DNA of 64,000 nucleotides from the IMG/VR virus record IMGVR_UViG_3300027747_002221, positions 124,001 through 188,000 of that record. One strand, 5' to 3'. Within the stretch, counting starts at the first letter, position 1, and every line of letters begins with the position of its first letter. Shown piece by piece: positions 1 to 64,000 of the stretch. The position numbers and the translations under genes were made by a program. The notes beneath the pieces are model-generated. The model did not search any database. It was not told where the DNA came from and was given only the letters and a program-made list of their open reading frames with translations.

Positions 1-434
1 GGTTGAGAATTTTTGTCAGTTTTTACCACATAGGTATTATCCTGATTAACTAAAGCTTCCCCGCCGGAACTTTTAACAACATTATTTATGGATTTATCCT
101 GTGCTTGTCTAACCAATGATGCTACAGACGGAGAGGGTTTGCCCGCAAGTGTTCCTATAATTAACGGGCGTTGCATCTCCGATCCATCCATAAACCAACC
201 CACAACCCAAGTTCCTGGTACTATACCTACAGGTGCAGAACCTACTCCTGACGTTGCTGCAGATGTTATAGACTGCATAGGTAGGGCCCATGGTAAATCT
301 GAGGTAGGCAATGCTGTAGTATCCGCAGTATGATGACCGAATACTCTTACCCGGCATCTTCCTAGTTTTTCTGGATCGTCTCTATCCTCAACAACTCCAG
401 TCCACCAGACAAGCTCATTATTACCAAATATCAT
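1..434 (-). CDS. gp5: Baseplate hub/tail lysozyme gp5, N-terminal OB-fold part (runs off the window start)
   Basis: Manual translation from ATG at 434: MIFGNNELVWWTGVVEDRDDPEKLGRCRVRVFGHH...LPWA...GTWVVGWFMDG; classic gp5 N-terminus; ATGA overlap with the upstream gene. Not in the ORF track. Confidence 0.93.
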   Translation of the reverse strand, partial: MIFGNNELVWWTGVVEDRDDPEKLGRCRVRVFGHHTADTTALPTSDLPWALPMQSITSAATSGVGSAPVGIVPGTWVVGWFMDGSEMQRPLIIGTLAGKPSPSVASLVRQAQDKSINNVVKSSGGEALVNQDNTYVVKTDKNSQ

Positions 435-1774
435 TTTCTAGCCTTGTTATATTCTGTCTTTGAAAAAGAATCCTTAACCACATTCATAGTAATATAATGT
501 GTTTTTGGATTTATTTTATGAGATAAATTTGTTATTAGGTAATACCCGGTATATGCCTCATCTCGTTTTGAGGATGTTTTATCCTCGGATGTAGGTGCAC
601 CCGGTTCTCCTTTTGGAAAAATTATTTTTATAATGTTTCCTACTTCTACATCCGTTCTTCCGGGAATTACAATTTCCATTTTAAAATTATTTAATTCCAG
701 CAAATTTGATCTTCTATTACCAAACGTAACCTTTGGTATTTGATCAAAATTGTTTTCCACCTTAGTGAATAATTTAGGAGTACTATAATTAGTTTTTTGG
801 TATGAGTATGGATTTCTTAATATATTCTTATCAAACATTGGGTAGGAATCTTTACTATTTAGATGTGCGTATTTGTCAAATTCCTCGGGATGTTCATATT
901 CTTTTATCTCATATGTTTTGTTGTACACATCGATATCTACTAAAGAACTTGCAAGATATCCTAGTCTACTGTTGTCCAATTGATTTACTGCGGTTTCCAC
1001 AGATAAGGATTTTATCGCATACATAGCCTTGTGTTTTTCATCTACAGATAAAGTTTTTATATATGCCTCAGAATAAACATATTCACCTATTGAGAATGCC
1101 TCTAAATTGGATAATATACTATCCATACTACCAAAATAAAATCCTTTGGTAGTTTCCCAGAATAAAAAATTTGCAGCTTTTCCTGCAGATGGTAAGCATT
1201 TTCCTGCCAACCAATTAATACATTGGATTGGTGTCCACCCGGGACTAATAAATTTTAGTATATTTTTTGGATATTCTAAAAACGTTAAAGTAGTCTTTAT
1301 GCTAGGTCCTGTAATTATATTCCTATTAGCTTGTATGTAATCTATAAAAATATCGTTTATTACTTTTGATGGAGTTCCTTCAAAAGATTTGTATATGGGA
1401 TTTAACACATCATTAAATCCCTCAGTAGACATGATACCTAATTCATAAATTATTGTACTACTATCGTTCACATAATTTTTATTTTCTAATGAATATATTC
1501 TAAAAGTTTTATATATACTATCTTTGTCAGTTAAGCTGGGGGTTTTTACATTTATAAAAAGATATTCATCTCCTATTAATGGAAAAAGTGAGGTTAAATT
1601 TCTGCTATCAGATAAAATTATTGATCCTGTAACAATAGGATCGAATACGCTTTCATAAAGATTAATTTCTACAAGATAATCTAAAAGACTTATACTTATA
1701 CCTTTATTTAATGAAATTAACTTGATTTCATTTATTTCTATTTGCCCGGGGGCTTGTAATATTTCTTGAGACAT
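431..1774 (-). CDS. Baseplate hub/tail protein (gp27/GpD-like)
   Basis: 447 aa between gp53 and gp5; C-terminal IVIPGRTDVEVGNIIKIIFP...YTGYYLITNLSHKI resembles contractile-tail hub proteins. Confidence 0.6.
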   Translation of the reverse strand: MSQEILQAPGQIEINEIKLISLNKGISISLLDYLVEINLYESVFDPIVTGSIILSDSRNLTSLFPLIGDEYLFINVKTPSLTDKDSIYKTFRIYSLENKNYVNDSSTIIYELGIMSTEGFNDVLNPIYKSFEGTPSKVINDIFIDYIQANRNIITGPSIKTTLTFLEYPKNILKFISPGWTPIQCINWLAGKCLPSAGKAANFLFWETTKGFYFGSMDSILSNLEAFSIGEYVYSEAYIKTLSVDEKHKAMYAIKSLSVETAVNQLDNSRLGYLASSLVDIDVYNKTYEIKEYEHPEEFDKYAHLNSKDSYPMFDKNILRNPYSYQKTNYSTPKLFTKVENNFDQIPKVTFGNRRSNLLELNNFKMEIVIPGRTDVEVGNIIKIIFPKGEPGAPTSEDKTSSKRDEAYTGYYLITNLSHKINPKTHYITMNVVKDSFSKTEYNKARK

Positions 1775-2382
1775 TATTGATTTATTAATGCATTATAATC
1801 TGCAAGAACTCTCTCAACAATAGGTGCCTTTAAGATTTTAATTAATCTATAACTCTCATTAGTTAATTCCTCTACCTCATAATTACTTTGAAAATCTGTT
1901 CCTATTTCCGATTCTTTATATGCAATGGGTGTATTAATACCACCATCATCGGGAGTTTCTATGATTAATCTTTTTGGATTTTTGTGTGTAGAGTCTTCCA
2001 ATAAAACAAAGAATGTGTCGACCTGATATCCTTTTGCATTTACCGCTCTATTAGTAGTAAAAATATCTCTTTCGGTGCCATACTTACTTTGTGTTTGTTT
2101 TATTAAATTATCCTGACTAAGAGGCCATTCAAATCTAGGATCTATAATATTATTCGTTAGTAATATTAACCAATGCAAATTAGGTGTGCCATAAAATCTA
2201 AAAGATAATTGTTCGGGGGTTTCCCCACCCAACACCTCATAAGTTTCAAAATAGGAATTGTTATCCTGAAATTCTTTAGATAAAATTGCTCTCTTAAATA
2301 TATCCTGTATTACCTGTTCGGACTGATTATCATCTAAGGTATAAGCAATTCTCGGAAAGTTCTCAAAAAAATTAGTAGCCAT
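1774..2382 (-). CDS. gp53: Baseplate wedge subunit gp53
   Basis: FFENFPRIAY; GETPEQLSFRFYGTPNLHWLILLTNNIIDPRFEWPLS. Confidence 0.9.
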   Translation of the reverse strand: MATNFFENFPRIAYTLDDNQSEQVIQDIFKRAILSKEFQDNNSYFETYEVLGGETPEQLSFRFYGTPNLHWLILLTNNIIDPRFEWPLSQDNLIKQTQSKYGTERDIFTTNRAVNAKGYQVDTFFVLLEDSTHKNPKRLIIETPDDGGINTPIAYKESEIGTDFQSNYEVEELTNESYRLIKILKAPIVERVLADYNALINQ

Positions 2383-3496
2383 TTGCTTGTATTCCTTCAG
2401 ATGTCATCTGTTCTAATTCTTGAAACTTAAGAGACATTCCGATTTCAATAGGAGCACCATCAGGAAATGTTACAAATTGGTCCCCGCCATAATCAACAAC
2501 TAGATCTGTTAAGGCGCATCTGGCAAATTTATGTAAATAATTATTTTCTTTATCTTTATAGTAATACTTTATATCAAATTCAGAAGGATATATGTAAAAA
2601 AATTTAGTTGCGGAAAGTTCTGGATGCATATGTTTTTTAAATGTGGCTATAATATTTTTTACCTTGTCAGTTTCTTGAGGGGTTTTTGGTAAAAATCTAT
2701 AATTAAATTGAAATGTTCTATAATTAACAGATTCAAATAACACTTCTCTAAATGGATTCGTTTTTGTTCTAGAACTTAATTCTAATAAATCAGAAATAAC
2801 TCCTCCTCCTCCAGATTTTAATGTAGGAATTTTAGCTATTTCCGCAAGTGCTCTTGCCCGCGTTTCAGCATCCCCTAGACTTTCAAGTTTTGTTTTAGCA
2901 GAACTTTGAATTAATATGCCTGCTATGGCACCTATATCTTTATTAGTATAGTTTACTCCATATTGAACCACGGGTTTTTCTGATACATGTAATGTAATTA
3001 CATCAGTAAGTCTAGATGTACTACCTGATTTAAAAGCAGGTAAATCTATTGCTTGTACTATTTCAGATATAGCTGCCCCTGCAACCCCTGCGCCTATGGT
3101 TTTTAACACCAGACCTTTCCAATCTCTAACCTTAGACCCGCTTCCAATTGCAACAGCAGCAGCGGTTCCCGCTGCAATAGTTCCTGCATTATCTAATACG
3201 TTTTGGCCTCCAGAAAAAATTTGATCTTGTGCTAACCTAGAACCACGATTATTTAATGCGTTTATTTCTTTTTGTTTGGCGTCGCTTACGAAAAATGATC
3301 GTTGCTCGTTATTCTTTCCAGTTTTTGCTTTATCTCTAGTATTGATAAAAAATGCAACATAGTTTTGTAAATCTGGTTTTTCCCGCAGACCTTCTGGATA
3401 CTCTAACGCACCAACATTATAATCTGTTAGATATTGATTTTTAAAATTTTTTGTTATGTAATCTTCTATTTCAGATGCGCTACCTAAATTAGACAT
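2372..3496 (-). CDS. gp48: Baseplate tail-tube cap gp48
   Basis: NPFREVLFESVNYRTFQFNYRFLPK...YPSEFDIKY...CALTDLVVDY. Confidence 0.88.
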   Translation of the reverse strand: MSNLGSASEIEDYITKNFKNQYLTDYNVGALEYPEGLREKPDLQNYVAFFINTRDKAKTGKNNEQRSFFVSDAKQKEINALNNRGSRLAQDQIFSGGQNVLDNAGTIAAGTAAAVAIGSGSKVRDWKGLVLKTIGAGVAGAAISEIVQAIDLPAFKSGSTSRLTDVITLHVSEKPVVQYGVNYTNKDIGAIAGILIQSSAKTKLESLGDAETRARALAEIAKIPTLKSGGGGVISDLLELSSRTKTNPFREVLFESVNYRTFQFNYRFLPKTPQETDKVKNIIATFKKHMHPELSATKFFYIYPSEFDIKYYYKDKENNYLHKFARCALTDLVVDYGGDQFVTFPDGAPIEIGMSLKFQELEQMTSEGIQANGY

Positions 3497-3505
3497 ATAT
3501 TTCTT

Positions 3506-3513
3506 TATAAATA
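3506..3513 (+). promoter_or_regulatory. T4-type late promoter TATAAATA for gp4/gp2/gp54/gp26
   Basis: Exact TATAAATA 28 nt upstream of the gp4 start. Confidence 0.8.
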
Positions 3514-3528
3514 TTGTTGGGACACTAT

Positions 3529-3536
3529 TATTTATA
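3529..3536 (-). promoter_or_regulatory. T4-type late promoter TATAAATA for gp48/gp53/hub/gp5
   Basis: tatttata on the plus strand, just upstream of gp48; paired with the 3506 promoter in the same 45-nt intergenic gap. Confidence 0.8.
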
Positions 3537-3540
3537 TTAA

Positions 3541-3999
3541 ATGCTATATACCAAAACCTATAAGGGTAAGTTTAGAACCAAGAATCCTTCGAAATATAGA
3601 GGGGATGTGAACAATATTGTATATCGTTCCTTATGGGAATTGCGTTTTATGAAATGGTGTGATTCAAATTCTTCTGTTCAAGAATGGGGATCTGAAACGG
3701 TAATTGTGCCATATATTTCTCCATTGGATAAAAAAGTGCACAGATATTTTGTAGATTTCTACATCAAAGTATTGGATAAAACTGGAGGATTACAGAAATA
3801 CCTAATAGAAATAAAACCTGAAAGATTCACTAAACCCCCAACTATCCCTGCAAGGAAAACAAAAGCATTCATAGATGAAGTATTTCAATATGGTGTAAAT
3901 GAAGCTAAATGGAAAGCAGCATTCGAATTTTGTCAGGACAGAAATATGAAATTTATGGTATTAACCGAAAAGGATTTAGGACTAATTAATGGCAGATAA
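3541..3999 (+). CDS. gp4: Head completion protein gp4
   Basis: YRSLWELRFMKWCD...WGSETVIVPYISPLD...HRYFVDF...IEIKP. Confidence 0.93.
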   Translation: MLYTKTYKGKFRTKNPSKYRGDVNNIVYRSLWELRFMKWCDSNSSVQEWGSETVIVPYISPLDKKVHRYFVDFYIKVLDKTGGLQKYLIEIKPERFTKPPTIPARKTKAFIDEVFQYGVNEAKWKAAFEFCQDRNMKFMVLTEKDLGLINGR

Positions 4000-4570
4000 T
4001 ATATTCCAAACTGTTAGTATGAAAGCAGGTGACACTGAAAAGTCATACAATTGGTATAGAGAACAAGTTAAAAATCTTGGATCTAACTTATCCGGTACTC
4101 AAATACTAAGAAATGAAAAATTAACTTCAAGAATACGCCCAGGTGAAATGTACTTGTTTATGTACGATCCAAAACTTAAAAAGACTTTGCCCTATTATGA
4201 CGCGGTTCCCTTAGTATTACCTTTTCAAATTGTAAAAGATGGGTTTCTAGGTATTAACCTTCACTATCTACCGTATCTTGCAAGATTCAATCTATTGGGC
4301 GAATTAAACAAATTGACATTAGATAAAAGAATAACTGAAAATACAAGAATACAAATATCCTGGCAAATACTAAATAGTTCATCTAAGTATTTAGCAGCAA
4401 CTGCCTGTGTTAAACATTACTTAACCTCACATTTAAGATCAAGATTTTTAAAAATAAATTATACAGATTGGATCACTGCATCTATGTTACCTGTTGAAAG
4501 ATTTAAATCTGATTCAGGAAACGATCCGTCAAAGGCAAAAGTTTGGCGGGACACTTCGAAGAAAATATAG
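3989..4570 (+). CDS. gp2: DNA end protector gp2
   Basis: PGEMYLFMYDPKLKKTLPYYDAVPLV...GFLGINLHYLP. Confidence 0.92.
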   Translation: MADNIFQTVSMKAGDTEKSYNWYREQVKNLGSNLSGTQILRNEKLTSRIRPGEMYLFMYDPKLKKTLPYYDAVPLVLPFQIVKDGFLGINLHYLPYLARFNLLGELNKLTLDKRITENTRIQISWQILNSSSKYLAATACVKHYLTSHLRSRFLKINYTDWITASMLPVERFKSDSGNDPSKAKVWRDTSKKI

Positions 4571-4579
4571 GTAACAATA

Positions 4580-5230
4580 ATGCCATCAGCTTTAGAAAAT
4601 TTTATTTCTCAGATACGTACTTCCGGTGTTGCGCGCCCTAATAGATTTTCTGTTGAAATCTATGCACCACCCTGTATGACCAACTCAAAATTAGATGGAG
4701 TAAGTGCAATACCGCAATTAATTAATTTATATTGTCAGACTGCATCTTTTCCTGGCCAAAATATTGGCGTGAAAGATTTAAGAATAACTGGTCCAACATA
4801 TAAAAGACCAGTTAATATAGATTACGGTGGAGAGGGAATTACCCTTACTTTTTTAGTAGATGGTAAATTTAATGTAAAATCTTTTTTTGATGTATGGATG
4901 CACAAAATAATAGATCCATTTCAATTTCATGCAAATTACGATCATGAAGATACTTCATATACCACAAGTATAGTAATTAATCAAATTAATGAAGTGAAAT
5001 TCCCTGTTGCTAGAGGGACGAGAATCCTTGAGACGACTCTTGAGACACAACCTTATCGGATTGTACTCGAAAATGCTTTTCCTAGAAATATAGGAATGAT
5101 GGAATTGGATCAAAGTTCTCAAAGCACTGCTCATAAAATGAGTGTAACATTTGCTTATAGAAAATTAATTCAGGGAAGTCCAATAACTAAATCTGTAGAA
5201 TATAGTCCAATTGAACCGAATCTACAATAA
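4580..5230 (+). CDS. gp54: Baseplate tail-tube initiator gp54 (gp19-fold)
   Basis: GVARPNRFSVEI...LYCQTASFPG...ITLTFLVD...FFDVWM...AFPRNIG...VTFAYR. Confidence 0.75.
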   Translation: MPSALENFISQIRTSGVARPNRFSVEIYAPPCMTNSKLDGVSAIPQLINLYCQTASFPGQNIGVKDLRITGPTYKRPVNIDYGGEGITLTFLVDGKFNVKSFFDVWMHKIIDPFQFHANYDHEDTSYTTSIVINQINEVKFPVARGTRILETTLETQPYRIVLENAFPRNIGMMELDQSSQSTAHKMSVTFAYRKLIQGSPITKSVEYSPIEPNLQ

Positions 5231-5245
5231 CAAACAAGGAATATT

Positions 5246-5938
5246 ATGTCTTTACCAAAATTACAAACACCTACATATGAATTGATTTTACCTTCTACTG
5301 GGGATAAAATAAAATTTAGACCCTTTCTTGTAAAAGAATATAAAATACTATTAACAACTTTAGATTCGGAAAATGAAGAAATAAATCGAGTGGTTACGGA
5401 ATTGGTTGATGCCTGTACATTCAACAAATTAAAAATAGACGCACTTGCAAATTTTGATATCGAATATATCTTTTTAAATATAAGAGCAAAATCGATAGGA
5501 GAGATTACTAATCTCTTATTAAATTGTAATAATTGTGATAATCAAATATCGTTTGATTTAAATTTAACAAAAGCCGAAGTCGAAAAATCTCCAGAACACA
5601 GTTCAAAAATTAATTTAACTGATAAAATTATTATTGAAATGAGATATCCTAAATTTGATGAAATGATTGATATCTATCAAAATTTTAAATCTGACAGGAT
5701 AGTCGAATTATTAAGTAAATGTATAAAAGCCGTATACACCGAAGATACTGTATATGAAGAGTATACTAAAGAAGAGCTATTGGAATTTGTAAACTCTTTC
5801 TCAAAAAATCAGTTTGAGATGATAGAAAACTTCTTTTTAACTATGCCGAAATTGGTTCAGAATATAGAACAGGATTGTAACGAATGCGGCGCACATAATG
5901 AATTAAAACTTGAGGGTTTGCAGAATTTTTTCGTCTGA
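5246..5938 (+). CDS. gp26: Baseplate hub assembly protein gp26
   Basis: MSLPKLQTPTYELILPSTGDKIKFRPFLVKE...FDIEYIFLNIRAKSIGE; two CxxC motifs; ends EGLQNFFV. Confidence 0.92.
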   Translation: MSLPKLQTPTYELILPSTGDKIKFRPFLVKEYKILLTTLDSENEEINRVVTELVDACTFNKLKIDALANFDIEYIFLNIRAKSIGEITNLLLNCNNCDNQISFDLNLTKAEVEKSPEHSSKINLTDKIIIEMRYPKFDEMIDIYQNFKSDRIVELLSKCIKAVYTEDTVYEEYTKEELLEFVNSFSKNQFEMIENFFLTMPKLVQNIEQDCNECGAHNELKLEGLQNFFV

Positions 5939-6129
5939 CCCTTTCCCATGAGGGGTTGTTAAATTATTTTACGCTAAATTCTACTATGATAACCAAATAT
6001 AATTATTCTCTTACAGAAATAGAAGATATGATACCATGGGAAAGAGACACTTATATATCATTAATTATTACACAAATCAACGAAGAAAACGAAAAGATAA
6101 AACAAAGAAATTTCAGGGATAATCTATAA
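5932..6129 (+). CDS. gp51: gp51-like baseplate hub assembly module (ATG at 5986, or reached by -1 frameshift from gp26)
   Basis: Manual translation: RLTLSHEGLLNYFTLNSTMITKYNYSLTEIEDMIPWERDTYISLI...; YSLTEIE.MIPWERD motif; not in the ORF track. Confidence 0.85.
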   Translation, partial: RLTLSHEGLLNYFTLNSTMITKYNYSLTEIEDMIPWERDTYISLIITQINEENEKIKQRNFRDNL

Positions 6130-8036
6130 TGCTACCAACAAATCCACAATCTATGTCTACTGCCGACAAATCTATTTTAGAAAATTTGAGAGAGCAAGGC
6201 GCACAAATAGATAGACAAACTAGAGTAATGGAAAAACTTGTTGACAGAATTGCAAGGATGATGACTGCTGAAGAAAGAGTGGAAAAGAAAACTAAAAAGA
6301 AAGATAATAGAATTGAAGGTGATACTAAAATAAAAGATGTGCCCGGTTTACTTATAGATAATCTAGCAGATAAAATAGAGGATTCTATTACTAAACAATT
6401 TCTTAAAATTAAGGATAGTTTTAAAAAAGAAAAACAAGAACCTATAGATAGATCGCAGGAACCTGCGTTAACGGAAAAAGAAAAAGAAAAAAAACCAAAA
6501 GATGAAACTGATACTTTAAGAACCATACTAAATAGTATGGTTAGTAATTCTAAATATCAGGAACAGATGACGGAAAATTCTAAAGCATTACAATCTATTG
6601 CAGACAAAACTCTTACTAATGTAGACAATCTAAATGATAATTTAAAAAATATAGAACAACCTGAAGCAAATACTACTGAAAAAGAAAATAAAACTGAAGA
6701 AAAAAATAATAAAAAAGAAGGCAAATTAAATAACAATCAGAAATTAGCTATTGCCATAGGCGCTTCTATAGCTGCGGCATTAAAACCTCAATTTGATACG
6801 TTAGGTAAAACTTTGAAAGAAGCGTTGGAACAGGGTTTTGCAAATTTAGCGTCTTCTATAGATAATATGAGCGGCATGAGTGGCCCTGGAGTAGATATTC
6901 CCCTGGGAGGACCAGACGGCAAGGATGACAAGGGTGGCAAGGGTGGCAAGGGTGGCAAGGGTGGCAAGCTACCAAACCTTATGGATAAGCCAGGGCTCTC
7001 CAGACTCTTCCGGGACCCCCGCACTGCATTAGCTACTGCTGTGGTAGGATCAATAGTTGCAGCCGACCAGTCTAAACCTGAAACAGATGCGTACTTTGAA
7101 GAACAAAGGAAGAAAAAAGAAGCGGAAGAAGCAGCAGCTAAAGCAAGCAGATCTGCCGAGGGCAAAGTGACACAGCGCAAGGAAATTGGCGCGCCCACAA
7201 ATACACTTACACCCAAACAAATTAACGAGCTTAATGAAAAAATTAAAGATGGCACAAATACAAATATAGATAAAGATGGTAAAGTAGTTAGACAAGCGGC
7301 GCCTGCTCCAGTAATTAGCCTAGATAAGATAACCCCGGTCGCGTCCGAAAAAAAGCTAAAAGCTGAAGTTAAGAAAGACGACACGCCAGCTATTGTGGGA
7401 GATTTAAACAGGGTACTCGATATTGACGCCCCAACAAAGCGGCATCCGCTTGCTAACAAACTTGACCAAACAGCTGCAGAGCTTAATATTAACCAAAATG
7501 AAAGCACTTTTAACGATCAAATGAAAAATGATAGCAGGGCGCAAGCAAAGGCATTATCTGCTAAAAAACGAGAAGAAAATGAAAGACTAAAAGCTGCTGA
7601 GAAGATTGATCCGAAAGCTTTAGAATGGGCGAAAAAACGCTATAAAGATCCAAATTTGAGTGATCCTGGATACCTATCTCAAGAAAAAAATAAATCGATA
7701 TTAGAGTGGCTTCAGCAAGAGAAGAATCAAGATTATATCAAACAAAACCCAAATTATAATTTAGAACCAAAGGTGGCTCCGGAAAAGAAATCTGGGGTCA
7801 ACCAACAGAAAAATGATAAAATGGGAATGCTTAACGAAGTAACCGACACAAAAATGGCATTGGCAGACAGTAAAAAAGAACAGCCAATCATTATTACTAA
7901 TAATAATACTAATACCGGGGGTGGTTCAGATCCTGCTCCTATTGGTTTTGGATCCGCTTCGCCGAGAAATACATCTACAGCAATAAATGATTATTTTAGA
8001 AATAATGGTAGGCTACACGATGCTGCTTACGGATAA
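6129..8036 (+). CDS. gp29-like baseplate hub/tape-measure protein
   Basis: 635 aa, helical and low-complexity, directly after gp26/gp51; call rests mainly on synteny. Confidence 0.5.
   Translation: MLPTNPQSMSTADKSILENLREQGAQIDRQTRVMEKLVDRIARMMTAEERVEKKTKKKDNRIEGDTKIKDVPGLLIDNLADKIEDSITKQFLKIKDSFKKEKQEPIDRSQEPALTEKEKEKKPKDETDTLRTILNSMVSNSKYQEQMTENSKALQSIADKTLTNVDNLNDNLKNIEQPEANTTEKENKTEEKNNKKEGKLNNNQKLAIAIGASIAAALKPQFDTLGKTLKEALEQGFANLASSIDNMSGMSGPGVDIPLGGPDGKDDKGGKGGKGGKGGKLPNLMDKPGLSRLFRDPRTALATAVVGSIVAADQSKPETDAYFEEQRKKKEAEEAAAKASRSAEGKVTQRKEIGAPTNTLTPKQINELNEKIKDGTNTNIDKDGKVVRQAAPAPVISLDKITPVASEKKLKAEVKKDDTPAIVGDLNRVLDIDAPTKRHPLANKLDQTAAELNINQNESTFNDQMKNDSRAQAKALSAKKREENERLKAAEKIDPKALEWAKKRYKDPNLSDPGYLSQEKNKSILEWLQQEKNQDYIKQNPNYNLEPKVAPEKKSGVNQQKNDKMGMLNEVTDTKMALADSKKEQPIIITNNNTNTGGGSDPAPIGFGSASPRNTSTAINDYFRNNGRLHDAAYG
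6930..6968 (+). repeat. In-frame 9-bp tandem repeat (AAGGGTGGC)x4 encoding (KGG)4
   Basis: Four exact copies plus AAG read directly. Confidence 0.95.
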
Positions 8037-8042
8037 GTAAAA

Positions 8043-8060
8043 ACCCCGCCGAAGCGGGGT
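8043..8060 (-). terminator. Intrinsic terminator with cUUCGg loop between the convergent gp29-like gene and gp32
   Basis: Minus strand ACCCCGC-TTCG-GCGGGGT followed by TTTT. Confidence 0.88.
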
Positions 8061-8079
8061 CTAATTAAAAGAAGATATT

Positions 8080-9009
8080 TTAATCTTCTGCTAATTTTGC
8101 GAAGTAAGATAAAGACTCATCATCATCTTCAAAATCTACTTCTTTAGCAGGCGCCTTAACGGGCGCTTTTTCTGCCTTTGGAGATAGGCTTGGCTTTGGA
8201 GCTGATACTTGTTCGTCAAGATCAATCTCTTCAGCACGCTTACCCGGAACAGCTCCGGCACTTAATCCCATAACCATTTCGAATTTCTTCTTTAATTCGT
8301 CATAGGATTTAAAGTGTTTCTCATCCAAAAACTGTGTCAATGAATGTTGCTTAGACCAGATTTTCTCAATGTCAGCATCATCTTCAGCAATGTTGCTTGT
8401 TGCTTCAAATTCTGACTTATCATAATTACGATAACCTTCAACCTGACGAATCTTCAACTTGAAGTTTGCGCCTTCCCAAAAATCAAACACATTAATAGGT
8501 TTTTCATCTTGGAATTGTGGTTCAGCCATGTCCTTAATCTTATCAAAGATCTTCTTACCAAATTTATAAAGGAATACTTTACCTTCATTCTCTGGATGAG
8601 CAGGATCCTTAACAATAAGGATGTTGGTTGTGTAGCTTAGCTTACGCTTTTGTTTGCGAGCAATTTCTTTATTTGCTTCAGAACCAGAGTTCCATAGTTC
8701 TGTGTTATGTTCAGAAACAGGATCTGCTTTACCTATAGAAGTTAAGGAATTTTCGATGTACCATTTTCCTCCTGGACCTTGGAATCCATGATTCCAAACT
8801 CTAACCCAGGGCAAGTCTTCGCCTTTAGGTGCAGGTAAAAATCGTAAGACAGCATAACCGTTGCCTGCCTTGTCTACTTCTGGAGACCAGAAGCGATCAT
8901 CAGCGCCACGAGATTCTGCTTGGGGGTTTGCGATCTTTTCTACCTCTTTCATGAGGGAGTCAAATCCGCCGCGGGATTTTCTTAGATCAGATAGTGATGT
9001 GAATGCCAT
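8080..9009 (-). CDS. gp32: Single-stranded DNA-binding protein gp32
   Basis: DDRFWSPEVDKAGNGYAVLRFLP...WYIENSLTSIG...FLYKFGKKIFDKI...GANFKLKI; acidic C-tail. Confidence 0.96.
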   Translation of the reverse strand: MAFTSLSDLRKSRGGFDSLMKEVEKIANPQAESRGADDRFWSPEVDKAGNGYAVLRFLPAPKGEDLPWVRVWNHGFQGPGGKWYIENSLTSIGKADPVSEHNTELWNSGSEANKEIARKQKRKLSYTTNILIVKDPAHPENEGKVFLYKFGKKIFDKIKDMAEPQFQDEKPINVFDFWEGANFKLKIRQVEGYRNYDKSEFEATSNIAEDDADIEKIWSKQHSLTQFLDEKHFKSYDELKKKFEMVMGLSAGAVPGKRAEEIDLDEQVSAPKPSLSPKAEKAPVKAPAKEVDFEDDDESLSYFAKLAED

Positions 9010-9053
9010 AATTTGCCTTTCGTATTAGCGGTGTATAAATTGTATGTTTAGTA

Positions 9054-9242
9054 TTAACGTCGTTTGATTTTGAGTACTGTCGCGTAATCATAATCTAACT
9101 CTCCATTGTCATCATCTAATTTCTTAGCTGATGCAATATTATATATAAGATTCTTATGCTTGTCTATAGCATTTTTCTTCTTAATTGCCCGAAACTTTGT
9201 TTCTTTTTCCCGTTCGGTTTCATTATATCTTTTCTTACTCAT
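9054..9242 (-). CDS. Hypothetical small protein
   Basis: 62-aa ORF co-oriented in the operon. Confidence 0.6.
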   Translation of the reverse strand: MSKKRYNETEREKETKFRAIKKKNAIDKHKNLIYNIASAKKLDDDNGELDYDYATVLKIKRR

Positions 9243-9265
9243 TTGAATTTTTTAATAAACTCCTA

Positions 9266-9490
9266 TTAATTATCTTTCTCTGACGAGACTGCAATGAATG
9301 GCCAATGAGAGACCTTGCGTGTAACGTCTGCCTGATTGTATGCCAATTTTACCAGATACCTTTGAGTCTCTTTTAATGACTCAATAGTCTGTCCTAATAT
9401 TTCTCTTGTCACTTCAATCTCTTTCTCAAGACGCAGAATCTTCTGCGATGTTATGTCCAACTCTTCGTCTAAGTATTCCATTAAACTTTT
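9266..9490 (-). CDS. Hypothetical coiled-coil protein
   Basis: ORF-track 9266..9499; MEYLDEELD start is more likely; co-oriented. Confidence 0.55.
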   Translation of the reverse strand, partial: KSLMEYLDEELDITSQKILRLEKEIEVTREILGQTIESLKETQRYLVKLAYNQADVTRKVSHWPFIAVSSEKDN

Positions 9491-10055
9491 CCTTATCAAA
9501 CTGTAAAAATGGTTTGTATTTTCTTATCAGTCTTGATATATCTGGCCACATAATGTCATTACTGAGGTCTGTGTCAAAGTGTACCAGAAAAGGATTAATC
9601 TTTTCTAATATAACTAAAGTTTCCAGTGTTATCGTTTTTCTAAGAAATGCTTTAATTATATATGGATGCTGTGTTTTTGTGATTTTAAAAGCATCTTCAA
9701 ATTGTTTATTATCTGATTCAAGATCTTCTATTAGGTTATCCAAATCGTTAGTAAAAATATAGGATAAACTTTCAATTCTTTTTTTCCATTCTGCGTAGCG
9801 TTCACTTGCTTCAGAATCAAATAGGCCTCCCCAACGATCTCCTGATGTAAAGTTGGCAACTAAAAAATTTGCTACTTCCTCATCCGAATATGTTTTAGAT
9901 ACCTTTTTAATAGAATATAAATCTTTACGTTTTGCGAAAGCTTGTCGGCTAGCTCTTACTTTACCTCGTTGAGCTATAACATCATAATTTTCGGTAGTAA
10001 AATGTAATTTCAAAGCAATATACATCTTATACACTGAGTATTCATCCATAATCAC
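9426..10055 (-). CDS. gp59: Helicase loader gp59
   Basis: VYKMYIALKLHFTTENYD...RKDLYSIKKVSK...NFLVANF...ITLETLVIL. Confidence 0.9.
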   Translation of the reverse strand: MIMDEYSVYKMYIALKLHFTTENYDVIAQRGKVRASRQAFAKRKDLYSIKKVSKTYSDEEVANFLVANFTSGDRWGGLFDSEASERYAEWKKRIESLSYIFTNDLDNLIEDLESDNKQFEDAFKITKTQHPYIIKAFLRKTITLETLVILEKINPFLVHFDTDLSNDIMWPDISRLIRKYKPFLQFDKEKFNGILRRRVGHNIAEDSAS

Positions 10056-10318
10056 AGGGGTAACTTCCCTCTCTTTTTAAAATAGTTGCCGTCTTCTGCT
10101 TCTATTTGAACCTTATCTTTTAAGGATTGATTTATTAGTTTAGAAATAGATTCAATGTCTATATCTACTTCTTCGCAATATTGAATTATTGCTTCCATAT
10201 AACTAATATCCTGTGCTGCAACTCTACCCTCAATATAAAGTGAAAATTCATTAGGCGATCTAAATTTCTTGGTTATAATTAAGCTATCTGTTAATATGTA
10301 TTGTAATTCTTCACTCAT
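10052..10318 (-). CDS. gp33: Late-transcription coactivator gp33
   Basis: FSLYIE...ISYMEAIIQYCEE..ID.E.ISKLIN.SLKDKVQIEA. Confidence 0.9.
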   Translation of the reverse strand: MSEELQYILTDSLIITKKFRSPNEFSLYIEGRVAAQDISYMEAIIQYCEEVDIDIESISKLINQSLKDKVQIEAEDGNYFKKRGKLPL

Positions 10319-10989
10319 ACTTTTTCCTGGAATAATACGTCATCCATAAAACTCATAAACGTATCTTTATCCACACCAAAATTAACCATCATTGCCGGTG
10401 TGTGAGGATTCTTTTTCTGAAACCTACAATAATGATTATGCTTTTCGTAATAGTCTCTATCCGCATAGGGCACTCCTACATTATAAAGGTAAAAGTTTAA
10501 ATTGTCAATAACTGTTTGTTTAAGTTGATCTAATTCTTCCTGCGTTTGTATATTGCCCGCAGCCAGCATATTTGGACTAAAAATTTCAAGTGCCCATTCA
10601 GGTAACTGTCTTGGTTTAGACCAAGTTAATTTAGACATCTTAGTCTGATACCATTCATATAAAAATGAATCTCCAACTTTAGAAAAATCATGAAATGCCC
10701 CAGTAATTTTATTTTGTCCGCAAACTATATCAAAACCAAATATAGGATCAGGGCAATTATAGTGAGGAAAAATACACATATGCATAACCCACATCTTTTT
10801 AGTTGCAGATGCATCTACAATTTCTATATGTGCTCTTCTAAAATTTTTACTAGTCCAGACATAATTTTTCCAAGAAAAATCCACATCAGTATGCGAATAT
10901 TTAGGATTAATTTCTTCTATACTATATAATTTAAATTTATCTATAAGTGTTGTTGATAATGCTTGCGCCTGCGAAAACATTTCAATCAT
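10315..10989 (-). CDS. Ferredoxin-dependent bilin reductase (PcyA/PcyX family)
   Basis: FRRAHIEIVD, VMHMCIFP, PIFGFDIV, GAFHDFS, LPEWALEIFS, QKKNPHT; adjacent to heme oxygenase. Confidence 0.85.
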   Translation of the reverse strand: MIEMFSQAQALSTTLIDKFKLYSIEEINPKYSHTDVDFSWKNYVWTSKNFRRAHIEIVDASATKKMWVMHMCIFPHYNCPDPIFGFDIVCGQNKITGAFHDFSKVGDSFLYEWYQTKMSKLTWSKPRQLPEWALEIFSPNMLAAGNIQTQEELDQLKQTVIDNLNFYLYNVGVPYADRDYYEKHNHYCRFQKKNPHTPAMMVNFGVDKDTFMSFMDDVLFQEKV

Positions 10990-11518
10990 TATATTCTTTT
11001 ACCATTTCAATGTTATGTTTAAATGCTATAATAGCTTCATCTGCTAAAGACACATCCAATTTAGATCTTACTGTTTTAATAAGTGTAGGAATATCCTCAA
11101 ACTTATACATATGCCCACTGCCAGGAGTTAACTTAGCTAGTTGTTGCCCTCCAAACATATCTCCCATATGTCTAACATATACATGAGCTAATAACTTCTT
11201 AGGATCATCTTGTATACTGTCTAAGTATTGTAGATATGTTAGGGTAGACGGTCTAATCTTAAAAACGGTAGTTGCAAGATCTTCACAAAGTTCAGCCCAA
11301 TCCTGTTGTGCTAATTTTGCTCTTTTAAGATCTTCTATACCGTCAAATATAGCATGTTTGGAAGCTAATATTTCCATTAGTCCATATACATGAAATAATT
11401 GATAAACATAATCTGCATATTTTTCTTTATTTACATTGCCTGCAAATATAGATTTTATAAATGGCTGAGATTCTGCTTCCGCATGAACATCGGCTGTCAA
11501 TTCTTTTAGTGTGCTCAA
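10982..11518 (-). CDS. Heme oxygenase (HemO/Ho1-like)
   Basis: LKELTADVHAEAE (proximal His), LLAHVYVRHMGDMFGGQ distal-helix motif. Confidence 0.92.
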   Translation of the reverse strand: MSTLKELTADVHAEAESQPFIKSIFAGNVNKEKYADYVYQLFHVYGLMEILASKHAIFDGIEDLKRAKLAQQDWAELCEDLATTVFKIRPSTLTYLQYLDSIQDDPKKLLAHVYVRHMGDMFGGQQLAKLTPGSGHMYKFEDIPTLIKTVRSKLDVSLADEAIIAFKHNIEMVKEYND

Positions 11519-12141
11519 TTTGTTTTCCTTGAATTTGCTGCAGTACCGATATATGGTCTATGATCCCATTTATAGTCACGGTAATTGCCATTCTTATTTA
11601 CATAGTGTAAAAATGCTTGTGTTTGTCTTTGACCTTGATACGCATCACGCCAATGATTTAACGTATCGCCTTTATAAACAATAAGATCACCTGGCCATAA
11701 GTTAATGGCTTTCTTTTCACCTGTTAAAGTTTCAAACCAAATTTCCCATGGCTCTTCATCAATGGAAATATTAACGGTTGCTGAATACTCGCAACTTGGT
11801 CTATCCTTGTGTATAGCCATTGTTGCCCCATTATAATATATCCTAGCATACGTGTACGTAGGATATAAATTTTTACCTGTTATTTCTTCTATAAGAGGTT
11901 GAAGTTGTAAGGATAATGCTTCGAACGGGAGTGCAGAATAATATGCGAAACTATTGGATATCTGCTCATCATTAAATGCAAATTTATTATCTTCACTTTG
12001 TCCGTTTGCCATGTATTGTAATTTTCTTAGCAACTCAAACTCTAAATCCATATGGTCTAGTTGTTCTAGAGGAAGTACTCCCCGTACAATCTCATATAAA
12101 TCTGTCGCAAACGTTGGTTCATCTAATGTAGTTGTAGTCAT
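11515..12141 (-). CDS. 2OG-Fe(II) oxygenase superfamily protein
   Basis: HKDRPSCEYSATV (HxD), PGDLIVYKG..LNHWR, QAFLHYV. Confidence 0.88.
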   Translation of the reverse strand: MTTTTLDEPTFATDLYEIVRGVLPLEQLDHMDLEFELLRKLQYMANGQSEDNKFAFNDEQISNSFAYYSALPFEALSLQLQPLIEEITGKNLYPTYTYARIYYNGATMAIHKDRPSCEYSATVNISIDEEPWEIWFETLTGEKKAINLWPGDLIVYKGDTLNHWRDAYQGQRQTQAFLHYVNKNGNYRDYKWDHRPYIGTAANSRKTN

Positions 12142-12163
12142 ATCATTATCCTAAAAAATTTGT

Positions 12164-12187
12164 GTTAGCTTTTAAGGATAAGCTAAC
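12164..12187 (-). terminator. Probable intrinsic terminator after rubrerythrin
   Basis: GTTAGCTT-N8-AAGCTAAC stem; T-run downstream on the minus strand. Confidence 0.55.
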
Positions 12188-12215
12188 AAACCCGTATTAT
12201 ATTAGAAACTACTTG

Positions 12216-12653
12216 TTACTGTGTTTCTTTATGCGCAGCTAATGCCTTGGTAAAACGATTAGCATGGCTACGTTCAGCTTTTGCTAATGTTTCAAACCAA
12301 TCTGCTACTTCTTTAAACCCTTCGTCACGAGCAGTCTTAGCCATACCTGGATACATGTCAGTGTATTCATGTGTTTCGCCGTGAATAGCTGATTCCAAAG
12401 CTTCAGTAGTAGTTTTAGCACTCATACCTGTACCTGGATCACCCGCACCACCCTCGATCAAATATTCCATGTGGCCATGGGCGTGACCAGTCTCACCTTC
12501 AGCAGTACTACGAAACAAGGCGGCAATATCATTATCACCTGCTACATCTGCCATGTTTGCAAAATATAAGTATCTACGATTAGCTTGCGATTCCCCTGAG
12601 AATGCAGCCTTCAAGTTTTCCTCTGTGCGAGTACCTTTAATTTTTTCACTCAT
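12216..12653 (-). CDS. rbr: Rubrerythrin (short form lacking the rubredoxin domain)
   Basis: [23 protein letters not shown]...[10 protein letters not shown]...[14 protein letters not shown]...AERSHA diiron motifs. Confidence 0.93.
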
Positions 12654-12668
12654 ATAATTTTCCTAAAA

Positions 12669-13217
12669 TCAAAAGCTGCGTGTATACTGTAGACGTACTG
12701 CGTCTTTTTCTTCGTCACCGAATGACCGGCTCCAACGAACTGCAACTGCGTCTTGTTTGGTAAGTGCATAACCCACTGCAACGTGTGCGCGTGTTGTCTC
12801 AAACAATTTCTTTGATTCAAAAGAATTACGATAGCGTCCACCTACATCTGCAGTCAAGCCTGCAACTAATGGAAACTTAACACCTGCATCAATAGCGTAA
12901 TGGCTGAAGTGATCTGAGCTGGTAATTTTTTCACCAAGGCGTCCACCTAAATACAATGCACCAAAGCTTTTCTTTGCACGAACTTCAATACCTTGAGAAA
13001 TAGCACCGCTACCAATTTCTGTTTGGCTGTTTTCCATTTTAATACTGTAATCAATACCATCTACTTTGTTACCAACAACAAGTGCTTCCTTGATGTTTTC
13101 TGCGCCGGTTTTGCGATTGCTTTCATCATAGTATTCCAATGATGCATAACCTTGAGCCAATGCGGCACCTGCACTAAATAAAAATGATACTGCTACTAAC
13201 TTAATAATTTTTTTCAA
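12669..13217 (-). CDS. Outer-membrane beta-barrel protein (porin-like)
   Basis: TTG start with AGGAG SD; Sec signal ending AALA; alternating amphipathic strands; C-terminal ...VRLQYTRSF. Confidence 0.8.
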   Translation of the reverse strand: MKKIIKLVAVSFLFSAGAALAQGYASLEYYDESNRKTGAENIKEALVVGNKVDGIDYSIKMENSQTEIGSGAISQGIEVRAKKSFGALYLGGRLGEKITSSDHFSHYAIDAGVKFPLVAGLTADVGGRYRNSFESKKLFETTRAHVAVGYALTKQDAVAVRWSRSFGDEEKDAVRLQYTRSF

Positions 13218-13239
13218 AATAAACTCCTTTTTGTTTTTG

Positions 13240-13289
13240 AATAATAGGTTATTCTGTTGTGAGGAAACCTACCAAAACCCTAGGCAGCG
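13240..13289 (-). repeat. Direct repeat copy B (44/50 identical to 14901-14950, the tmRNA 3' end)
   Basis: Manual alignment, 6 mismatches in 50 nt. Confidence 0.92.
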
Positions 13290-13298
13290 ATTATACTG

Positions 13299-14015
13299 CT
13301 ATTTAGCACTCCAGTATTTAGAGTAATCCAAATTTTTCCAATAATGTTCGTTATTACGATACCAAAAGTTTTTAATAAGATACCATGCCATACCAAAGTA
13401 TCCCATCTGTTGAAATCTTCTATTGTCCTGCCCAAAATAATGTTTTACTAGTTTAAATTTTTTAACGTCATACTTTTTAGAAAGAAAGAAATCTTCACTT
13501 GTACCAAACTTCTCAGGGAACCCACCCAATTTGTCAAACTGTTCTTTTCGTGTTAGCATAAATGCACCAATAGCAAAAGGTACTTTATATTTCATAATAT
13601 TATTTACAGCATTAAACAACATAAAACCAAGCTGCGCTCTTATATCATTATCGTAACATTTTACATACAATCCGACTAAATCAAGATTGCTAGATTCTAA
13701 TTCGTCTACTGCATCACGAATAGTATTAACATTAAAGAAACGAACATCGGCATCGATGAATAGAATATAAGGTGTAGTAACCAATTCAGCCCCTCGGTTC
13801 TTAGCAAAGCTCACAGGACCGCCGTCGATAATTTCAATATTCAATCTACCCTTGTTTGCTTCAATAACATCTCGAGTACTGTCTGTAGAACAGTCTGAAA
13901 TAATAATTCTTGTACTACCTATCATTTGGTAGCGAAGATGCGTCAAGAGATTACATATATAATTTTCCTCATTCTTACATGGGACAACTATTGTTATTTT
14001 ATCACTTAATTGCAT
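13299..14015 (-). CDS. Glycosyltransferase family 2
   Basis: ITIVVPCKNEE, DCSTDST, AKNRGA, LFIDADV (DxD). Confidence 0.9.
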   Translation of the reverse strand: MQLSDKITIVVPCKNEENYICNLLTHLRYQMIGSTRIIISDCSTDSTRDVIEANKGRLNIEIIDGGPVSFAKNRGAELVTTPYILFIDADVRFFNVNTIRDAVDELESSNLDLVGLYVKCYDNDIRAQLGFMLFNAVNNIMKYKVPFAIGAFMLTRKEQFDKLGGFPEKFGTSEDFFLSKKYDVKKFKLVKHYFGQDNRRFQQMGYFGMAWYLIKNFWYRNNEHYWKNLDYSKYWSAK

Positions 14016-14133
14016 ACGTGTGTTTATGATCTATGGACTTTCGTAATGCTTTTAACCACAATTTCTTTTCTTTAACTTTATCATGATTGATACACGCTTG
14101 ATACAACTTCTTTACTATTTTTTGAACTTTCAT
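14002..14133 (-). CDS. Possible small basic protein (43 aa)
   Basis: Manual: MKVQKIVKKLYQACINHDKVKEKKLWLKALRKSIDHKHTYAIK; overlaps the tail of the PlcP-like gene. Confidence 0.4.
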   Translation of the reverse strand: MKVQKIVKKLYQACINHDKVKEKKLWLKALRKSIDHKHTYAIK

Positions 14134-14884
14134 TATCGTTTTCCTTAGTCCAGGTTACAATTTCCCATCGTCCATTATAATGTTCAACAAGAGCAGTACA
14201 AGATTCAACCCAGTCTCCGTCGTTCATATATATGATTCCATCAATCTCTTTAATCTCAGCATGATGTATATGTCCACAAATAACTCCATCATACCCTCGC
14301 TTTTTACAATATCCTGCGAGGTTGTTTTCAAACTGAAACATAAAGTCTGATGCTTTTTTTACTCTATGTTTTAAATACTTAGATAACGACCAATATCCAA
14401 ATCCAAATTTATGACGAACCCAATTAAAACGAGAATTCCAATCTAGAACTAAATCGTATAACTTATCGCCTAGAAATGCTAACCAAGGTGCAAGTCTAGT
14501 AATACCATCAAATAAATCACCGTGCGTTATCAGGTAGTGTTTACCATCAACACCTATATGTTCCGTTTGATTTTTTATTTCAATTAAACCAAAACTGAAA
14601 CCATATGGTATCATTGGCCTTAAGAATTCATCATGATTACCAGCAATGTAGATTACTCTTGTACCTCGTTTAGCGTGTCCAAGAATTCTTCGTACAACAT
14701 TGGTATGAGATTGCTTCCACCGCCATTTATTCTGTTGTATTTTCCATACATCAATAATATCACCTACAAGATATAAAGTCTCGCAAGTATTATGTTTTAA
14801 AAAATTATTTAACTTATCAGCTTGACAATCTCGAGTACCTAAATGAACATCACTTATGAATATTGTTTTATAGGTTCTTTGCAT
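14081..14884 (-). CDS. PlcP-like phospholipase C (LpxH/LpxH2-family metallophosphoesterase)
   Basis: TIFISDVHLGTRDCQA, LYLVGDIID, GNHDEFLR, HGDLFD, WLAFLGD, YWSLS, DGVICGHIHHA, NDGDWVESCTA. Confidence 0.85.
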   Translation of the reverse strand: MQRTYKTIFISDVHLGTRDCQADKLNNFLKHNTCETLYLVGDIIDVWKIQQNKWRWKQSHTNVVRRILGHAKRGTRVIYIAGNHDEFLRPMIPYGFSFGLIEIKNQTEHIGVDGKHYLITHGDLFDGITRLAPWLAFLGDKLYDLVLDWNSRFNWVRHKFGFGYWSLSKYLKHRVKKASDFMFQFENNLAGYCKKRGYDGVICGHIHHAEIKEIDGIIYMNDGDWVESCTALVEHYNGRWEIVTWTKENDNESSKNSKEVVSSVYQS

Positions 14885-14897
14885 AAGTTACCTTTAA

Positions 14898-15213
14898 ATT
14901 AATGATAGGTTATTCTGTTACGAGGAAACCTACCGAAACCCTAAGCAGTGTTTAGGCTGCTAATGCGAACTGTTCGTCGTTTGCGTTTACGTTTTTTGCT
15001 TGATTAACGGTCATCGCCTACCGTGCTGTCCACGCTGTTACTATTTGCCCTGTCGAAACCAATGTCAGGCCCATTAGAAAGAACTCTTTAGTATAGTCTA
15101 TAGCACTTGTCTGTCTCTATACAGGATGAAAAATTCTTTCTGGTGGACCTGGCGGGAGTCGAACCCGCGTCCAGAACATATTTCTCTTTGCTTCATACAG
15201 CAATAACTTACTC
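14898..15213 (-). ncRNA. ssrA: tmRNA, circularly permuted two-piece form
   Basis: Minus strand: T-arm GCGGG-TTCGACT-CCCGC and ...CAGGTCCACCA (ends 15141) come before GGGCCTGACATTGGTTTCGACAGG (starts 15072); 7-bp acceptor stem with G3:U; tag frame ANDEQFALAA-TAA (14984-14952). Outer ends are approximate. Confidence 0.95.
14901..14950 (-). repeat. Direct repeat copy A (3' part of the tmRNA coding piece)
   Basis: See 13240-13289. Confidence 0.92.
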
Positions 15214-15315
15214 TTTTACATTATAAAAAAGACTTTTTGCTATCCAGAACATATAGTTGACTACAACTAAGATGCCCCACATATAAACCCAATGCCAATT
15301 TTCAAACATAAGAAC

Positions 15316-15450
15316 TCACTTACCTTGACCTCTATACTTTTTAAAACTAGTACGTCTGGTTTTATTCATAGCACTTGTTTTAGGTTTGCTACCACCTTGG
15401 CAGGTGCGCTTACTAATAACGTGACCTTTTGTATTTCTACCTGCTGCCAT
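15316..15450 (-). CDS. Small basic conserved-type phage protein (44 aa)
   Basis: Manual: MAAGRNTKGHVISKRTCQGGSKPKTSAMNKTRRTSFKKYRGQGK; GGAG SD. Confidence 0.7.
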   Translation of the reverse strand: MAAGRNTKGHVISKRTCQGGSKPKTSAMNKTRRTSFKKYRGQGK

Positions 15451-15514
15451 AATCTACTCCTTATTATATATGAACTACTAACAAAAATCAAGACAATAGT
15501 TGTTCAAACCATGT

Positions 15515-16168
15515 CTAAATTAATTTTATACGCTTATATTCTAATCTTAAATCCCTAAAACCATTTATCCATGTATTACGTTTTTCCACAAAGATTAATG
15601 GGTCTTCCTCATCCACCGCAATTAAAATTACTATTTGAGGTACAGGGATCTTTGTCATTTCTTCAAAAGCAACGGCATATGCGGAACATTGCATAAAATA
15701 GTCGTGAATATTATCCTTTTCTTTAATCCTTTTAGATGTTTTAAAGTCTATAACAGACATTTTACCATTATATTCTGCAATACAGTCTACTGTACCAGCA
15801 ACTTCTAAATGATCAGAAAATAACGATTGTTCTAACGCATATATGTTGTTTATATTATGTAGTATAGGTTTAAACTTATTCCACATCTCTATATCAAACA
15901 TATCTGGATTCACAGTTTCGTTCAATAGATATTTTTCAGCTAAAGAATGAATTCGAGTACCACGTCTTGCAGCAGTACTCGAAATTCTGTTCGCTTCTTC
16001 TTCACCCACTCGCTTTCGCCATGCCATAATAGATTGTTTTTTAAGCAATCCGGTAACAGTAGTAACTGATGGATATTTGTTACCTGTTGGTGTTTGATAT
16101 ACCCTAGTACCGTCTTCATTTGTAACACGGTTGAGCTTTGGTAGCTCACATTCTATATGATTAAACAT
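15515..16168 (-). CDS. PD-(D/E)xK exonuclease (Cas4/ExoA-like)
   Basis: YPSVTTV, RGTRIH, EVAGTVDCIAEYNGKMSVIDFKTS, YFMQCSAYA. Confidence 0.88.
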   Translation of the reverse strand: MFNHIECELPKLNRVTNEDGTRVYQTPTGNKYPSVTTVTGLLKKQSIMAWRKRVGEEEANRISSTAARRGTRIHSLAEKYLLNETVNPDMFDIEMWNKFKPILHNINNIYALEQSLFSDHLEVAGTVDCIAEYNGKMSVIDFKTSKRIKEKDNIHDYFMQCSAYAVAFEEMTKIPVPQIVILIAVDEEDPLIFVEKRNTWINGFRDLRLEYKRIKLI

Positions 16169-16518
16169 TAAATAAATTTAGTTAAGTCTGGGGGTGTCCA
16201 ACCTTCTGGTTTTAAAATTTTACCATCTTCACGTCGAATAACCTTACCTGTTTTCGCATCAATCTTCCAAAGATTAGATGTTGTAACTTCATTCCATGCA
16301 CCTCGTACATCATATCCTTTCATATGGCAATAACCTAGCGTAACCCAGATTAGATCCATACAAGCATCAAGCTGTTCGACCTCATCTTTATTTTGATATG
16401 CCTCTAAAAACTCATTAAACTCTTCATTTATAAGTTTGTGATATAAGGTGGCATTTTCCTCACTAGGTGTTTGATCACATGCTGTTTGAAATACTTGTAC
16501 ATCTAAAGCCATATTCAT
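16168..16518 (-). CDS. MazG-like/all-alpha NTP pyrophosphohydrolase
   Basis: LINEEFNEF...EQLDACMDLIWV...SNLWK...REDGKILKPEGW. Confidence 0.82.
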   Translation of the reverse strand: MNMALDVQVFQTACDQTPSEENATLYHKLINEEFNEFLEAYQNKDEVEQLDACMDLIWVTLGYCHMKGYDVRGAWNEVTTSNLWKIDAKTGKVIRREDGKILKPEGWTPPDLTKFI

Positions 16519-16531
16519 AATTATATTTTCC

Positions 16532-17155
16532 TTAAGCTAGAACTTGCATATTATGCTCGTAATGTTTTTTACGATCTTCAAGTCCTATTGTACCACCATT
16601 TATCTTTTTTGTCATTGCGAGAACATCCTTTTTATCGGCAATAGCATTAAGTTTGTTCTTTTGCCAAAACCAACAAGCAGATTCTATAGCACCATCCATT
16701 GTTGAGCAATAGGTAATGGCATCTTCCAGGGTTAATCCTATCGAATTAGCAAATGCCTGATAGTTTAGTTTACCTGTAAGTTGAATGGCCCCGCGGCCAC
16801 GGTGTGCCCAGCCATCGCCAGACTCCTCGGGGCCATTCCCCATACGATTTGCATAAATTTTATTTGCAATTTTTTCAGGCTTACGTTCATACTGTTTTGC
16901 CAAAGCTTCATTAGGGAAATACTTTTTAAATAGCCCTAATAATCCCTTTGCACCATAATTTAAATTTTCTTGAAGGACAGTAAAGTCCAAAGACTCATGC
17001 CCACATTGTGCTAAAAATGCAGCAACTCTTTCTACAGTGGTAATCTCATATTTAGGTAATACCTTTTCTAAAGATTCAAATAGATCGCGCGGATTTTTGT
17101 TTCTTGATAAACACTTCTTTAATTTTTCTTCTGTGAAATCGAATTCAAAACTCAT
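16532..17155 (-). CDS. Endolysin, glycoside hydrolase family 19
   Basis: AAFLAQCGHES, ENLNY, YANRMGNG, RGRGAIQLTGK, TKKINGG. Confidence 0.93.
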   Translation of the reverse strand: MSFEFDFTEEKLKKCLSRNKNPRDLFESLEKVLPKYEITTVERVAAFLAQCGHESLDFTVLQENLNYGAKGLLGLFKKYFPNEALAKQYERKPEKIANKIYANRMGNGPEESGDGWAHRGRGAIQLTGKLNYQAFANSIGLTLEDAITYCSTMDGAIESACWFWQKNKLNAIADKKDVLAMTKKINGGTIGLEDRKKHYEHNMQVLA

Positions 17156-17173
17156 AGTTTCTCCTTATAGTTA

Positions 17174-17926
17174 TTATACCAGTTCATACTGGGTTTCGTA
17201 TTTTAACCTTGCTAATATATATTCCTTTACTATAGCAGATCTAACTATATCATCAACTCCGAATTCGAATGTTTTAAAACTTGGCATCATGTCAGCAATG
17301 ACCATAAATTTTTTCAATCCCGACATATCGCTTTTCTTGTATAAATCTGTTTGTCTAAAATCACCGCAAAATATAATTTTGGATCTAACCCCCACTCTAG
17401 TCATTATGGAATTCAATTCCATATCAGTCATGTTTTGACATTCGTCAACTAAAATTATAGAATTGCTTAAAGTTATCCCTCTGACAAAAGATGTAATCAT
17501 AAATTGAACTGCTTTTTGTTCACTCAATCTTTGGAATGCATCTGTTCTATCAAATAGATCCTTGCAAATTTCTACATATGGTTCAGTATATACTTCTGTT
17601 TTTTCTTTTTCGTCCCCAGGTAAATGTCCTATATCCCTGCTAGGTACTGCTGACCTAACTATTACTACTCTCTGATACTGATTCTGTTTATTTAATACTT
17701 CCTCTAATGCGTGATATAATGCTATGTAAGTTTTGCCTGTTCCTGCAACACCGTGTAATAACATAACTTTTGCTTTATCGTATGAATCAAAGAATCCTTT
17801 CTGATTATCTGTTAATGGCTTAATTGTTTTCATGTCATCTAGACACAGTTTCAGTTTATTATTGGCTAATGTTAACTGAGGGGTTTGACTAGATTGCGGT
17901 TGAACACTTGTTCTTGTTTTTGCCAT
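17174..17926 (-). CDS. phoH: PhoH-like ATPase
   Basis: GVAGTGKT, GHLPGDEKEK, SFVRGITL, ILVDECQN, GDFRQTD. Confidence 0.93.
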   Translation of the reverse strand: MAKTRTSVQPQSSQTPQLTLANNKLKLCLDDMKTIKPLTDNQKGFFDSYDKAKVMLLHGVAGTGKTYIALYHALEEVLNKQNQYQRVVIVRSAVPSRDIGHLPGDEKEKTEVYTEPYVEICKDLFDRTDAFQRLSEQKAVQFMITSFVRGITLSNSIILVDECQNMTDMELNSIMTRVGVRSKIIFCGDFRQTDLYKKSDMSGLKKFMVIADMMPSFKTFEFGVDDIVRSAIVKEYILARLKYETQYELV

Positions 17927-18008
17927 GAATTGTCCTCTTAGAATAGTAAGTAAGGAGGCAACGTTATGTATTGACCTCCCAAGTTAAAGAAAGATAACTT
18001 ATCATATA

Positions 18009-18269
18009 TTAGCTTCTGCTCAATTTGTTTTTAAGGTCAGCCTGACGTCCGTTGTTAGACCCAACCCTAGACAACACCTCTCGAAACCCATCATCCACAG
18101 TTCTGATGCCAAGACGAACAGGGTCGCCAAACGCAGGCATAGCAGTATGATGGGATTCGTATTTGGGGGATTTGCAAGAAGGACACTCTTGCGATTCTCG
18201 TTTAGAGATAGAACACATAACTGAAAATATTTCATCGCAGTTAGAACATTTGAAATCATAAAATGGCAT
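18009..18269 (-). CDS. FmdB-family zinc-ribbon protein
   Basis: MPFYDFKCSNC...ECPSC. Confidence 0.8.
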   Translation of the reverse strand: MPFYDFKCSNCDEIFSVMCSISKRESQECPSCKSPKYESHHTAMPAFGDPVRLGIRTVDDGFREVLSRVGSNNGRQADLKNKLSRS

Positions 18270-18307
18270 TAATTAACTCCTGATACATTATATATTATAA
18301 CCTGATG

Positions 18308-18847
18308 CTAGTAATACCAAATAGGTACTTCCCGTTTTTTCCAATTTGCTAGATGCTGTTTAGCGCCTATATAGTAGTTTTTGTAAGAACTTATTGAAGA
18401 TGACACAATAAATTGAGTGGGCATGGCAGGAGTAGGTTCAGACCAGCCTTGTTTGCCAATATTCTTCGGAATGTTTTTTAGAAGGACATAGCAAAGGCCA
18501 TCACGTTCCACTTTGTGAGTTTTACCATAACGATAAGTGTATTCTTCACACAATGTAACCAGCATATTAGATAGCCAAAGATAATTCTCGGTTGATTGTC
18601 TTACCCATATAGCAGAGGGATGATTGGCATGAGTGGATTTATATAGTTTAGAATCCAAATCAGATTCTAATTTCCACCTACGAATTTTTCTGCTAGCTGC
18701 TGTTAGTTCTGTAACCTCGTATCCATCAAGAACTCTGTGTGCGGTAGAAAGTAGTTGCGCATATTCAAGAATCATTTTAACAACATGCTTATCGTTATGT
18801 TGTTTTGCGCATTCTACTGGGTCATTATGTAAATAAAATATGTTCAT
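18308..18847 (-). CDS. Pyrimidine-dimer DNA glycosylase/DenV-like family protein
   Basis: MNIFYL...DKHVVKMILEYAQLLSTAH, HANHPSAIW, EYTYRYGKTH. Confidence 0.72.
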   Translation of the reverse strand: MNIFYLHNDPVECAKQHNDKHVVKMILEYAQLLSTAHRVLDGYEVTELTAASRKIRRWKLESDLDSKLYKSTHANHPSAIWVRQSTENYLWLSNMLVTLCEEYTYRYGKTHKVERDGLCYVLLKNIPKNIGKQGWSEPTPAMPTQFIVSSSISSYKNYYIGAKQHLANWKKREVPIWYY

Positions 18848-19113
18848 AGTGTTTCTATAGATTTCAATATTTCTTGTATAGTATTTTTAGTTTTAATAGA
18901 AAAAACGCCAGACGATTTTGCTTCGACTAGCGCTTTTATAACTGTTAAAGGTTCGTAATCTTCTAAGGTTTTTTCAGTTACCTTTTCTGTAAGATTACCA
19001 AAGACATTTAAAGATATGATTGTCAAAAATATCTGCTCCTCTGTATAAAGAGGAATTTTGTAACCTCGATAATATGTTCTTCTCTCAGGAAACTTGTAAA
19101 TTTTTGCGGGCAT
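18844..19113 (-). CDS. Hypothetical protein
   Basis: 89-aa ORF with ATGA overlap. Confidence 0.6.
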   Translation of the reverse strand: MPAKIYKFPERRTYYRGYKIPLYTEEQIFLTIISLNVFGNLTEKVTEKTLEDYEPLTVIKALVEAKSSGVFSIKTKNTIQEILKSIETL

Positions 19114-19134
19114 ATGATTAACCTCATTCCCGTT

Positions 19135-19142
19135 TATTTATA
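19135..19142 (-). promoter_or_regulatory. Late promoter TATAAATA
   Basis: tatttata in the gap after ligase. Confidence 0.6.
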
Positions 19143-19143
19143 A

Positions 19144-20472
19144 TTATTTGATAGATTTACTAGATTCTGCTTTATCTTTATCTTCACGTAATTCTATAAA
19201 TACGGGAAGGAATAAACTCTCGACCCCTGATCTATCCTTAATACGAGCATTATACTTAACAGTTATAATTTTACCAATAACTTTTTTGGTATATTCATCT
19301 CGTTGTTCATCAGAATACCCAGATCCAACATTTACTCGTATTACGCCGTCACTTGATTCGCAAACCAATGCTCCTAAGCGGCCTACATTCTTACCCGTGC
19401 CTTCTTCCCAATCTACAACTTTTAATTCGCATTCAAGCTCGCCCTTAAACTTGATCTGAGTCTTAGAACGCTTGTCTTCCCAAATACCATCTTTGGATTT
19501 TAAGATTGTGCCTTCTTGACCCTCGGATAAAAACTTTTCAAATATTTTCTGAGCAGTAGCAATATCGTTTACCTGTTTATTCCATACAAATTCAATATAG
19601 TGACCTATCTGTCCTTTTTGCCCTCTCATGTATGACATAGCCTTACTTAGCTTGTCCATCCTTGCACTATAAACTTCCTTATCGATACCTTGTGAGAACT
19701 TTTCAAATGTAATAGCATCCCACAGAGTAGCTCTTACATTGGTTGCTTCTTCCTCACTCATTGTACCTTTGATCGATTTGGATAAAATGCCATTACCTGT
19801 TTGTCTATTGACAGGGTCACCCGTTACGCCTACAACTAGCAATTCACCATCAAAGACCATATCTTCACCATAGAATTTCGCCATGGTAATAAATGGTATA
19901 TCAAATACTTTATTAGGAATAGTTAATTCTTTGCCGTTGCGAGATCTATATTCTACTACTTCGCCCCTGACGATTGCGTTGAATCGCATTCCGTCGAGTT
20001 TAAGTTGGACATAGGCGGGGAATTGGATTTTGTCGACAAGTTTTTGGTCGTATCCAGAAGCCAACATAACTGGGTATGACGGGATAGTTCCTGGCCAAAT
20101 TTTATTAATGGTTGCTTCGGAGACTCCGCAACGCATGTCTTTTGCAATAATACGCTCAATGATTTTTGCATCTTCTTTACTCAGCGATCCTAAAATAAAT
20201 TGTAAGTGATTAATTGCTGCGTGACCTGTCATAACCCTATCAGACAAAACACTAAGATTATCTAGTGCTTCTTGTAAGGACTTATGATTAACATCTTTAG
20301 CAGTATCATAACTTGGGATTTTTCTGATATAAAATTGAACAAATGGATTCAAAGCTAATTTAAACACTCGCTTTAATAATTCATTGGTAGCATTCTTCTT
20401 TAGAATAGCTTCCTTAGCAAGACGAGAATTGTCTAATGCTAATTGTTCAATAACGGTATAAATTGCGCTCAT
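19144..20472 (-). CDS. gp30: ATP-dependent DNA ligase gp30
   Basis: VQLKLDGMR (KxDG), FDGEL, EGTILK, WEDKRS, LFLPVF. Confidence 0.95.
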   Translation of the reverse strand: MSAIYTVIEQLALDNSRLAKEAILKKNATNELLKRVFKLALNPFVQFYIRKIPSYDTAKDVNHKSLQEALDNLSVLSDRVMTGHAAINHLQFILGSLSKEDAKIIERIIAKDMRCGVSEATINKIWPGTIPSYPVMLASGYDQKLVDKIQFPAYVQLKLDGMRFNAIVRGEVVEYRSRNGKELTIPNKVFDIPFITMAKFYGEDMVFDGELLVVGVTGDPVNRQTGNGILSKSIKGTMSEEEATNVRATLWDAITFEKFSQGIDKEVYSARMDKLSKAMSYMRGQKGQIGHYIEFVWNKQVNDIATAQKIFEKFLSEGQEGTILKSKDGIWEDKRSKTQIKFKGELECELKVVDWEEGTGKNVGRLGALVCESSDGVIRVNVGSGYSDEQRDEYTKKVIGKIITVKYNARIKDRSGVESLFLPVFIELREDKDKAESSKSIK

Positions 20473-20491
20473 TTCTGCTCCTTAATGCCTT

Positions 20492-20520
20492 ATTATAACA
20501 TCTTTTAGGAAAGAAGTCAA
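20492..20520 (-). promoter_or_regulatory. sigma70-type early promoter for ligase
   Basis: TTGACT-17-TATAAT. Confidence 0.88.
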
Positions 20521-20714
20521 GCAACTGCATTGAAAAACGGGTTAAAGTGCGGGGTAATAGAAAATTGTAAAGAATACTTGGTTTCTTCCGCAAGTAAATT
20601 CTTTTTAGCTTCCTCTACCTTATCTAAATTAGCATATACCCCGACAATGAGTTTACGTTTAACTCGTTTAATGGCATCCAGATATTTGGCTTCGAGAATA
20701 TATTGATTATACAT
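20517..20714 (-). CDS. Hypothetical protein
   Basis: 65-aa ORF in the operon. Confidence 0.55.
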   Translation of the reverse strand: MYNQYILEAKYLDAIKRVKRKLIVGVYANLDKVEEAKKNLLAEETKYSLQFSITPHFNPFFNAVA

Positions 20715-20910
20715 GAAAATAAAGTCCTTTCGCAGGAACTTCTTGATTTACATATTCATCATCAACAAAATCTAAAGTACCATCAAAATGATATCCCGCC
20801 CCTCGTAAAAACATCTCAATATTTTCTAGAACTTCGGGTAAAAAGTCTTTTTCAAATTCGACAGTTGTTTTCTCATTTCCGTGATCACAAATAAGTGTAA
20901 ATTTAGACAT
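20707..20910 (-). CDS. Hypothetical protein
   Basis: 67-aa ORF in the operon. Confidence 0.6.
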   Translation of the reverse strand: MSKFTLICDHGNEKTTVEFEKDFLPEVLENIEMFLRGAGYHFDGTLDFVDDEYVNQEVPAKGLYFHV

Positions 20911-21181
20911 GGTCTTTACTCATGGTTGTAGTTGTTGTAATTGTTTGATACATAGTCTCAAACTCTTCGTGTTCTTCAAGTTCCAAACTGAAGTTTTGCT
21001 TGTGATATACTTTTGCCATTCGACGAAATGTCTTTTTGGAAAGTTGATACTTATCACAAATTTCTTTAATAGCTTCACGCATAAACTCTCGCTCGCCTTC
21101 GGTGCGAGTCATAGATGCACTAATTTCTTTCATGCAGTCTAAGATAGCTTTACGATCTACTGGGCTTGATGGTATTGTCAT
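20903..21181 (-). CDS. dsbA: DsbA-like double-stranded DNA-binding protein
   Basis: Start corrected to MTIPSS (ATGA overlap); MKEISASMTRTEGEREFMREAI...SKKTFRRMAKVYHKQNF. Confidence 0.8.
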   Translation of the reverse strand: MTIPSSPVDRKAILDCMKEISASMTRTEGEREFMREAIKEICDKYQLSKKTFRRMAKVYHKQNFSLELEEHEEFETMYQTITTTTTMSKDHV

Positions 21182-21951
21182 AATAAAGGTTTCCTTTCTA
21201 TATCTTCTTCGACACAATTATCACCATATTGTATTTCTACAATTTTTAATGGCTTATCAGTTTCATTACAAAGCTGATGCCATTTTGTTTTACTAATATG
21301 AAGACTATCAAATTTTTGATAAACTCCCAAAAGGTAAACATCGGTACCTACATCTATAGTATAGACTGTGGCTGTTCCTTCAGATACAAACCAATGTTCT
21401 GCTCGATCTTGATGCCTTTGCATACTCAAGCATTTTCCTGGTTCTACTGTTAATTCTTTTACCTTGACTTCTTTACCCTGTTCGTGTAAAACCCTATAGT
21501 AGCCCCATGGTCTTTCTGTTTTAGGAGCCTTCCACTCTTGAAGAATCCACGAACTGGAATTCATTTTATTTTCGCCACCAACACCAAATGCGAATGATAA
21601 ATTACAATCTACAACATCCATTTCTGGAATATTATCTTTAGTCCTGTCGCCGCCGTTGGCAAATATAAGTTCGGCATCGGGATAATGTGCTCTTGTCTGT
21701 TGAATAAAATGTTTTGCCGATCCGTCGTCGTCATCAAAGGTAAAAACTTCGTCGACCATTGATAAATTATTAATAACACAAAGTCTTTCGTTCCATGGCA
21801 TAAAGGCTGCACCTTTTTTACGAACAAGCCAATCGTCAGAATTTAATCCAACAATTAATATGTCACCTAAAGTTTTTGCAGCTTTAAAATAAGCAATATG
21901 CCCAGAATGTAGGGGATCAAATCCGCCAGTGATTAAAACAATTTTAGACAT
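21178..21951 (-). CDS. Cytidylyltransferase-like domain fused to mannose-6-P isomerase-type cupin
   Basis: TGGFDPLHSGH (HxGH), FANGGDR; C-terminal ERPWGYY...LSMQRHQDRAEHWFV...IVEIQYG. Confidence 0.88.
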   Translation of the reverse strand: MSKIVLITGGFDPLHSGHIAYFKAAKTLGDILIVGLNSDDWLVRKKGAAFMPWNERLCVINNLSMVDEVFTFDDDDGSAKHFIQQTRAHYPDAELIFANGGDRTKDNIPEMDVVDCNLSFAFGVGGENKMNSSSWILQEWKAPKTERPWGYYRVLHEQGKEVKVKELTVEPGKCLSMQRHQDRAEHWFVSEGTATVYTIDVGTDVYLLGVYQKFDSLHISKTKWHQLCNETDKPLKIVEIQYGDNCVEEDIERKPLL

Positions 21952-22343
21952 TAGCGTCTCATACTTGAAATAGATTTTGCCTCATCATCACTAAAGATGG
22001 GCACGGCATTGGACTTGTGCATTGTTCCAATGCCAATCATTTTTGTTCCTGTATATTGTGGAATTTGTTTTTTGGCAGCAATACCGTCGCCCGTATTTAA
22101 ACTGGGGATGTGCTTAGTTGATTGTCTACCTGCAGGCGCAGATAATTTATAAGACAACGGTTCCGCTGTCATTGCTCTTTTGCGAGATTTTTCTTCTTGC
22201 TCGATGCCTTGATTTTTAAGCAGTTGTTTCCAAGCTGCATCTAACTCTCTTGCCTTACGAGCCTCATCTGCATTACGAAATTTAACTTTGCCTTTTTTCT
22301 TACCCGAAGTAGAAAGCCAAGGACCCACAATATGCATTGTCAT
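21951..22343 (-). CDS. Conserved T4-like hypothetical protein
   Basis: YTGTKMIGIGTMHKSNAVPIFS C-terminal motif. Confidence 0.7.
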   Translation of the reverse strand: MTMHIVGPWLSTSGKKKGKVKFRNADEARKARELDAAWKQLLKNQGIEQEEKSRKRAMTAEPLSYKLSAPAGRQSTKHIPSLNTGDGIAAKKQIPQYTGTKMIGIGTMHKSNAVPIFSDDEAKSISSMRR

Positions 22344-22366
22344 ACGAACTCCAATAATATAATTAT

Positions 22367-22395
22367 ATTATAACACCTTTTTTAATGCTTGTCAA
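22367..22395 (-). promoter_or_regulatory. sigma70-type early promoter
   Basis: TTGACA-17-TATAAT with extended -10 TG. Confidence 0.92.
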
Positions 22396-22512
22396 ATGCT
22401 CTGTATTTATATTCTACTCGATATCTTGAATCATACAAAGGTTCGGGTAAAGGGGCTCCTTGATCTGACCATTTTTCTTTTTCTTCTTCTACTGGTTTAT
22501 CTTTGAACCAGG

Positions 22513-23010
22513 TCAGGATACGCTCAAAGATTTTACTTTTTTTGCTTTTGTTGCCGCCTCTACTTTTGCCTCTACTTTTTGCTTTTCTGGTAATAGATTC
22601 GGAAATGCTTCTCGAACAATATCTTCTTTTAAAGATTTATATTTGGTTTGTAACTTTTTGTCCTTTGCCAAACACAATGCCTCTGCTTCAGACCAATGTA
22701 TACCTTCTAACATCTGAATAAACAGTTGTTCTTTTTTATGTCTAGTAAGATTAATATTGGGATCAAGCCAAACATACATACGTCTAAATTCTGCGTATAG
22801 ATTAGTTTCAGAATAACCTACTGGGATAGTAGTATCCTTTTTGAAGGGAGGTTCCCCTTCGGGTAGATCTAATTTTACAGTTGGATCAAAATTAATCTGC
22901 AGCATGCCCTTTAAGATTGGATGATCATAGGCACGTAACACTTTGACCTTAGATTCTTTGCTGCTCGCTTTTTCAACGTCTTCAAATATTTGTGGTATTG
23001 TAGTTTTCAT
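22513..23010 (-). CDS. Conserved T4-like hypothetical protein next to RNase H
   Basis: NFDPTVKLDLPEGEPPF...KKEQLFIQMLEGIH..EAE.L...KDKKL. Confidence 0.75.
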   Translation of the reverse strand: MKTTIPQIFEDVEKASSKESKVKVLRAYDHPILKGMLQINFDPTVKLDLPEGEPPFKKDTTIPVGYSETNLYAEFRRMYVWLDPNINLTRHKKEQLFIQMLEGIHWSEAEALCLAKDKKLQTKYKSLKEDIVREAFPNLLPEKQKVEAKVEAATKAKKVKSLSVS

Positions 23011-23892
23011 TTAAAATTCCTCTATAACTTCTAGCATATTTTTCATTTTATGTTCAACAAAAAAATCTAGTAACTTGCTTTTATCTTTCGATGGGGTATC
23101 CTCATACCTATTTATGATAGAATTTTTAATATGATCAGGAATGCAACTAAAACTAACTAATTTTTTATTGCGTTCGTAATTTTTCTTAAATTCTGCATCT
23201 TGCGGCATAGCATCAAAATCCTTGTACCAAAGATCTAATTTTTCCTGACGTATTGGTTTTTGTCGTACACCATTCACAATACTATCGTCTGCTGATAGCA
23301 CATTAGGAATACCGTCACCCTTGTCACCTTTAATGATATGTTCAAAAATATATTTCTCAGGGCTAATATCAGGTTTAACATACTTCCTTTGTATAGGGGA
23401 GAACTGTTTTACATTCTCATACTTTTGTAATTGAATAAAGTCATGATCCCCGGATAATACTAGGAACGGCTTAGGTTCATCAAATAAAACACTCTTGGTA
23501 TCATTAGTCTGAGACCATTCTGCGAGTACAGCAATGATATCATCTGCTTCTGCGCCTGCAACATTAATAACCTTGTATGGAAAGAACACTTCAATTTCAC
23601 TACGAATAAGATTAATTGCCTCAAAGATTGTTTTCCAATCAAAGCCAGAATCTTCTCTTGCCTTTTTTCTTCCCGCTTTGTAATAAGGAAAATAATCTCT
23701 GCGCCAATAGTTTTGATTATCGCATGCGATAACTATCTCGCCAAATTCTTTACCGAATTTTTGTTTATATCCTCGTATAGAATTTAAGATCATATGTCTC
23801 AATAGAGGCACTTGAATTTCAATATCATTACGACCACCCACCTCAGCCATTAGATTAGAAATGGCTGTTTGATTAAAGTCAACTACTATCAT
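23011..23892 (-). CDS. rnh: RNase H (T4 rnh-type 5'-3' exonuclease)
   Basis: IVVDFNQ, NYWRRDYFPYYKAGRK, AEADDIIA, SGDHDFIQLQ, GDKGDGIPN. Confidence 0.95.
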   Translation of the reverse strand: MIVVDFNQTAISNLMAEVGGRNDIEIQVPLLRHMILNSIRGYKQKFGKEFGEIVIACDNQNYWRRDYFPYYKAGRKKAREDSGFDWKTIFEAINLIRSEIEVFFPYKVINVAGAEADDIIAVLAEWSQTNDTKSVLFDEPKPFLVLSGDHDFIQLQKYENVKQFSPIQRKYVKPDISPEKYIFEHIIKGDKGDGIPNVLSADDSIVNGVRQKPIRQEKLDLWYKDFDAMPQDAEFKKNYERNKKLVSFSCIPDHIKNSIINRYEDTPSKDKSKLLDFFVEHKMKNMLEVIEEF

Positions 23893-25160
23893 TATAAGTT
23901 TAGCTTTCCTGTGTTTAGTGGACCACGATCTTCCAGTGTAAATATCGTCCCTGTTTTTTGATTGTCTACTTCTATTTTGTAACCACTTGATTTTGCTCCC
24001 GCAGCTATTAATTCTTTCTCAACTATTCTAGCTGCAGCAGATGCGTCTCTTGCTTGCACGACTTGCGTAGAAGCAACTGAGCTGCCCGGGCGAGTAACTC
24101 TTACTTCATATGCAATAGTAACTGCCTCGACTGCATCAGGATTTTGTGTTGATGCGGAATCTGTTGTCGTCGATGCAACTGCTACTTCCGAGGTTGGTTT
24201 AGCTATAAGAGTACCGTCCTCGCTGTCTCTAATAGCTGTACCGTCAAGTGCAGCTTGTTTTGCTGCAACGTATGTGGAAACCGCGGTGGCAACATCCGAC
24301 TTCATAATTTTTTCATAAACACTGCCAGAACACCCAGATAATAAATTATAAACTATATGATTAATTTGCGCTTCAATTGCTGCCTTTAGTGCCGCCTTAT
24401 TAATGGAAGTATTGAATAATGAGTTGAATCTTGTAAGTACAGTATTAAAATCATTTAATGCTGTAGTTAATTCATTAATACCCAACCCACTTAACAGTTT
24501 TTGTTCAATTGCTCTAATTAAATCTCCTTGTTCAAGAGACGTTATTAATTCTTTTAGATCTATATCTGGAACAGAGTTATTAGGTGTACAACCATTCCCC
24601 AATAAATCTTGTAATGAACAACCGCCTGCCGCTTCCGCTCCAGATAAGGTCGCCACTCCCGATAATCTATCAGTAAAATTTTTAAAGGTGTCTAATTTTC
24701 CAGAAACAGTATATAATATACTTACCTGCGATGCCAAAGTTGTTTTTTCCTCTGCCGCGGAAGTATAGGGAGAACTTACTGTGAATGACGGGACTGAATT
24801 TGCATTTGCAGTCCATTGATCTATAACTGCTATACGAGAATTTAAGGGGGTTAACCTTGATGTAATTGCTGTGTTGGTTGCATACGCAGGAAACGCAATG
24901 GGATTTTGAAATAATTGCTGTTGTATTGCTTCTACAAGTTTTTGCGCATTTGTAACATCTGTACCTGCAGCATTAATGGCATTTGTAACTCTATCTATTA
25001 GTGCTCTAATTTCTGTAAGTCCACCAGGAATTCCTAGACCAACTGCTACTTGTCTAGAACCCTGTATTGTTGATGTGTATAATTGTTCTAATGGATTACC
25101 GCCGATTTGCGATAAAACAATTTTTATAAGTTGACAATAACTTAAACTAATACCTGCCAT
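23892..25160 (-). CDS. Hypothetical protein (422 aa)
   Basis: Long ORF; no recognised motif. Confidence 0.7.
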   Translation of the reverse strand: MAGISLSYCQLIKIVLSQIGGNPLEQLYTSTIQGSRQVAVGLGIPGGLTEIRALIDRVTNAINAAGTDVTNAQKLVEAIQQQLFQNPIAFPAYATNTAITSRLTPLNSRIAVIDQWTANANSVPSFTVSSPYTSAAEEKTTLASQVSILYTVSGKLDTFKNFTDRLSGVATLSGAEAAGGCSLQDLLGNGCTPNNSVPDIDLKELITSLEQGDLIRAIEQKLLSGLGINELTTALNDFNTVLTRFNSLFNTSINKAALKAAIEAQINHIVYNLLSGCSGSVYEKIMKSDVATAVSTYVAAKQAALDGTAIRDSEDGTLIAKPTSEVAVASTTTDSASTQNPDAVEAVTIAYEVRVTRPGSSVASTQVVQARDASAAARIVEKELIAAGAKSSGYKIEVDNQKTGTIFTLEDRGPLNTGKLNL

Positions 25161-25163
25161 ATG

Positions 25164-26288
25164 TTACCTCGTAATTTTTAGGATGATTGTATCTATATTT
25201 ATCCTACCATTGACAGCCTGTTCTTTAGATTTAATATTATCTAGGAAAGTTCTTAATTTAACCTTACCCAAAGCGAGCAAATCTTTAATTTGTTCTTCGG
25301 GTTTTCTCAAAGTCTTTTGTTTGGATTTTTCTGGAGACCAATTTTGTAAAGTCGTACCCTTTACAGTCATACCTTTTGTTGATTCGGATGTGTATACCGA
25401 TAATTTTCTTGTTTTCGTATTAAATAACCATACTTGCTCTGCACCTACAAGATCAAATGCCTTCGCAGATGTTAAACCTAATTCATCATCCTTAAGTTTA
25501 TACTTTAAGCTCTTAATTTGTGCAACTGCAGGTTTTTCTCTTGTTGCTCTGACTTTTCGGTTGGCTTTCTTGAACTGACCATACTTGTTACAGTCCTCAA
25601 CGAAAGATTCGAACAATTTTACAATCTTGGTAATCTTACGTTTAGGAAAATTCGAATAACCCTCAACAATTTGAGAGTCTTTAGAATCAGCTACCTCATT
25701 CCATTGATCTAATTTCTTTACTGCCCAAGTTTTTACGAATGTAGTATATGGGGCAGGGATTTGGTTACCCTTTAAATGGGTATATAGATTAAAGTCTTTA
25801 TCCGCAGTACAAAACTCATCTACAAACCCCTCAAGCTCACCAATATACTCAGATGCCTTGTCTTTAATTGCATCTTGAATAGATGGACGCTTAACCACTG
25901 CCACAGGGGTTGTTACTGTGATGACATTTTTCTTAGCATCAAGACGTTTCTTGCCGATCTCGAATAACCGGTTCAATTCTTTATTAAATCCGTCCAAGTG
26001 ATCTTTGCGAATATTGGCGCCTTGCAATAACATACGAGCCATCCAGCCATATGTCATGTGTACATCTTTTTCGTCAACCTCAGCAAATAATTTAGATGAG
26101 CTGGGCATATTATGCTTTACATATTGTGCAAAATACTTGTGAGCATCGCCTCTAGTTTTATCAGTACTATACCAATTATTGATTCTAATCAATGTAATGA
26201 CATAGTCGTTAGCAGTTGGATCTAACTTAGAAACCAACGGTTCAGATAATAGAACTTTGCCTGCGTCGTGCTCACGTTTAGTAGCCAT
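25164..26288 (-). CDS. Conserved hypothetical protein (374 aa)
   Basis: Long ORF; C-terminal LVGAEQVWLFNTKTRKL...KTLRKPEE...GRINIDTIILK. Confidence 0.75.
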   Translation of the reverse strand: MATKREHDAGKVLLSEPLVSKLDPTANDYVITLIRINNWYSTDKTRGDAHKYFAQYVKHNMPSSSKLFAEVDEKDVHMTYGWMARMLLQGANIRKDHLDGFNKELNRLFEIGKKRLDAKKNVITVTTPVAVVKRPSIQDAIKDKASEYIGELEGFVDEFCTADKDFNLYTHLKGNQIPAPYTTFVKTWAVKKLDQWNEVADSKDSQIVEGYSNFPKRKITKIVKLFESFVEDCNKYGQFKKANRKVRATREKPAVAQIKSLKYKLKDDELGLTSAKAFDLVGAEQVWLFNTKTRKLSVYTSESTKGMTVKGTTLQNWSPEKSKQKTLRKPEEQIKDLLALGKVKLRTFLDNIKSKEQAVNGRINIDTIILKITR

Positions 26289-26615
26289 TTATTCTCCAAG
26301 GGTAAATTTGATCTGTTTAATTGAATCGTACCTGCAAGAACGCCATTCATTCTTTTCAATATCGAATACTGAAATGACATTGTCGTTTTCTTTGCGAACA
26401 CGATCTGTCTTTTTCTCAATTTCAGGCAATTTTTCTTCAGCTAAGGTACATTTCATTTCCCTTATTGTATCATCTTTCTTCTTGAAAGTCAAGCCCACGG
26501 TATTTGTCTTCAAAACACTCACTAACCATTCGCGAAATTGTGCTTGTTCCTTGACAGAGGCAGTTTTATACCAATCTGTCATTTCAGACAAATCTGCAGA
26601 CTCGAATTTTTTCAT
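26289..26615 (-). CDS. WYL-like SH3-fold protein (DUF2693-type)
   Basis: LTFKKKDDTIREMKCTL...VFDIEKNEWRSCR. Confidence 0.75.
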   Translation of the reverse strand: MKKFESADLSEMTDWYKTASVKEQAQFREWLVSVLKTNTVGLTFKKKDDTIREMKCTLAEEKLPEIEKKTDRVRKENDNVISVFDIEKNEWRSCRYDSIKQIKFTLGE

Positions 26616-26645
26616 ATTTTCACCTTAAAATAATGTAATTTAAAA

Positions 26646-26810
26646 TTATCGGCCTCGGCCGACTTTTTTCATGATAGTTTTGTTGACTTGGGGAATGTTT
26701 TTTGGTTTTGTATTCTTTGCCAATGCTTGTAAATGAACAAGTGGCTTCGAATTTAATGCTGGCTTGCTGTTTTTAGGCAATTTTTGGTCAATTTCTTTAT
26801 GATCACTCAT
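26646..26810 (-). CDS. Small basic hypothetical protein
   Basis: Start corrected to MSDHKE (AGGAG SD, promoter upstream). Confidence 0.6.
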   Translation of the reverse strand: MSDHKEIDQKLPKNSKPALNSKPLVHLQALAKNTKPKNIPQVNKTIMKKVGRGR

Positions 26811-26831
26811 ATCAACTCCTAATATAGAATA

Positions 26832-26860
26832 ATTATAACACCTTTTGTGGAAGATGTCAA
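26832..26860 (-). promoter_or_regulatory. sigma70-type early promoter
   Basis: TTGACA-17-TATAAT, extended -10. Confidence 0.92.
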
Positions 26861-26865
26861 GCAAT

Positions 26866-26885
26866 AAGTGGGCCGAAGCCCACTT
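26866..26885 (-). terminator. Intrinsic terminator with cUUCGg loop
   Basis: AAGTGGGC-TTCG-GCCCACTT on the minus strand. Confidence 0.82.
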
Positions 26886-26886
26886 T

Positions 26887-27303
26887 TTAAGCAACTCCGG
26901 CTACTTTTTCTTTTGTTCTGCCATAAGCAGCAATTCCAAGAACAGCACCCATTGCAATATGGTATAACCCTGCACCCTGAAGGGTTAATGGCATCCATTG
27001 GCTTGTAACTTGTCCTGCAGACATTGCTTGTAGCATCGACCACAAGATCGGAAACAATACAAAGTCACATGTACAAGTTAACATATAAATCCAACCCATC
27101 ATGGGTCGCATTTTCTTATTGATCCAATCAGTAGAATCCTTATCCAATGCTACTGTGGACTCACCACCTTGACTTAATGCACCACCGCCGCTTTTGAGCA
27201 TCTCAGGATTACCAGATTGGAATCCATTTGGTGGTACTGCATTTGTATTAAATGGTGTAGGGTTTTTTACTTCAGCTGCTGCGTGAGAATCCCAATCTGC
27301 CAT
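26887..27303 (-). CDS. Holin-like membrane protein (3TM/GTA-holin type)
   Basis: MRPMMGWIYM...WMPLTLQGAGLYHIAMGAVLGIAAYGRTKEK. Confidence 0.65.
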   Translation of the reverse strand: MADWDSHAAAEVKNPTPFNTNAVPPNGFQSGNPEMLKSGGGALSQGGESTVALDKDSTDWINKKMRPMMGWIYMLTCTCDFVLFPILWSMLQAMSAGQVTSQWMPLTLQGAGLYHIAMGAVLGIAAYGRTKEKVAGVA

Positions 27304-27377
27304 AACTAACTCCTTTTATTGTTATTATTGATATCATATAAAATGGTGTAGTTGTTATGTCAAATCAACATTCTAGA

Positions 27378-27593
27378 TTACTCGGGCGTTGTGCCCGCTT
27401 TTTTACGAGGACGCTTGACAACTGCCTTTACATCTTCGGTATTTACCTTGCCGTCTTTGTTGACGTCCAAAGTTTCTTTAATTTCTTGTTCTGTTTTGAC
27501 CAAGGCTTCATTTAAAGTCATAGGAGTATTTAGAAACTTATAGCCCCAAACCAATACTCCACCTACGAACACACCCAATAAAAATAATCCCAT
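27378..27593 (-). CDS. Small membrane-anchored protein with EF-hand-like loop
   Basis: N-terminal hydrophobic helix; DVNKDGKVNTED. Confidence 0.6.
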   Translation of the reverse strand: MGLFLLGVFVGGVLVWGYKFLNTPMTLNEALVKTEQEIKETLDVNKDGKVNTEDVKAVVKRPRKKAGTTPE

Positions 27594-27666
27594 AAGATCT
27601 CCCTTTTTCAGTTTTTACATTAGTCCGGCCCGAAACGGCCCAGATTGCTACATATTATATATACCT

Positions 27667-28128
27667 TTACTTCCAATCCTGTAAGGCCTCGTCGAAGTCC
27701 GAGAATCTCTTGACCACGAATCGTTTTGGTAAGGTATCGAAATATCCAAAGTCTTCGGAAGTTTTATCCAGTCGAACTTTAGACTTTATTTGTTCGTTGT
27801 TTAGATCCCCGACAAACACCAAACTAAACGAGGAATACTCAGTTTGGGCTTCGAAAGCAGACTCAGTATAATTATCCTCATAAAAGCCAATAGGTATCAA
27901 GTCTCCGGTATATTTGATTCCAATCTCTTCGAAAATCTTTCGGCGAGCTGCGGCATCTACGGATTCTCCCTTATGGACACGTCCACCAATAGGCCAGTAA
28001 ATGCCTTTACATGGCTCATCTGCTCTTTTAATGAGTAATACTTTATCCTTGTATCTCAATATAATATCAACGCATAAAATGGGTATCTTTTGTATAATTT
28101 TTTTGTATTCATTCGCTTGTATAAACAT
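27667..28128 (-). CDS. NUDIX hydrolase (GDP-mannose hydrolase-like)
   Basis: IPILCVDII, WPIGGRVHKGES...AARRKIFEEIGI. Confidence 0.82.
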   Translation of the reverse strand: MFIQANEYKKIIQKIPILCVDIILRYKDKVLLIKRADEPCKGIYWPIGGRVHKGESVDAAARRKIFEEIGIKYTGDLIPIGFYEDNYTESAFEAQTEYSSFSLVFVGDLNNEQIKSKVRLDKTSEDFGYFDTLPKRFVVKRFSDFDEALQDWK

Positions 28129-28157
28129 AATCTCTTTCTTAATGTATACAGTATTTA

Positions 28158-28550
28158 TTAGTTATCAGCATGGGGTAAATTAGCTATCTGTTTAATAAAC
28201 GCTATTGCTTGTTTAATTTGATCGATATCTTTACGCATAAACGCTGTGCCAATATAGTATCCTTTTATGTTGGATAATCCCATTAGTGTATAACGATCTC
28301 TTACGTATATGTATTCTTTACCGTAGTTATCCGCGAGTTTCTTATGGACGTAGTTATCGAATTCTGCACGGTTGCCCGCCACAATGTATGTTTCCTGTTT
28401 GTCGAGCTTAATATCCTCATCCTCATCCTCGATCATATCATTGAGATCTTCCATTGTGTAGACACCCTTTTTAATCAACATATTACCGAGGCTCTCCTCT
28501 GCTCGTTGTATTTCTTCTTCGGTAAAGACACCCTTTGTATTGAAGGTCAT
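28158..28550 (-). CDS. Hypothetical protein
   Basis: 130-aa ORF. Confidence 0.6.
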   Translation of the reverse strand: MTFNTKGVFTEEEIQRAEESLGNMLIKKGVYTMEDLNDMIEDEDEDIKLDKQETYIVAGNRAEFDNYVHKKLADNYGKEYIYVRDRYTLMGLSNIKGYYIGTAFMRKDIDQIKQAIAFIKQIANLPHADN

Positions 28551-28712
28551 ATTATAGTAACTTTTTTCTGGAGAAATTTTTCTGGGAAATTTTTTTATAG
28601 GGAGATTTTTAAAATCAAGGTTAATATTAGCAGGCCGCTATATGCTATATAAGCATACTAGCACTTTCTGTGTGCTAATTAGGGGGGTCTGTGCTAGAGA
28701 GCTAAAATCCTG

Positions 28713-28886
28713 TTAGGACACTATACGGTATGGGTCTCCTGCCATATCCTCGTGGTAACGCTGTTCGTCTAGATATGCGATACCTTGCTCTACGAGCTCT
28801 ACGTCTACACCTAGCATAACCGCTATGCTATATGCGTTATACCCCTGGTCCATTAGAGGTTCTATATCTATGATCAGATCTTTCAT
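28713..28886 (-). CDS. Small HTH-like protein (57 aa)
   Basis: Manual: MKDLIIDIEPLMDQGYNAYSIAVMLGVDVELVEQGIAYL... Confidence 0.65.
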   Translation of the reverse strand: MKDLIIDIEPLMDQGYNAYSIAVMLGVDVELVEQGIAYLDEQRYHEDMAGDPYRIVS

Positions 28887-28895
28887 GCTATACCC

Positions 28896-29153
28896 TTATG
28901 CGTATTCGTAGAACTTAACTGTGGGGTCTAATGCTGTCAATTGCTTCGCAACTTTGGTCAACTGCTTGTGACGGGCAATAACTGTTGCTCGGGGCAACTC
29001 GCCATCGCAGGTCAAGTTCTCAGGGGATAAATCTGAGTCGATCATATCGGCAATGCGCTGACGGTCTTCTCGAGATGCTAGGCTCAGACCTTTCTTGTTG
29101 AATATCGCATTCCACGAGTTCTTTTGATTCACGTACTCTTTGAGTTCTTTCAT
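28896..29153 (-). CDS. Hypothetical early protein
   Basis: Start corrected to MKELKE (AGGAG SD, promoter upstream). Confidence 0.7.
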   Translation of the reverse strand: MKELKEYVNQKNSWNAIFNKKGLSLASREDRQRIADMIDSDLSPENLTCDGELPRATVIARHKQLTKVAKQLTALDPTVKFYEYA

Positions 29154-29178
29154 GCTTGCTCCTTTGTTACTATGTCTT

Positions 29179-29207
29179 ATTATAACACCGTTTGGTACGA
29201 AAGTCAA
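29179..29207 (-). promoter_or_regulatory. sigma70-type early promoter
   Basis: TTGACT-17-TATAAT, extended -10. Confidence 0.9.
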
Positions 29208-29233
29208 CAATAACCCTTTGGGATACTGGGGTA

Positions 29234-29262
29234 TTGACTCCTGCCCCTTTTGGTGTTATAAT
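29234..29262 (+). promoter_or_regulatory. Plus-strand sigma70-type promoter, antisense to the ATPase gene
   Basis: TTGACT-17-TATAAT with GGTGT immediately before the -10. Confidence 0.75.
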
Positions 29263-30164
29263 TACGCACCTTGAGTAATAACATACTTAGCCAAGTTCTT
29301 CCAATTGCCACCCTCTGCGCGAATCTTTGTCGTTGCTATCAGAGTACGCAAACTCAAATTCTTGATGCTGTTCATGTTGTCGCGCAAAAAGTTGATTGCG
29401 TCTGCTTTGTACGCTGTACTGTATTCCTCGAGAAACTCAGGATCTGCTACAAGCACTTCCATGCGCTCGATCTTTTGACCTTGCGTCATGCTTAGGTCAA
29501 CGCACATTGCTCGCGAACGAACTGCTTGGTCTAAACGCTCGAGGTCTTTGTTTGAGATGAAAATAATTGTACCTGTGAACTTGAATGACCTGGGCAGATC
29601 CTCGTCTTTCATATCTGCGTTCCAGCTGATCCAACGCTCGCCGTATGAGTCAAGAGCGCCTTTAAGCAAATTCAATGCTACGGGGTCTGTCAACACACTG
29701 TCACAGTCGTCAAACACTAGCACTTGGCCGTTGCCTTCGAACAGCGTACGATACAAGCCCTTTGCTGTAGAGAAGCCTTTAATCACCTTATAAGACTTAG
29801 GTGTATTAATGCGAGCACCTACCTCAAACTTAGTGAGGTCTGTGGTGTCTGCCATGCCGTTGGTCTTAAGAGCTTTCAACACCGTGTGCGTCTTACCCAG
29901 GCCGCCTTGACCTGTGATAATTGCTGATGCGATTGTCTTTTTAGCGACCATGCCGACCATCTGCTCTACGAATTCAAAGCGCTCGTTGATACCAAATTCG
30001 GATGCCTTCTCAGTCACATCGTTCTGCACCTGACCTACCACAAAGCCCAGCTTTGCTAACTGGTCTTTTACATAAGATTCGTGTCGTGAGCGTGATACCA
30101 TTTTGCCATCTACGAAACCCTCGAAACGATTCTTGGTGCTGTTGAACTTGACTGCTATTTCCAT
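29262..30164 (-). CDS. AAA+/P-loop ATPase
   Basis: Walker A GQGGLGKT, Walker B VLVFDDCD, IIFISN, AVRSRA; start corrected to MEIAVK. Confidence 0.85.
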   Translation of the reverse strand: MEIAVKFNSTKNRFEGFVDGKMVSRSRHESYVKDQLAKLGFVVGQVQNDVTEKASEFGINERFEFVEQMVGMVAKKTIASAIITGQGGLGKTHTVLKALKTNGMADTTDLTKFEVGARINTPKSYKVIKGFSTAKGLYRTLFEGNGQVLVFDDCDSVLTDPVALNLLKGALDSYGERWISWNADMKDEDLPRSFKFTGTIIFISNKDLERLDQAVRSRAMCVDLSMTQGQKIERMEVLVADPEFLEEYSTAYKADAINFLRDNMNSIKNLSLRTLIATTKIRAEGGNWKNLAKYVITQGA

Positions 30165-30194
30165 TTTGTTTCCTTTTTGCTGTAACATGTCTTA

Positions 30195-30223
30195 ATTATA
30201 TGTGCTTTTGATTAAGCTGTCAA
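30195..30223 (-). promoter_or_regulatory. sigma70-type early promoter
   Basis: TTGACA-17-TATAAT. Confidence 0.9.
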
Positions 30224-30405
30224 CCAAAAACCCTTTGAGCATCAGGGTCATTCTCATAATACTCATTCTCGGCATCTTCGAATATAGCGTTGGTCTCAGA
30301 CCAGAGCTCTAGCTCGCTGACATCTATAGTGGGTCTGGTCTCATATAAGCATCCTAAGACCATACTGATTTGAGTATCAGTTAATTGTATTGTTACTTTT
30401 CTCAT
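30220..30405 (-). CDS. Hypothetical early protein
   Basis: 61 aa, ATGA overlap. Confidence 0.6.
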   Translation of the reverse strand: MRKVTIQLTDTQISMVLGCLYETRPTIDVSELELWSETNAIFEDAENEYYENDPDAQRVFG

Positions 30406-30557
30406 AGTGATTCCTCATATACAATTTCGTCTATAGCACATGCTAAAGCATTAAACGCATTTTGCACAGCATCATTTTCGTCTAAACCGAGTTCGTCTAA
30501 AGCATTTTGCACGCTAATTAATAAGCTGTCTAATTGTTGTTTTTGTAAATTTTGCAT
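30402..30557 (-). CDS. Small acidic early protein
   Basis: Start corrected to MQNLQK (AGGA SD). Confidence 0.62.
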   Translation of the reverse strand: MQNLQKQQLDSLLISVQNALDELGLDENDAVQNAFNALACAIDEIVYEESL

Positions 30558-30584
30558 TTTGTTTCCTTTTCTTAATATGCCTCT

Positions 30585-30613
30585 ATTATAGCACAATTTG
30601 GTGAACCTGTCAA
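30585..30613 (-). promoter_or_regulatory. sigma70-type early promoter
   Basis: TTGACA-17-TATAAT. Confidence 0.9.
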
Positions 30614-30645
30614 CCAATAACCCTATACCCTTACGGGTTATAATG

Positions 30646-30822
30646 TTACTTGCTATAATCATCTACAAAATGCATCAGCTCCTCGTAAACGCACTCATAT
30701 GCATCTGTCATTACGCTATCCAAATCATCATAGTTATCACTACAATATTTGACTGCTTCTGTAATTGAGAGACCGTTGTCTCTAGCAAAATTTGCAAATA
30801 CTACTAGGGGATGCTTACTCAT
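30646..30822 (-). CDS. Small acidic early protein (58 aa)
   Basis: Manual: MSKHPLVVFANFARDNGLSITEAVKYC...; SD and promoter upstream. Confidence 0.65.
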   Translation of the reverse strand: MSKHPLVVFANFARDNGLSITEAVKYCSDNYDDLDSVMTDAYECVYEELMHFVDDYSK

Positions 30823-30856
30823 TTTTAATTTCCTTTTCTTTTCTTAATATGCCGCT

Positions 30857-30885
30857 ATTATAGCACATTCTGACCAAACCGTCAA
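30857..30885 (-). promoter_or_regulatory. sigma70-type early promoter
   Basis: TTGACG-17-TATAAT. Confidence 0.88.
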
Positions 30886-30971
30886 GCAAAGACCCTATAG
30901 CCGAGTAGGACATAGGGTTTTTAAAAATGCAAAAGAATGCAAATTGCAAAACTATTGTATGGGGGATTCTG

Positions 30972-31095
30972 ATAGGCGATTGCTATAATAGAGAATGCCT
31001 ATCGGTTCCTGGATTCTGATAGTCTCCGTCTATAATAGAAGCCGCCTATGGGAAATGCTCTGCAATAGACACAGACTATAATAGTCGCAGGCTAT
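30972..31095. repeat. Three spaced repeats ATAG-N7-CTAT-A-ATAG-N7-CTAT (period 47/46 bp); candidate iterons
   Basis: Units at 30972-31002, 31019-31049 and 31065-31095, in a non-coding gap of about 400 bp next to an AT-rich tract. Confidence 0.85.
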
Positions 31096-31291
31096 GAGGT
31101 TTTGATTTCAAATTTAAAAAATTAATAATAAACTCCGGGATTCTTCACCATATACACACTTTTACGCCATATAAATACCGTCTAATATAGGCTCGATTAT
31201 ACGAGCTCTTGCGAGTTCTAGATAATGCAAATCACGATTCTAGCAGCATCTTATATTGCGTTTAACTATTATAGCAACATAATACTTAACT

Positions 31292-31441
31292 CTACATTCC
31301 ATGTCTTGAGGCAACTTTTCGATCCATCTCTGAGCGCAACTCTGTAGGCAACTCTATACGTGATCCTATAGCCATGCCTATACCGTATCCTAATAGAAAC
31401 CCTATAAAAAGGCCTAATACTATGCACATAACGTATTCCAT
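31292..31441 (-). CDS. Small membrane protein (49 aa)
   Basis: Manual: MEYVMCIVLGLFIGFLLGYGIGMAIGSR... Confidence 0.5.
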   Translation of the reverse strand: MEYVMCIVLGLFIGFLLGYGIGMAIGSRIELPTELRSEMDRKVASRHGM

Positions 31442-31613
31442 ATTATAAAGTACTTTCTAGTTCTTTGATTCGATTGTTCATATTATCCCCAAATACTTTG
31501 ATATATTGCGTAGAAAAAGACAAACATGGTCATAAAGAAAAGCAAAGGTTGCAATATGATAAACCATAAGAACATTATGATAAAATCCGGGTTTAAATAT
31601 TTTAAATATTTTT

Positions 31614-31796
31614 TCATTTTTCAATCCTTACACATCGCATATTCACATATCCTTTTTTACCCTTTGCATCCGCTTCAAATGCACGAATAGCCTGTTCACA
31701 TTTTTCAAAGGTATTAAATTCCATTGTGGGAATCACTGTATTGGTAAAATGCCCATTACTGTTTAACACAATCAAAACAAATACAATAGTGTTCAT
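31614..31796 (-). CDS. Hypothetical protein
   Basis: 60 aa, GGAG SD. Confidence 0.6.
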   Translation of the reverse strand: MNTIVFVLIVLNSNGHFTNTVIPTMEFNTFEKCEQAIRAFEADAKGKKGYVNMRCVRIEK

Positions 31797-31933
31797 TCTT
31801 CAAACTCCAAAAAGATATAGTATGGTACTATTAGTATACCTGTTATCGTCATCAATGCGATGCCGGCCATTAGGTATACTAGATAAAATGGTGTTAGTAC
31901 CCATTCAATTAAATCAACATCAAGACTCATCAT

Positions 31934-32359
31934 TTACTCCCAAGTTCTATGAACTTCTGCAATATGCTCAAGTCCATCATATTCTTCAACAGTATATTCA
32001 ACACCGTCAGGAATATCCACAACTCTCAGGTTGGCGCAATGACCATTGGCAACATCACCTAGTTCTTCAACTACTTGGGCCAATACTGGGTCGTGACGTT
32101 CAATATCTCGTTCATAAAACGATTGTTCAGAACACAATTTATTATATGCTTGGCGATCATTCATAGGCATTGCATAAAATGCTTCACCTTCTTTTCTCTC
32201 AACACGATCTTCTGATTTTACCAACCAATAGGTCCAGAATCCCCAATAACTTTTATCCTGTTCTGGGTAAACAACAATATCTTTAATTTCAAGATATCGC
32301 ATAACAGCTTCGTGACTCAAGTTAAAGCCACCATAACATTTATTGATTACTACTTTCAT
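31934..32359 (-). CDS. Conserved phage hypothetical protein
   Basis: MKVVINKCYGGFNLSHEA...RHDPVLAQVVEELG...VEEYDGLEHIAE. Confidence 0.75.
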   Translation of the reverse strand: MKVVINKCYGGFNLSHEAVMRYLEIKDIVVYPEQDKSYWGFWTYWLVKSEDRVERKEGEAFYAMPMNDRQAYNKLCSEQSFYERDIERHDPVLAQVVEELGDVANGHCANLRVVDIPDGVEYTVEEYDGLEHIAEVHRTWE

Positions 32360-32361
32360 TA

Positions 32362-32760
32362 TCAATCTCCAAAAACTGTTCCACGTTGTTGCTCATAATC
32401 ATAGAATGCTACTAGCTTAGCTGGCTCGTTATTTTCTGGCTTAGCATAATAAACAGTTAAGCCACCTAGATCACGCGATGCATAAAACTGCGTCTCGTTA
32501 AAAATAGTAAGTTCAGCTAACACTTCTAGCTCATCAGAATACTCACGATCGCTGTAGTCTATAGTATAGACTTTAGTGTTATTAATTTTCTCAGATTCTT
32601 TGTCAGTTATTTGATGCACAATGTTGCCCTCGTTTACGTTGGTCTGAAGTTTGTTGAATGCATAATACAAATGCTTCACGTCTGCATCGTCAGAGTACTT
32701 GCCATATACTTTGTCGATAGCTGAAAACATATACTGAAAGTGTTGTTGCTGTGTCTGCAT
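32362..32760 (-). CDS. Hypothetical early protein
   Basis: 132 aa, GGAG SD, promoter upstream. Confidence 0.7.
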   Translation of the reverse strand: MQTQQQHFQYMFSAIDKVYGKYSDDADVKHLYYAFNKLQTNVNEGNIVHQITDKESEKINNTKVYTIDYSDREYSDELEVLAELTIFNETQFYASRDLGGLTVYYAKPENNEPAKLVAFYDYEQQRGTVFGD

Positions 32761-32786
32761 AGTATTCTCCGAGTTGCTAGATCTTA

Positions 32787-32815
32787 ATTATAACACCTTT
32801 GGCATTCTATGTCAA
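32787..32815 (-). promoter_or_regulatory. sigma70-type early promoter
   Basis: TTGACA-17-TATAAT, extended -10. Confidence 0.92.
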
Positions 32816-32829
32816 GCGCTTTCTAGCAT

Positions 32830-33024
32830 TCAATCTCTATCCACTCCAACGCAGATATAGGACTTTCGGTTATCCTGATTTTTCTTGGACAACCGTTTTT
32901 CCTCTCTAAAGCATTCTGTCCAATTATCATAATACTTTAGTGGTTCATACCTAAGATCAACCTTTTGAGTTGTTGGATCCTGTGTAAGAATGGCTACTAC
33001 TAATACTATATCTGGAAAAATCAT
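32830..33024 (-). CDS. Hypothetical protein
   Basis: Likely start MIFPDIVLV. Confidence 0.55.
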   Translation of the reverse strand: MIFPDIVLVVAILTQDPTTQKVDLRYEPLKYYDNWTECFREEKRLSKKNQDNRKSYICVGVDRD

Positions 33025-33028
33025 ATTG

Positions 33029-33256
33029 TTAAATGTAAAAACATTCTCCGCGTTTGTCTGCACCGATAGAATCATACACATACTCACGGACAACAGTATC
33101 CAATGCCTCGCCGTATAGATCATGGTTGCTATCTGCTAATTGCACAAGTTCTTCGTATGTTTGTGCCCAAGTATAATTATTTTGTATTGCTCGCAACACA
33201 ATGCCGTGAATTTCGTTGTTGCCTTCAGGTGAATACATTCCGTAATTGTTTACCAT
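33029..33256 (-). CDS. Hypothetical protein
   Basis: 75-aa ORF. Confidence 0.6.
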   Translation of the reverse strand: MVNNYGMYSPEGNNEIHGIVLRAIQNNYTWAQTYEELVQLADSNHDLYGEALDTVVREYVYDSIGADKRGECFYI

Positions 33257-33564
33257 GCCAATTCCTTTGCTTTAAATCTGATCTGACCTTCATACTCAAA
33301 CTGAGACTTCTCAAAGTCTGTCATATAGTCGTTATCAACCAATTCCCATCCCATCACCTCACGGCGAAAGTATTCGCTGTTCTCTTCAATCTGACTGCGA
33401 AGAGCCATGACCGCTTCGGTGGCTTCTTTCTCACCGCCTTTAAACTTGGGCACAAAGAAGTCTTCGCCACCTTTGAACTTCCAATACTGGGGGCACTCAC
33501 CTTTGCCGTCCCAATCATGTGCGCCATAGTTCTCTTGATCCTGTGTCCAAATGTGCAATTTCAT
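33250..33564 (-). CDS. Conserved phage hypothetical protein
   Basis: MKLHIWTQDQENYGAHDWDGKGECPQYWKFKGG; AGGA SD. Confidence 0.72.
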   Translation of the reverse strand: MKLHIWTQDQENYGAHDWDGKGECPQYWKFKGGEDFFVPKFKGGEKEATEAVMALRSQIEENSEYFRREVMGWELVDNDYMTDFEKSQFEYEGQIRFKAKELAW

Positions 33565-33594
33565 TGTCTGTTCCTTTTTGCTGTTCATGTCATT

Positions 33595-33623
33595 ATTATA
33601 ACACCTTTTGGTCAACCAGTCAA
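33595..33623 (-). promoter_or_regulatory. sigma70-type early promoter
   Basis: TTGACT-17-TATAAT, extended -10. Confidence 0.92.
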
Positions 33624-33654
33624 GAAAAACCCTGCACAGAGCAGGGTTACTATA

Positions 33655-33680
33655 GGTAATAAAAAGGTTTTACCTTTTAG
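33655..33680. repeat. 26-bp exact repeat (also at 36066-36091) containing an AAAAGGT-TTT-ACCTTTT hairpin
   Basis: ggtaataaaaaggttttaccttttag at both positions. Confidence 0.9.
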
Positions 33681-33877
33681 AGATACGTATCTATTTGAGA
33701 TCCCTTAGCTCTAATAGCTTGTATAAAGGCTCTTTGTGTATAAATGATGTCTGCAACTGTCGCGACGAATTGCGTATTTTGCACTTCCACTCTTTCAGGT
33801 AAAGAATGTGCATCTGTACGTCTAAGTTCAGTCACAAGGTTAATAGTAGGGACAACTTCTGCAGAATGAATTCTCAT
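33677..33877 (-). CDS. Hypothetical protein
   Basis: 66 aa, ATGA overlap. Confidence 0.55.
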   Translation of the reverse strand: MRIHSAEVVPTINLVTELRRTDAHSLPERVEVQNTQFVATVADIIYTQRAFIQAIRAKGSQIDTYL

Positions 33878-34011
33878 GTTATAATTTCTTTTATAATATC
33901 TAATGCTATACGAACTGTGTCTAAATCTACGTTTAGACTGGCAGCAATTTCTAGTACATCAAATTTACGTTCAAATAGCTCTCTAATTTGATTTAATAGG
34001 TCTCTTTTCAT
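33874..34011 (-). CDS. Small HTH-like protein (45 aa)
   Basis: Manual: MKRDLLNQIRELFERKFDVLEIAASLNVDLDTVRIALDII...; AGGA SD. Confidence 0.65.
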   Translation of the reverse strand: MKRDLLNQIRELFERKFDVLEIAASLNVDLDTVRIALDIIKEIIT

Positions 34012-34140
34012 TGTAAATTCCTTTTAGTTATTTATACCAACCCCTTAGAGAGATATAGGTGCCGTCAGTATACTCTGCTTCTATTGAGAATGCGCAAAGG
34101 CATACAAGATAAACAAAAATCCATAATAGTGATCTAAACA

Positions 34141-34323
34141 TTACATTTCACCTGCTTGCTGTTGTCGAATATACTCTCCATATAAAAGATTGTATGCTTT
34201 TTGTATTTCATCAGATAGAATAGTTGCATCTTTTTCAATTTGATTAGCAATGGCATTTGCCAATGCTCTGGATAAAAAAATCTCTCGTGTATGCCCAGTA
34301 GGTTCGATTTCAACATTACTCAT
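34141..34323 (-). CDS. Hypothetical protein
   Basis: Likely start MSNVEI. Confidence 0.55.
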   Translation of the reverse strand: MSNVEIEPTGHTREIFLSRALANAIANQIEKDATILSDEIQKAYNLLYGEYIRQQQAGEM

Positions 34324-34732
34324 ACTCTTCTTCCTCATAACTAGGAGTAGTTTCAATTACTACATGACCAAACTGAATTCTTCCGTCCCAATCAGATTCG
34401 CCTCGACCACCCACGGTCACAAAATCCTCATCAAATTCAAGAATAGCGCCTACATCTAAAAATTGGTCAAAATTATCAACATACTTGATATCGTCTAAAA
34501 GAATACAACCAATTGATCCTGAATCTACACTATATGAAAAGCCATAATGATCATGGTATGTTCCATCACCATATGCTGTGCTGTACATTGCAAATCTACG
34601 ACCATCTTTTAATTGAAATTCGCCTTCAAGGACTCGTGTACCCTGTATGGTGATATCACAAATATCTAGCCATTCATCATCGGCCATTACATAGCACAAG
34701 TCGCCAATATAATATTTTCCTGCTGGCATCAT
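34316..34732 (-). CDS. Conserved phage hypothetical protein
   Basis: PAGKYYIGDLCYV...TAYGDGTY...VDSGSIGCI. Confidence 0.72.
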   Translation of the reverse strand: MMPAGKYYIGDLCYVMADDEWLDICDITIQGTRVLEGEFQLKDGRRFAMYSTAYGDGTYHDHYGFSYSVDSGSIGCILLDDIKYVDNFDQFLDVGAILEFDEDFVTVGGRGESDWDGRIQFGHVVIETTPSYEEEEYE

Positions 34733-34734
34733 AA

Positions 34735-35004
34735 TTACAACACTCCTAGTTGTTTCTGAATAACGTAAACAATTTCTTCACGCATACCTGAAGTCATTTC
34801 AAGATATGCCCATGCTGGAAGATATTCATCTAAACGATGTATATCTAAGGGTTTTGGTTGAGCCTGTTTAGTATATTCTTCTAGTTGATCCAGTGTAAAT
34901 GCCCAGTTTGGTCCTTCGACCTCGGCACCCACACTCGATGCTAGTTTTACAATATCTAATCTATTCAAGAAGTTTCTCCGACTGATTCTACAATACGTTG
35001 CCAC
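34735..35004 (-). CDS. Hypothetical protein
   Basis: 89-aa ORF. Confidence 0.55.
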   Translation of the reverse strand: MATYCRISRRNFLNRLDIVKLASSVGAEVEGPNWAFTLDQLEEYTKQAQPKPLDIHRLDEYLPAWAYLEMTSGMREEIVYVIQKQLGVL

Positions 35005-35132
35005 CGATATGCAACAACATTCTCAACCATAGTTACGGGGATATCCAAAACTGCAGCAATTTCATCAATCATAAGATTTGTGCTGCTAAGCAGATCATTA
35101 ATCTCTGCATCCAATTCTGACATTTTACTCAT
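34965..35132 (-). CDS. Small HTH-like protein (55 aa)
   Basis: MSKMSELDAEINDLLSSTNLMIDEIAAVLDIPVTMVENVVAY; AGGAG SD. Confidence 0.68.
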   Translation of the reverse strand: MSKMSELDAEINDLLSSTNLMIDEIAAVLDIPVTMVENVVAYRWQRIVESVGETS

Positions 35133-35142
35133 AGTTTGCTCC

Positions 35143-35412
35143 TTAAAATAAATCAACTTGAACTTGCTTACCTATTTGAGTCGTATTGTAACTGGTCATA
35201 CCACAACCTGTTGGTAACGCCTCACCTTTTCTCTTTGCCTCATAACGCAAATGCGACAAACGCAAAACACCATCGCACGCAGCCTGCCGAAGACTATGAG
35301 TGGCAAACACGCTGGCAACACCACCTACAGTTGTGTAGATTCCAAACCCATCAATTATCACACGGATTTTCTGTGAGTTCTTAAAACCATCGATGAAAGT
35401 CTTTGTACGCAT
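35143..35412 (-). CDS. Hypothetical protein
   Basis: Likely start MRTKTF. Confidence 0.6.
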   Translation of the reverse strand: MRTKTFIDGFKNSQKIRVIIDGFGIYTTVGGVASVFATHSLRQAACDGVLRLSHLRYEAKRKGEALPTGCGMTSYNTTQIGKQVQVDLF

Positions 35413-35413
35413 T

Positions 35414-35623
35414 TTAATCCTTCTTAGGGAAACGAGCAGTCGGGTCAACTAACTTCTTCATACCTGAATTTGATTTGCCTCGAGCTGAGACTGGCTTAGG
35501 ATTTTTGCGACCTTTCAGAACTTCTACAGTTCCGCCGTTAGCTAAAAACTTTGCTAGTGCATCTTCTTGCATTTCTCGTGCTACATCCTTGGGGACTACT
35601 GGGAGATCTTTTACTTCTTGCAT
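35414..35623 (-). CDS. Small basic early protein
   Basis: 69 aa, AGGA SD, promoter upstream. Confidence 0.65.
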   Translation of the reverse strand: MQEVKDLPVVPKDVAREMQEDALAKFLANGGTVEVLKGRKNPKPVSARGKSNSGMKKLVDPTARFPKKD

Positions 35624-35649
35624 CTTGTTTCCTTTTTTGCTATGTGCTT

Positions 35650-35678
35650 ATTATAACATCTAATGGAAAATTACTCAA
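35650..35678 (-). promoter_or_regulatory. sigma70-type early promoter
   Basis: TTGAGT-17-TATAAT. Confidence 0.82.
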
Positions 35679-35702
35679 GCAATAACCATTAGAGTTAACG
35701 GG

Positions 35703-36008
35703 TTACTGTGTATTTAATGTTGGTAAGCACTCACCAATAAGCTGACGCTCAATAGCATGTGCTGCAACTTTACCTCTCACTACAGCTAATTGCTGTGCCA
35801 CGAATGATTCTGGACCAAAAGAGCGAATTGCTTCGCACAATGTCCAGGATTTGCCCTCAGTCAATGCCCGTCGTACATGCTTTTGCACACGTATTTTCAG
35901 ATCACGCTGACGAAATCCCTGCGTAATGCCTATATAGAAATCGCCTGTGACACAATTGGTCAGGCAATATACTATATGTCTACGATCAATTCTCTTTTTT
36001 CTTTTCAT
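35703..36008 (-). CDS. Stand-alone GIY-YIG nuclease domain protein
   Basis: HIVYCLTNCVTGDFYIGIT...R.QKH...AIRSFG.ESF. Confidence 0.8.
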   Translation of the reverse strand: MKRKKRIDRRHIVYCLTNCVTGDFYIGITQGFRQRDLKIRVQKHVRRALTEGKSWTLCEAIRSFGPESFVAQQLAVVRGKVAAHAIERQLIGECLPTLNTQ

Positions 36009-36014
36009 GCTATA

Positions 36015-36043
36015 ATTATAACACCTTTTGGCAAACTTGTCAA
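36015..36043 (-). promoter_or_regulatory. sigma70-type early promoter
   Basis: TTGACA-17-TATAAT, extended -10. Confidence 0.92.
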
Positions 36044-36065
36044 GTATAACCCGTCAGAGAGTAAG

Positions 36066-36091
36066 GGTAATAAAAAGGTTTTACCTTTTAG
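36066..36091. repeat. Second copy of the 26-bp repeat
   Basis: Identical to 33655-33680. Confidence 0.9.
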
Positions 36092-36306
36092 GTTTGTGTT
36101 CCAAACTTATCAGTTTCGTAAGCCCAGTGTACTGTGATCCAATCATCAATACACATTCTTTCAGTTATTTTAGGATCTGCAGGTATATTTTTGCCCGCCT
36201 TTGCCATTAACTCATACCATTTTGGAAAGTATGAAGTTAGTATTGTGTTTTCTGATAGTGTAACCGATACATCCATATCAGGTTCAGAATAAGACCAATA
36301 TTTCAT
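36088..36306 (-). CDS. Hypothetical protein
   Basis: 72-aa ORF. Confidence 0.62.
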   Translation of the reverse strand: MKYWSYSEPDMDVSVTLSENTILTSYFPKWYELMAKAGKNIPADPKITERMCIDDWITVHWAYETDKFGTQT

Positions 36307-36563
36307 TAATCATTACTCTTTTCGTGCAGTTTAGGTTGATAGAATCTTTTTTCCTGAATAGTTAATTCTTTAAAGATTTTCCTAGGGCTTGCACACATAA
36401 TACATTTAGGATTGCCACAGTCCAAAGCATGCTGTTTGACAAACTTGTGTGGTTCCTTTACATCTATACCGTGTGACTTGGCAATCTTTGTTTGCTTTTT
36501 GATATGGACTTCATCCTGATGAAGTCTTGAACTATGTTTTAGTTTGTCCTGTTCCGCGCTCAT
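36306..36563 (-). CDS. Conserved hypothetical protein with C-x4-C-x2-C motif
   Basis: HALDCGNPKCIMCASPRK; start MSAEQD. Confidence 0.68.
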   Translation of the reverse strand: MSAEQDKLKHSSRLHQDEVHIKKQTKIAKSHGIDVKEPHKFVKQHALDCGNPKCIMCASPRKIFKELTIQEKRFYQPKLHEKSND

Positions 36564-36765
36564 TATTAGCACCTTTCTCATTTTCAATTTTAGTATTAAC
36601 TTGTTCTGGATAAAAAATGGGTGCTGCCCATACACCAAATTGAATTGGCTTCCAAAACTTGTGGAAGAGATTATTTAGTAATATTAATATTACCCCAATC
36701 ACAACAAACCCTAACCCAGATAAAATGCAGCCAATTAAAAAATTTGCTGCTTGATCTATTGTCAT
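36532..36765 (-). CDS. Small membrane protein
   Basis: Hydrophobic N-terminal half. Confidence 0.6.
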   Translation of the reverse strand: MTIDQAANFLIGCILSGLGFVVIGVILILLNNLFHKFWKPIQFGVWAAPIFYPEQVNTKIENEKGANNERGTGQTKT

Positions 36766-37001
36766 AATCCTTTCTTTCTATATGCTTGCTTTTCTTCTAA
36801 TCCCACTGTCATTTTTTCATAATCTTTTTTGGTAATTTCCTTAAAAGAATGTTCCTCCACCATCTCTAATGACTTTTCAAATTCTAATAAAGAATGTAGA
36901 TTGTAACCTCTTGCAGGCACTTTAAATTTAAAGCCATCTACCAATACTACACTTATTTGGTAATAGCCATCTCTACTTATCTTTTTAGTGGTTACAGTCA
37001 T
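36762..37001 (-). CDS. Hypothetical protein
   Basis: 79 aa, ATGA overlap. Confidence 0.58.
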   Translation of the reverse strand: MTVTTKKISRDGYYQISVVLVDGFKFKVPARGYNLHSLLEFEKSLEMVEEHSFKEITKKDYEKMTVGLEEKQAYRKKGL

Positions 37002-37026
37002 AACTTCTTAGGTATTTGAAATAGTA

Positions 37027-37269
37027 TCATAGCATGAATTGTTTAAGTAATGTCTTTGCTTGCGGAAACTTGTTTGTGTTTTCCCATTCTGAGTCTGCAA
37101 CCTCAAGTATAATCAAGCGTTGTAATATATCGCAAGTGTTTTGTTCTTCTTTGGATAATGTCTCATACCAATCGAAGAATTCATTCATGTCATCAAGAGA
37201 CCACATCATATCGAGCATTTCAACTTGCTCATAGGTTAACCCGCTTATTTTGACATCTCGGGGATTCAT
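37027..37269 (-). CDS. Hypothetical early protein
   Basis: 80 aa, promoter upstream. Confidence 0.68.
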   Translation of the reverse strand: MNPRDVKISGLTYEQVEMLDMMWSLDDMNEFFDWYETLSKEEQNTCDILQRLIILEVADSEWENTNKFPQAKTLLKQFML

Positions 37270-37297
37270 AGGATTTCCTTTTGGTTGATATGTCTAT

Positions 37298-37326
37298 ATT
37301 ATATAGTCTTTTGTATTAGTTGTCAA
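37298..37326 (-). promoter_or_regulatory. sigma70-type early promoter
   Basis: TTGACA-17-TATAAT. Confidence 0.9.
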
Positions 37327-37492
37327 GTCTTTTTATACTGAGGGATTACAAGGGGGACAAAGGGGAGTTTTTGCTTTATGAGCATCTTATCCTCTTCAAA
37401 ACCTTTACTTGTAGTCCAATATTTATTTTGATTGCTAGTTTTCTTTCTTGCAATCTCATACAGTTCTCGCAAGTAATCCCGGTTAATCTCAG

Positions 37493-37636
37493 TCATAGAA
37501 GATTATTTACCTGTAAGAATTTATATAGTTTTATATAATAGGAAAAGGATGCAGGATACACTTCGGGATCGGGTAATTTCTCACCCCAGCGTTCCTGCAT
37601 TTTGGTATAAAAATCAATTATTTCTTGATCTGTCAT
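37493..37636 (-). CDS. Small conserved-type phage protein (47 aa)
   Basis: Manual: MTDQEIIDFYTKMQERWGEKLPDPEVYPASFSYYIKLYKF...; ATGA overlaps at both ends. Confidence 0.65.
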   Translation of the reverse strand: MTDQEIIDFYTKMQERWGEKLPDPEVYPASFSYYIKLYKFLQVNNLL

Positions 37637-38490
37637 ACATCAACATACTTTAAAGTAAATCTTTCAGCACGTTCTTCATAATTGTCATATCCTCTTGGAT
37701 TGCATACAATACGAGTAGAACCAATCATATAATCAAAATCCTCGTGTGTATGTCCGTGAGTCCACAACTTAATCTGAGGATGATCTAATATGAATGCAGA
37801 TAGATCTGAACTATAGCCACCGTTCATTATTTCTTCATCTTTGTATCGAGGATGAGTCGATAGTTTAGATGGTGCATGATGCCCGACAACTACAAACTTT
37901 TGATTAAATTTACCCTCAGTCATAATGCGAATGTATTCCAACATTTCTCTGTGGTCAACAACTGCATCTTCTGGTGCAAAACGACTTTTACGTTTATGAA
38001 ATTTACCATCCTCATCTTTAAAGATTGTTACCCGATTACTATTTTGAACACAACGGAAGTCATTCATCATGCTTTTCATGTGAAGTAAGGTGATTGGATC
38101 TTCATTATTCATATCAGTCCACAAGGTGCCACCGATGAATGTAGTGTCATCAATAACTTTAGTCTCCTTGTCTAGCAAATACACATTGCTTAACATATTA
38201 GAATCAAGCATTGATTGTAGTTTGTTTTTAGACTCACCAAAATCTCCGTTGTAATGCTCATGGTTACCCATGATAAAGATTACGTGTGGAAATTCGAATG
38301 AACAACGCTTAAAGAAATCTGTAATGCGATTACTGCGAGAACCCTCAAGGAAATTGTGTGGATCAGGTTGACCGATATCGGCAGCAACACAGATATCACC
38401 GCCAAGAATTAATACATCGGCGTTGTCTGTGTTTTGTAAATTGATATCACCAAACTCGAGGTGAATATCTGAGCAAATTGCTACTCTCAT
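37633..38490 (-). CDS. Calcineurin-like metallophosphoesterase
   Basis: SDIHLEF, GGDI, MGNHEHY, GGTLWTD, HHAPS, WTHGHTH, CNPRGY. Confidence 0.9.
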   Translation of the reverse strand: MRVAICSDIHLEFGDINLQNTDNADVLILGGDICVAADIGQPDPHNFLEGSRSNRITDFFKRCSFEFPHVIFIMGNHEHYNGDFGESKNKLQSMLDSNMLSNVYLLDKETKVIDDTTFIGGTLWTDMNNEDPITLLHMKSMMNDFRCVQNSNRVTIFKDEDGKFHKRKSRFAPEDAVVDHREMLEYIRIMTEGKFNQKFVVVGHHAPSKLSTHPRYKDEEIMNGGYSSDLSAFILDHPQIKLWTHGHTHEDFDYMIGSTRIVCNPRGYDNYEERAERFTLKYVDV

Positions 38491-38493
38491 AAA

Positions 38494-38799
38494 TTATTTG
38501 AATAAAATCAAAGCCATTAAAACTGCCTGTGCTATAAAACCTACACCTATAGTAATTATATTGAGTGCATCTTTAAGTACAACTGCTCTTGTGAATAATA
38601 AAACCAATCCTGCCCACATCATTAACACCACATCAAGGCTGGGTGGTTTATCACTTAGTCCTGTAAGTAATGCTAGTAATGAAGGAAGTGTTGCGCAATG
38701 TATTACTATTACTGCCAGCCAACCCATAGTGTCGGCAGAAATTTTATATAGATGCTCATTTAAAAAATTTCTAACAGCATTGATGTTAAAGAAGTTCAT
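38494..38799 (-). CDS. Membrane protein (about 3 TM)
   Basis: Hydrophobic 101-aa ORF. Confidence 0.65.
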   Translation of the reverse strand: MNFFNINAVRNFLNEHLYKISADTMGWLAVIVIHCATLPSLLALLTGLSDKPPSLDVVLMMWAGLVLLFTRAVVLKDALNIITIGVGFIAQAVLMALILFK

Positions 38800-39374
38800 G
38801 TTCTTTCTCCGTAAAAGATGTGTCTACCGATCTGTTCTATCTTTGGTTTTTTCCAATTTGGATTTACATAATCCGCGTGATAATATAATGCGTTATTTAG
38901 AGAAGGTAATCTAAAATTCTCTAATAGAACTTTCTTTGCTACCAATTCACTTTCTTCCCATAGGGGTTTGTATATTGGTCTGATTTTGTGTGTATTCTCA
39001 CAATACCAACTAAATTGACAAACTACCTTTGCATAAAAGATGTTTTTCTGATAAACAACTTCGCATACTGAATTCGCAAACTTTCCAGAATTTACTCTGT
39101 TCATAGTTACTTGTGCCACGCCTACCTTGCCTTCAAACGGTTCGGATGCCGCTTCCCAATATATGTTTCTAGTTAGGCAATCCAATTCTTTCATTCTTGT
39201 GGATGCACTAATATAGTCGGGTGGCCATGATGATTGAGTTTCTTTGAGGTTGCCTAATTTGACTTTACATGTAATTGCCACGGCGGACACTACAAGTGCA
39301 AATCCTATTATTTTAAAGAATTTCGCGGCAAAATCAACAATGGTTGCACTGTTGGTTTTTAAACTAATATCCAT
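38796..39374 (-). CDS. Cell wall hydrolase SleB/Hydrolase_2 family
   Basis: CLTRNIYWEAASEPFEGKVGVAQVTMNRV, CQFSW, ALYYHADYV.P.W, IGRHIFY. Confidence 0.92.
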   Translation of the reverse strand: MDISLKTNSATIVDFAAKFFKIIGFALVVSAVAITCKVKLGNLKETQSSWPPDYISASTRMKELDCLTRNIYWEAASEPFEGKVGVAQVTMNRVNSGKFANSVCEVVYQKNIFYAKVVCQFSWYCENTHKIRPIYKPLWEESELVAKKVLLENFRLPSLNNALYYHADYVNPNWKKPKIEQIGRHIFYGERT

Positions 39375-39464
39375 TTTTTCTCCTATTTGGATCCCCTCTC
39401 AAAAACTGAGACAAAGAGTGCATAGGGCACTATTTTTCTAAGGGATTTATTTGGTCACAGGATA

Positions 39465-39493
39465 ATTATATAGGACTTGACTAGGTTTGTCAA
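39465..39493 (-). promoter_or_regulatory. sigma70-type early promoter
   Basis: TTGACA-17-TATAAT. Confidence 0.9.
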
Positions 39494-39495
39494 GC

Positions 39496-39518
39496 GACCC
39501 GGACAACTAATCCGGGTC
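39496..39518. terminator. Perfect inverted repeat GACCCGGA-N7-TCCGGGTC (terminator or binding site)
   Basis: Read directly; separates the late block from the early block. Confidence 0.6.
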
Positions 39519-39535
39519 TCTGCTAATCCGTAAGA

Positions 39536-39931
39536 TTAAGCTTGTGTTTCTAATTTTGGCACAGTAACTGCTGTCCAATTTAATATGGATTCATCCCATG
39601 TATAGAATGTTCCTTCTGTTTCTGTTGTTGGCATAACTGCCTCAGGTTGTGCAACAGGCGGCTGCCAATAGCATGTGTTCTCATCCAAAATCCAGCTTGC
39701 AAAAGGTTGAGGTGCATAAAATGCATCTCTGCCTGCATCATATACATAACCAATGCCTGCGTAGTTTTTACGCAAAGGAGTGCCACCGTTGCGGTGTGTA
39801 CCACCTTGGGTATTGTAACTTGTTTGAACCCAAGTGCCGGGGTCTCCTACAGCACCTGTGTCAATAAAATCTTGATCAGCAACAATAACTTGTGTTACTG
39901 TTCCGTTTTCTACTTTAGCAAAATGTCCCAT
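39536..39931 (-). CDS. Tail-fibre-associated conserved protein
   Basis: MGHFAKVENGTVTQVIV...WVQTSYN...LRKNYAGIGYVYD..RDAFYAPQPF.SW.LDE.TC.W.PP. Confidence 0.7.
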   Translation of the reverse strand: MGHFAKVENGTVTQVIVADQDFIDTGAVGDPGTWVQTSYNTQGGTHRNGGTPLRKNYAGIGYVYDAGRDAFYAPQPFASWILDENTCYWQPPVAQPEAVMPTTETEGTFYTWDESILNWTAVTVPKLETQA

Positions 39932-39980
39932 TTTTTCTCCTAAAAATTTACCATTGTTGGTAATTGCTACATTGTTTATT

Positions 39981-39988
39981 TATTTATA
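39981..39988 (-). promoter_or_regulatory. Late promoter TATAAATA
   Basis: tatttata upstream of the gene starting at 39931. Confidence 0.72.
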
Positions 39989-40041
39989 TGCCTATTATAT
40001 CTAAAGTGTGTTTTTGATGTTTGAAGTTATTCGGTCTTAGT

Positions 40042-42168
40042 TTACTGTGCAAATGCAATGTAGTAATATGTGCGCCCAGAGGTGTTCAAGGTTGTGCTTG
40101 ATGCCAGTTGAAACCCGCCATTCACTTGAAGACAAACATCCCCAAGAACAGCATTTGCAACTGTTCCACTTAAATTCATACTGTAATTGTTGCCTGTGGT
40201 CATTCCTATAGCCTGGGTAAACATGAACATCCCCTCAGTAGCTTCAAAAATTATTATTGCGCCAACGGTGAAGTTGGTAAAAATTGTTTGAGCCGCGCCT
40301 GCGCCAGCATATTTGCCCGTCACTTGCACGCCAGCGCTATCAGCCCACACCATCCATGCCGACGCTTGGCCTGAAGTAAACCCATTTCCGTACGCAATCC
40401 AAGCCTCACCATCGGTATTCGGCGGGTTGTTCCAAGGGCTTGTTCCAGTCCTTGTAAAGGTACCTGAGCCAAGCGTGTAACGAGCACTTGGATCGTGCGC
40501 ATGCCACAAATACCAAGTTGCGCCAGTTGTTTCCATGTTTTTGAGCATGAAAAAAGTTGGGCGTTGCTGTAGATTCCACGCTACTTGCCCACCATCAAGT
40601 ACACTGCCAACCGTCGATCCATGATCAAACATATTGGGGTAATGATAATTTACCAATACCGCATAATTTGTGGTTGAAACAAGGTTGTTTATCTGCAAAT
40701 TTTCCCCGTCCCATCCACCTGTGTCTGTAGCAGTATTTGTGGCACCGTTTAGAGTCCATGCAAGCTGAGTGTTAGACCCTGATTGATTGTAGTATGAAAA
40801 ATGACGGCTATAAATTTTGTTAGCAACCGCACCTGTTCCGTTTCCTGAGATAACCCAAATAGTTGCCATGTTCATTGGGTATCTGTTGGGGTTTATTGAT
40901 ATGGTGGCAGATGTTGCACCCGCAGTAATTTTTTGCTGTGATTTAAACCCAGCTTGAAATGGTCTGTACTTAGCCGCATTTACATAATAGTCAGAAACTG
41001 GCTGTAGAAAACTGTAGTAATAATAAGCAATTCCGCTCACATTCCAGCCCCCAGTTCCAGCGCTGTAAGAGTAAATGCTTGTAGGGTTAACGTACTGCAC
41101 AACACTACCTGTGCCTGTGGTTAAAGCAAATGGATTGGGCGTAAGGGCACCTGCGGCACTGACTGCGGCGCTTGTTCCAAACCCATCCATAGTCCATCCC
41201 GTTGGGTGATTGGCAGCAGTGCGCGTGAACATCCCCATTGAAAGGCCGTGAGTCCATAGTTGCGATGGCGTTATTGCAGTGGTTTTTGCGGTTCCATCAC
41301 CAACGTAAAATGAACGATTGAATGCCTTTTGCGCCGCCTTGGCTCCATAACTTGCTGCCGAGTCAAACATCCAGACAACATAGGTGCTTGATGATTCGTT
41401 TGTAAACGTACCAGAGGCGTTGTAGCCAACGGTAATTGTATCAGCGCCGGCGCCAACACCTGTCCCCCATATACTGGTTCGGGACGTGTCCATCTGCGCG
41501 ACGGTTTGAACGCTTCCCGAATAACCTGTAAGCAACGTATGTGCGCTTCTAGACTGAGAGGAATTCCACCAAGACATGACGCCATCCGACTTCATAACCA
41601 TTGCCATATTTGGTTGCCAAGCCACTGCAGGTCCAGCGCCAGCGATTGCTCTGTTTGTGGCGTTGTTACCACTATAATAGTTTCTTGTAAACCCAAATGA
41701 AGTATCGCCCGCGTGAAAAGCAAAATACTTCCAAACTACCTTAGTTGTTGCATTTCCCGAGGTAATGGCCGCAGTACCAAAATTAAAAATTAAATCGGTA
41801 CCTGTGGTGCCGCCTCCATCAACTGAAGTAAGGGACTGTGCGTCAAACGATTGGCCTACTGCTCCATTTTGAATATAAGACCCGGCGCCGGGGCCAGAGT
41901 CAAAAATCAACATTGTTCCACTCTCATAACTGCGTGTCCCACTCACCACTTTACCAACCTTTATCAACATCAGGCCCCAGCCATTCGATGTGGTGACTTT
42001 GCCCGGCATCCCTGCGCAGGTAATGCTCCAAGCTGTTCCCAACCCTGTCATTACAGTGCCTGTTTGGAAAAAGTTTTCAATTGGCACACCCGAAAGAACA
42101 GCGGGTAACTTGAGATTTTGCCCAAGACCTTGCGCTGAACCTGATCCTGCTGTTGAGACAAATGGCAT
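40042..42168 (-). CDS. Putative tail fibre/receptor-binding protein
   Basis: 708 aa, G/T/S/A/aromatic-rich, recurring Y.G.G units; GC higher than flanks. Confidence 0.6.
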   Translation of the reverse strand: MPFVSTAGSGSAQGLGQNLKLPAVLSGVPIENFFQTGTVMTGLGTAWSITCAGMPGKVTTSNGWGLMLIKVGKVVSGTRSYESGTMLIFDSGPGAGSYIQNGAVGQSFDAQSLTSVDGGGTTGTDLIFNFGTAAITSGNATTKVVWKYFAFHAGDTSFGFTRNYYSGNNATNRAIAGAGPAVAWQPNMAMVMKSDGVMSWWNSSQSRSAHTLLTGYSGSVQTVAQMDTSRTSIWGTGVGAGADTITVGYNASGTFTNESSSTYVVWMFDSAASYGAKAAQKAFNRSFYVGDGTAKTTAITPSQLWTHGLSMGMFTRTAANHPTGWTMDGFGTSAAVSAAGALTPNPFALTTGTGSVVQYVNPTSIYSYSAGTGGWNVSGIAYYYYSFLQPVSDYYVNAAKYRPFQAGFKSQQKITAGATSATISINPNRYPMNMATIWVISGNGTGAVANKIYSRHFSYYNQSGSNTQLAWTLNGATNTATDTGGWDGENLQINNLVSTTNYAVLVNYHYPNMFDHGSTVGSVLDGGQVAWNLQQRPTFFMLKNMETTGATWYLWHAHDPSARYTLGSGTFTRTGTSPWNNPPNTDGEAWIAYGNGFTSGQASAWMVWADSAGVQVTGKYAGAGAAQTIFTNFTVGAIIIFEATEGMFMFTQAIGMTTGNNYSMNLSGTVANAVLGDVCLQVNGGFQLASSTTLNTSGRTYYYIAFAQ

Positions 42169-42172
42169 AATA

Positions 42173-42928
42173 CTAGGTGTAGTTGGTTCTAGATGCTAAA
42201 ACGGTGTAGGTTGCTGAGGCTGTTTTCATAATTGTGTACACGTACATATCAATACCAGTGCCAGCGCTGTTTGTTGGGGCTGTTCCAGTTGCCCATTTTG
42301 GGGTAACTGAAGTACCGTCAATCGAGAATGCTGATTGATAAAAAGTTATTGAATTTGCTGCTTGGGCGTGAGCAATTGTTATTGCGCTTCCAACAGACAA
42401 TACTGAGTTCAATGTGGTTGTTGAATTAGCCCTGACGTTCAACGTCCAGTTGTTTACGGCGTTAGCTGTATTGTACAAAACTGATTGCGTACTTACGTCG
42501 TAGTTGAATGTTGCTGTCGGCGCGGGTGATGAAATTGTTGCGGTTTCAATTAACGCAGTCACAACCGAATTATTTGCAATACTTCCACTTGCACTGTTAC
42601 TTGTAACAGTAACTGCACTACCTACGACTGTAGCAGTTACTCCAGTACCTACAAAATTAATACTTGTTGTGGCTGTGGATAAAATGTTACCCTCATCAGA
42701 CACGGTTAACGCACTACCACCGCCCCCACTTACGTTGGCAGTTATTGTATTATTTGCAGAAATAAGAATATTATTACCTGCATTTAATACAACAGGAGAG
42801 TAATCATCCCACTGAACAGATGTTCCCCTCAATGCAATTAACTTATATAACTTATTAGTTGTGGGATTATACCATTCATCCCCGAGAGCCCCATTTGGGG
42901 GCTGGGTTGTAGATACTATATGAGCCAT
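42173..42928 (-). CDS. Virion structural/tail-fibre protein
   Basis: 251 aa; C-terminal TPKWATGTAP...GIDMYVYTIMKT domain. Confidence 0.6.
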   Translation of the reverse strand: MAHIVSTTQPPNGALGDEWYNPTTNKLYKLIALRGTSVQWDDYSPVVLNAGNNILISANNTITANVSGGGGSALTVSDEGNILSTATTSINFVGTGVTATVVGSAVTVTSNSASGSIANNSVVTALIETATISSPAPTATFNYDVSTQSVLYNTANAVNNWTLNVRANSTTTLNSVLSVGSAITIAHAQAANSITFYQSAFSIDGTSVTPKWATGTAPTNSAGTGIDMYVYTIMKTASATYTVLASRTNYT

Positions 42929-42930
42929 TT

Positions 42931-45900
42931 TTATGCCTGTGCTTCTGTCCAGCTGATACGAGCGTTAATGTTTGCTGGTACGCCTGCAGGAGACAAGTTT
43001 GTTGCACACAATGTAATCATATCAGGACCATCTGGATACTTACCTAGTAAAGTATTAGCCAGTAAAGATGTACCACCACCTAAAATACTTGTACCAATAT
43101 CTCTGGCCAATGACATATCCTGTTGAGTCGTACCTGAAGCATTCGTGAAGAATGAGAACATATTCTCACCGCCAACGATTGGAGTGGCATTAGCATGTAA
43201 AATATATTGTGCCAAGCTTGAACCACCGACGTTTTGCCAACGACCTTCTGCAGGAGTTCCGTTCAGAATAACCTCAATACGATAAGGTGATGTTGTCAAC
43301 GCATCCATTTGGCGTAGAACCAACTGCATACGATTATTAATTTCTCTTGCACCCATTAATCCTGTTAAACCGCTATCGACGCTAGGTGCAACTCGCAAGC
43401 TAATCATAGCATATCTGTTGTTTGTAGGTAAATTGGCAAGAGCAACGTTTTGACCAATGTTAAACACCAACGATTTATCGTCATCATATTTACCATCCAT
43501 AATTACAGATGAACCCCAGTGACTCATTGTAGAAGCAACTTGAGGCGAATACAATGATACTTGTGTTGGTGTATTTGAAGAATATGTAAATTGACTTGGA
43601 GTAATTGTGCCGCCAGCTGTTGCTCTGTTACCTATTGTTAATGCATTGCCTGTCTTTGCAGTATATGTGATATACTCAATATTAGCATTTCTATTTCCTG
43701 CCTGTTGTACAATTACTGTACCTACATTCGGGAAGTTATTTGCATCTAATACTGTTATAGTAGCACCTGTTGTAGCAGAGCTTGCTAATGTTGCGCCTAA
43801 TATTGTATATGGTGCATATGTAGATGTTTCATATCTTGAAGCCATATTACCAGAACGCATATAAGCTTCAGTATTAAAGTTATTATTAACAATACGATGG
43901 CAATATATTACCTCGCCTCTGTTATTTTTAACACCGAATCTAATAGCACCTGCACCATACCATGAGAAGTCCATGTACCACATCTGCATTCTTGATAAAT
44001 CAAGAGTGTATAAACTATGTCCTGTACCGTCTAATTTATCTATGTTCCATATGCTTTGCGGATACTTGGTATCTATTGTTTTACTTACTAAAGAGTTAAT
44101 TACGTTAACTCCTCTGTATTCTGGGAATATATTTAGAACAGTATCAGATTCAATAGATTGAATTTTATAACTTGTTCCTCTGATTACAATCATATCGCCA
44201 GGTTGTAGTTGAGTACCAAATTTAGTAGCATTACCTGTAACGATTATGTTACCTGTGTTGGCAGAAACCGTTCCAGTAATTTGTTGTGTACTAGATCTCT
44301 TAACACAATATATTTGTTGTCCATCATACTCAAAGAAGAAACCATTTTGTTCGTCAAACATACCTAATCTATTTCTTGAACCATACCATGAGTATGGAGA
44401 AACAACGATTGGGAATCCTGTTGTCGTTGTAGCACTTGGTGTAGTATTGCTTGTGTATGTTAGAGTCAATGGAGAAGGTGCACCTGTTACTGCCCATAAA
44501 CCATTATATCCTGATTCATTTACACCACTTACTGTAATGTTTGCACCAACACCTAAACCGTGAGGTACTTTAGTTAAAACTGTTACTGTTGTACCTGATG
44601 ATGTAATATTATCAGGTGTGATGGATGGTCTAAAAATAGAACCAGTACTAAATTGTACACCTTTACCTGATTGATAGCGGAAATATCTACGAGTTTGTCT
44701 TACAAACTGAGAGTTATGTGCTGGTAATTGATTTGTAAATTGAACACCACCGTCAAACGCTCTGTGCTGTACATAACCTGCTGGTCTCATATACAACGTA
44801 TTTGCTGCGGTATTTAGAGTTGCTGCACCTGCAGTCCAAGTAGTTCCAATGTAGCCGTTAGCAATTAAAGTGTTACTTGTTGGTGTGTTTGCCACATTCC
44901 AAATACCATTTAAACCTGTACTTGCTAGAACACCGACGCCTGTAACGCTTGATGTATTGGTAAGCATAATCTGATTGCCAGGTGTTAAACCGTGGGCATT
45001 GGTAGTGTTAACATAAATTACACCACCTGTAACTGATACGTTATTTACTGCAATCGCTGAATTAGAATAGAATGCACCTGCAAATACATATGTCTTAGTT
45101 GGGTCATATAAAATGTTAGATCCAACAACTGAACTTGGTAGACTCGTTACGGGAATAGTTGTTGTTCTATAAGAGAAACTTACGTTACCTGTAATCTGTT
45201 CAATAACGAACCAACCATCTGCATTTGCTGTGTCAAGTGTACCTTGAACATAAATTGGTTGACCAACATAAATGTTAGGAGAAATTGTATCTGCAATGCT
45301 AACAGTAATTTGTGTATTACCGCCACCTGAATGGAATACGTTAGAGATATTCAATTGACCAGGTTGCGCACCCCAAGTTGTAGTTGGGAAGTTAGGTAAG
45401 CCACCGTTAGCAGGTGGAATTCCAGGAGCAGGGGCATTTAAAAAGAATGCTGTTGGTCTGTTATTCATTAGGGAAATACTTTCCCACTTTGTTGGCTGTG
45501 TGCCATATTCAAAGTCTGTATCAATTAATGACTGAGGTTCCGAAACTCTCATCTTACCTACAGGATCAAGTTGTGATTCCGCAGGAGTTGTTTCTTGATA
45601 TGTCTCTTCAACTAAAATCGACAACTTATCTGTACTGCTCATTGCAGTAGTATTATACGCCAAAAGAATAGTTGTTGATTCTACGTTTGTACCTATACCA
45701 GGACCGCCTTGTGTAGCGGTCATGGCATTAACAAATGATGTAGCGGCCAAATTAGGATCGCTAAAGTTGTAGATTACAGTATTACGTGTTACGTTAGTAA
45801 TTAATAATAATTGTTCTCTGCGGATATTCTTACCATTTACAACAACTGTTCTTGTTGCCGGTGTAAATGTGTAACCTTCTAATATTACGTGCTTTGCCAT
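42931..45900 (-). CDS. Large virion structural/tail-fibre protein
   Basis: 989 aa; KMRVSEPQSLIDTDFEYGTQPTKWE, RQTRRYFRYQSGKG; repeated 'T..AHGL..G..I' beta modules. Confidence 0.65.
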   Translation of the reverse strand: MAKHVILEGYTFTPATRTVVVNGKNIRREQLLLITNVTRNTVIYNFSDPNLAATSFVNAMTATQGGPGIGTNVESTTILLAYNTTAMSSTDKLSILVEETYQETTPAESQLDPVGKMRVSEPQSLIDTDFEYGTQPTKWESISLMNNRPTAFFLNAPAPGIPPANGGLPNFPTTTWGAQPGQLNISNVFHSGGGNTQITVSIADTISPNIYVGQPIYVQGTLDTANADGWFVIEQITGNVSFSYRTTTIPVTSLPSSVVGSNILYDPTKTYVFAGAFYSNSAIAVNNVSVTGGVIYVNTTNAHGLTPGNQIMLTNTSSVTGVGVLASTGLNGIWNVANTPTSNTLIANGYIGTTWTAGAATLNTAANTLYMRPAGYVQHRAFDGGVQFTNQLPAHNSQFVRQTRRYFRYQSGKGVQFSTGSIFRPSITPDNITSSGTTVTVLTKVPHGLGVGANITVSGVNESGYNGLWAVTGAPSPLTLTYTSNTTPSATTTTGFPIVVSPYSWYGSRNRLGMFDEQNGFFFEYDGQQIYCVKRSSTQQITGTVSANTGNIIVTGNATKFGTQLQPGDMIVIRGTSYKIQSIESDTVLNIFPEYRGVNVINSLVSKTIDTKYPQSIWNIDKLDGTGHSLYTLDLSRMQMWYMDFSWYGAGAIRFGVKNNRGEVIYCHRIVNNNFNTEAYMRSGNMASRYETSTYAPYTILGATLASSATTGATITVLDANNFPNVGTVIVQQAGNRNANIEYITYTAKTGNALTIGNRATAGGTITPSQFTYSSNTPTQVSLYSPQVASTMSHWGSSVIMDGKYDDDKSLVFNIGQNVALANLPTNNRYAMISLRVAPSVDSGLTGLMGAREINNRMQLVLRQMDALTTSPYRIEVILNGTPAEGRWQNVGGSSLAQYILHANATPIVGGENMFSFFTNASGTTQQDMSLARDIGTSILGGGTSLLANTLLGKYPDGPDMITLCATNLSPAGVPANINARISWTEAQA

Positions 45901-45904
45901 TTCT

Positions 45905-46372
45905 TTAGTCTCCTAATACGACTCCACCCGCCGTAAACGGGTAACGTCTTGTTTGAATTGATCTACTGATGTTTCTGATAATTATTGAGCAATCGCTTCC
46001 CGGTGAAGGCGCTATGTAAAATACAATATTGTCATTTTCTACTCTATAACCTTGTCTAAATGAATCATATGGTGTTATCCAGGGCCAAGTTGTTTGCCCT
46101 ATATAAGGTTTAACGAGCTGACCTCCCATTGAAACATCTAAATCTTTTGAATCTAATATTGAAGTATTTATAACATTAGAAACAGTCGTTGTATCGACTG
46201 CTAATGTAAAAACTGTTTTATCTCCATCAAATTGAGGAGAGATATCATCCATTACTAAGGGTAATGCAAATCCATTTGCAGCAAGTGTACCGTCTGCTTG
46301 GACAGTTACAACTGCACCAACACTTGCCGTGTTGGGTACTTTAATTTGCGATAGTATTATTTGTGTTGACAT
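45905..46372 (-). CDS. Virion structural protein
   Basis: DDISPQFDGDKTVFTL. Confidence 0.6.
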   Translation of the reverse strand: MSTQIILSQIKVPNTASVGAVVTVQADGTLAANGFALPLVMDDISPQFDGDKTVFTLAVDTTTVSNVINTSILDSKDLDVSMGGQLVKPYIGQTTWPWITPYDSFRQGYRVENDNIVFYIAPSPGSDCSIIIRNISRSIQTRRYPFTAGGVVLGD

Positions 46373-46399
46373 AATAGTCTTCCGTTATTCTAATACTTA

Positions 46400-47296
46400 T
46401 TAGAATGTGATTGTACCTGAGCTATAGAATTTATATACAACATATCCGCCTGAAGATGTTACGACTACATTAGATCCTGTGGTACTTGCAGCAGAAAATT
46501 CTGTAGGATGACGTAAAACAACTATACCAGAACCACCTTGTCCAAATTGCCCAGCACCCGATTGTCCGCCACCTCCACCTCCACCTCCGCCGGTGTTAGT
46601 TAAACCATTATTAACTGCGCCGCCGCTTGAAGGTTGTCCTCGGCCACCGCCCCCCGCACCGCCATTTCCTCCGGGTGTGCCGTCGCCACTTCCCCCGCCG
46701 CCGCCGGCATAGGCAACATTTGCACCTGTAATTAAACTATATCTTCCGTCCCCACCGTTACCCACCGTTACACCGTTGCTACCTACAGCACCTGCGCCCC
46801 CTCCCCCGGCGCCAAAGCCGGCGGCGGTTCCACCTGCAAATCCTTCTACCGGAGTATAGCTACCTGCATTGCCCGGACCTGCCTGCCCAATAGTTTGATC
46901 GCCTGCTGATACATAACCGCCACCGCCGCCGCCGGATCCGCCTGATCTACCATGTCTGTTTGCAGGTGTGACAGAATATGTTCCTCCACCTCCACCTCCA
47001 GATGCGGTTATTGTGGAAAATACAGAATTTGTTCCGTTAGCTCCAAAAGTGGCTGCAGTAGTTCCCCCGGCACCTACGGTGACCGTTATTGGGGTTCCCG
47101 GGGTGAAATCACTATAACCTGTATTAGTTCTGTAGCCGCCGCCCCCACCTCCGCCACCTGCTGAATTACCGCCTGAGCCGCCCCCAGCAACAACTAAATA
47201 TTCTAATGTGAGGACAGAACGGAGAGGAACATTTGCCGAATTTAATCGGTTGTTAACATTATTAAAATTTCTTGCCGTATGGCGTTTTGTTGACAT
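46400..47296 (-). CDS. Glycine-rich (polyglycine II) adhesin-like protein 1
   Basis: EYLVVAGGGSGG...GGGGGGG...YAGGGGG...GGSGIVVLR...VYKFYSSGTITF. Confidence 0.75.
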   Translation of the reverse strand: MSTKRHTARNFNNVNNRLNSANVPLRSVLTLEYLVVAGGGSGGNSAGGGGGGGGYRTNTGYSDFTPGTPITVTVGAGGTTAATFGANGTNSVFSTITASGGGGGGTYSVTPANRHGRSGGSGGGGGGYVSAGDQTIGQAGPGNAGSYTPVEGFAGGTAAGFGAGGGGAGAVGSNGVTVGNGGDGRYSLITGANVAYAGGGGGSGDGTPGGNGGAGGGGRGQPSSGGAVNNGLTNTGGGGGGGGGQSGAGQFGQGGSGIVVLRHPTEFSAASTTGSNVVVTSSGGYVVYKFYSSGTITF

Positions 47297-47628
47297 TAGT
47301 ATATCTCTGAACCAAACAGATTAAAGGTTACGTTACCTTGTAACGAGTAAACTTGCACAGTATCTGTTGCATCCAAAGTCATACCAAGTGTTAATGCAAT
47401 TGCATCCTGTGCAGGTAATGCGGTATCATATGCAATATAGGCATTAGATGGTGTTGGGCTGGTACCTCTGGGAATTACTGCAATCCTAAATGTTACATTG
47501 GATTGAGATAAACTACATATATTTAATGTGGAAATAACTGCACTATTTCCTGCAGGTACGGTATATAATGTTGCATTTGCATTTGCTGCAGGAAAAGCCT
47601 GTCCTAGAATTTTATATTTAATTGTCAT
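47296..47628 (-). CDS. Virion structural protein
   Basis: YKILGQAFP...TLYTVPAG..AVISTLNIC. Confidence 0.62.
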   Translation of the reverse strand: MTIKYKILGQAFPAANANATLYTVPAGNSAVISTLNICSLSQSNVTFRIAVIPRGTSPTPSNAYIAYDTALPAQDAIALTLGMTLDATDTVQVYSLQGNVTFNLFGSEIY

Positions 47629-47638
47629 TTTTTTTTCC

Positions 47639-47794
47639 TTACATTCCCGCCAATAGGAATGGACTTAGTGTTTCTATTACAAGAACGGTTTGTCCTGAAG
47701 AATTAATGGTTACAGAGCCTCCACTAATTGTTGCATGAACCGCAGTAATTGCGTTTGCCGATAGTCCATCTTGTTGAATTTGTGTTAGAGCCAT
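47639..47794 (-). CDS. Small structural protein (51 aa)
   Basis: Manual: MALTQIQQDGLSANAIT...LSPFLLAGM; late promoter upstream. Confidence 0.6.
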   Translation of the reverse strand: MALTQIQQDGLSANAITAVHATISGGSVTINSSGQTVLVIETLSPFLLAGM

Positions 47795-47817
47795 TGTTTT
47801 CTCTTATGTTATACTTA

Positions 47818-47825
47818 TATTTATA
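47818..47825 (-). promoter_or_regulatory. Late promoter TATAAATA
   Basis: tatttata upstream of the 47794 operon. Confidence 0.72.
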
Positions 47826-48662
47826 TTAATTCAAATCTTTGTTCTTGATGGAAAAGACCGAACCTTTGTCTATTTCTATTGAATTCCTCAAATTTCTAAT
47901 TTTTGGTCTCCTTTTTTCGCTCTGTAGCATAGAGTTTGCCCCTATTACTAATAGAATAGCTAACGGATCAAACACTATGATTATGAGTAAAATCATCCAT
48001 GATACTGCTTTTTCCAATATACTTGTGTCCGTTGCCCCATACATAAATGCTGCAATATACTTTATAGGACCTACTTCGGCCTCGACCTTTCGTACTTCAG
48101 CTGCGATTGGCGCACGCTCCTCGCTAATGGCAGCAACAATTTTCTGTTCGGCTTGGATCTCAGACTGAAGCCTTGCACGTTCTTTCTGCTGGGCACGTCT
48201 AATAGTAACTGCCTTCTCCGCACCCGTTTCTGAACTGCTTCTTGCCATGACTTGGTCCACTGCCTCATCCATTTGTTTAAGAGCTTTACGGTTCGCATCA
48301 ATATTATCCTTTGCTGCTTTAATCTTTTCGTCATATATGGATATTTTTGCCAGCACGTCACCTGACACTAAATTTTGATCGCTATGGGCTTTGGATAAGA
48401 ATCCGAATATACCCATGGATGTTAGTAGGGATAAAACTACAACACTGGTAATAAAATACGTTTTCATCAATGTGTTTATTTTGTTCCATTGTCTATATAC
48501 GTAGGATGCTGTTACAAGTTTGCCCACTTCAAGAGCTGCGCCCATTATTAGAATAGGAGTTGGGCTAGCTGAAAAGATATAGGTCAATCCCATGATTGAA
48601 AAATATCCTGCTATACCTGAAATAGCTAAAGCTGTTCCCAATAATATAGCTGCAAAAATCAT
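47826..48662 (-). CDS. Membrane protein with central coiled coil
   Basis: Three N-terminal TM segments, coiled coil, EVGPIKYIA, IIIVFDPLAI TM. Confidence 0.72.
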   Translation of the reverse strand: MIFAAILLGTALAISGIAGYFSIMGLTYIFSASPTPILIMGAALEVGKLVTASYVYRQWNKINTLMKTYFITSVVVLSLLTSMGIFGFLSKAHSDQNLVSGDVLAKISIYDEKIKAAKDNIDANRKALKQMDEAVDQVMARSSSETGAEKAVTIRRAQQKERARLQSEIQAEQKIVAAISEERAPIAAEVRKVEAEVGPIKYIAAFMYGATDTSILEKAVSWMILLIIIVFDPLAILLVIGANSMLQSEKRRPKIRNLRNSIEIDKGSVFSIKNKDLN

Positions 48663-49300
48663 TGAGCCATTAACCTATCTACAAAATTTAACAGTAAGGC
48701 GTGATGCTCACCGTTATGGTATTTTCCTTTTAGCCAACTGTAACTATCATACCAAAATTGTTCGCTTTCAGGATGGCAACCTATAAGTCCTATGTTCTTT
48801 TGAATAATCGCCATCGCATCACCGTTTGCATAAGTAGCGATTGTTTTGTAGTTTCCATTACCAACCAGAGCACAACCATCGTAAAAAAACATCTTTGTGT
48901 CAATTCCATCCCAGTTGATTTCAATATTCTTAGCATGAGGTCTCCTTGTGTCAGTTTTTGGTTGCGTGATATATTGTACTGCATCCACTTTATTTAATAT
49001 GTTAAGATAATGACTACCTGCCCAATAGGCACCCATACAGATGCCTAGATATTTGCCGCCACGATTGACAAAATCAATAACACTAGTTTCGTTATGTTTG
49101 AATAAATTTTTGTAACTATTGCTATCCCCAATGCCGCCAGGAACAGCTATCATATCTACATCGTCAAAGAAATTATTTTCTAGTTTATTTTTGGAAAATA
49201 GTTTAAAACTATACTTATTCCCTAACGATTTCATAATACCATTGCCACTCTGCACTGAGCATTTTGGGTCATGGATAAATAATGCTATAGTTTTTTGCAT
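48659..49300 (-). CDS. BPL_N/class I glutamine amidotransferase-like protein
   Basis: VPGGIGD, YLGICMGAY (nucleophile Cys), GLIGCHPE. Confidence 0.8.
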   Translation of the reverse strand: MQKTIALFIHDPKCSVQSGNGIMKSLGNKYSFKLFSKNKLENNFFDDVDMIAVPGGIGDSNSYKNLFKHNETSVIDFVNRGGKYLGICMGAYWAGSHYLNILNKVDAVQYITQPKTDTRRPHAKNIEINWDGIDTKMFFYDGCALVGNGNYKTIATYANGDAMAIIQKNIGLIGCHPESEQFWYDSYSWLKGKYHNGEHHALLLNFVDRLMAQ

Positions 49301-49301
49301 T

Positions 49302-50057
49302 TTAAAATGGTTTCGTTGCGCTCTGTGTCACTGTGCCGTTGTTGGTGACAGTTTGTGTACTTGATGAATCTGTAGTAACAGCTGCACCCAACATTAAATA
49401 TTCAGTATATGCATCAATCGTTAGTTCTATACTGGGAGCTGATACTGTACTATTATTCGTATCATATCTTGCTTCACCTATAGTAACTCTAAAATTAGTT
49501 ATGTAACCGGGAAAATATCCACCATAGTATCTACCCACTTGATCAGATGAACCATACCAATCATACGAATCTATACAAGTTCCTGCAGGAAAACTAGTAG
49601 GATCAAAATTACCTGCTGCAAATGATGCACGATAGCATGTAACAGGTGCACCTGGACTACCCAATGTGCCTACATACATTGTTTCTAAACCATTGGGGTT
49701 GCGGTTTAAAATAATATATTGCCATGTGTTTGTTTGTAATGTTCCAGGAGACCAAGTATAAGTTATTGTGCCATGTCCGCCAGATACATCTAACATGATA
49801 TTATAATCATCAGTTGTAAATAGATGCATACCATATTCATTGGTAGTACCTAACCATCCCCTGGAAGTAAAATCGCTATTATTATAAAACCAGCCTTCTA
49901 TTGTAAAAGCTCCAGCGCTCATAGTTAAACCTGGATTTAAACTCAAATATTGATTGGTGCCGTTAAAACTTAAACTACCTCGTAGTGTGGGACCAGGGAG
50001 AGGCGGGGGAGGAGAAACTGTTATTCCTCCGTTAATTCTTGTCCCATTTATTAGCAT
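49302..50057 (-). CDS. LamG/concanavalin A-like domain virion protein
   Basis: SLSFNGTNQYL, FTIEGWF, WQYI, GYITNFRV. Confidence 0.82.
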   Translation of the reverse strand: MLINGTRINGGITVSPPPPLPGPTLRGSLSFNGTNQYLSLNPGLTMSAGAFTIEGWFYNNSDFTSRGWLGTTNEYGMHLFTTDDYNIMLDVSGGHGTITYTWSPGTLQTNTWQYIILNRNPNGLETMYVGTLGSPGAPVTCYRASFAAGNFDPTSFPAGTCIDSYDWYGSSDQVGRYYGGYFPGYITNFRVTIGEARYDTNNSTVSAPSIELTIDAYTEYLMLGAAVTTDSSSTQTVTNNGTVTQSATKPF

Positions 50058-50065
50058 ATATTTCC

Positions 50066-50746
50066 TTAGAACGGATTCAATGAAGAACTTGTTACAGCAC
50101 CATTATTAGTAATTGTTATATTATTTGTTGACGAATCTTTTAGGAAATTAGCATCATTCGAGGTGTTTAATAATAATTGGGTACCCCCGATTGCACTCAA
50201 TGGTGAGGTAGGGACAGTAATTGTTGATCCGATGTAAAGTGCTGTGCCGCTAACAATTCTAAAATTGCTTATACGACCATTAAAATAACCATTACCTTGC
50301 ACCGCACTATATGCAATATCAATTGATCTATTTGCTGTACTATTATATCCTATGCCACTTTGGGACATTACAGAAACTCCGTTTACATAAAGTGTAAGAG
50401 TTCCACTTGCTCTTACTAATGCAATATGATGCCAGGTCCCTACAGTTATTACTGTATTAGTAGCACTATTGCGTATACCGCCTTCACCAAAGTAGTAAAT
50501 ACCCCCATTACCATTAAGATCTACATTATCACGATCAGAACTAAAATACCACAAACGCCCAGAAAGATTATTGGGGTAAATCCAGGTTTCCATAGTAAAA
50601 TCGTTTGTTCCAAAAGCAAACGCAGAACTTGACGGGGTATTTAAATATTGACTTGTGCCATTAAAGGATAAACTACCCTGCAATACGGGGGCTGCCGGAG
50701 GAGAAATTGTCATTCCACCTTGTTGTCTCATTCCTGTTATTATCAT
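50066..50746 (-). CDS. LamG/concanavalin A-like domain virion protein
   Basis: SLSFNGTSQYL, DFTMETWIY, WHHIALVR...LYVNG, FNGRISNFRIV. Confidence 0.88.
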   Translation of the reverse strand: MIITGMRQQGGMTISPPAAPVLQGSLSFNGTSQYLNTPSSSAFAFGTNDFTMETWIYPNNLSGRLWYFSSDRDNVDLNGNGGIYYFGEGGIRNSATNTVITVGTWHHIALVRASGTLTLYVNGVSVMSQSGIGYNSTANRSIDIAYSAVQGNGYFNGRISNFRIVSGTALYIGSTITVPTSPLSAIGGTQLLLNTSNDANFLKDSSTNNITITNNGAVTSSSLNPF

Positions 50747-50750
50747 ACGG

Positions 50751-51695
50751 TTATCCGGTAAATGTTATCGTTCCTGGTCCAGTAAATGTATAATATACAT
50801 TGCCATTTGAAGTAGTAACAGTGTTACTACCTGTAATATTAGATGTTGCAGTAAAATATGCAGGATGTGCAAAAATAGCCACGCCTGATCCGCCAGCTCC
50901 GCTTGCCGATGTGGCGGTGTGTGCACCAGCACCACCTCCACCGCCGGTATTTACGTTACCGGCAACAGCCTGGAATGCTGTACCTGGCGGATTCTCTCCG
51001 CCGCTCCGTCCGCCTCCGCCGAGGCCACCGGGACTAGGAGCAACGGGAGAAAAACTATAATCTGCAGCTCCACCGCCGCCGCCGGCATAATAATTACCAT
51101 TTACCCATGCATTACCATCGCCGCCATATCCTTGTAATGTTCCAGTTTTTCCTGTAGTACCAGCGCCACCGCCCCCACCGCCATACTGTCCGCCACCTGT
51201 TCTTGAATTTCCTGGGGCGCCAGGATTTCCCTGTCCTGCTGTACCTGTACCGCCCGTATTGTTTGGGCCTCCACTACCTGCTGAATTTCCTGCACCTCCG
51301 CCCGATCCCCCGGGACGACCATTGTACTGTGGTGAGAAGTATCCTGTGCCGCCACCGCCACCGCCTGCAGCAGTTAATGTGCCTGTTAACGGAGAAGCTA
51401 AGATTGAGGGTGTACCGGGTTCGCCCCAGTTACCGCCATATGGCGCGCCAGCATTTCCTGCACCACCGCCACCTATTTGTGTAACGGCAAAGCTAGCAAA
51501 CACTCCTGTTGATAATACAAAACTGTTTGCAATATATCCACCTGCACCACCGCCGCCACCATAATAATTGGCACCTCCACCGCCGCCTCCGCCAACCAAT
51601 AGATATGATAATGTAAAGGGCGGGGGTGGGGGTGGCGGTGGTTCGATGTATTGTGCGCCGCCAGATAATACTGCGCCGCCTGTTAAAATTAACAT
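50751..51695 (-). CDS. Glycine-rich adhesin-like protein 2
   Basis: Leader + poly-Pro + polyglycine motifs; ends TFTGPGTITFTG. Confidence 0.75.
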   Translation of the reverse strand: MLILTGGAVLSGGAQYIEPPPPPPPPFTLSYLLVGGGGGGGANYYGGGGGAGGYIANSFVLSTGVFASFAVTQIGGGGAGNAGAPYGGNWGEPGTPSILASPLTGTLTAAGGGGGGTGYFSPQYNGRPGGSGGGAGNSAGSGGPNNTGGTGTAGQGNPGAPGNSRTGGGQYGGGGGGAGTTGKTGTLQGYGGDGNAWVNGNYYAGGGGGAADYSFSPVAPSPGGLGGGGRSGGENPPGTAFQAVAGNVNTGGGGGAGAHTATSASGAGGSGVAIFAHPAYFTATSNITGSNTVTTSNGNVYYTFTGPGTITFTG

Positions 51696-51704
51696 ATTAT
51701 TTCC

Positions 51705-52847
51705 TTAAAATAAGATTGTACCTGAGCTGGTAAATTGATAAACTCTATATCCACCACTTACTGTTATTGTAGGTGAGCCGGTAGTTGTAGTAGCTGCTGT
51801 GTAAGTATCAGGATAACGTATAATTACTATACCTTTACCGCCTGCACCGCTTGGACCACCGCCACCTCCGCCTCCACCGGTATTTTCTGCTCCGTCTAAT
51901 ATGCAGTTTGCAATGGCATTAGTTTGCCCTGGTTTTGCACCACCGCCGCCTGCGCCGCCATACCCTACTCTACGTCCTGCGCCGCCACCTGCATAATACC
52001 TACCTGTACTAGTAATTGCTACTCCTGTATTTGTAGCTGTACCGTTTACATTCATGTAATAAATACCTGTACTACCTGTACCCGTACCTCTTGCAATTAT
52101 ATACGAATTAGCTGGAATTCCGGTACCAGTAACTTGTGTACCTACATCAATTATTCCATCACTAACTGCGGTTACAGTTAATGTATTATTTGAGGAAAAT
52201 ACTGATGCTGTTCCAGTGAAAGGAATTGTTGCATTGCTTTTTACCCCAATGCCACCAAAGCCCTCTGTAGCGGCTGTGCCACCTTGACCACCTGCACCAC
52301 CACCACCCGAACCGTTATCGTTACTATTATTTGTACCGCAATCATATCCCTGGCCGGTAGTTCCTAAACCTTGTACACCCATAATTTGGGCGGCACCTCC
52401 ACCACTACCACCATTACCAACACCTTCTGTGTCATAACGGCGAGGCGAAGTGCCAGAGCTGTTTGGTCCGCCAGCGCCGCCACCAAGTGATGTAATTGTT
52501 GTTATACCACTACCAGATATGGACGAGTTACTACCTTTAAATCCGGAAGTTTCTTCACCATTTACGCTTGCACCACCTGCACCAACTGTAATAGTGTATG
52601 TTACATTTGAACTAATACCAGTTAAGACAGATTCTGCATTTGCACCTCTACCTGAAGATTCGCCGGCGATTGAAGAACGATATCCACCAGCACCACCGCC
52701 ACCTGAGCCAATTGCATCATATCCTCCACCGGAGCCGCCGCCTGCAACAACTATAAATTCTAACGTAGTAGGGGGAGGAGGTGGGGGAGGAGGTATATAT
52801 GTTGCGCCTCCAAATATTGTTGCTCCGCCTGTGATTGTAATTGGCAT
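51705..52847 (-). CDS. Glycine-rich adhesin-like protein 3 (with inserted domain)
   Basis: Same scaffold; extra segment of about 70 aa before YYAGGG. Confidence 0.75.
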   Translation of the reverse strand: MPITITGGATIFGGATYIPPPPPPPPTTLEFIVVAGGGSGGGYDAIGSGGGGAGGYRSSIAGESSGRGANAESVLTGISSNVTYTITVGAGGASVNGEETSGFKGSNSSISGSGITTITSLGGGAGGPNSSGTSPRRYDTEGVGNGGSGGGAAQIMGVQGLGTTGQGYDCGTNNSNDNGSGGGGAGGQGGTAATEGFGGIGVKSNATIPFTGTASVFSSNNTLTVTAVSDGIIDVGTQVTGTGIPANSYIIARGTGTGSTGIYYMNVNGTATNTGVAITSTGRYYAGGGAGRRVGYGGAGGGGAKPGQTNAIANCILDGAENTGGGGGGGGPSGAGGKGIVIIRYPDTYTAATTTTGSPTITVSGGYRVYQFTSSGTILF

Positions 52848-52859
52848 CTTATTTCCTAA

Positions 52860-53816
52860 TTAAAATGTGATTGTTCCTGAGCTGGTCCAAATATATATTC
52901 TATATCCACCTTCTATAATAACATTTGGACTGCCCGTAGTATTCGATGCGGCTGTGTATGTATCTGCATATCTAATAATAGCTACACCTTTTCCGCCGTT
53001 CCCTCCACTTGCTGATCCTGCTGGGTATGAAACTCCTCCACCACCACCGCCTGTGCCTGAAGTTCCATTTGTTCCTGGTATACTCGCGCCGGTGGCGCCT
53101 GCTCCGCCACCACCAGCTCCACCAGCTCCACCTGCGGCACTTGCTCCACCCCCACCGCCGCCGCCGGCGAAATATACATTACTGCCAACAACATTTCCTA
53201 TATTATAAGTTGTGGCTTGTGTTGTAGTAATGATTGTCGAAACTTTACCGATACCACCCGCTTTGCCTGTAGTGCCAACGCTCGCCCCGTCCTCACCTGC
53301 AGCACCTGCTCCACCTCCGCCTCCGCCTGAATAAGCTCCGCCAGTACCACCACGATTACCAAATCCTCCACTAGCACTAGTAGGTTGTAGTCCTGCCCCA
53401 TATGTGGTATGATCGGCTCCGTTCCACGATGCTCCGCCACCTGAACCACCTGCTGTGGCATTTGTATATGGACCATAAAAACCACCCGTGCCTCCACCAA
53501 TAGCTATAACATTACTCGAAGCCAAGATAGATGAGTTCGAACCATTATTGCCGCCGCCGCCGGTGCCGCTTACGCCTGTTCCACCTGCTCCAACAATTAC
53601 TGTTATGAGAGACCCTATGGTAATAGGTAATGCAGTATTTGCTACATATCCTCCTGCACCACCACCACCGCACCCTAAATTAGGAGCACTTGCGCCCGAA
53701 CCACCGCCAGCTACTACCAGATATTCTACTGAACTAAGTACCGGTGGAGGAGAAGGTGGAGGAGGTGTTAAATTAAATCCTGAAAGTGATACGCCGCCTG
53801 AGATTGTAATTGGCAT
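52860..53816 (-). CDS. Glycine-rich adhesin-like protein 4
   Basis: Same scaffold; ends WTSSGTITF. Confidence 0.75.
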   Translation of the reverse strand: MPITISGGVSLSGFNLTPPPPSPPPVLSSVEYLVVAGGGSGASAPNLGCGGGGAGGYVANTALPITIGSLITVIVGAGGTGVSGTGGGGNNGSNSSILASSNVIAIGGGTGGFYGPYTNATAGGSGGGASWNGADHTTYGAGLQPTSASGGFGNRGGTGGAYSGGGGGGAGAAGEDGASVGTTGKAGGIGKVSTIITTTQATTYNIGNVVGSNVYFAGGGGGGGASAAGGAGGAGGGGAGATGASIPGTNGTSGTGGGGGGVSYPAGSASGGNGGKGVAIIRYADTYTAASNTTGSPNVIIEGGYRIYIWTSSGTITF

Positions 53817-53824
53817 CTTATTTC

Positions 53825-53884
53825 CTACCTAAATGTAATTGTTCCAGATTGCCAGAATCTGAAAATGATGTTTTGCGTTTGCAT
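53825..53884 (-). pseudogene. Orphan C-terminal remnant of a glycine-rich paralog (19 codons)
   Basis: MQTQNIIFRFWQSGTITFR, versus NIIYRFWQSGTIIFN at the end of 54824..55774. Confidence 0.8.
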
Positions 53885-53888
53885 AAAT

Positions 53889-54815
53889 TTATCCAACGAA
53901 TCTTATTGTGCCAGGACCAGTAAATGTATAATATACATTGCCATCTAAAGTAGTAACAGTATTACTACCTGTAATATTAGATGTTGCGGTAAAGTACGAA
54001 GGATGTGCAAAAATAACTACCCCTGATCCTCCAGATCCTCCGGCAGTGGCTCCACCTGCCGGATGGGAACCTGCGCCGCCACCGCCCCCAGTATTTACGT
54101 TGCCTGCAAGAGCAAGGAATGTTGTTCCCGGAGGATTTGCGCCGGATCCTCGACCGCCGCCGCCTAAACCACCAGGAGAAGGTGATAGGTTAGCAAAATT
54201 ATAATCTTGCCCACCTCCTCCTCCGCCTGCATAGTAATTACCATTTATCCATGCATTACCGTCACCACCTTGACCTTGCAAGGGACCTGTTCTTCCTGCA
54301 GTACCAGCACCACCGCCCCCACCTCCAGTTTGTCCAAGGGGTGGTCTTGAATTTGCAATTCCGCCAGGATTTCCTTGTCCAGCTGTACCTGCACCTCCAG
54401 TATTAGCTGGTCCTGAGTTGCCAGATGGATTTGCTGCTCCGCCACCCGATCCGCCAGATAGTCCATTAAAGTTAACGCCATCATTTGTACCGCCACCACC
54501 ACCACCTACGGCAATAAGATTTGCACTAAATGCTGCAGAAGATAGGGTTGACGGGGTGCCACTTGCACCTGCTGCACCGCCCCCAGCACCCCCGCCCCCC
54601 AGTGTAAAATTAAAACTATACGAAGATAAGGTGGGCACCACAATACTATTGGCAATATAGCCTCCAGCACCGCCGCCTCCAGCATAAAATGCCCCGCCGC
54701 CGCCACCCCCGCCTGCTACTAATAGATAACTTAATGTAAAGGGTGGTGGTGGCGGAGGTGGAGGGGTAAGGGTAAGCCCTGAAAATATTACACCGCCGCT
54801 AATTGTTAATGCCAT
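53889..54815 (-). CDS. Glycine-rich adhesin-like protein 5
   Basis: Close paralog of 50751..51695. Confidence 0.75.
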   Translation of the reverse strand: MALTISGGVIFSGLTLTPPPPPPPPFTLSYLLVAGGGGGGGAFYAGGGGAGGYIANSIVVPTLSSYSFNFTLGGGGAGGGAAGASGTPSTLSSAAFSANLIAVGGGGGGTNDGVNFNGLSGGSGGGAANPSGNSGPANTGGAGTAGQGNPGGIANSRPPLGQTGGGGGGAGTAGRTGPLQGQGGDGNAWINGNYYAGGGGGGQDYNFANLSPSPGGLGGGGRGSGANPPGTTFLALAGNVNTGGGGGAGSHPAGGATAGGSGGSGVVIFAHPSYFTATSNITGSNTVTTLDGNVYYTFTGPGTIRFVG

Positions 54816-54823
54816 ATTGTTTC

Positions 54824-55774
54824 CTAATTAAAAATAATTGTTCCGGATTGCCAGAATCTGTAGATGATGTTGGCATTGGCATAGGTTACGTTTGGTGAAC
54901 CTGTGGTTGTTGCAGTTGCAAATGTATTTGGATAACGAATAAACGCAATACCAGAACCACCAGCAACACCATTAATAAATGGTGATCCGCTTGGGGAGGT
55001 TCCTCCACCGCCTGCACCACCTCCAGTATTTACGGTACCTACAGTACCCAAACCTGAGCCCACCGCCCCTGCGCCACCGCCACCTAAACCGCCTGTGCCT
55101 GCAGTTCCTCTACCGTTCCATGTGCCGCCACCACCACCGCCAGCATAATACACATTAGCACCTGTTATTGTAGAGGGTGATCCGTCTCCGCCTGAACCAG
55201 CACCACCAGCTCCGCCAGATCCACCAACTGCTCCTGCACCACCTCCACCCCCACCTCCATAATTATTACCAGGTGAACCCGACCCACCAGGATTGCCTTG
55301 TCCAGGCGTCCCTGTTCCGGCAGCACCTGCCGTTGGAGCAGGACCATAGCCTCCACCTCCACCTGATCCTCCAGGTTTTCCTGCATAACCAGTAGCAGAA
55401 GTTATACCGCCACCGCCACCGCCGCCAATGGCAATTACATTTGATGCATAGGATGCTGCAGTTATCGAAGTATTTGCGCCATTTGCACCTGCAAGAGTAG
55501 CTTCTACGTTAGCAGAACCTATACCTCCAGCACCACCTGCGCCAACTGTTATTGTATATAACGTACCGGGAGTGACTGCCAATGCACTATTGGTTATTAA
55601 TCCTCCTGCGCCAGCTCCAGCAACACCACCATCATTACCAACAGTGGCCCCTGAACCACCGCCCCCCGCAACAACTAAATATTGTACTGAACTAAGTGGG
55701 ACAGGTGGAGGTGGTTCAGATGCATATAACGCGCCGCCTACTAATGCCATTCCGCCTGTGATTGTAATTGACAT
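54824..55774 (-). CDS. Glycine-rich adhesin-like protein 6
   Basis: Same scaffold; ends RFWQSGTIIFN. Confidence 0.75.
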   Translation of the reverse strand: MSITITGGMALVGGALYASEPPPPVPLSSVQYLVVAGGGGSGATVGNDGGVAGAGAGGLITNSALAVTPGTLYTITVGAGGAGGIGSANVEATLAGANGANTSITAASYASNVIAIGGGGGGGITSATGYAGKPGGSGGGGGYGPAPTAGAAGTGTPGQGNPGGSGSPGNNYGGGGGGGAGAVGGSGGAGGAGSGGDGSPSTITGANVYYAGGGGGGTWNGRGTAGTGGLGGGGAGAVGSGLGTVGTVNTGGGAGGGGTSPSGSPFINGVAGGSGIAFIRYPNTFATATTTGSPNVTYANANIIYRFWQSGTIIFN

Positions 55775-55783
55775 ATTATGTTC

Positions 55784-56701
55784 CTAACTAAATGTGATTG
55801 TTCCTGAGCTATAGAAGTTGTATACAACATTTCCACCTGAAGATGTTACAACTACATTAGCTCCTGTGGTATTTGCAGCAGAATATGCAGAAGGATGACG
55901 CAAAACAACTAATCCAGACCCGCCGGTTGCTCCCACCCCTCCATACGAACTAGCCCAACCGCCACCGCCACCGCCACCACCAGTATTAGTATTACCATCT
56001 ATGCCGGCATTATTACTGAAATTACCAGCGCCACCGCCGCCTGTGCCACCTGTACCTTGTGTACCTGGTCCATTTCTAGTTCCGCCTCCACCGCCGCCTG
56101 CGTAATTTAATCCAGTTATACTAGATGATGTGCCAGCTCCACCATTACCAGCAACACCCGGTGTTATCCCATTTGCATTTACACCTGCAGAAGCAGAGCC
56201 ACCGCCACCGCCACCCAAATACGCGGGTGAAGTAGTGCCTGTGCCGCCTGCGTATCCTTCTACCGGACTATAACTGCCTTCATTTCCTGTGCCTCCTAAT
56301 GGGTGTCCTCCAGAACCACCTCCGCCGGATCCGCCATTTTGTCCCGGAAGCGTACCTGGCCCTTGATCTGCGCCGACCCCGCCACCTCCGCCAGTAGTGG
56401 AAATACTAACCACACCGCCTATTAATGATGAATTGGCGCCTTTGCCGCCCTGTTGAAGAGCACCGGCATTGGCCTGCCCTGCAGAACCTCCGCTGCCAAC
56501 AGTAATAGTATATGGGGTGCCTGGGGCAATAGTTACGGTAGATTGTCTTAATCCTCCAGCACCACCGCCTCCCCCGCTATTACCGGCACCTCCGCCCCCA
56601 CCTGCAACTATTAGATAATCTATTAAACTAAGTGGGGGAAGCGGCACAAATACGGATAGCCCGTTTGATATTGCCACTCCGCCTGTGAATATAACTGGCA
56701 T
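55784..56701 (-). CDS. Glycine-rich adhesin-like protein 7
   Basis: C-terminus closely matches 46400..47296. Confidence 0.75.
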   Translation of the reverse strand: MPVIFTGGVAISNGLSVFVPLPPLSLIDYLIVAGGGGGAGNSGGGGGAGGLRQSTVTIAPGTPYTITVGSGGSAGQANAGALQQGGKGANSSLIGGVVSISTTGGGGGVGADQGPGTLPGQNGGSGGGGSGGHPLGGTGNEGSYSPVEGYAGGTGTTSPAYLGGGGGGSASAGVNANGITPGVAGNGGAGTSSSITGLNYAGGGGGGTRNGPGTQGTGGTGGGGAGNFSNNAGIDGNTNTGGGGGGGGWASSYGGVGATGGSGLVVLRHPSAYSAANTTGANVVVTSSGGNVVYNFYSSGTITFS

Positions 56702-56702
56702 A

Positions 56703-57107
56703 TTATTTTCCTATTTTTATATGCGTTCTATGTACTCTGCATTGTATTTGGCCATTATAATAATCTTCAGTTTCCAATACTCTGCGATCCATTTGTTCTC
56801 TTGCCTCAAGATAATTACAAGATCCCTTATTGGGACAAATATGTAATATCTCTCTTATAAATTTATCTGTTCCAACTGTCTCTACATCCTTTTTAACTTC
56901 TTCGGATGAGGACCAATAATCTCGCCAATCTGATTCGACCTTTATACGCTTCTTTTTGCCCTTAACCTGTTTAGTTTTACGAAACCAAAAAAGTTTTTTA
57001 CCTATGTATTTCCGTCCAGTAACAGTATTTGTAATCAAATATACATAACCATACGCAGTTTCTGGTATTTCCTCAAAGGGAATATTATTATAAAGCCACA
57101 TAAACAC
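56703..57107 (-). CDS. GIY-YIG nuclease (Seg-like, short)
   Basis: YGYVYLITNTVTGRKYIGKK...WRDYWSS...REILH. Confidence 0.82.
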   Translation of the reverse strand: MFMWLYNNIPFEEIPETAYGYVYLITNTVTGRKYIGKKLFWFRKTKQVKGKKKRIKVESDWRDYWSSSEEVKKDVETVGTDKFIREILHICPNKGSCNYLEAREQMDRRVLETEDYYNGQIQCRVHRTHIKIGK

Positions 57108-57123
57108 CTATCTAAATAAGTAT

Positions 57124-57492
57124 TTATTGTTCTATAATTTCCCATATATCTCCATCTTCGGAGTATCTGTCGGTATCCACACGGGGTGGGACTATGAAAT
57201 AGTCCTCAGGATCCGTCATTACATCCTCGAGTCGCTCGGTTGCCAAACCTTTGCCCATTGTGCCAGTCTTAATGAACATGGATGTCTGTACAGATTTCTT
57301 ATATCTGTGATATTCTGACTCATCCCGAGCCATATAATCTTTTTGCTTTTCAGAGAATACTTGTTTCTGTTCCTCCGACCATTGCCTTGAATTGGCACAA
57401 GCCCGGGTGCAAAATTTACCGGGCTTGTTGTGTTGTATCCCACACTTAGGACAGGTCTTCGTCGTCGTTGTCGAGATCTTCGTATTGCTCAT
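57124..57492 (-). CDS. Hypothetical zinc-finger protein
   Basis: CPKC...FCTRACAN. Confidence 0.6.
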   Translation of the reverse strand: MSNTKISTTTTKTCPKCGIQHNKPGKFCTRACANSRQWSEEQKQVFSEKQKDYMARDESEYHRYKKSVQTSMFIKTGTMGKGLATERLEDVMTDPEDYFIVPPRVDTDRYSEDGDIWEIIEQ

Positions 57493-57625
57493 CTATTTGA
57501 TCTTCATCTATAGTGGCACCGCAGAATGGACAAAACCCTACATTATAATGACGTTCGTCAAGATCATGTTTTATCTTGAAGACGGCATCACATTCGATGC
57601 ACTCGTGGTGTTTATTTTTTGCCAT
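57446..57625 (-). CDS. Small zinc-ribbon protein with acidic tail (59 aa)
   Basis: Manual: MAKNKHHECIECDAVF...FCPFCGATIDEDQ... Confidence 0.65.
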   Translation of the reverse strand: MAKNKHHECIECDAVFKIKHDLDERHYNVGFCPFCGATIDEDQIDEQYEDLDNDDEDLS

Positions 57626-58065
57626 GTGTCGATTCCTCTCTTCTTTGCTTCAGTTTCAAATACTCTTGTTCTTAGATCTGATGAACTAAAGTAATGATCT
57701 CGCTTGTTAAAATAAATGTCAATTTTTCTTTTCTCACAGATAACTTTGCCTGTGTACTCAGTATCTCTATACTCTTCACCCAAGATACGAACATCAATAG
57801 GTAAAGACATAAAGATATCTTCAAGTTCTTTTTCTGTAGAATATACAATAATCTCATCGACGTGTTTACAAGCTGCAACTTGTATTTGTCGTTCGATTAT
57901 GGATTGTACGGGTTTGTTTTTACTTAACCTGTCGATTGTTGGGTCGACTTGGATTGCTGCGATTAAATGATCGCATTGTCTTTTTGCCTCTTCAAGCATG
58001 ATAACATGACCAGCATGAAAGAGATCAAAAGTACTGCAAGTAATTCCTATAATTTTATTACTCAT
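57571..58065 (-). CDS. Glycerol-3-phosphate cytidylyltransferase-like (TagD family)
   Basis: STFDLFHAGH, QVDPTIDR..KNKPVQSIIER, RDHYFSSSDLR. Confidence 0.88.
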   Translation of the reverse strand: MSNKIIGITCSTFDLFHAGHVIMLEEAKRQCDHLIAAIQVDPTIDRLSKNKPVQSIIERQIQVAACKHVDEIIVYSTEKELEDIFMSLPIDVRILGEEYRDTEYTGKVICEKRKIDIYFNKRDHYFSSSDLRTRVFETEAKKRGIDTWQKINTTSASNVMPSSR

Positions 58066-58529
58066 ATTTGCTCCACTTCAATTTTACATTGATTTAAAAA
58101 TTCTATACCATTAGTATTTCTATAAGGGGTACGATAGAATACTTTATTTATACCTGCCACATGAATCATTTTACTACATTCAAAACAAGGTGCATGGGTA
58201 ATATACATTGTAGCGCCCTCGCCTGATTCTGTCGAACGAGCTAATTTACCTATAGCATTTGACTCAGCATGAATTACCTCAGCTTTAGTCTTTAATGTAT
58301 AGTTTGCACCTTCGTATTCTTCGATGGATTGACCGACACCATAAGTAAAAGTTTCTCGTATTACATCTTCACAGTTGTTATCCCATCCCGCAGGAGTACC
58401 ATTATAACCTATAGATATAACCCTATCATCTTTAGTTATAATAGCACCAACCTTTAATCTTCTCGCATAAGATAGATCTGCATATGCCTCCGCAGCCGTC
58501 ATATGTGCATAATCAATTTTCTTCGGCAT
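58062..58529 (-). CDS. cd: dCMP deaminase
   Basis: ISIGYNGTP, HAESNAI, THAPCFECSK. Confidence 0.93.
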   Translation of the reverse strand: MPKKIDYAHMTAAEAYADLSYARRLKVGAIITKDDRVISIGYNGTPAGWDNNCEDVIRETFTYGVGQSIEEYEGANYTLKTKAEVIHAESNAIGKLARSTESGEGATMYITHAPCFECSKMIHVAGINKVFYRTPYRNTNGIEFLNQCKIEVEQI

Positions 58530-58695
58530 TCCATTTACCTTCAGGGCATTTTTCCCATTTAATTAATGTCTTGCCCCATATGGCGCAACCGCACGAATCA
58601 CAAAATTTTGCACCAATAATAATTTTTTTATGTTCACACGTATCACAAATTTGTCTGCGAACTATTACGTAGTTTGTTTTTTTATCGGAATCCAT
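58513..58695 (-). CDS. Small Cys-rich protein
   Basis: ICDTC...CDSCGC...KCPEGKW. Confidence 0.65.
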   Translation of the reverse strand: MDSDKKTNYVIVRRQICDTCEHKKIIIGAKFCDSCGCAIWGKTLIKWEKCPEGKWNAEEN

Positions 58696-58883
58696 TTTTT
58701 ACACCAATAATTAGGTTTCACCTTAGCATCCCAGGTTTTACAATATTTTGTTCCTGGTACATATGCCCCACAATTTGCGCAATTTTCTTTACTATTACCT
58801 AAAGCATATGCAGGAGGTAATTTTTTATTAATTAAAGTACCATCAGGATACTTTCTTTCTCTTATCTCATCAAAATTTTTCAT
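58665..58883 (-). CDS. HiPIP-like small Fe-S protein
   Basis: Y...ENCANC...YC..W...V..NYWCKKW four-Cys pattern; start MKNFDE. Confidence 0.5.
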   Translation of the reverse strand: MKNFDEIRERKYPDGTLINKKLPPAYALGNSKENCANCGAYVPGTKYCKTWDAKVKPNYWCKKWIPIKKQTT

Positions 58884-59863
58884 GCAGCCTTTCCCCACAC
58901 ATCATGCCAGTTTCCTGACAAGGCACCTTTTGCGTAGTCTGTTGCTCTGTTTTCAAAGAAATTAGTATGCGTTGGAGCATTGATCATTTCTTCAACCCAT
59001 GGTAAAGGATTCTTTTTACGCTTAAAGATGCCTTTTAGTCCAAGACTAATTAGACGTCTGTCAGCAATGTAACGAATATATTCCTTTACGTCGTTCTCTG
59101 TTAACCCTTCGATAGCGCCAGATTTGAAAGACAGTTCAATAAACTTATCTTCAAGACTAACCATCTTCTCCGCAATCGAGTAGATCTTTTCTTTGAGAGT
59201 ATCATTCCATATCTCCTTATTTTCTTCGATGTAGTTACGGAATAATTTAATCATGCCCTCGGCGTGTTGTGTCTCATCAACAATAGACCAAGTAACAATT
59301 TGTCCCATACCGCGCATCTTACCCATACGAGGGAAGTTAAGTAACATAATAAAGGAACTGAATAGTTGCATACCTTCAGTAAATGCGCTGAACACCGCAA
59401 TATGTTCTGCGGTTGAAGCAATCGTACCATTCTTAGATGAAATATCAAGAACAAAGTCATGCTTATCTTTCATTTCTTGATATTCTAGAAATTGATTGTA
59501 AGTTGTTTCTGGTAATCCTAGTGTCTCAATTAAATGAGAATATGCCGCAATATGTAATGCCTCACGGGCTGCAAAACCCATAAGCATCATTCTTATTTCA
59601 GGTTGCGGAAAGTAAGGTAGATAATTTTTGACATATCCACCAGCGACATCAATATCTCCCTGAGTAAAGAATCGGAAGATGTGCGTAAGGAATTGTTTTT
59701 CTTCATTTGATAATTTCTTTTTCCAATCTTTAACATCCTCATGCATGGGTACTTCGGTATGTAACCAATGGCTTTGTTCATGTTTTAACCATGCATCATA
59801 TGCCCAGGGGTAATTAAAGGGTTTAAACGAATTTCTATCATCCGTCATTTTTGTCTTTTTCAT
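58880..59863 (-). CDS. nrdB: Ribonucleotide reductase class Ia beta subunit
   Basis: FFTQGDIDV, EALHIAAYS (E-x-x-H, radical Tyr), EGMQLFSSF, DETQH, NFFE. Confidence 0.96.
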   Translation of the reverse strand: MKKTKMTDDRNSFKPFNYPWAYDAWLKHEQSHWLHTEVPMHEDVKDWKKKLSNEEKQFLTHIFRFFTQGDIDVAGGYVKNYLPYFPQPEIRMMLMGFAAREALHIAAYSHLIETLGLPETTYNQFLEYQEMKDKHDFVLDISSKNGTIASTAEHIAVFSAFTEGMQLFSSFIMLLNFPRMGKMRGMGQIVTWSIVDETQHAEGMIKLFRNYIEENKEIWNDTLKEKIYSIAEKMVSLEDKFIELSFKSGAIEGLTENDVKEYIRYIADRRLISLGLKGIFKRKKNPLPWVEEMINAPTHTNFFENRATDYAKGALSGNWHDVWGKAA

Positions 59864-59878
59864 TTTTGCCTATTCTTT

Positions 59879-60202
59879 TTATACAGAAAAACTACTACCA
59901 CAACCACAGGTTGTTTCCGCATTTGGATTTTTTATAACAAACTGTGAGCCTTGTATATCTTCTTTGTAATCTATGCTTGCACCTTGTAGATACTGCATGC
60001 TCATAGCATCTATTAATATTTTAGTTTTTTCGAGAGGTATTTCAAAATCATCCTCATTCATTACCTCATCAAATGTAAACCCATAGCTCATTCCACTACA
60101 ACCACCACCTTGTACAAATGTCCTTAAACATAAATCGGGATTACCCTCTTCTATAAAAAGATCTAAAATTTTTGTCTTTGCTGATTCTGTTATGGTTATC
60201 AT
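59879..60202 (-). CDS. erpA: A-type Fe-S carrier, ErpA-like
   Basis: [21 protein letters not shown]...[18 protein letters not shown]. Confidence 0.85.
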
Positions 60203-60834
60203 TTTTGTCCCTCGTACATTACTGTGTTAGTTTCGCCGAGTGCCCATTTTGAATCCGTTTCAACTGACCATTTCTTTGTTGCAACTTTAAAGTCTGGGTA
60301 TTTTAGTTCTTTTGGATTACTACTTGGTTCTAATATGATTAAACGATTATTTGGCTGAGCAGCAAACTGACCATTATCACACTGGATGAAATTATAAGAC
60401 TTGTGATCCTCGACATCCTCGCTAAAACCTGTATCAAGTGTGTTAAAATCAGGATGAGCACTATCAACTGTAAAAAGATAAACACCATACATCCAATCTC
60501 CATTTTTTAATTTAAACTTACACTTCATTGATTGTAACTGTGCTTTCTTTATAACAGCTATATCATATGAAAGGCAATCCCACAACTGAAGATAATCTAA
60601 AGGTAGAGGTTCTCCCTCAATTGGTTTCCAACAATATGCATGCAGAGGTAATTTATCATACAATGCGCCATAATTATTTAGATATGATTCAATACGAAAT
60701 GCTTGGCCTCTTAGAGACTTAACACTAACCCACCAGCAAGGTTCAAGTTCTCCGTGACCTTTTTCAAAATCATAAAGAAATTCTTTGCGAACAAAACATT
60801 TTACTGTAGGAAGATTTGCTACGATATGTGCCAT
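60199..60834 (-). CDS. Conserved phage hypothetical protein
   Basis: 211 aa; [23 protein letters not shown]. Confidence 0.75.
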
Positions 60835-61161
60835 TTATACCCTAAAACTTTCTCCGCAACCACAGCGGTCTCGTTCGTTTGGATTTTTAAAATCGAATCC
60901 CTCGTTTAGACCATTTCTAACCCAATCCATGGTCAATCCTTTCAGATATATATCACTTTTTATATCAACTAAAACTATAAAATCTTTATGTGCGTAATTA
61001 ATTACACCTACGGTTTCTTCATACTTATCCACATATTCAAGTGTATATGCCAATCCACTACAACCTGTAGTTTTTACGCCTAGTTTAATACCAACACCCT
61101 TACCCCGTTTCTGAAGTTGAGTTTTAATTTTATCATATGCTTTTTCAGTTAACGAGATCAT
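60835..61161 (-). CDS. iscA: A-type Fe-S carrier IscA
   Basis: RGKGVGIKLGVKTTGCSGLAY...GLNEGFDFKNPNERDRCGCGESF. Confidence 0.92.
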   Translation of the reverse strand: MISLTEKAYDKIKTQLQKRGKGVGIKLGVKTTGCSGLAYTLEYVDKYEETVGVINYAHKDFIVLVDIKSDIYLKGLTMDWVRNGLNEGFDFKNPNERDRCGCGESFRV

Positions 61162-61528
61162 GTTTCTTCTTATAGTCTAATACTGCAGCCTTTATAGCAT
61201 CTTCTGCTAAAATAGAACAATGTATTTTTACTGGCGGGAGAGCAAGTTCTTCAGCAATGGCACTATTTTTGATAGTGAATGCTTCATCCAATGTTTTCCC
61301 TTTGACCCATTCTGTAACGAGTGAACTAGAAGCGATTGCGGAACCACATCCATATGTCTTGAAGCGAGCATCTCTAATAATACCATCTTCTACCTTTATT
61401 TGTAGTTTCATGACGTCGCCACAAGCAGGTGCCCCCACCATACCTGTGCCGATTGTGTCGTCTGTCTCAAACTTGCCTACATTCCGAGGGTTTTCGTAAT
61501 GATCGATTACCTTATCTGAGTAGGCCAT
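61145..61528 (-). CDS. iscU: Fe-S scaffold IscU
   Basis: MAYSDKVIDHYENPRNVG, GAPACGDVM, FKTYGCGSAIASSS, LPPVKIHCS. Confidence 0.96.
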   Translation of the reverse strand: MAYSDKVIDHYENPRNVGKFETDDTIGTGMVGAPACGDVMKLQIKVEDGIIRDARFKTYGCGSAIASSSLVTEWVKGKTLDEAFTIKNSAIAEELALPPVKIHCSILAEDAIKAAVLDYKKKHDLVN

Positions 61529-61531
61529 ATA

Positions 61532-61780
61532 TTACCAAGTTACTTCGCCGCTAGAAATCTTTCTTAGGCCCATATTAATAGCACCCATTAAAAGCATTTG
61601 ATATTCCGCAGGAACTACAAAGCCATAATTTGTTTGTACTATTACTAATACACCTGCTACAATATTAGCCCAGAAAGTTTTACTATAGTACCACTTTTTG
61701 CCTGTTGCTTCGCTTACCATTGCTTCGTTAACTGCTTCAATAATTTTTTCGTTAACTACTGTTTCTTTTTTCGTTGCCAT
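61532..61780 (-). CDS. Small membrane protein (holin-like)
   Basis: KKWYYSKTFWAN followed by two hydrophobic segments. Confidence 0.5.
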   Translation of the reverse strand: MATKKETVVNEKIIEAVNEAMVSEATGKKWYYSKTFWANIVAGVLVIVQTNYGFVVPAEYQMLLMGAINMGLRKISSGEVTW

Positions 61781-61838
61781 TTTATTTCCTTATTTTTAGA
61801 TGTTTACCGCCGCATAATGGGCATTCTTCTTACATAAT

Positions 61839-62006
61839 TTAATTATTTCCCTTGACAATATTATCGTCTTTATCTCGGCATTCCGCGCATTCGCACTTAT
61901 TACAAGAACAAGGGTTAGAAGGGCAGGAGCCCTGACAATGAGCGTCGTGTCCACACCTTTGGCATGTGTATCTGACGTATTGTTCATGTAAAAATGGTGT
62001 TTGCAT
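61839..62006 (-). CDS. Small Cys/His-rich protein (55 aa)
   Basis: CQRCGHDAHCQGSCPSNPCSCNKCECAEC. Confidence 0.6.
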   Translation of the reverse strand: MQTPFLHEQYVRYTCQRCGHDAHCQGSCPSNPCSCNKCECAECRDKDDNIVKGNN

Positions 62007-62008
62007 AT

Positions 62009-63820
62009 TTAACCTTCGCAAGCCAAACAAGTATCACCCTCAATTATTGCTTTCATATCTAATTCTTTAATAACTTCTCTTTCAATTCTTTTAGAGACTT
62101 TATCTGCTTTGCCAATCTTTTCAGAGCGGCAATAGTAAAGGGTTTTCAATCCTTGCTTCCATGCCATAAAATGTACAGCATGCAAATACATAATATTTGC
62201 ATCTGGTCTAAAGAACAGATTAACAGATTGTGCTTGATCTATATATTGCTGTCTATCGGCGGCGTGTTGGATAACCCAGCGTTGGTCTATTTCCATAGAT
62301 GTTTTAAATACATCTTTTGTCCAATCATTCATCCAAGTTAAGTGTTGTACTGACCCGTCATTCGCAATAATTGAAGACCAAATGTCATTATAATCATTTT
62401 GAGATATTGTTCCACTATCGCTAGATAAATGATCTTGAATAACTCTATCAAGCCATTTATTTTTATTAAGCATAGAACCACTTAGTGTATCTTGTCTATA
62501 GGCGTTAGCACGTAATGGCTCAACGGAAGGAGAAGTATTTCCCATAATAATAGAAGAAGAAGCGTTAGGAGCAATAGCAAGCATATGAGAAAAACGTCTA
62601 CCTGTACCTGCAGCATCGGGCGCCTCGCCCCTCTCATGTCCTAATTTAAGATTTGCTTCATCTAATCCTTTTCGAATATGCTTAAAAATTTGTAGGTTTC
62701 TTCCCACTGCCATGGACGATTCCCAAGGAATATTATTTTTTTGTAAAAAGGCGTGCCAGCCTAGGGCTCCAATACCAATGCTACGCTCATTCCGAGCAGA
62801 GTAAATAGCCCTGGAAATGGCACTAGGTGCATTATCAATAAAATACTGTAGAACATTATCAAGCATTTCAGCAACATCAGCAAGGAAGAGAGGGTCAGAT
62901 TTCCATTCATCGTAGTACTCCAAATTTAAAGATGACAAACAACATACCGCGGTGCGTTCTTTATCTGTAGGTAAAATAATCTCAGAACATAAATTAGATT
63001 GTTTGATACTTAAACCAAGCTTCTTCTGAAAATCTGGCATCGCTCTGTTACTGGTATCAATAAAATGTAGATATGGTTCACCTGTTTGCATTCTCATTTC
63101 AATAATACGTTGCCATAATTCTCTAGCTGAAATAGTATCACGTACTTCTCCGGAATGAGGATCTTTTAATTCCCATGTATCATCTGCATCTTTATCCAAC
63201 ATACATTTTTCAACTAATTGCATAAAGTTATCAGTAATATTAATACCGTGATGTAAATTAAGTGTCCTCATATTAGGATCACCTGTTGGTTTACGCATTT
63301 CTAAAAATATGAGAATATCCGGATGAGAAATATCAAGATAAGCGGCATAACTACCCCTACGAGTCCTACCTTGTCTATAAGCGAGAGATGATGCGTCATA
63401 TGTGCGAAGGTGGGGCATAACTCCAACCGACTTATCATCCGCTGAACGAATTCCAATACCAATTCCAACTCCTCCGCCCAGCATACTGAGCCAATTTACT
63501 TCCGCCAAACAATCAACCAAGCCTTCAGCACTATCATGTAGATAAGGGAGAAAGCAAGAAATAGGAAGACCACGCTTACTGCGACCAAAGCTAAGAATGG
63601 GAGTAGAATAAGAAAGCCAATGCTTGGATGAGTACTCATAAAGTCTCTGTGAATGCTTCTCATTAGTGCCAAACGCTTTGGATACATATGCGAACCTTTC
63701 CTGAGGAGAAACCTCATCTTCTGTCATATAACTTTCTTTTAATCTTTTAATTCCCAATTCATCAAATAAACTATCTCTAGTATAATTGACATTAATCCCA
63801 TGGACTACATCTTTAGTCAT
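62009..63820 (-). CDS. nrdA: Ribonucleotide reductase class Ia alpha subunit (short; no ATP cone evident)
   Basis: PISCF, QGRTRRGSYAAYL, QSNLCSEI, AIAPNASSS, KTLYY, C-terminal CLACEG. Confidence 0.96.
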   Translation of the reverse strand: MTKDVVHGINVNYTRDSLFDELGIKRLKESYMTEDEVSPQERFAYVSKAFGTNEKHSQRLYEYSSKHWLSYSTPILSFGRSKRGLPISCFLPYLHDSAEGLVDCLAEVNWLSMLGGGVGIGIGIRSADDKSVGVMPHLRTYDASSLAYRQGRTRRGSYAAYLDISHPDILIFLEMRKPTGDPNMRTLNLHHGINITDNFMQLVEKCMLDKDADDTWELKDPHSGEVRDTISARELWQRIIEMRMQTGEPYLHFIDTSNRAMPDFQKKLGLSIKQSNLCSEIILPTDKERTAVCCLSSLNLEYYDEWKSDPLFLADVAEMLDNVLQYFIDNAPSAISRAIYSARNERSIGIGALGWHAFLQKNNIPWESSMAVGRNLQIFKHIRKGLDEANLKLGHERGEAPDAAGTGRRFSHMLAIAPNASSSIIMGNTSPSVEPLRANAYRQDTLSGSMLNKNKWLDRVIQDHLSSDSGTISQNDYNDIWSSIIANDGSVQHLTWMNDWTKDVFKTSMEIDQRWVIQHAADRQQYIDQAQSVNLFFRPDANIMYLHAVHFMAWKQGLKTLYYCRSEKIGKADKVSKRIEREVIKELDMKAIIEGDTCLACEG

Positions 63821-63837
63821 TCTTACTCCAATTTTTA

Positions 63838-64000
63838 TTATTTTACTGATTCAAAAATTTGTTTTTGAATTCGATACCATTCAACCCATGCATCATTTTT
63901 GACTGCACATTCATAATATGTCGTATAATTTATTGCTACTGTTTTAGATATATCACTTAGCTTAGCATCTTCTTTTAATTTTTCAAGTTGAGGACACTTA
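63838..64000 (-). CDS. Probable outer-membrane spanin (Rz1-like), 3' part only
   Basis: Manual: KCPQLEKL...NYTTYYECAVKNDAWVEWY..QKQIFESVK; starts beyond the window. Confidence 0.55.
   Translation of the reverse strand, partial: KCPQLEKLKEDAKLSDISKTVAINYTTYYECAVKNDAWVEWYRIQKQIFESVK

What the first reader, a model, noticed from the sequence alone, without database searches (positions are those of the whole stretch)
30886..31290. Candidate iteron-type replication origin: 3 x (ATAG-N7-CTAT-A-ATAG-N7-CTAT)
Seen: the largest non-coding gap in the window holds three units (30972, 31019, 31065; period 47 then 46 bp). Each unit is two abutting ATAG-N7-CTAT palindromes with fully variable 7-nt spacers, giving six sites with invariant geometry. 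The array is flanked by three TGCAAA words (30928-30950) and an AT-rich tract (about 31100-31132). Inference: a phased protein-binding array plus unwinding element, that is an origin, or alternatively a packaging, partition or nucleoid-organising site. The units are not CRISPR-like.
Basis: partly seen in the sequence, partly recalled or inferred. Interest (0 to 1): 0.75.

Follow-up and report, generated by a model that had tools for sequence, protein, structure and literature searches.

The report
Phased protein-binding palindromes in phage
A freshwater T4-like phage carries, in one gene-free gap, six evenly placed ATAG-N7-CTAT palindromes that selection has clearly kept as docking sites for an unidentified DNA-binding protein; they may help run a replication origin or a local switch, but neither is shown.

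Summary
Three units of ATAG-N7-CTAT-A-ATAG-N7-CTAT lie at 30972-31002, 31019-31049 and 31065-31095. About 0.01 are expected by chance, and these are the only ones in the 222-kb genome.

The genome is a T4-like myovirus from lake metagenomes with almost all genes on the minus strand. Twelve natural variants show strong selection on the tetramers and their geometry. Tetramer columns vary in 3 of 48, spacer columns in 29 of 42, and the centre only swaps A and T. This points to a DNA-level array of dimer-binding sites, not an RNA, CRISPR or coding feature.

Each 15-mer equals the LysR/OxyR half-motif (T-N11-A). The canonical OxyR spacing is not met, and the phage encodes no LysR protein.

The array is an accessory part of a larger conserved non-coding module. 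That module holds an A/T tract, a plus-strand TATAAATA, a GGCTCGATT core and 12-bp direct repeats. Some relatives also have tandem perfect DnaA boxes there.

Unit number varies from two to three. Close relatives (flanking proteins 92-96% identical) lack the array. There is no GC-skew turn, no recognisable initiator and no strand-resolved transcript evidence.

My best guess is an origin-associated binding array, at about 0.35. A transcriptional operator array is nearly as likely.

The parts
30857..30885 (-). Early sigma-70 promoter (TTGACG-17-TATAAT with TG) for the small gene 30822..30646. It bounds the element on the left.
   Evidence: 11 of 12 consensus matches. It has the same design as about 30 other minus-strand promoters in the genome.
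30892..30918 (.). Stem-loop (ACCCTAT / ATAGGGT) flanked by A and T runs. It is the terminator half of an early-promoter stem-loop cassette.
   Evidence: The stem changes in a compensatory way in L045 (ACCCGTT / AACGGGT). The same hairpin-plus-promoter layout recurs at other early promoters.
30928..30950 (+). Three TGCAAA words. Two or three copies are kept in all relatives, including those without the array. Function unknown.
30972..31002 (.). Unit 1: dyads 1a (30972-30986) and 1b (30988-31002).
   Evidence: The unit is missing or hybrid in the two-unit variants L045, L048 and L011, and in a variant contig of RNA run X7.
31019..31049 (.). Unit 2: dyads 2a (31019-31033) and 2b (31035-31049).
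31065..31095 (.). Unit 3: dyads 3a (31065-31079) and 3b (31081-31095). Dyad 3b is the only site that decays in relatives (CCGT or CTGT in place of CTAT).
31096..31132 (.). Conserved A/T-rich tract. It contains a weak plus-strand promoter-like match, TTGATT-16-AATAAT at 31102-31129.
   Evidence: It is not exceptional in duplex stability. The spacer length and the -10 match vary among relatives.
31150..31158 (+). Degenerate DnaA-box position. It reads ATATACACA here and GTATCCACA or ATATCCACA in most relatives.
31170..31198 (+). Core of the module: a T4-type late-promoter octamer TATAAATA on the plus strand, followed by CCGTCTAATATAGGCTCGATT.
   Evidence: The motifs GCCATAAATA and TAGGCTCGATT persist, in swapped order, in the more distant relatives L124, L128 and L130.
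31240..31260 (+). Conserved motif CTAGCAGCATCTTATATTGCG, present in one or two copies in relatives and often paired with an inverted copy at variable distance.
31286..31358 (.). Six direct repeats with a 12-bp period, consensus (G)CAACTCT. They overlap the 3' end of the small ORF.
   Evidence: This is the only such cluster in the genome. The repeats extend beyond the ORF in L047, L048, L057 and L061, and stand without any ORF in L051 and L059.
31269..31427 (-). Gene for a 50-52-aa single-pass membrane protein that travels with the module in most relatives.
   Evidence: The conserved C-terminal peptide reads ELRSEMDRKVASRHGM.

Best explanation
The six ATAG-N7-CTAT dyads are DNA docking sites for dimers of one sequence-specific protein. 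Each dimer would read two major grooves 11 bp apart and ignore the spacer.

Within a unit the two dyads are 16 bp apart, on opposite faces of the helix. The b site of one unit and the a site of the next are 30-31 bp apart, on the same face three turns away. Bound dimers could therefore bridge neighbouring units and wrap about 125 bp of DNA into one nucleoprotein complex directly beside the conserved A/T tract.

I take this complex to be an accessory, lineage-specific control part of a replication-origin-like module. That module comprises the A/T tract, the TATAAATA/GGCTCGATT core, the 12-bp direct repeats and, in relatives, DnaA boxes. The complex would help to open, or to gate priming transcription through, that module early in infection.

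Shown here: the sites exist, are unique to this locus, and their tetramers and geometry are under selection.

Inferred: that a protein binds them, that binding is cooperative, and that the module is an origin.

The binder is unidentified. It could be a phage protein of unknown family or a host LysR-type regulator.
For: - The array is statistically real and unique in the genome.
- Across 10 array-bearing variants, tetramer columns vary in 3 of 48, spacers in 29 of 42 and linkers in 62 of 96. The centre base only swaps A and T. Fisher test for tetramers against spacers gives 2.6e-10.
- Spacer lengths of 7 and 1 never change.
- A weak symmetric preference for C at position 6 and G at position 10 fits a dyad-reading protein.
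- RNA explanations fail. The stems would be only 4 bp, Rfam has no match, and core motifs occur in swapped order in relatives.
- The origin-like context is as follows. The array sits in the largest gene-free gap of the window, next to an A/T tract nearly invariant in array-bearing relatives. The 12-bp direct repeats form a cluster unique in the genome and exist without an ORF in L051 and L059. Eight of the 11 perfect DnaA boxes found in 144 kb of relatives' loci lie 7-19 bp from the GGCTCGATT core on the same strand.
- The syntenic gap in more distant relatives holds other repeat sets, as expected if binding sites and binder change together.
- T4 precedent: oriE has 12-nt direct repeats and depends on an early promoter, and T4 origins are individually dispensable (PMC3016281).
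Against: - There is no GC-skew inflection.
- The A/T tract is not unusually easy to melt.
- The window's own block has no good DnaA box.
- No Rep, O, DnaA or Orc-like gene and no DNA-binding domain was recognised in about 30 neighbouring ORFs. There is no LysR HTH anywhere in the genome.
- T4-type replication is not known to use an initiator protein.
- The array is missing from close relatives that keep the rest of the module, and unit number varies. It is therefore dispensable.
- A dyad with only 8 of 15 positions fixed looks more like a transcription-factor operator than a classical 19-22-bp iteron.
- Metatranscriptome contigs cover the block at depths similar to neighbouring genes but give no strand or 5' ends.
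Confidence: 0.35

Rival explanations
1. The array is a transcriptional operator array. A LysR-type host regulator (OxyR-like or Nac-like) or an unknown phage repressor or activator binds the dyads. It would control a rightward plus-strand promoter (the weak TTGATT-16-AATAAT in the A/T tract, or the TATAAATA late promoter) and/or the leftward early promoter, acting as a local genetic switch.
For: - Each dyad matches exactly the published OxyR half-unit ATAG-N7-CTAT and the LysR T-N11-A box (PMC3378865).
- Relative to a start about 7 nt after the AATAAT hexamer, dyad 3a is centred near -64 and dyad 3b near -48 (and coordinates). Dyad 3b is the one that decays in relatives. This matches the strong recognition site plus weak activation site layout of LysR-regulated promoters.
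- The array lies between the leftward early promoter and plus-strand promoter-like elements.
- Plus-strand TATAAATA octamers are strongly depleted in this genome (4 against 29 on the minus strand, with about 28 expected from base composition). The conserved one at 31170 may therefore be functional.
- Relative L128 keeps one full dyad plus a half-site 16 nt further on, the same 31-bp centre spacing as between units.
- Rapid turnover among close relatives is typical of regulatory sites.
Against: - The canonical OxyR tetramer geometry, four ATAG elements spaced by heptanucleotides, is not met. Dyad centres are 16 bp apart within units.
- The phage has no LysR HTH.
- The abutting double dyad occurs only as 53 scattered single sites in 185,579 bacterial species genomes. 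There is no lineage clustering and no betaproteobacterium among them, so it is not a recurrent host operator grammar.
- The putative plus-strand promoter is weak, and its spacer and -10 vary among relatives.
- There is no plus-strand gene to regulate.
- The array lies 90-240 bp upstream of the early promoter with a terminator hairpin between them.
Confidence: 0.3
2. The array is another kind of cis-acting DNA site. It could be a centromere-like partition site, a packaging recognition site, a replication-fork barrier, or a decoy that soaks up a host DNA-binding protein as the phage genome multiplies.
For: - The array is a single clustered, phased set of sites in the genome.
- Arrays of tetramer boxes are typical of centromeres bound by ribbon-helix-helix proteins (my own knowledge, not tested).
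- An unrelated phage (G001, locus L032) has nine CTAT-W-ATAG cores at the same 16-bp period in an early-gene gap, also unique in its 82.8-kb record.
Against: - I saw no ParA/ParB-like or ParM/ParR-like genes, and T4-like phages are lytic and package by headful without a fixed site (established knowledge).
- The array is dispensable in close relatives.
- G000 and G001 share no protein at tblastn E <= 1e-3.
Confidence: 0.12
3. The units act as RNA. They would be part of a long 3' UTR or small RNA on the minus strand that ends at the 30892-30918 terminator, or of a plus-strand antisense RNA to the small membrane-protein gene, in a type I toxin-antitoxin-like arrangement.
For: - RNA run X7 holds 67% of the block's sampled words against 37% for the surrounding 4 kb, and covers 30917-31271 while the adjacent bins are empty.
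- The plus strand folds better than shuffles, z = -3.29.
- Two hairpins right of the core tolerate G-U pairs only on the plus strand.
- The neighbour is a 50-aa membrane protein resembling type I toxins.
Against: - The tetramers could form only 4-bp stems with 7-nt loops, which are not stable.
- There is no Rfam match at E <= 1.
- The minus-strand fold is not better than shuffles, z = -1.63.
- The hairpins are not conserved in L051 and L059, and core motifs are reordered in L124.
- The contigs carry no strand information, and DNA carry-over cannot be excluded.
Confidence: 0.08
4. The array is a neutral or selfish tandem repeat with no function, kept by recent spread between phages.
For: - Unit number changes by unequal exchange, and spacer sequences are shuffled between positions in different variants.
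- The module sits in a hyperplastic early region bounded by recombination-prone promoter cassettes.
Against: Neutral drift cannot explain 45 of 48 invariant tetramer columns beside 29 of 42 variable spacer columns, nor the strict 7/1/7 geometry in variants whose spacers are entirely different, such as L047.
Confidence: 0.05

Closest known systems
Phage lambda origin (four dyad-symmetric O-protein iterons next to an A/T-rich region) and iteron plasmid origins (P1 oriR, pSC101)
   Same: Both have several phased copies of a binding site, and in lambda the sites are dyad-symmetric. An A/T-rich tract abuts the sites. DnaA boxes are part of the plasmid-type design, and they occur in this module in some relatives. 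Each is a single locus per genome.
   Different: - Only 8 of 15 positions are fixed here, whereas nearly the whole 18-22-bp iteron is fixed there.
- No cognate initiator gene was found.
- The host genome is a T4-like phage, whose known origins work without an initiator.
- The array is dispensable in close relatives.
- The window's own copy has no DnaA box.
Phage T4 origins: oriE (12-nt direct repeats, early promoter) and oriF/oriG (promoter plus downstream unwinding element, R-loop primer)
   Same: This is the same virus family. The T4 origins are individually non-essential. Repeats and promoters are combined in one region, and oriE is transcribed in both directions at different times (PMC3016281). 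This module also has 12-bp direct repeats and oppositely oriented early and late promoter elements.
   Different: - T4 oriE lies inside gene 5 and has no palindromic array, and the role of its repeats is unproven.
- This phage lacks MotA and AsiA, so it has no middle promoters.
- No strong promoter sits directly upstream of the A/T tract.
- There is no positional homology to any T4 origin.
OxyR / LysR-type regulator operators (ATAG-N7-CTAT, T-N11-A)
   Same: The half-unit is identical: ATAG, seven free bases, CTAT. Site quality is unequal, with strong 3a beside decaying 3b. Host OxyR is known to bind phage DNA; a Pf1-type prophage gene is listed among ChIP targets in PMC3378865.
   Different: - Canonical sites have four ATAG elements each separated by seven bases, with dyad centres about 22 bp apart. 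Here the two dyads abut with one base (16 bp), and units are 30-31 bp apart.
- There are six sites in tandem rather than one operator.
- The phage has no LysR gene.
- Bacterial genomes hold no equivalent arrangement.
Early-promoter stem-loop cassettes of T4-type phages
   Same: The hairpin at 30892-30918 plus the consensus promoter at 30885-30857 has the same design as many other early promoters in this genome. The genes downstream of it differ between relatives.
   Different: This explains only the left flank of the finding, not the palindromic array.

Membership tests
Iteron-type (initiator-dependent) replication origin | Several phased copies of one binding site | tested here: met
   Six dyads with invariant 7/1/7 geometry and a 46-47-bp unit period.
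Iteron-type (initiator-dependent) replication origin | Adjacent easily melted A/T-rich unwinding element | tested here: inconclusive
   An A/T tract at 31096-31132 abuts unit 3 and is conserved. More than 100 genome regions are equally unstable in 30-bp windows.
Iteron-type (initiator-dependent) replication origin | Cognate initiator gene next to or spanning the repeats | tested here: not met
   About 30 neighbouring ORFs have no Rep, O, DnaA or Orc domains and no DNA-binding domains in Pfam or PHROGs. The syntenic AAA+ gene (29262-30188) belongs to a family found across T4-like phages. Its single-sequence model was unusable, with pLDDT 33.
Iteron-type (initiator-dependent) replication origin | DnaA boxes | tested here: not met
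   The window's block has none within one mismatch. Relatives L047, L048, L057, L061 and L128 have one to two perfect boxes (two to three with near-matches) beside the core.
Iteron-type (initiator-dependent) replication origin | Strand-composition switch at the origin | tested here: not met
   Cumulative GC skew falls monotonically across the whole genome. Skew here follows the one-strand gene orientation, so this is a weak test.
Iteron-type (initiator-dependent) replication origin | Replication starts there | not testable with these tools
   This needs marker-frequency data from infected cells.
T4-type R-loop origin (promoter plus downstream unwinding element) | Active promoter immediately upstream of the A/T tract, firing into it | tested here: inconclusive
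   No consensus promoter points into the tract. The TATAAT centres of the units lack -35 elements, and their centre base flips between strands in relatives. MotA and AsiA are absent.
OxyR / LysR-type operator | Dyad ATAG-N7-CTAT with T-N11-A | tested here: met
   All six sites match. The motif is as described in PMC3378865.
OxyR / LysR-type operator | Four ATAG elements each spaced by seven bases (two dyads about 22 bp apart) | tested here: not met
   The dyads within a unit are separated by one base, with centres 16 bp apart. Between units the centres are 31 and 30 bp apart.
OxyR / LysR-type operator | A LysR-family protein available to bind | tested here: inconclusive
   The phage encodes none (PF00126 search). 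The host is unknown (the tmRNA suggests a betaproteobacterium) and would be expected to have many.
CRISPR array | Identical 25-40-bp repeats separated by unique spacers of similar length | tested here: not met
   The conserved parts are 4-bp words, the variable parts are 7 bp, and the units are palindromic.
Structured non-coding RNA | Conserved secondary structure with covariation, or an Rfam match | tested here: not met
   Rfam has no match at E <= 1. Only 4-bp stems are possible in the units. Motif order is permuted in L124.

The most novel reading that the evidence does not exclude
A T4-like lytic phage lineage uses an initiator-type origin. A so-far unrecognised phage protein would bind a palindromic iteron array beside an unwinding tract. 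In sister lineages host DnaA would bind tandem DnaA boxes in the same module. The binding-site sets would be swapped between close relatives as specificity cassettes.
Probability: 0.15. Interest if true: 0.75.

Novelty: new variant of a known kind. Interest (0 to 1): 0.5.

Why it matters
Replication origins and site-specific DNA-binding regulators are essentially unknown for the very abundant environmental T4-like phages outside T4 itself. The AAA+ protein family encoded next to this module has more than 6,000 members in public metagenomes.

This locus offers a clean target that natural variation has already mutagenised: eight fixed bases per site, free spacers and strict spacing. That makes it suitable for pulling out the binding protein and for asking whether these phages start replication or switch transcription in a way T4 does not.

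If the binder is a host LysR-type regulator, this would be a new way for a lytic phage to read or blunt host physiology.

Tried and rejected
- **tRNA and Rfam scans of the block:** no match; the window's only hit is a tmRNA at 14.9-15.2 kb, far from the block.
- **RNA folding of both strands:** no consistent structure involving the units.
- **Promoter reading of the CTATAATAG centres:** rejected. There is no -35 element, and the centre base flips between A and T in relatives.
- **MotA-box reading of the linkers:** rejected, because the genome has no MotA or AsiA.
- **Phage-encoded LysR regulator:** none found.
- **T4 DsbA homologue as the binder:** it is present in the window, but the family is widespread in T4-like phages without such arrays, and in T4 it binds A/T-rich late-promoter DNA only weakly. 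It remains only a weak candidate.
- **Homology of position to T4 origins:** none.
- **BLAST of the block against 50,697 cultured phage genomes:** no match.
- **Scan of 185,579 bacterial species genomes for the double dyad:** only scattered single sites.
- **Shared protein between this phage and the unrelated phage with a similar 16-bp-period array (G001):** none.
- **The seventh palindrome at 31817 as an autoregulatory site:** it lies inside a coding frame.
- **Small ORF on the plus strand of the block:** its frame would not survive the 47-bp unit loss seen in the two-unit variants (reading the sequence).
- **Structure of the neighbouring AAA+ protein:** the single-sequence prediction failed, with pLDDT 33, and I did not pursue it.
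- **Metatranscriptome contigs:** they show the block is present in RNA libraries but give no strand, no ends and no proof of transcription.

Full report
**What is there**

The window is bases 124,001-188,000 of a 222,055-bp IMG/VR virus record. Its two ends overlap, so the assembly closes on itself.

Structural and replication proteins place it among T4-like myoviruses:
- A virion protein about 40% identical to those of cyanomyoviruses.
- gp33, DsbA, gp59 and RNase H.
- DNA ligase and ribonucleotide reductase.

The DNA comes from freshwater lakes.

About 257 of 282 ORFs that I called crudely lie on the minus strand, and cumulative GC skew falls monotonically.

The phage uses two promoter classes:
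- Near-consensus sigma-70 promoters, usually preceded by a stem-loop. There are 24 perfect TTGACA-N16-18-TATAAT on the minus strand and none on the plus strand.
- T4-type late promoters, TATAAATA. There are 29 on the minus strand and 4 on the plus strand.

It has no MotA or AsiA.

**The observation**

Three units of ATAG-N7-CTAT-A-ATAG-N7-CTAT lie at 30972-31002, 31019-31049 and 31065-31095. Shuffles of the window give 0.01 such matches even with two mismatches allowed. The genome has no other copy.

The 15-bp palindrome occurs 13 times in the genome. Six of these are in the array, and the rest are at about the chance rate.

Part of them has an ordinary explanation. The inverted repeat at 30892-30918, followed by the promoter at 30885-30857 on the minus strand, is the same terminator-plus-early-promoter cassette that precedes many early genes here.

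**Comparative evidence**

Pattern scans of IMG/VR and JGI metagenomes returned 21 loci with the same non-coding module (L010, L011, L025, L041, L045 and L047-L062), three of them identical to the window's; the 18 that I compared with the window fall into 12 distinct array-region sequences. Ten of the twelve carry the array, with two or three units. RNA run X7 also holds a two-unit variant.

Comparing orthologous units:

| Column class | Variable columns |
|---|---|
| ATAG/CTAT tetramers | 3 of 48 (all three in site 3b) |
| 7-nt spacers | 29 of 42 |
| Linkers between units | 62 of 96 |
| Centre base | 3 of 3, but only A or T |

The Fisher test for tetramers against spacers gives 2.6e-10.

Variant L047 has entirely different spacers yet the same geometry. 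Across 27 distinct sites there is a weak symmetric preference, ATAG-n-C-n-n-n-G-n-CTAT.

This is the signature of half-sites read by a dimeric protein. It rules out drift, coding and RNA stems, since only 4-bp stems would be possible. Rfam finds no match in the block.

**The array is one part of a larger module**

To its right lie, in order:
- A nearly invariant A/T tract (31096-31132).
- A degenerate DnaA-box position (31150-31158).
- A plus-strand TATAAATA (31170-31177).
- The motif CCGTCTAATATAGGCTCGATT.
- A variable hairpin insert.
- The motif CTAGCAGCATCTTATATTGCG (31240-31260).
- Six direct repeats of (G)CAACTCT with a 12-bp period (31286-31358). These overlap the 3' end of a 50-52-aa membrane-protein gene.

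The 12-bp repeats form the only such cluster in the genome. They continue beyond the ORF in L047, L048, L057 and L061, and occur without any ORF in L051 and L059.

In L047, L048, L057, L061 and the more distant L128, two or three DnaA-box matches (one or two of them perfect TTATCCACA) sit 7-19 bp right of GGCTCGATT. Eight of the 11 perfect boxes in 144 kb of relatives' loci are at that spot. The window's own copy has none.

In L124 the TATAAATA and GGCTCGATT motifs occur in swapped order. This argues for separable DNA motifs rather than one folded RNA.

**How old and how necessary is the array?**

The module always sits upstream of the same AAA+ ATPase gene (29262-30188), which is 86-99% identical among the close relatives. 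That protein family has more than 6,000 metagenomic members.

| Relatives | AAA+ identity | What fills the gap |
|---|---|---|
| L059, L051, L130, L133 | 86-92% (other flanking proteins up to 96%) | Core and 12-bp repeats kept; array replaced by three TATAATA-centred inverted repeats |
| L134 | 80% | Three AGAGT-AATA-ACTCT palindromes |
| L128 | 80% | One ATAG-N7-CTAT plus a half-site 16 nt further on |
| L129 | 75% | Different direct and inverted repeats |

The palindromic array is therefore lineage-specific and dispensable. A repeat-rich gap at this position is a family trait.

**What the motif resembles**

The 15-mer is exactly the published OxyR half-unit, described as four ATAG elements spaced by heptanucleotides, and it fits the LysR T-N11-A box (PMC3378865).

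The canonical tetramer spacing is not met. Dyad centres are 16 bp apart within units and 30-31 bp apart between units. The phage has no LysR HTH. The abutting double dyad occurs in 185,579 bacterial species genomes only as 53 scattered single sites. The resemblance is therefore to a class of site, not membership of the OxyR regulon.

An unrelated phage record (G001, locus L032) has nine CTAT-W-ATAG cores at the same 16-bp period in an early-gene gap. The two phages share no detectable protein.

**Tests of the origin idea**

In favour: the unique locus, the phased sites beside a conserved A/T tract, the direct repeats, the DnaA boxes in relatives, and the T4 precedent. In T4, oriE has 12-nt repeats and depends on an early promoter, and origins are individually dispensable (PMC3016281).

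Against:
- No skew turn.
- An A/T tract of ordinary stability.
- No DnaA box in this genome's block.
- No initiator-like or DNA-binding domain among about 30 neighbouring ORFs.
- The array's absence in close relatives.

T4's oriE lies inside gene 5 and is not positionally related.

**Tests of the operator idea**

A weak plus-strand promoter-like match, TTGATT-16-AATAAT at 31102-31129, would put dyad 3a near -64 and the decaying dyad 3b near -48. That is a LysR-like layout. However, the match is weak, its spacer and -10 vary among relatives, and no plus-strand gene follows it.

The plus-strand TATAAATA at 31170 is one of only four in a genome that otherwise purges them. A late antisense or primer transcript starting there is plausible but unproven.

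Metatranscriptome contigs cover the block but carry no strand information.

**Verdict**

The array is real and under selection as a set of dimer-binding DNA sites. Its role is unresolved.

| Reading | Probability |
|---|---|
| Accessory binding array of an origin-like control module | about 0.35 |
| Transcriptional operator array | about 0.30 |
| Other cis-acting site or decoy | about 0.12 |
| RNA-level role | about 0.08 |
| No function | about 0.05 |

It is a new variant of a known kind of element, in a virus group where such elements have not been described.

Noticed in passing
window 14879-15244 (-): The phage carries a permuted (two-piece) betaproteobacterial-type tmRNA gene. Rfam beta_tmRNA scores 134 bits and tmRNA_permuted 138 bits, and ARAGORN reads the tag peptide as ANDEQFALAA. 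This hints at a betaproteobacterial host.
   Followed up: partly
window, ORFs between about 9 and 23 kb and 56 and 62 kb (not all mapped): A Pfam summary of the small ORFs shows heme oxygenase, a ferredoxin-dependent bilin reductase, IscU (NifU_N), two IscA-like proteins, rubrerythrin, ferritin, PhoH and a SegE-type GIY-YIG endonuclease. This is an unusual iron, redox and pigment gene set for a phage whose tmRNA suggests a non-cyanobacterial host.
   Followed up: no
window 31286-31358; also L051, L059, L047, L048, L057, L061: Direct repeats of (G)CAACTCT with a 12-bp period, five to nine copies depending on the relative. They partly encode a four-residue repeat in the tail of a 50-aa membrane protein, but they also occur outside any ORF.
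   Followed up: partly
L047, L048, L057, L061, L128 (7-19 bp right of GGCTCGATT): Tandem perfect DnaA boxes (TTATCCACA) 11-12 bp apart, all on the same strand, in the homologous module of relatives. The window's own genome has none at this place.
   Followed up: partly
whole genome G000; window 31170-31177: The late-promoter octamer TATAAATA occurs 29 times on the minus strand but only 4 times on the plus strand, against roughly 28 expected per strand from base composition. Antisense late promoters therefore seem to be selected against. One of the four survivors is in the conserved block.
   Followed up: partly
L032 578-715 (record G001, 4782-4910): An unrelated 82.8-kb phage record has nine CTAT-W-ATAG cores at a strict 16-bp period in a gap between small early genes with consensus promoters. 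This is the same site grammar as here, and it is unique in that record.
   Followed up: partly
L038 1-1500: A 175-kb viral contig has ATAG-AAGATGY-CTAT repeats (one 15-mer is identical to a site in L011). They are embedded in a long array of A/T-rich modules about 280-360 bp long that also contain large palindromes. Their nature is unknown.
   Followed up: no
L129 (about 2.3-2.9 kb upstream of the AAA+ gene), L134 (about 0.4-0.7 kb upstream): More distant relatives carry other repeat sets in the syntenic gap: TTTGCTAAT five times with AAACTAG..CTAGTTT palindromes in L129, and three AGAGT-AATA-ACTCT palindromes in L134. The repeat sets turn over while the gap persists.
   Followed up: partly
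window 29262-30188 (-): This is a 308-aa AAA+-like ATPase (PHROG 1250, with a weak clamp-loader match). It has more than 6,000 metagenomic homologues and about 30% identical homologues in enterobacterial T4-like phages, and is always syntenic with the module. Some sources label it 'ribonuclease HII'. Its function is unknown.
   Followed up: partly

What the first reader, a model, noticed from the sequence alone, without database searches (positions are those of the whole stretch)
46400..56701. Array of seven polyglycine adhesin-like paralogs with hypervariable loops
Seen: seven genes of 298-380 aa share the scaffold (Y/F)(L/I)(V/L)V(A/G)GGG...GGGAGG...GGSGGG...YAGGG...NTGGGGG...GG(S/K)G(V/I)...SGTITF, with unrelated loops between the glycine runs. 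Two carry insertions at the same point before Y(Y/F)AGGG (about 70 aa in 51705..52847). Pairs share near-identical DNA ends (50779-50890 with 53917-54030; the 3' ends of 46400 and 55784). Known: glycine runs of this kind form polyglycine-II sandwiches in T-even gp38 adhesins, whose loops set receptor specificity, and T-even phages carry one gp38. Inference: a multi-adhesin repertoire diversified by intra-array recombination, giving either mixed virions or multivalent display. No reverse transcriptase or invertase is present in the window.
Basis: partly seen in the sequence, partly recalled or inferred. Interest (0 to 1): 0.8.

Follow-up and report, generated by a model that had tools for sequence, protein, structure and literature searches.

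The report
Strain-variable array of polyglycine tail proteins
A freshwater T4-like cyanophage carries seven genes of a known glycine-rich phage tail "brush" family. Six sit in a tandem block whose copy number and content differ between closely related strains, so the phage probably has a swappable set of host-binding heads.

Summary
The seven ORFs are real. All belong to Pfam PF21722 (Gly_rich_2, PHROG 2295). That family also holds Bxb1 gp33, the "tail wing brush" solved in PDB 9D93. They are not T-even gp38 relatives: no GP38 HMM hit, hhalign probability 0.5%, and 6F45 is absent from the fold hits. A confident AF2 model of G4 (pLDDT 91) matches Bxb1 gp33 best, then the Pam3 fiber gp24.

The layout is six tandem genes (G1-G6) plus one copy (G7) 3.4 kb away. 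G1-G6 and the two Laminin_G_3 genes that follow share an N-terminal hairpin-like peptide and a polyproline linker.

G7 sits in a module conserved across relatives: a 110-aa adaptor gene (fused to the domain in another phage), one Gly_rich_2 gene, and a 131-aa gene (phrog_7759). That 131-aa gene lies next to Gly_rich_2 genes in many phages and weakly resembles the Pam3 fiber chaperone.

Between flanks that are 85-100% identical, relatives carry 0, 3, 4 or 6 copies. Synonymous divergence jumps inside the block, paralog ends are homogenised, and a vestigial gene end remains.

The "near-identical ends" are 85-87% identical. No reverse transcriptase or invertase was found. Virion location and receptor binding are inferred, not shown.

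The parts
55784..56701 (-). G1, Gly_rich_2 paralog (305 aa), first gene of the tandem block
   Evidence: PF21722 E=6e-21, PHROG 2295 E=1e-40. Ortholog at 93-96% aa identity in L019/L105.
54824..55774 (-). G2, Gly_rich_2 paralog (316 aa)
   Evidence: PF21722 E=2e-18. dS to the L019 counterpart is 0.49 against 0.05-0.23 in the flanks, and the differences fall mostly in the loops between glycine runs.
53889..54815 (-). G3, Gly_rich_2 paralog (308 aa), closest paralog of G6 (70% aa)
53825..53887 (-). Vestigial 3' end of a G2-like paralog inside the 72-nt G3-G4 spacer
   Evidence: The spacer translates to a stretch ending ..NIIFRFWQSGTITFR-stop, against G2's C-terminus ..NIIYRFWQSGTIIFN. Repeat D14 pairs 53743-53872 with 54742-54871 at 75%.
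52860..53816 (-). G4, Gly_rich_2 paralog (318 aa); this is the protein that was modelled
   Evidence: PF21722 E=3e-21. AF2 pLDDT 90.9, pTM 0.88. Foldseek hits: 9D93 Qa/Qb (Bxb1 gp33) E=2e-5 and the Pam3 fiber 7YPX_A E=1e-3.
51705..52847 (-). G5, Gly_rich_2 paralog (380 aa) with a domain-sized insertion (about aa 203-280, nt 52008-52241)
   Evidence: Alignment. The insertion weakly resembles 70-90-aa repeats of large structural proteins next to Gly_rich_2 genes elsewhere (L014, L011, S-RSM4 gene 038; E=1e-3 to 1e-7, composition correction off).
50751..51695 (-). G6, Gly_rich_2 paralog (314 aa), last of the tandem block
50066..50746 (-). LamG1, Laminin_G_3 (concanavalin-like lectin fold) protein with an N-terminal hairpin and Pro linker of the G1-G6 kind
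   Evidence: PF13385 E=1e-19. N-terminus read (MIITGMRQQGGMTISPP). Laminin_G_3 is inserted inside the Gly_rich_2 domain in the closest database homologs, P0002-P0005.
49302..50057 (-). LamG2, second Laminin_G_3 protein with the shared N-terminal module
   Evidence: PF13385 E=1e-6. Motif scan. dS 0.83 to the L019 allele.
47296..47628 (-). o110, 110-aa adaptor-like protein whose stop overlaps the G7 start (ATGA)
   Evidence: 36% identity (E=4e-18) to the N-terminal 109 aa of L010 4260-5444, where that domain is fused to a Gly_rich_2 domain. L010 also holds the split pair 5838-6170 / 6167-6997. Conserved in front of the single Gly_rich_2 gene in many relatives.
46400..47296 (-). G7, the dispersed Gly_rich_2 copy (298 aa). 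It lacks the hairpin/polyPro N-terminus and is probably the ancestral copy.
   Evidence: PF21722 E=7e-21. Its position matches the single copy in relatives (TM278-o110-Gly-...-o131-endolysin). Its 3' 45 codons have dS 0.34 against G1, versus 2.29 in the body.
39536..39931 (-). o131 (phrog_7759, no Pfam): candidate assembly chaperone or partner of Gly_rich_2 proteins
   Evidence: A homolog lies directly next to a Gly_rich_2 gene in all 9 of the 12 Gly_rich_2-anchored loci (L003-L014) where the contig extends past the Gly_rich_2 gene, and in HTVC025P, HTVC103P, Bellamy and Melnitz (twice). AF2 pLDDT 95. The only PDB fold hit with probability above 0.2 is 7YPX chain a, the Pam3 gp25 chaperone (E=0.56, prob 0.72).
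56703..57107 (-). SegE-like GIY-YIG domain gene; its 3' end is the upstream boundary of the variable block
   Evidence: PF19835 E=4e-38. Conserved at 64-100% in relatives that share the o122-segE neighbourhood, while what follows it varies.
48659..49300 (-). 213-aa BPL_N-like (glutamine-amidotransferase-like) gene; downstream boundary of the variable block, used as an anchor
   Evidence: PF09825 E=2e-10.

Best explanation
The seven genes encode members of the Gly_rich_2 family, also called the polyglycine-rich or 'brush' domain. The domain is a beta-sandwich carrying a bundle of polyglycine strands. The glycine runs are conserved and the connecting loops vary. In solved phage structures such domains sit at the distal, host-facing end of the tail.

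In this freshwater T4-like cyanomyovirus one copy (G7) belongs to a conserved unit. That unit has a small adaptor protein (o110), the head domain, and further downstream a small chaperone-like protein (o131).

Six further copies and two lectin-fold (Laminin_G_3) proteins form a lineage-specific cassette block between the SegE-like gene and the 213-aa gene. All eight cassette proteins begin with the same kind of module: a roughly 16-residue hairpin-like peptide followed by a polyproline linker. I infer that this module docks alternative heads onto one kind of site on the virion. Particles would then display several, or mixed, host-surface-binding heads.

The repertoire changes by duplication, loss and allelic replacement of whole cassettes. 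The recombination uses the homogenised 5' and 3' gene ends. It does not use a reverse transcriptase or an invertase.

Shown: family membership, fold class, shared N-terminal module, conserved gene partners, strain-level variation, mosaic ends.
Inferred: virion location, the docking role of the N-terminus, receptor binding, the chaperone role of o131.
For: - Family: PF21722 at 44-77 bits (cutoff 24.3) for all seven; PHROG 2295. Bxb1 gp33, the 'tail wing brush' that attaches to gp30 in the virion (PMC12646305, PMC13243192), also hits PF21722 at E=1e-11.
- Fold: the G4 model has pLDDT 91. Best PDB matches are 9D93 Qa/Qb at E=2e-5, the Pam3 fiber at E=1e-3, then the ALK glycine-rich domain weakly. 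BFVD gives 139 viral matches at E<=1e-3.
- Tail context: G7 lies two genes upstream of a homolog of S-PM2 p175, annotated there as a virion structural protein (the S-RSM4 record says a related S-PM2 structural protein was identified by MS). In HTVC025P, Bellamy and Melnitz the family's genes lie among annotated tail-fibre genes.
- Shared N-terminus: found only in G1-G6 and LamG1/2 within the window. Analogous hairpin motifs occur in the arrays of L010, L011 and L014. The first 20 residues of the model have pLDDT 60-70, which fits a peptide that folds on binding.
- Partners: the o110 fusion; o131 adjacency and its weak resemblance to gp25.
- Plasticity: blastn and blastp maps of L019, L020, L021 and L098-L136; dS; homogenised ends; vestigial end.
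- Possible expression: identical pieces of G1, G2, G4, G5 and G6 in a lake metatranscriptome.
Against: - No virion proteomics or structure exists for this phage, so location is inferred from relatives.
- Fold matches to solved structures have modest TM-scores (0.30-0.48), and the family profiles barely detect any PDB chain by sequence.
- In Bxb1 the genes around 33 are missing from a close relative, and the gene 30 deletion mutant, which is expected to lose gp33 from the virion, is viable. Brush proteins can therefore be dispensable accessories rather than primary receptor binders.
- The window holds one o131 gene for seven heads, and it is 6.5 kb from G7.
- The o131-gp25 fold match is weak (E=0.56).
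- The window genotype is 100% identical across several IMG/VR samples, and Logan contigs are colinear. Variation is seen between lineages, not within one population.
- The RNA evidence could be contaminating DNA.
Confidence: 0.6

Rival explanations
1. One reading: these are gp38-type adhesins that cap a gp37-like long tail fibre, as in T2, T6 and S16, but present in seven versions.
For: Both have glycine-rich motifs forming polyglycine bundles with variable loops (PMC9608196 and bioRxiv 10.1101/2023.11.25.568672). The phage is T4-like: gp53, gp48, gp25-like, gp32 and gp59 homologs.
Against: No GP38 or Gp38_N HMM hit at E<=0.01, whereas S16 gp38 scores 4e-73. hhalign probability is 0.5%. 6F45 is not among the fold hits. 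No gp37-like gene lies upstream: G1 follows nucleotide-metabolism genes and the SegE-like gene, and G7 follows o110. The N-termini are a beta/Pro module, not the gp38 helical attachment domain.
Confidence: 0.05
2. They are virion-associated but are not specific receptor binders. They would be accessory 'brush' decorations giving weak, generic contact with envelope lipids or glycans, or stabilising the tail. The array would then vary mostly by neutral gain and loss.
For: The Bxb1 gene 30-35 region, which includes the brush gene 33, is absent from a close relative, and deleting gene 30 reduces fecundity only modestly. Brush fingers are proposed to touch lipid-rich surfaces non-specifically (PMC13243795, PMC13252515). 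dN/dS of G1 and G2 against L019 is 0.18-0.30, so it is not above 1. Relatives with no tandem copies exist (L021, L110/L111).
Against: Cassette alleles are far more divergent than the flanks (dS 0.49-0.83 vs 0.05-0.23). Replacements fall mostly in the loops while the scaffold is kept. Lectin-fold heads share the same N-terminal module. A Gly_rich_2 gene, usually with o110 and/or o131, is retained in many of the relatives sampled far enough downstream.
Confidence: 0.22
3. They are not virion components. They would be made in the infected cell for another purpose, such as modifying the cell surface, excluding superinfecting phages, or binding ice or a matrix through the polyglycine bundle.
For: There is no direct evidence of virion incorporation. 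The tandem block sits beside nucleotide-metabolism genes rather than in the main structural cluster. No T4-late-type TATAAATA lies directly upstream of G1.
Against: No signal peptide or transmembrane segment is apparent by eye in the translations. The family includes a solved virion protein. Across cultured phages the genes lie among tail-fibre genes and pair with a Tfa-like small gene. G7 is embedded among structural genes.
Confidence: 0.1

Closest known systems
Mycobacteriophage Bxb1 gp33, 'tail wing brush' (PDB 9D93), and the polyglycine-rich/brush domains of mycobacteriophage minor tail proteins
   Same: Same Pfam family: PF21722 hits gp33 at E=1e-11. It is the best PDB fold match of the G4 model (E=2e-5, prob 1.0). 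It is a small stand-alone protein made almost only of this domain, and it attaches through another tail protein rather than forming a fibre shaft.
   Different: Bxb1 gene 33 is a single gene. Here there are seven genes, six of them tandem, with a shared hairpin and polyPro N-terminus. The host is Gram-negative-type (probably a cyanobacterium) rather than a mycobacterium. TM-scores are only 0.30-0.48, and hhalign aligns only 64 columns.
Cyanophage Pam3 tail fibre gp24 with its chaperone gp25 (PDB 7YPX/7YFW)
   Same: A beta-sandwich (TNF-like) from which a multilayer glycine-rich lattice extends, with variable distal loop tips proposed to bind the receptor. It is the third-best fold match (E=1e-3, prob 1.0) and the top PDB hit of the family profile by sequence (E=0.09). 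A small neighbouring gene is needed for assembly and is absent from virions. o131's only notable fold hit is that chaperone.
   Different: gp24 trimerises through a long N-terminal helical bundle that docks to the baseplate. The window proteins have no such helix. Pam3 has a single fibre gene. The resemblance of o131 to gp25 is weak (E=0.56) and covers only part of it.
T-even (T2/T6/S16) gp38 adhesin (PF05268, PDB 6F45)
   Same: A polyglycine-II bundle scaffold with conserved glycine-rich motifs and hypervariable receptor-binding loops. Host range is altered by loop changes.
   Different: No detectable sequence or profile homology. No Foldseek match. The attachment domain and genomic context differ, and there is one gene per genome.
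Phages with several receptor-binding proteins, and the hyperplastic tail-fibre regions of T4-like phages (from general knowledge, not tested here)
   Same: Several alternative host-binding modules are encoded side by side and exchanged by recombination at conserved junctions. The variable block lies between conserved flanks.
   Different: Here the modules are small single-domain heads sharing one short N-terminal peptide, not long fibres or tailspikes with conserved N-terminal anchor domains. Arrays reach 11-12 domains in other contigs.

Membership tests
Pfam PF21722 Gly_rich_2 (polyglycine-rich / 'brush' domain; includes Bxb1 gp33) | Score above the curated gathering threshold of the family HMM over most of its length | tested here: met
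   All seven score 44.2-76.9 bits against a cutoff of 24.3. Six cover about positions 11-225 of 226 in one stretch; G5 is split by its insertion. PHROG 2295 E=7e-27 to 3e-46.
Pfam PF21722 Gly_rich_2 (polyglycine-rich / 'brush' domain; includes Bxb1 gp33) | Domain ends at the protein's C-terminus with the conserved strands (..GGSG-hydrophobic strand.. / ..Y-x-F-x-x-S-G-T/S-I-T-F) | tested here: met
   Present in all seven and in nearly all of the 120 database homologs, where the domain envelope ends at the last residue.
Pfam PF21722 Gly_rich_2 (polyglycine-rich / 'brush' domain; includes Bxb1 gp33) | Fold like a solved member | tested here: met
   Foldseek of the G4 model against PDB: 9D93 Qa/Qb at E=2.4e-5 and 1.2e-4, prob 1.0, TM 0.30-0.48. 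I assign these chains to gp33 from their length (229-230 of 267 aa) and the published chain description. The TM-scores are modest.
Pfam PF21722 Gly_rich_2 (polyglycine-rich / 'brush' domain; includes Bxb1 gp33) | Located on the virion tail | not testable with these tools
   Context only: neighbours homologous to genes annotated as virion structural or tail-fibre proteins.
T-even gp38 adhesin (PF05268 GP38 + PF21721 Gp38_N) | Sequence or profile homology to gp38 | tested here: not met
   No GP38 or Gp38_N hit at E<=0.01; S16 gp38 scores 4e-73 and 1e-19. hhalign of A2 against S16 gp38 gives probability 0.5%. BLASTP E>=12.
T-even gp38 adhesin (PF05268 GP38 + PF21721 Gp38_N) | Fold match to S16 gp38 (6F45) | tested here: not met
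   6F45 is not among the 43 PDB matches with E<=10.
T-even gp38 adhesin (PF05268 GP38 + PF21721 Gp38_N) | Gene directly downstream of the distal long-tail-fibre gene 37 | tested here: not met
   The SegE-like gene and nucleotide-metabolism genes lie upstream of G1; o110 lies upstream of G7.
T-even gp38 adhesin (PF05268 GP38 + PF21721 Gp38_N) | Conserved glycine-rich motifs separated by variable loops | tested here: met
   This is a shared design, not evidence of membership.
Pam3 gp24-type fibre with gp25-type chaperone | TNF-like sandwich plus glycine-rich lattice | tested here: inconclusive
   Foldseek 7YPX_A at E=1.4e-3, prob 1.0, TM 0.35/0.42. Profile against PDB sequence E=0.087-0.088.
Pam3 gp24-type fibre with gp25-type chaperone | N-terminal alpha-helical trimerisation and baseplate-docking domain | tested here: not met
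   The model's only helix is a 6-residue one at 198-203. The N-terminus is hairpin-like and Pro-rich.
Pam3 gp24-type fibre with gp25-type chaperone | Dedicated small chaperone gene next to the fibre gene | tested here: inconclusive
   The phrog_7759 gene is adjacent in 9 of 9 informative loci and in 4 cultured phages. Its likeness to gp25 is weak: Foldseek E=0.56, prob 0.72; atlas cosine 0.55-0.59 to tail-fibre-assembly families.
Diversity-generating retroelement target or invertase-switched (shufflon-type) tail fibre | Reverse transcriptase with template/variable repeat pair, or a site-specific invertase with inverted crossover sites | tested here: not met
   No RT or recombinase domain in any scan. 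The longest direct-repeat pairs are 72-87% identical, with no near-identical template/variable pair. All copies lie on one strand.

The most novel reading that the evidence does not exclude
A plug-and-play receptor-binding system in aquatic phages. A short universal N-terminal docking peptide (hairpin plus polyproline spacer) would let many alternative single-domain heads load onto the same virion site. The heads are polyglycine 'brush' domains and lectin-fold domains, and a conserved Tfa-like chaperone (phrog_7759) would help them fold. A single genome would then produce multivalent or heterogeneous particles. Lineages would re-tool host range by whole-cassette exchange at homogenised gene ends. 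Arrays of up to about 12 domains in other large phages would be the same system.
Probability: 0.3. Interest if true: 0.8.

Novelty: new variant of a known kind. Interest (0 to 1): 0.6.

Why it matters
Polyglycine 'brush' domains have only recently been seen in solved phage tails (S16, Pam3, Bxb1). Authors there still ask how widespread they are (PMC13243795). Here the Bxb1-type family turns out to be very large: 31,418 cluster representatives at E<=1e-3. It is common in aquatic phages of cyanobacteria, SAR11 and OM43.

It is repeatedly organised as tandem gene arrays with a conserved small partner gene. I found no paper describing these arrays or this partner.

The strain-level series of 0, 3, 4 and 6 cassettes between near-identical flanks is a natural experiment on how uncultured freshwater cyanophages change their host-contact surface. 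It also yields concrete testable parts: a docking peptide, an adaptor domain and a chaperone candidate. If the heads set host range, the arrays would be useful markers for phage-host matching in metagenomes.

Tried and rejected
- tblastn of full-length G4 against GenBank phages found nothing, because the low-complexity filter masks the query. The non-glycine C-terminal 48 aa did find pelagiphage homologs.
- megablast of 16 kb against the phages collection: no match.
- The A1 profile against PDB sequences gave only a spurious glycine-rich hit, IC140.
- o110 against the DUF7936 gene that precedes the Gly_rich_2 gene in L014: no similarity.
- NCBIfam: no family for any of the proteins.
- Read laying reported many 'joints' across the array. 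All have short sides (18-26 nt) in GGN-rich runs at 85% likeness, so I treat them as cross-matches from other paralogs or organisms, not as rearrangements.
- SNPs of the 2022 strain (X7) are 14 nonsynonymous of 33 listed, with no DGR-like pattern.
- TATAAATA late-promoter motifs are not enriched in the window (11 found, 9.8 expected). The two upstream of o110 and o131 are only suggestive.
- A role for the SegE-like endonuclease in driving exchange was considered. The gene is vertically conserved in relatives that share the o122-segE neighbourhood, so it is not a recent invader. This stays speculation.
- The Bxb1 Cell paper and the Cambillau & Goulet paper could not be read. Statements about gp33 come from papers that cite them.

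Full report
**What is there.** The region holds seven minus-strand ORFs at the stated coordinates:
- G1 55784-56701
- G2 54824-55774
- G3 53889-54815
- G4 52860-53816
- G5 51705-52847
- G6 50751-51695
- G7 46400-47296

They are 298-380 aa long and 27-33% glycine. Their GC content is 47-53% against a window background of about 36%. They align end to end, and 51 of the 63 invariant columns are Gly. Pairwise identity is 40-56%, and 70% for G3/G6. Outside glycine positions it is 24-45%, and 64% for G3/G6.

G1-G6 are tandem, with gaps of 8-12 nt and one of 72 nt. G7 lies 3,454 nt downstream, behind two Laminin_G_3 genes, a 213-aa BPL_N-like gene, a 278-aa membrane protein and a 110-aa gene. G5 carries an insertion of about 75 aa, and G4 one of about 15-20 aa, at the same point.

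The 'near-identical' ends are 85% identical over 157 nt and 87% over 134 nt, with 60-nt windows reaching 90-93%.

**What they are.** All seven pass the Pfam PF21722 (Gly_rich_2) threshold and match PHROG 2295, which has no known function.

The family is very large. A profile of the seven finds 31,418 representatives at E<=1e-3 among 1.84 billion proteins. These include giant proteins with up to 17 matched stretches. In most of the 120 nearest homologs the domain is C-terminal and preceded by Ig-like, fn3 or cadherin-like domains. In the closest ones a Laminin_G_3 domain is inserted inside it.

An AF2 model of G4 is confident (pLDDT 90.9, pTM 0.88). It has beta strands at both ends and long non-helix, non-strand glycine segments. 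Its best PDB matches are:
- chains Qa/Qb of the Bxb1 tail tip 9D93 (E=2e-5, prob 1.0);
- the cyanophage Pam3 fibre 7YPX_A (E=1e-3, prob 1.0);
- the ALK glycine-rich domain, weakly.

Bxb1 gene 33 encodes a 267-aa minor tail protein, which fits the 229-230 modelled residues. It is described as the 'tail wing brush' and contains a polyproline-II/polyglycine bundle (PMC13243192, PMC12646305). It hits PF21722 itself at E=1e-11 and aligns to the family profile by hhalign at E=3e-5 over 64 columns.

In the viral structure library 139 proteins match at E<=1e-3. They are mostly named 'Glycine-rich domain-containing protein'. They come from uncultured Caudovirales, pelagiphage HTVC025P, Synechococcus phage Bellamy, cyanophage S-TIM4, prasinoviruses and Halorubrum phage HF2.

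**Not gp38.** S16 gp38, fetched from its genome record, belongs to PF05268 and PF21721. The window proteins hit neither. hhalign of the 63-sequence family alignment against S16 gp38 gives probability 0.5%, and BLASTP finds nothing. 6F45 is not among the 43 fold matches. The comparison with gp38 is therefore an analogy of design, not kinship: a polyglycine bundle with variable loops.

**The genome.** There is no near match among GenBank phages. The window encodes these T4-type proteins:
- baseplate proteins gp53, gp48-like and T4_baseplate;
- gp32, gp59, DNA ligase;
- NrdA and NrdB, dCMP deaminase, PhoH;
- a heme oxygenase plus a ferredoxin-dependent bilin reductase.

The 989-aa gene two genes downstream of G7 is 40% identical to S-PM2 p175, which is annotated as a virion structural protein. 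The S-RSM4 record notes that a related S-PM2 structural protein was identified by MS. The DNA occurs in freshwater and lake metagenomes. I infer a freshwater T4-like cyanomyovirus.

**A shared N-terminal module.** G1-G6 begin with about 16 residues of alternating hydrophobic positions and a GG turn, for example M-P-I-T-I-T-G-G-x-x-x-x-G-G. A polyproline stretch follows, and then the first domain strand. LamG1 and LamG2 begin the same way. No other ORF in the window does.

Tandem paralogs in unrelated contigs (L010, L011, L014) have analogous hairpin-like N-termini. Single-copy homologs elsewhere do not. The first 20 residues of the G4 model have pLDDT 60-70. I infer a common docking peptide on a rigid spacer. 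This is not shown.

**Conserved partners.**

(a) The 110-aa gene whose stop overlaps the G7 start is 36% identical (E=4e-18) to the N-terminal domain of a 394-aa L010 protein. In that protein the domain is fused to a Gly_rich_2 domain. L010 also has the split arrangement with the same 4-nt overlap.

(b) The 131-aa gene at 39536-39931 (phrog_7759, no Pfam) has a homolog immediately next to a Gly_rich_2 gene in L003-L007, L009-L011 and L014. These are all of the 12 loci fetched with the Gly_rich_2 query in which sequence continues past the gene.

The same adjacency holds in cultured phages:
- HTVC025P gp43/gp44;
- HTVC103P gp66/gp65;
- Bellamy genes 33/34;
- Melnitz genes 171/172 and 175/176.

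All of these lie in neighbourhoods annotated as structural or tail-fibre genes. In S-TIM4 the two genes are 2.8 kb apart.

Its AF2 model is confident (pLDDT 95). The only PDB match with probability above 0.2 is 7YPX chain a (E=0.56, prob 0.72). That chain is the 162-residue Pam3 chaperone gp25, which is absent from virions. The nearest named clusters in the ESM Atlas are tail-fibre-assembly families, at weak scores of 0.55-0.59. The chaperone assignment is a lead supported by strong synteny, not a demonstrated function.

**Comparative evidence for a hyperplastic block.** IMG/VR loci were anchored on the 213-aa gene and on the 122-aa gene upstream of the SegE-like gene.

The same flanks recur at 85-100% aa identity: nrdB, dCMP deaminase, cytidylyltransferase, o122 and segE-like on one side, and the 213-aa gene and TM278 on the other. 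The content between them differs:

| Loci | Content between the SegE-like gene and the 213-aa gene |
|---|---|
| L018, L098, L100-L102 (window genotype, 100% identical; L099 and L104 end inside the block) | G1-G6, LamG1, LamG2 |
| L019 / L105 | G1' (93%), G2' (94%), a G2-like copy (78%), a G3-like copy (66%), then LamG genes |
| L020 / L109 | three divergent copies |
| L021 | none; blastn joins window 56703 directly to 50063 |
| L110 / L111 | only a LamG1 ortholog (97%) |
| L112 | six copies in another order |

Against L019, dS is 0.05-0.23 in the flanks and 0.11 in G1, but 0.49 in G2 and 0.83 in LamG2. The G2 replacements fall mostly in the loops between glycine runs. That pattern fits allelic replacement rather than in-situ divergence.

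More distant relatives keep a compact unit: TM278, o110, sometimes a LamG gene, one Gly_rich_2 gene, o131, then the endolysin (L117, L118, L122, L123, L135, L150). L131 has the same order with two o131 copies, and L126-L128 lack o110. G7 with o110 and o131 therefore looks ancestral, and G1-G6 look like a lineage-specific expansion.

**Footprints of recombination within the array.** The last 45 codons of G1 and G7 have dS 0.34 against 2.29 in the body. Their identical-codon share among identical residues is 0.76 against 0.28. For G3/G6 the dS values are 0.46 against 1.25. The first 30 codons of tandem copies have dS 0.4-0.6 against 1.7-2.0 in the body. These segments are short, so the estimates are rough.

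The 72-nt G3-G4 spacer contains a vestigial G2-like C-terminus followed by the usual ribosome-binding stretch. The junction unit (3' end, spacer, 5' end) recurs as a repeat (D7 and D14). It also recurs in L020 at 80-82%.

**Population data.** Logan contigs of two 2017 freshwater runs are identical and colinear over long pieces that bridge the gene junctions. A 2022 run from another study is colinear, with 0-4.5% differences per piece and a 6-nt deletion at 53559. A lake metatranscriptome holds identical pieces of G1, G2, G4, G5 and G6, which is compatible with transcription but does not prove it. The listed SNPs are a mix of synonymous and nonsynonymous changes. Glycine codons change only synonymously. 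The reported joints are unreliable (see Tried and rejected).

So the array is stable within a genotype and varies between lineages.

**Other arrays.** L010 (from a 202-kb contig) has 11 domains in 9 ORFs. L011 has 12 in 8. L004 and L005 have 4 each, L013 has 3 and L014 has 2. Some ORFs hold two fused domains.

**Verdict.** This is a real, well-defined gene family array. The domain family is known and has a solved member. The gp38 assignment is wrong. The inference of a recombining repertoire is right in outline.

Three things appear to be undescribed:
- the organisation itself: tandem small heads with a common N-terminal peptide, sharing it with lectin-fold heads;
- the conserved adaptor and chaperone-like partners;
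- the strain-level cassette series.

Noticed in passing
window 39536-39931 (-); L167 4001-4378; L168 5001-5435; L170 8001-8372 and 10631-11014; L015 8153-8473: A 110-145-aa protein family (phrog_7759, no Pfam, at least 7,995 database relatives) lies directly downstream of Gly_rich_2 genes in myoviruses and podoviruses of cyanobacteria, SAR11 and OM43. Its only notable fold hit is the Pam3 fibre chaperone gp25, so it may be an unnamed tail-fibre assembly factor family.
   Followed up: partly
window 47296-47628 (-); L010 4260-5444 and 5838-6997: The 110-aa gene overlapping the G7 start is a separate gene here, but in another phage the same domain is fused to the N-terminus of a Gly_rich_2 protein. 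This is a Rosetta-stone link suggesting that the two proteins associate.
   Followed up: partly
window 56703-57107 (-): A SegE-like GIY-YIG domain gene sits exactly at the upstream edge of the hypervariable block. It is itself vertically conserved (64-100%) in relatives that share the o122-segE neighbourhood. Whether its nuclease activity promotes exchange of the adjacent cassettes is unknown.
   Followed up: partly
window 53825-53887 (-): The G3-G4 spacer keeps about 20 codons of the C-terminus of a lost G2-like paralog, ending in a stop. It is a scar of an internal deletion or replacement.
   Followed up: yes
window 10315-11518 (-), 17174-17926 (-): Heme oxygenase, a ferredoxin-dependent bilin reductase and PhoH are typical cyanophage auxiliary genes and point to a cyanobacterial host for this freshwater phage.
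   Followed up: no
window 6129-8036 (+): A 635-aa ORF on the opposite strand to most genes, in a stretch with very strong AT skew (+0.32). It has no Pfam hit even at E<=1 and no PHROG hit at E<=1e-5, and it overlaps two minus-strand ORFs. It may be an unusual protein or not a gene.
   Followed up: no
window 3541-3999 (+): A TnsA-like endonuclease N-terminal domain protein lies among the baseplate genes. It is possibly another homing-type nuclease.
   Followed up: no
window 47818-47825 and 39981-39988 (-): T4-late-promoter-like TATAAATA boxes lie just upstream of o110/G7 and of o131. None lies directly upstream of G1. The motif is not enriched in the window overall.
   Followed up: partly
P0121-P0270; L010 7002-8669 and 10448-12172; L011 3400-5178, 8677-10389, 10385-12142: The same domain occurs as tandem repeats inside single polypeptides: double-domain ORFs in phage arrays, and giant proteins of 3,000-7,000 aa with up to 17 matched stretches. 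Gene arrays and domain arrays seem to interconvert.
   Followed up: no
The DUF4407-like membrane protein (TM278) recurs beside it in many related loci. Both are of unknown role and lie between the tandem block and G7.
   Followed up: no
L111 (nGly=4) and L112: Relatives with no tandem block after the SegE-like gene (L111) still carry Gly_rich_2 domains further downstream, near the o155/p175-like/o251 structural genes. One ORF best matching o251 has two such domains. L112 has six copies interleaved with the anchor and LamG genes.
   Followed up: no

What the first reader, a model, noticed from the sequence alone, without database searches (positions are those of the whole stretch)
49302..56701. 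Shared N-terminal docking leader + poly-proline linker on two different head folds
Seen: six glycine-rich genes and both LamG genes start with a leader of about 16 aa (for example MPITITGGATIFGGATY, MALTISGGVIFSGLTL, MIITGMRQQGGMTIS) followed by a Pro-rich run of up to 8 prolines. The paralog at 46400 lacks it. Inference: a common plug-in anchor lets interchangeable lectin or PGII heads compete for one virion attachment site on a rigid PPII stalk, forming a modular display system.
Basis: partly seen in the sequence, partly recalled or inferred. Interest (0 to 1): 0.62.

Follow-up and report, generated by a model that had tools for sequence, protein, structure and literature searches.

The report
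Shared N-terminal tag on phage adhesins
Eight tandem genes of an uncultured 222-kb freshwater phage encode small adhesin-like proteins that carry the same kind of ~17-residue N-terminal tag and a proline linker in front of two unrelated receptor-binding folds; the tag is most likely a portable attachment peptide, a new variant of the known modular design of phage receptor-binding proteins.

Summary
Eight minus-strand genes (49302-56701) each start with a 15-19-residue strand-turn leader built around Gly-Gly turns. A Pro-rich linker follows: eight prolines in three genes, only two consecutive prolines in two genes.

- **Heads.** Six heads are TNF-like plus polyglycine domains (Pfam Gly_rich_2). 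They have the fold of the cyanophage Pam3 tail-fibre tip and a Bxb1 tail-tip protein. Two heads are LamG/ConA-like lectin domains.
- **Specificity.** In the 222-kb genome the motif occurs only in these genes.
- **Spread.** Metagenomic relatives carry the same leader on at least five head types. A syntenic relative has a different set of cassettes at the same locus.
- **The 46400 paralog.** It lacks the leader because it is coupled to a 110-aa protein that is fused to such heads in other phages.

The modular-anchor reading is therefore plausible, but binding is not shown.
- The LamG and glycine-rich leaders of this phage are distinct subtypes.
- Leaders evolve faster than heads.
- The proline run is not universal.
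- No docking partner was identified.
- A homotrimer co-fold gave no answer.

Verdict: a real feature and a new variant of the known "conserved N-terminal docking peptide" design. Interest is moderate.

The parts
55784..56701 (-). Glycine-rich head gene 1 (305 aa). Leader 56645-56701, the most degenerate one. Short Pro/Leu linker 56627-56644.
   Evidence: (Gly_rich_2, 75.9 bits). Its 3' end is 87% identical in DNA to that of the leaderless paralog (family D11).
54824..55774 (-). Glycine-rich head gene 2 (316 aa). Leader 55721-55774. Linker 55697-55720 with four Pro.
   Evidence: (67.5 bits).
53889..54815 (-). Glycine-rich head gene 3 (308 aa). Leader 54765-54815. Eight-Pro linker 54741-54764.
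   Evidence: (73.9 bits). It is a close paralog of 50751-51695 (families D5, D10 and D16).
53817..53888 (-). Frameshifted relic of the last ~22 codons of a gene like 54824-55774. It sits in the spacer before the next leader.
   Evidence: It aligns with the 3' end, stop, ribosome-binding site and start of the junction upstream of gene 3.
52860..53816 (-). Glycine-rich head gene 4 (318 aa; the one modelled). Leader 53766-53816. Linker 53742-53765.
   Evidence: 76.9 bits; pLDDT 87.7; leader 62-73 and without secondary structure; Pam3 fibre Z 13.4, Bxb1 tail tip Z 13.8.
51705..52847 (-). Glycine-rich head gene 5 (380 aa). Leader 52794-52847. Eight-Pro linker 52770-52793. It carries a ~60-residue insertion in one head loop.
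   Evidence: 44.6 bits; insertion at alignment columns ~320-385.
50751..51695 (-). Glycine-rich head gene 6 (314 aa). Leader 51642-51695. Eight-Pro linker 51618-51641.
   Evidence: (44.2 bits).
50066..50746 (-). LamG/ConA-like lectin head gene (226 aa). Leader subtype 2 at 50702-50746. Linker 50678-50701.
   Evidence: Laminin_G_3, 71.2 bits; pLDDT 78.8; leader 56-59 and unstructured; laminin G, pentraxin and neurexin folds.
49302..50057 (-). Second, divergent LamG-like head gene (251 aa). Leader subtype 2 at 50013-50057. Linker 49980-50012.
   Evidence: (Laminin_G_3, 29.0 bits; cut-off 27.6). Orthologue in L025 (10708-11463) has an eight-Pro linker.
56703..57107 (-). SegE-type GIY-YIG homing-endonuclease-like gene directly upstream of the array.
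   Evidence: PF19835, 131 bits. It holds the same position in the syntenic relative L025, whose array differs.
47296..47628 (-). 110-aa protein. Its stop overlaps the start of the leaderless glycine-rich gene. It is the likely anchor supplied in trans.
   Evidence: The same domain is fused N-terminally to glycine-rich heads in P0112 and L016:6357-7421. A second such gene pair lies at genome 194804-196110.
46400..47296 (-). Leaderless glycine-rich paralog (298 aa) with a ~28-residue basic N-terminal extension.
   Evidence: (75.7 bits).

Best explanation
The eight genes encode small modular receptor-binding (adhesin) proteins of the virion.

Each protein has three parts:
1. A 15-19-residue N-terminal leader of short strand-prone segments with alternating hydrophobic residues, separated by Gly-Gly turns.
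2. A Pro-rich spacer.
3. A head. It is either a TNF-like plus polyglycine domain, homologous to the distal receptor-binding part of the Pam3 tail fibre, or a LamG/ConA-like lectin domain.

The leader is the attachment element. It is disordered on its own. I infer that it becomes ordered by adding its strands to a tail, baseplate or fibre protein. It would thus play the part of the N-terminal docking domain of Pam3 gp24, or of the short conserved docking peptides of secondary receptor-binding proteins in branched systems. The proline run is only a stiff spacer of variable length.

The array grows and is reshuffled by recombination at the conserved junction (C-terminal strands, stop, ribosome-binding site, leader), next to a homing-endonuclease gene.

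Shown: the anatomy, the head folds, the leader's spread over unrelated heads, and the variable cassette content. Inferred: virion incorporation, docking by strand addition, and the identity and number of sockets.
For: - **Specific to these genes.** The leader is specific to them and above chance.
- **Head fold.** Z 13.4 over 173 residues to Pam3 fibre gp24 (residues 94-280) and Z 13.8 to a Bxb1 tail-tip chain. Profile-to-sequence match to the Pam3 fibre at E 0.0012.
- **Position of the leader.** Pam3 gp24 has an N-terminal baseplate-docking domain before the same head (PMC9608196). The leader here occupies that position.
- **Leaders are unstructured in monomer models.** pLDDT is 62-73 and 56-59, while the heads are confident.
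- **Same leader on other heads.** It occurs on LamG, glycine-rich, Lcl_C-like and unassigned heads in other viral contigs. One contig has near-identical leaders on two different heads (L051).
- **Neighbourhood.** Leader genes follow giant fibre-like proteins in L012-L016.
- **Variable content.** The syntenic relative L025 has other cassettes at the same locus.
- **Alternative N-terminal modules.** Relatives carry the 110-aa domain, fn3, TIG or long shafts before the same heads, often through a short Pro-X-Thr linker.
- **A cultured relative.** Pelagibacter phage HTVC103P has such a head on a fibre-like protein next to genes annotated as structural.
- **Found in RNA libraries.** Exact contigs of the array occur in two lake metatranscriptomes.
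Against: - No partner was found and no binding is shown.
- The homotrimer co-fold gave no answer.
- Leaders are the least conserved part. LamG pairs with 89% identical heads have 31% identical leaders. A strict docking peptide would be expected to be conserved.
- The glycine-rich and LamG leaders of this phage differ in subtype, and leaders on different heads are not more alike within genomes than between them.
- There is no virion proteomics for any leader-bearing protein.
- The RNA-library contigs may be carried-over DNA.
Confidence: 0.5

Rival explanations
1. The leader is a self-assembly element. Three leaders would form a small trimeric beta structure, or swap strands with the conserved C-terminal hairpins, and so nucleate trimerisation of the head. 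Attachment to the virion would be made by something else.
For: - Pam3 gp24 is a trimer held mainly by its N-terminal domain.
- The leader looks like two or three six-residue strand-turn units.
- By homology, both termini of the glycine-rich head lie at its proximal end.
- One LamG homologue (P0045) ends with a leader-like motif at its C-terminus.
Against: - The homotrimer co-fold gave no answer, which is not evidence either way.
- The same leader sits on LamG and other heads that have no known need to trimerise.
- Leaders vary strongly between proteins with near-identical heads.
Confidence: 0.2
2. The docking target is the capsid rather than the tail. The heads would then be Hoc-like decoration proteins that bind many equivalent capsid sites, giving a mosaic adhesive head.
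For: - The proteins are small and possibly monomeric, with short anchors and flexible spacers.
- Eight different heads are easier to place on many capsid sites than on a few baseplate sites. This is inference only.
Against: - All solved or annotated relatives of the heads are tail-fibre, tail-tip or baseplate-associated.
- The array lies beside fibre-like genes (989-aa protein, 40% identical to S-PM2 p175), not in a capsid module.
Confidence: 0.1
3. The leader has no function of its own. The likeness would be common descent of tandem duplicates, plus a conserved DNA junction that serves translation initiation and recombination.
For: - The junction is repeated at DNA level: five copies of 56 nt at 68-82% identity (family D7).
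- A relic of a deleted gene end lies at one junction.
- The ribosome-binding sites are strong and uniform.
Against: - The peptide pattern is kept on unrelated heads in distant contigs with different codons and residues.
- The two LamG genes are not duplicates of the glycine-rich genes.
- The pattern is exclusively N-terminal.
Confidence: 0.1
4. The leader is a processing or export signal, for example a double-glycine-type leader removed by a peptidase. A gene for a class-I glutamine-amidotransferase-like protein lies inside the cluster (48659-49300).
For: - Gly-Gly motifs lie near the N-terminus.
- The conserved BPL_N/GATase-like gene is embedded among the cassettes here and in L025.
Against: - By inspection there is no charged n-region, no long hydrophobic core and no lipobox.
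- No C39 peptidase or transporter was seen.
- The leader lacks the helical consensus of double-glycine leaders (my own knowledge, not tested).
Confidence: 0.05

Closest known systems
Tail fibre gp24 of myocyanophage Pam3 (PDB 7YPX/7YFW; PMC9608196)
   Same: Same head: a TNF-like sandwich plus a glycine-rich lattice with variable distal loops (Z 13.4, 29% identity over 173 residues; profile E 0.0012). The order is N-terminal attachment element, then head.
   Different: Pam3 uses a ~90-residue alpha-helical trimerising and baseplate-docking domain and a dedicated chaperone. Here a ~17-residue strand-turn leader plus a Pro linker takes that place. The proteins here also have ~30 extra, highly conserved C-terminal residues. 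There are six paralogs rather than one fibre.
Tail-tip protein of mycobacteriophage Bxb1 (PDB 9D93, chains Qa/Qb)
   Same: Best structural match of the head (Z 13.8, 34% identity over 177 residues). It is part of a solved tail tip.
   Different: The Bxb1 chain has ~57 other residues before the head. I could not read how it is anchored, because the paper is not in the library.
Branched receptor-binding-protein systems with short conserved N-terminal docking peptides (K1-5, SP6, KP32, KP34, Menlow, PhiK64-1; PMC6872550, PMC13352976)
   Same: Several receptor-binding proteins of one phage carry a short N-terminal peptide (7 to some tens of residues) before different heads. It plugs them into a branching domain of another tail protein.
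   Different: Those heads are trimeric depolymerase tailspikes, and the socket is a T4 gp10-like domain. Here the heads are lectin-like or polyglycine domains and the peptide family is unrelated. Only a sub-threshold gp9/10-like match exists in the genome (22.4 bits; cut-off 25). Binding is untested.
gp38 adhesins of T2/S16-type phages
   Same: Small proteins (about 250-300 aa) with a polyglycine receptor-binding domain, attached by their N-terminal part to the tip of a fibre.
   Different: gp38 did not appear among the fold matches. It has a folded N-terminal attachment domain and a beta-helix, and no TNF-like sandwich (PMC9608196).
Giant virion structural proteins of cyanomyoviruses (e.g. 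Syn33_092; phrog_701, phrog_2295, phrog_3545)
   Same: They hold the same LamG and glycine-rich modules and are annotated as virion or baseplate proteins.
   Different: There the modules are internal domains of proteins of thousands of residues. Here they are separate small proteins, each with its own leader.

Membership tests
Pfam Gly_rich_2 (PF21722) | Profile match above the curated cut-off (24.3 bits) | tested here: met
   The six array genes score 44.2-76.9 bits and the paralog 46400-47296 scores 75.7 bits. A seventh and eighth copy in the genome are seen.
Pfam Laminin_G_3 (PF13385), ConA-like lectin/glucanase superfamily | Profile match above the cut-off (27.6 bits) and a LamG sandwich fold | tested here: met
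   71.2 bits for 50066-50746. 29.0 bits, just above the cut-off, for 49302-50057. The model matches laminin G, neurexin and pentraxin domains at E 1e-7 to 1e-5.
Pam3 gp24-type tail fibre | TNF-like plus glycine-rich distal domain | tested here: met
   Z 13.4, rmsd 2.8 over 173 residues. Sequence profile E 0.0012.
Pam3 gp24-type tail fibre | N-terminal alpha-helical trimerising and baseplate-docking domain | tested here: not met
   No helix is predicted before the head. Residues 1-28 are leader plus Pro linker.
Pam3 gp24-type tail fibre | Homotrimer | tested here: inconclusive
   The three-copy co-fold scored 0.00 (mark 0.42). The verdict was 'no answer'.
Branched RBP systems with conserved docking peptide | Short N-terminal peptide shared by several receptor-binding proteins of one genome | tested here: met
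   Eight genes carry it, in two subtypes.
Branched RBP systems with conserved docking peptide | A T4 gp10-like branching domain in a primary tail protein | tested here: inconclusive
   PF07880 matches only weakly (22.4 bits; cut-off 25; positions 3-35) in a 522-aa fibre-like protein at genome 107534-109102.
Branched RBP systems with conserved docking peptide | Physical binding of the peptide to the socket | not testable with these tools
No partner was tested.
gp38 (T2/S16) adhesins | gp38-type polyglycine sandwich with an N-terminal attachment domain | tested here: not met
   No gp38 chain appears among the Foldseek or VIA-align matches. The N-terminus is a 17-residue leader, not a folded domain.
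Sec/Tat signal peptide or lipoprotein signal | Charged n-region, hydrophobic core of 10 or more residues, cleavage site or lipobox | tested here: not met
   By inspection of the eight N-termini: no basic residues in six of them, hydrophobic runs broken by Gly-Gly, and no Cys. No predictor was run.

The most novel reading that the evidence does not exclude
The Gly-Gly leader is a portable ~17-residue virion-docking tag used by a wide group of uncultured aquatic myophages. It would hang at least five classes of adhesin heads on common sockets by strand addition. Cassette arrays next to a homing endonuclease would then give combinatorial, quickly exchangeable host recognition. Such a tag could be reused to display foreign domains on these virions.
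Probability: 0.25. Interest if true: 0.7.

Novelty: new variant of a known kind. Interest (0 to 1): 0.45.

Why it matters
Host recognition in the large uncultured phages of lakes and oceans is mostly unknown. If the leader is an attachment tag, it marks receptor-binding proteins in metagenomes whatever their head fold.

It would also explain how polyglycine and lectin modules can be "unbundled" from the giant fibre proteins of cyanomyoviruses into exchangeable cassettes. And it would offer a very short handle for display or host-range engineering.

If the leader is only a folding element, the array is still a clear case of tandem expansion of Pam3-type fibre tips.

Tried and rejected
- **Homotrimer co-fold** of the 318-aa protein, three copies with alignment A1: score 0.00, verdict 'no answer'. 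It is not evidence either way.
- **Megablast of the array and tblastn of a whole glycine-rich protein** against cultured phages found nothing. The tblastn blank is probably due to the low-complexity filter, because the last 50 residues alone found Pelagibacter phages HTVC103P/104P.
- **Within-genome likeness of leaders on different heads** was not above between-genome likeness: means 0.239 and 0.238, permutation p 0.47. Only L016 and L051 show it. I reran it from references.
- **Leader-like motifs inside other proteins of the genome** (a Rosetta-stone clue to a partner): none found. The best internal match is E 0.37.
- **T4-type late promoter octamer** is not enriched in the window: 11 matches against 9.8 expected.
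- **'Joints' between array genes in metagenome contigs** all have flanks under 30 nt in Gly-codon repeats. I rejected them as unreliable.
- **ESM Atlas look-up of the 110-aa protein** returned only unnamed viral clusters.
- **Literature.** No paper mentions PF21722. The Bxb1 structure paper is not in the library.
- **Host.** There is no psbA in the genome, so a cyanobacterial host is not indicated.

Full report
**Where the window lies.** The window is bases 124001-188000 of a 222,055-bp IMG/VR virus record rated complete. Its 989-aa protein (42931-45900) is about 40% identical to virion structural proteins of cyanomyoviruses such as S-PM2 p175. Ribonucleotide reductase, dCMP deaminase and DNA ligase genes lie nearby. 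It is therefore a T4-like myovirus, distant from cultured cyanophages. It has no psbA. It occurs in freshwater metagenomes.

**The observation.** Eight consecutive minus-strand genes fill 49302-56701. Six are Pfam Gly_rich_2 proteins of 305-380 aa, and two are Laminin_G_3 proteins of 226 and 251 aa.
- Each starts with a 15-19-residue leader: Met, alternating hydrophobic and Thr/Ser residues, Gly-Gly, four residues, a second Gly-Gly (or Ser-Gly), and three or four more residues.
- A Pro-rich stretch follows. It is eight prolines in three genes, 4+3 in one and four in two. Two genes have only two consecutive prolines.
- The paralog 46400-47296 has the head but a different, basic N-terminus.

**Is it more than chance?**
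- A loose start-anchored pattern finds 7 of the 8 genes in the whole genome and otherwise only an antisense artefact.
- Pro runs of three or more in real genes are confined to these leaders and one unrelated C-terminus. The many Pro-rich plus-strand ORFs are merely the reverse complement of Gly codons.
- An HMM of the six glycine-rich leaders, without the prolines, separates them (E about 1e-8 to 1e-11) from 265 other N-termini of the genome (best E 0.8).
- That HMM sees the two LamG leaders of the window only weakly (E 0.4 and 7.8), so they are a second subtype.
- The link is made by intermediates. LamG homologues from metagenomes carry leaders of the glycine-rich type (E 2e-5 to 4e-4).
- A profile iterated without the two window sequences then finds them at E 0.0014-0.03, against 0.6 or more for unrelated ORFs.

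**What the heads are.**
- The AlphaFold model of 52860-53816 is confident (pLDDT 87.7, pTM 0.86), except for the leader (62-73, no secondary structure).
- It matches a tail-tip chain of mycobacteriophage Bxb1 (Z 13.8, 177 residues, 34% identity) and the tail fibre gp24 of cyanophage Pam3 (Z 13.4, 173 residues). The TNF-like/glycine-rich domains of ALK and LTK follow at Z about 5.
- The family profile also finds the Pam3 fibre by sequence (E 0.0012).
- In Pam3 this head is the distal, receptor-recognising part of a trimeric fibre. Its N-terminal helical domain docks to the baseplate (PMC9608196).
- The proteins here have about 30 further C-terminal residues (four short strands). These are the best-conserved part of the family.
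- The LamG model (pLDDT 78.8; leader 56-59) matches laminin G, neurexin and pentraxin domains.
- Both module types occur inside giant virion or baseplate proteins of cultured cyanomyoviruses.
- The glycine-rich head is common in uncultured Caudovirales and in Pelagibacter phages. In Pelagibacter phage HTVC103P a glycine-rich protein found through the conserved C-terminal 50 residues lies beside genes annotated as structural.

**The leader elsewhere.**
- A head-independent DNA scan of IMG/VR for the first eight leader residues returned 31 stretches. By my estimate roughly 20 would be expected by chance, depending on the size of the collection.
- About 17 of the non-self hits are true gene starts that continue with the second Gly turn and a linker.
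- Their heads are glycine-rich domains (one to four per protein), one to three LamG domains, an Lcl_C-like domain (below its cut-off), a ~312-aa repeat protein without a Pfam match, and 342-aa and 312-aa proteins without a match.
- One contig (L045/L051) has nearly identical leaders on two different heads. L016 has a genome-specific leader variant on a three-LamG protein and on two glycine-rich proteins.
- Leader-bearing genes often follow giant fibre-like proteins (L012-L016).
- The linker varies: a Pro run, a Thr/Pro-rich stretch (L050), a few residues, or nothing.
- A short Pro-X-Thr linker also precedes the glycine-rich head behind fn3, TIG and LamG modules. The proline run is therefore a linker variant, not part of the tag.

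**The locus is a cassette site.**
- A syntenic 221-kb contig (L025) has the same flanks: nrdA/B, deaminase and the SegE-like endonuclease on one side; the BPL_N-like gene, the 278-aa membrane protein, the 109-aa gene, the leaderless glycine-rich gene, the 155-aa gene and a 986-aa protein on the other.
- L025 has no glycine-rich cassettes behind the endonuclease gene. It has three leader-bearing LamG genes instead, one with an eight-Pro linker.
- Within the window the junction (C-terminal strands, stop, ribosome-binding site, leader) is repeated at 68-82% DNA identity (family D7).
- The 72-bp spacer 53817-53888 is a frameshifted relic of the end of a gene like 54824-55774.

**How the leader evolves.**
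- Among LamG homologues with 89% identical heads the leaders are only 31% identical. The C-terminal ~40 residues stay 62-85% identical even when heads fall to 25-34%.
- Among the six paralogs, mean identity is 41% for the leader, 36% for the head core and 47% for the C-terminus.
- Leaders on different heads are not more alike within a genome than between genomes (p 0.47).
- So the pattern is conserved but not the sequence. That fits a backbone-driven strand addition or frequent module exchange. It does not fit a strictly conserved peptide for a single socket.

**The leaderless paralog.**
- The start of 46400-47296 overlaps the stop of the 110-aa gene 47296-47628.
- A second pair of the same kind lies at genome 194804-196110, behind a 2560-aa protein.
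- In P0112 and in L016 the 110-aa domain is fused directly in front of a glycine-rich head.
- The paralog therefore most likely gets its N-terminal anchor in trans from the 110-aa protein. This is inference from the fusions and the coupling.

**Mechanism and rivals.**
- The best reading (confidence about 0.5) is that the leader is the attachment element of small adhesins. It would dock by strand addition to a tail, baseplate or fibre protein, and the Pro run would be a spacer.
- The rivals are a self-assembly element (0.2), capsid rather than tail docking (0.1), no function beyond shared descent and a recombination or translation junction (0.1), and a processing signal (0.05).
- The only complex job, a homotrimer of the modelled protein, gave no answer.
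- A candidate socket is a 522-aa fibre-like protein with a sub-threshold gp9/10 N-terminal match, outside the window. It was not tested.
- Exact contigs of the array occur in two lake metatranscriptomes. This fits expression but does not exclude carried-over DNA.

**Comparison and novelty.**
- The design principle is known from K1-5, SP6 and many Klebsiella phages: several receptor-binding proteins of one phage carry a short conserved N-terminal peptide before different heads (PMC6872550; PMC13352976).
- New here are the peptide family itself, its pairing with polyglycine and lectin heads instead of depolymerase spikes, its spread over at least five head types in uncultured aquatic phages, and the tandem cassette array beside a homing-endonuclease gene.
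- I found no paper on this leader or on PF21722.
- I rate it a new variant of a known kind, of moderate interest (0.45). The feature is real and testable, but its function is inferred.

Noticed in passing
window 53817-53888: The 72-bp 'spacer' is a frameshifted relic of the last ~22 codons of a glycine-rich gene like 54824-55774. It is a trace of a deletion or recombination at the conserved junction.
   Followed up: yes
window 56703-57107; L025:9612-10004: A SegE-type GIY-YIG endonuclease gene sits directly upstream of the cassette array. It is conserved in the syntenic relative whose cassette content differs, so homing-endonuclease activity may promote exchange at this site.
   Followed up: partly
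window 47296-47628 + 46400-47296; genome 195781-196110 + 194804-195781; L016:6357-7421; P0112: A 110-aa protein is translationally coupled to a leaderless glycine-rich protein, twice in the genome. The two are one fused polypeptide in other phages (a Rosetta-stone link). A similar 112-aa protein is annotated 'putative structural protein' in Pelagibacter phage HTVC103P (L059:2070-2408).
   Followed up: partly
window 48659-49300 and 47826-48662: A BPL_N/class-I glutamine-amidotransferase-like gene and a DUF4407-like membrane coiled-coil protein are embedded between the cassettes and the fibre genes. Both are conserved in L025. Their role is unknown.
   Followed up: no
alignment A2, last ~40 residues (window 50066-50185 and 49302-49420): The C-terminal tail of the LamG proteins stays 62-70% identical where the heads have diverged to 25-34%. 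It resembles the strands that normally open the next LamG_3 domain in tandem arrays, as if the cassette had been cut out of a multi-LamG protein.
   Followed up: partly
window 51705-52847 (protein residues ~205-280): One glycine-rich paralog has a ~60-residue insertion in a head loop. It may be a diversified receptor-binding loop.
   Followed up: no
P0031, P0035, P0036, P0069, P0070 (LamG homologues): LamG heads up to about 80% identical to 50066-50746 (P0031, P0035, P0036) carry a quite different ~55-75-residue N-terminal module instead of the leader; the more distant P0069 and P0070 (about 40% identical) carry it too. This is a second exchangeable N-terminal module.
   Followed up: no
P0105-P0108, P0113, P0119, P0185: Some relatives combine both head types of the window in one chain of about 520-550 aa. 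The order is leader, LamG, glycine-rich in some and leader, glycine-rich, LamG in others.
   Followed up: no
genome 107534-109102 (outside the window; L060): A 522-aa fibre-like protein has a sub-threshold match to the N-terminus of T4 gp9/gp10, the classical fibre sockets. It is a candidate docking partner.
   Followed up: partly
window 50751-56701: Contigs identical to parts of five of the six glycine-rich genes occur in two lake-water metatranscriptome runs (X8, X12).
   Followed up: partly
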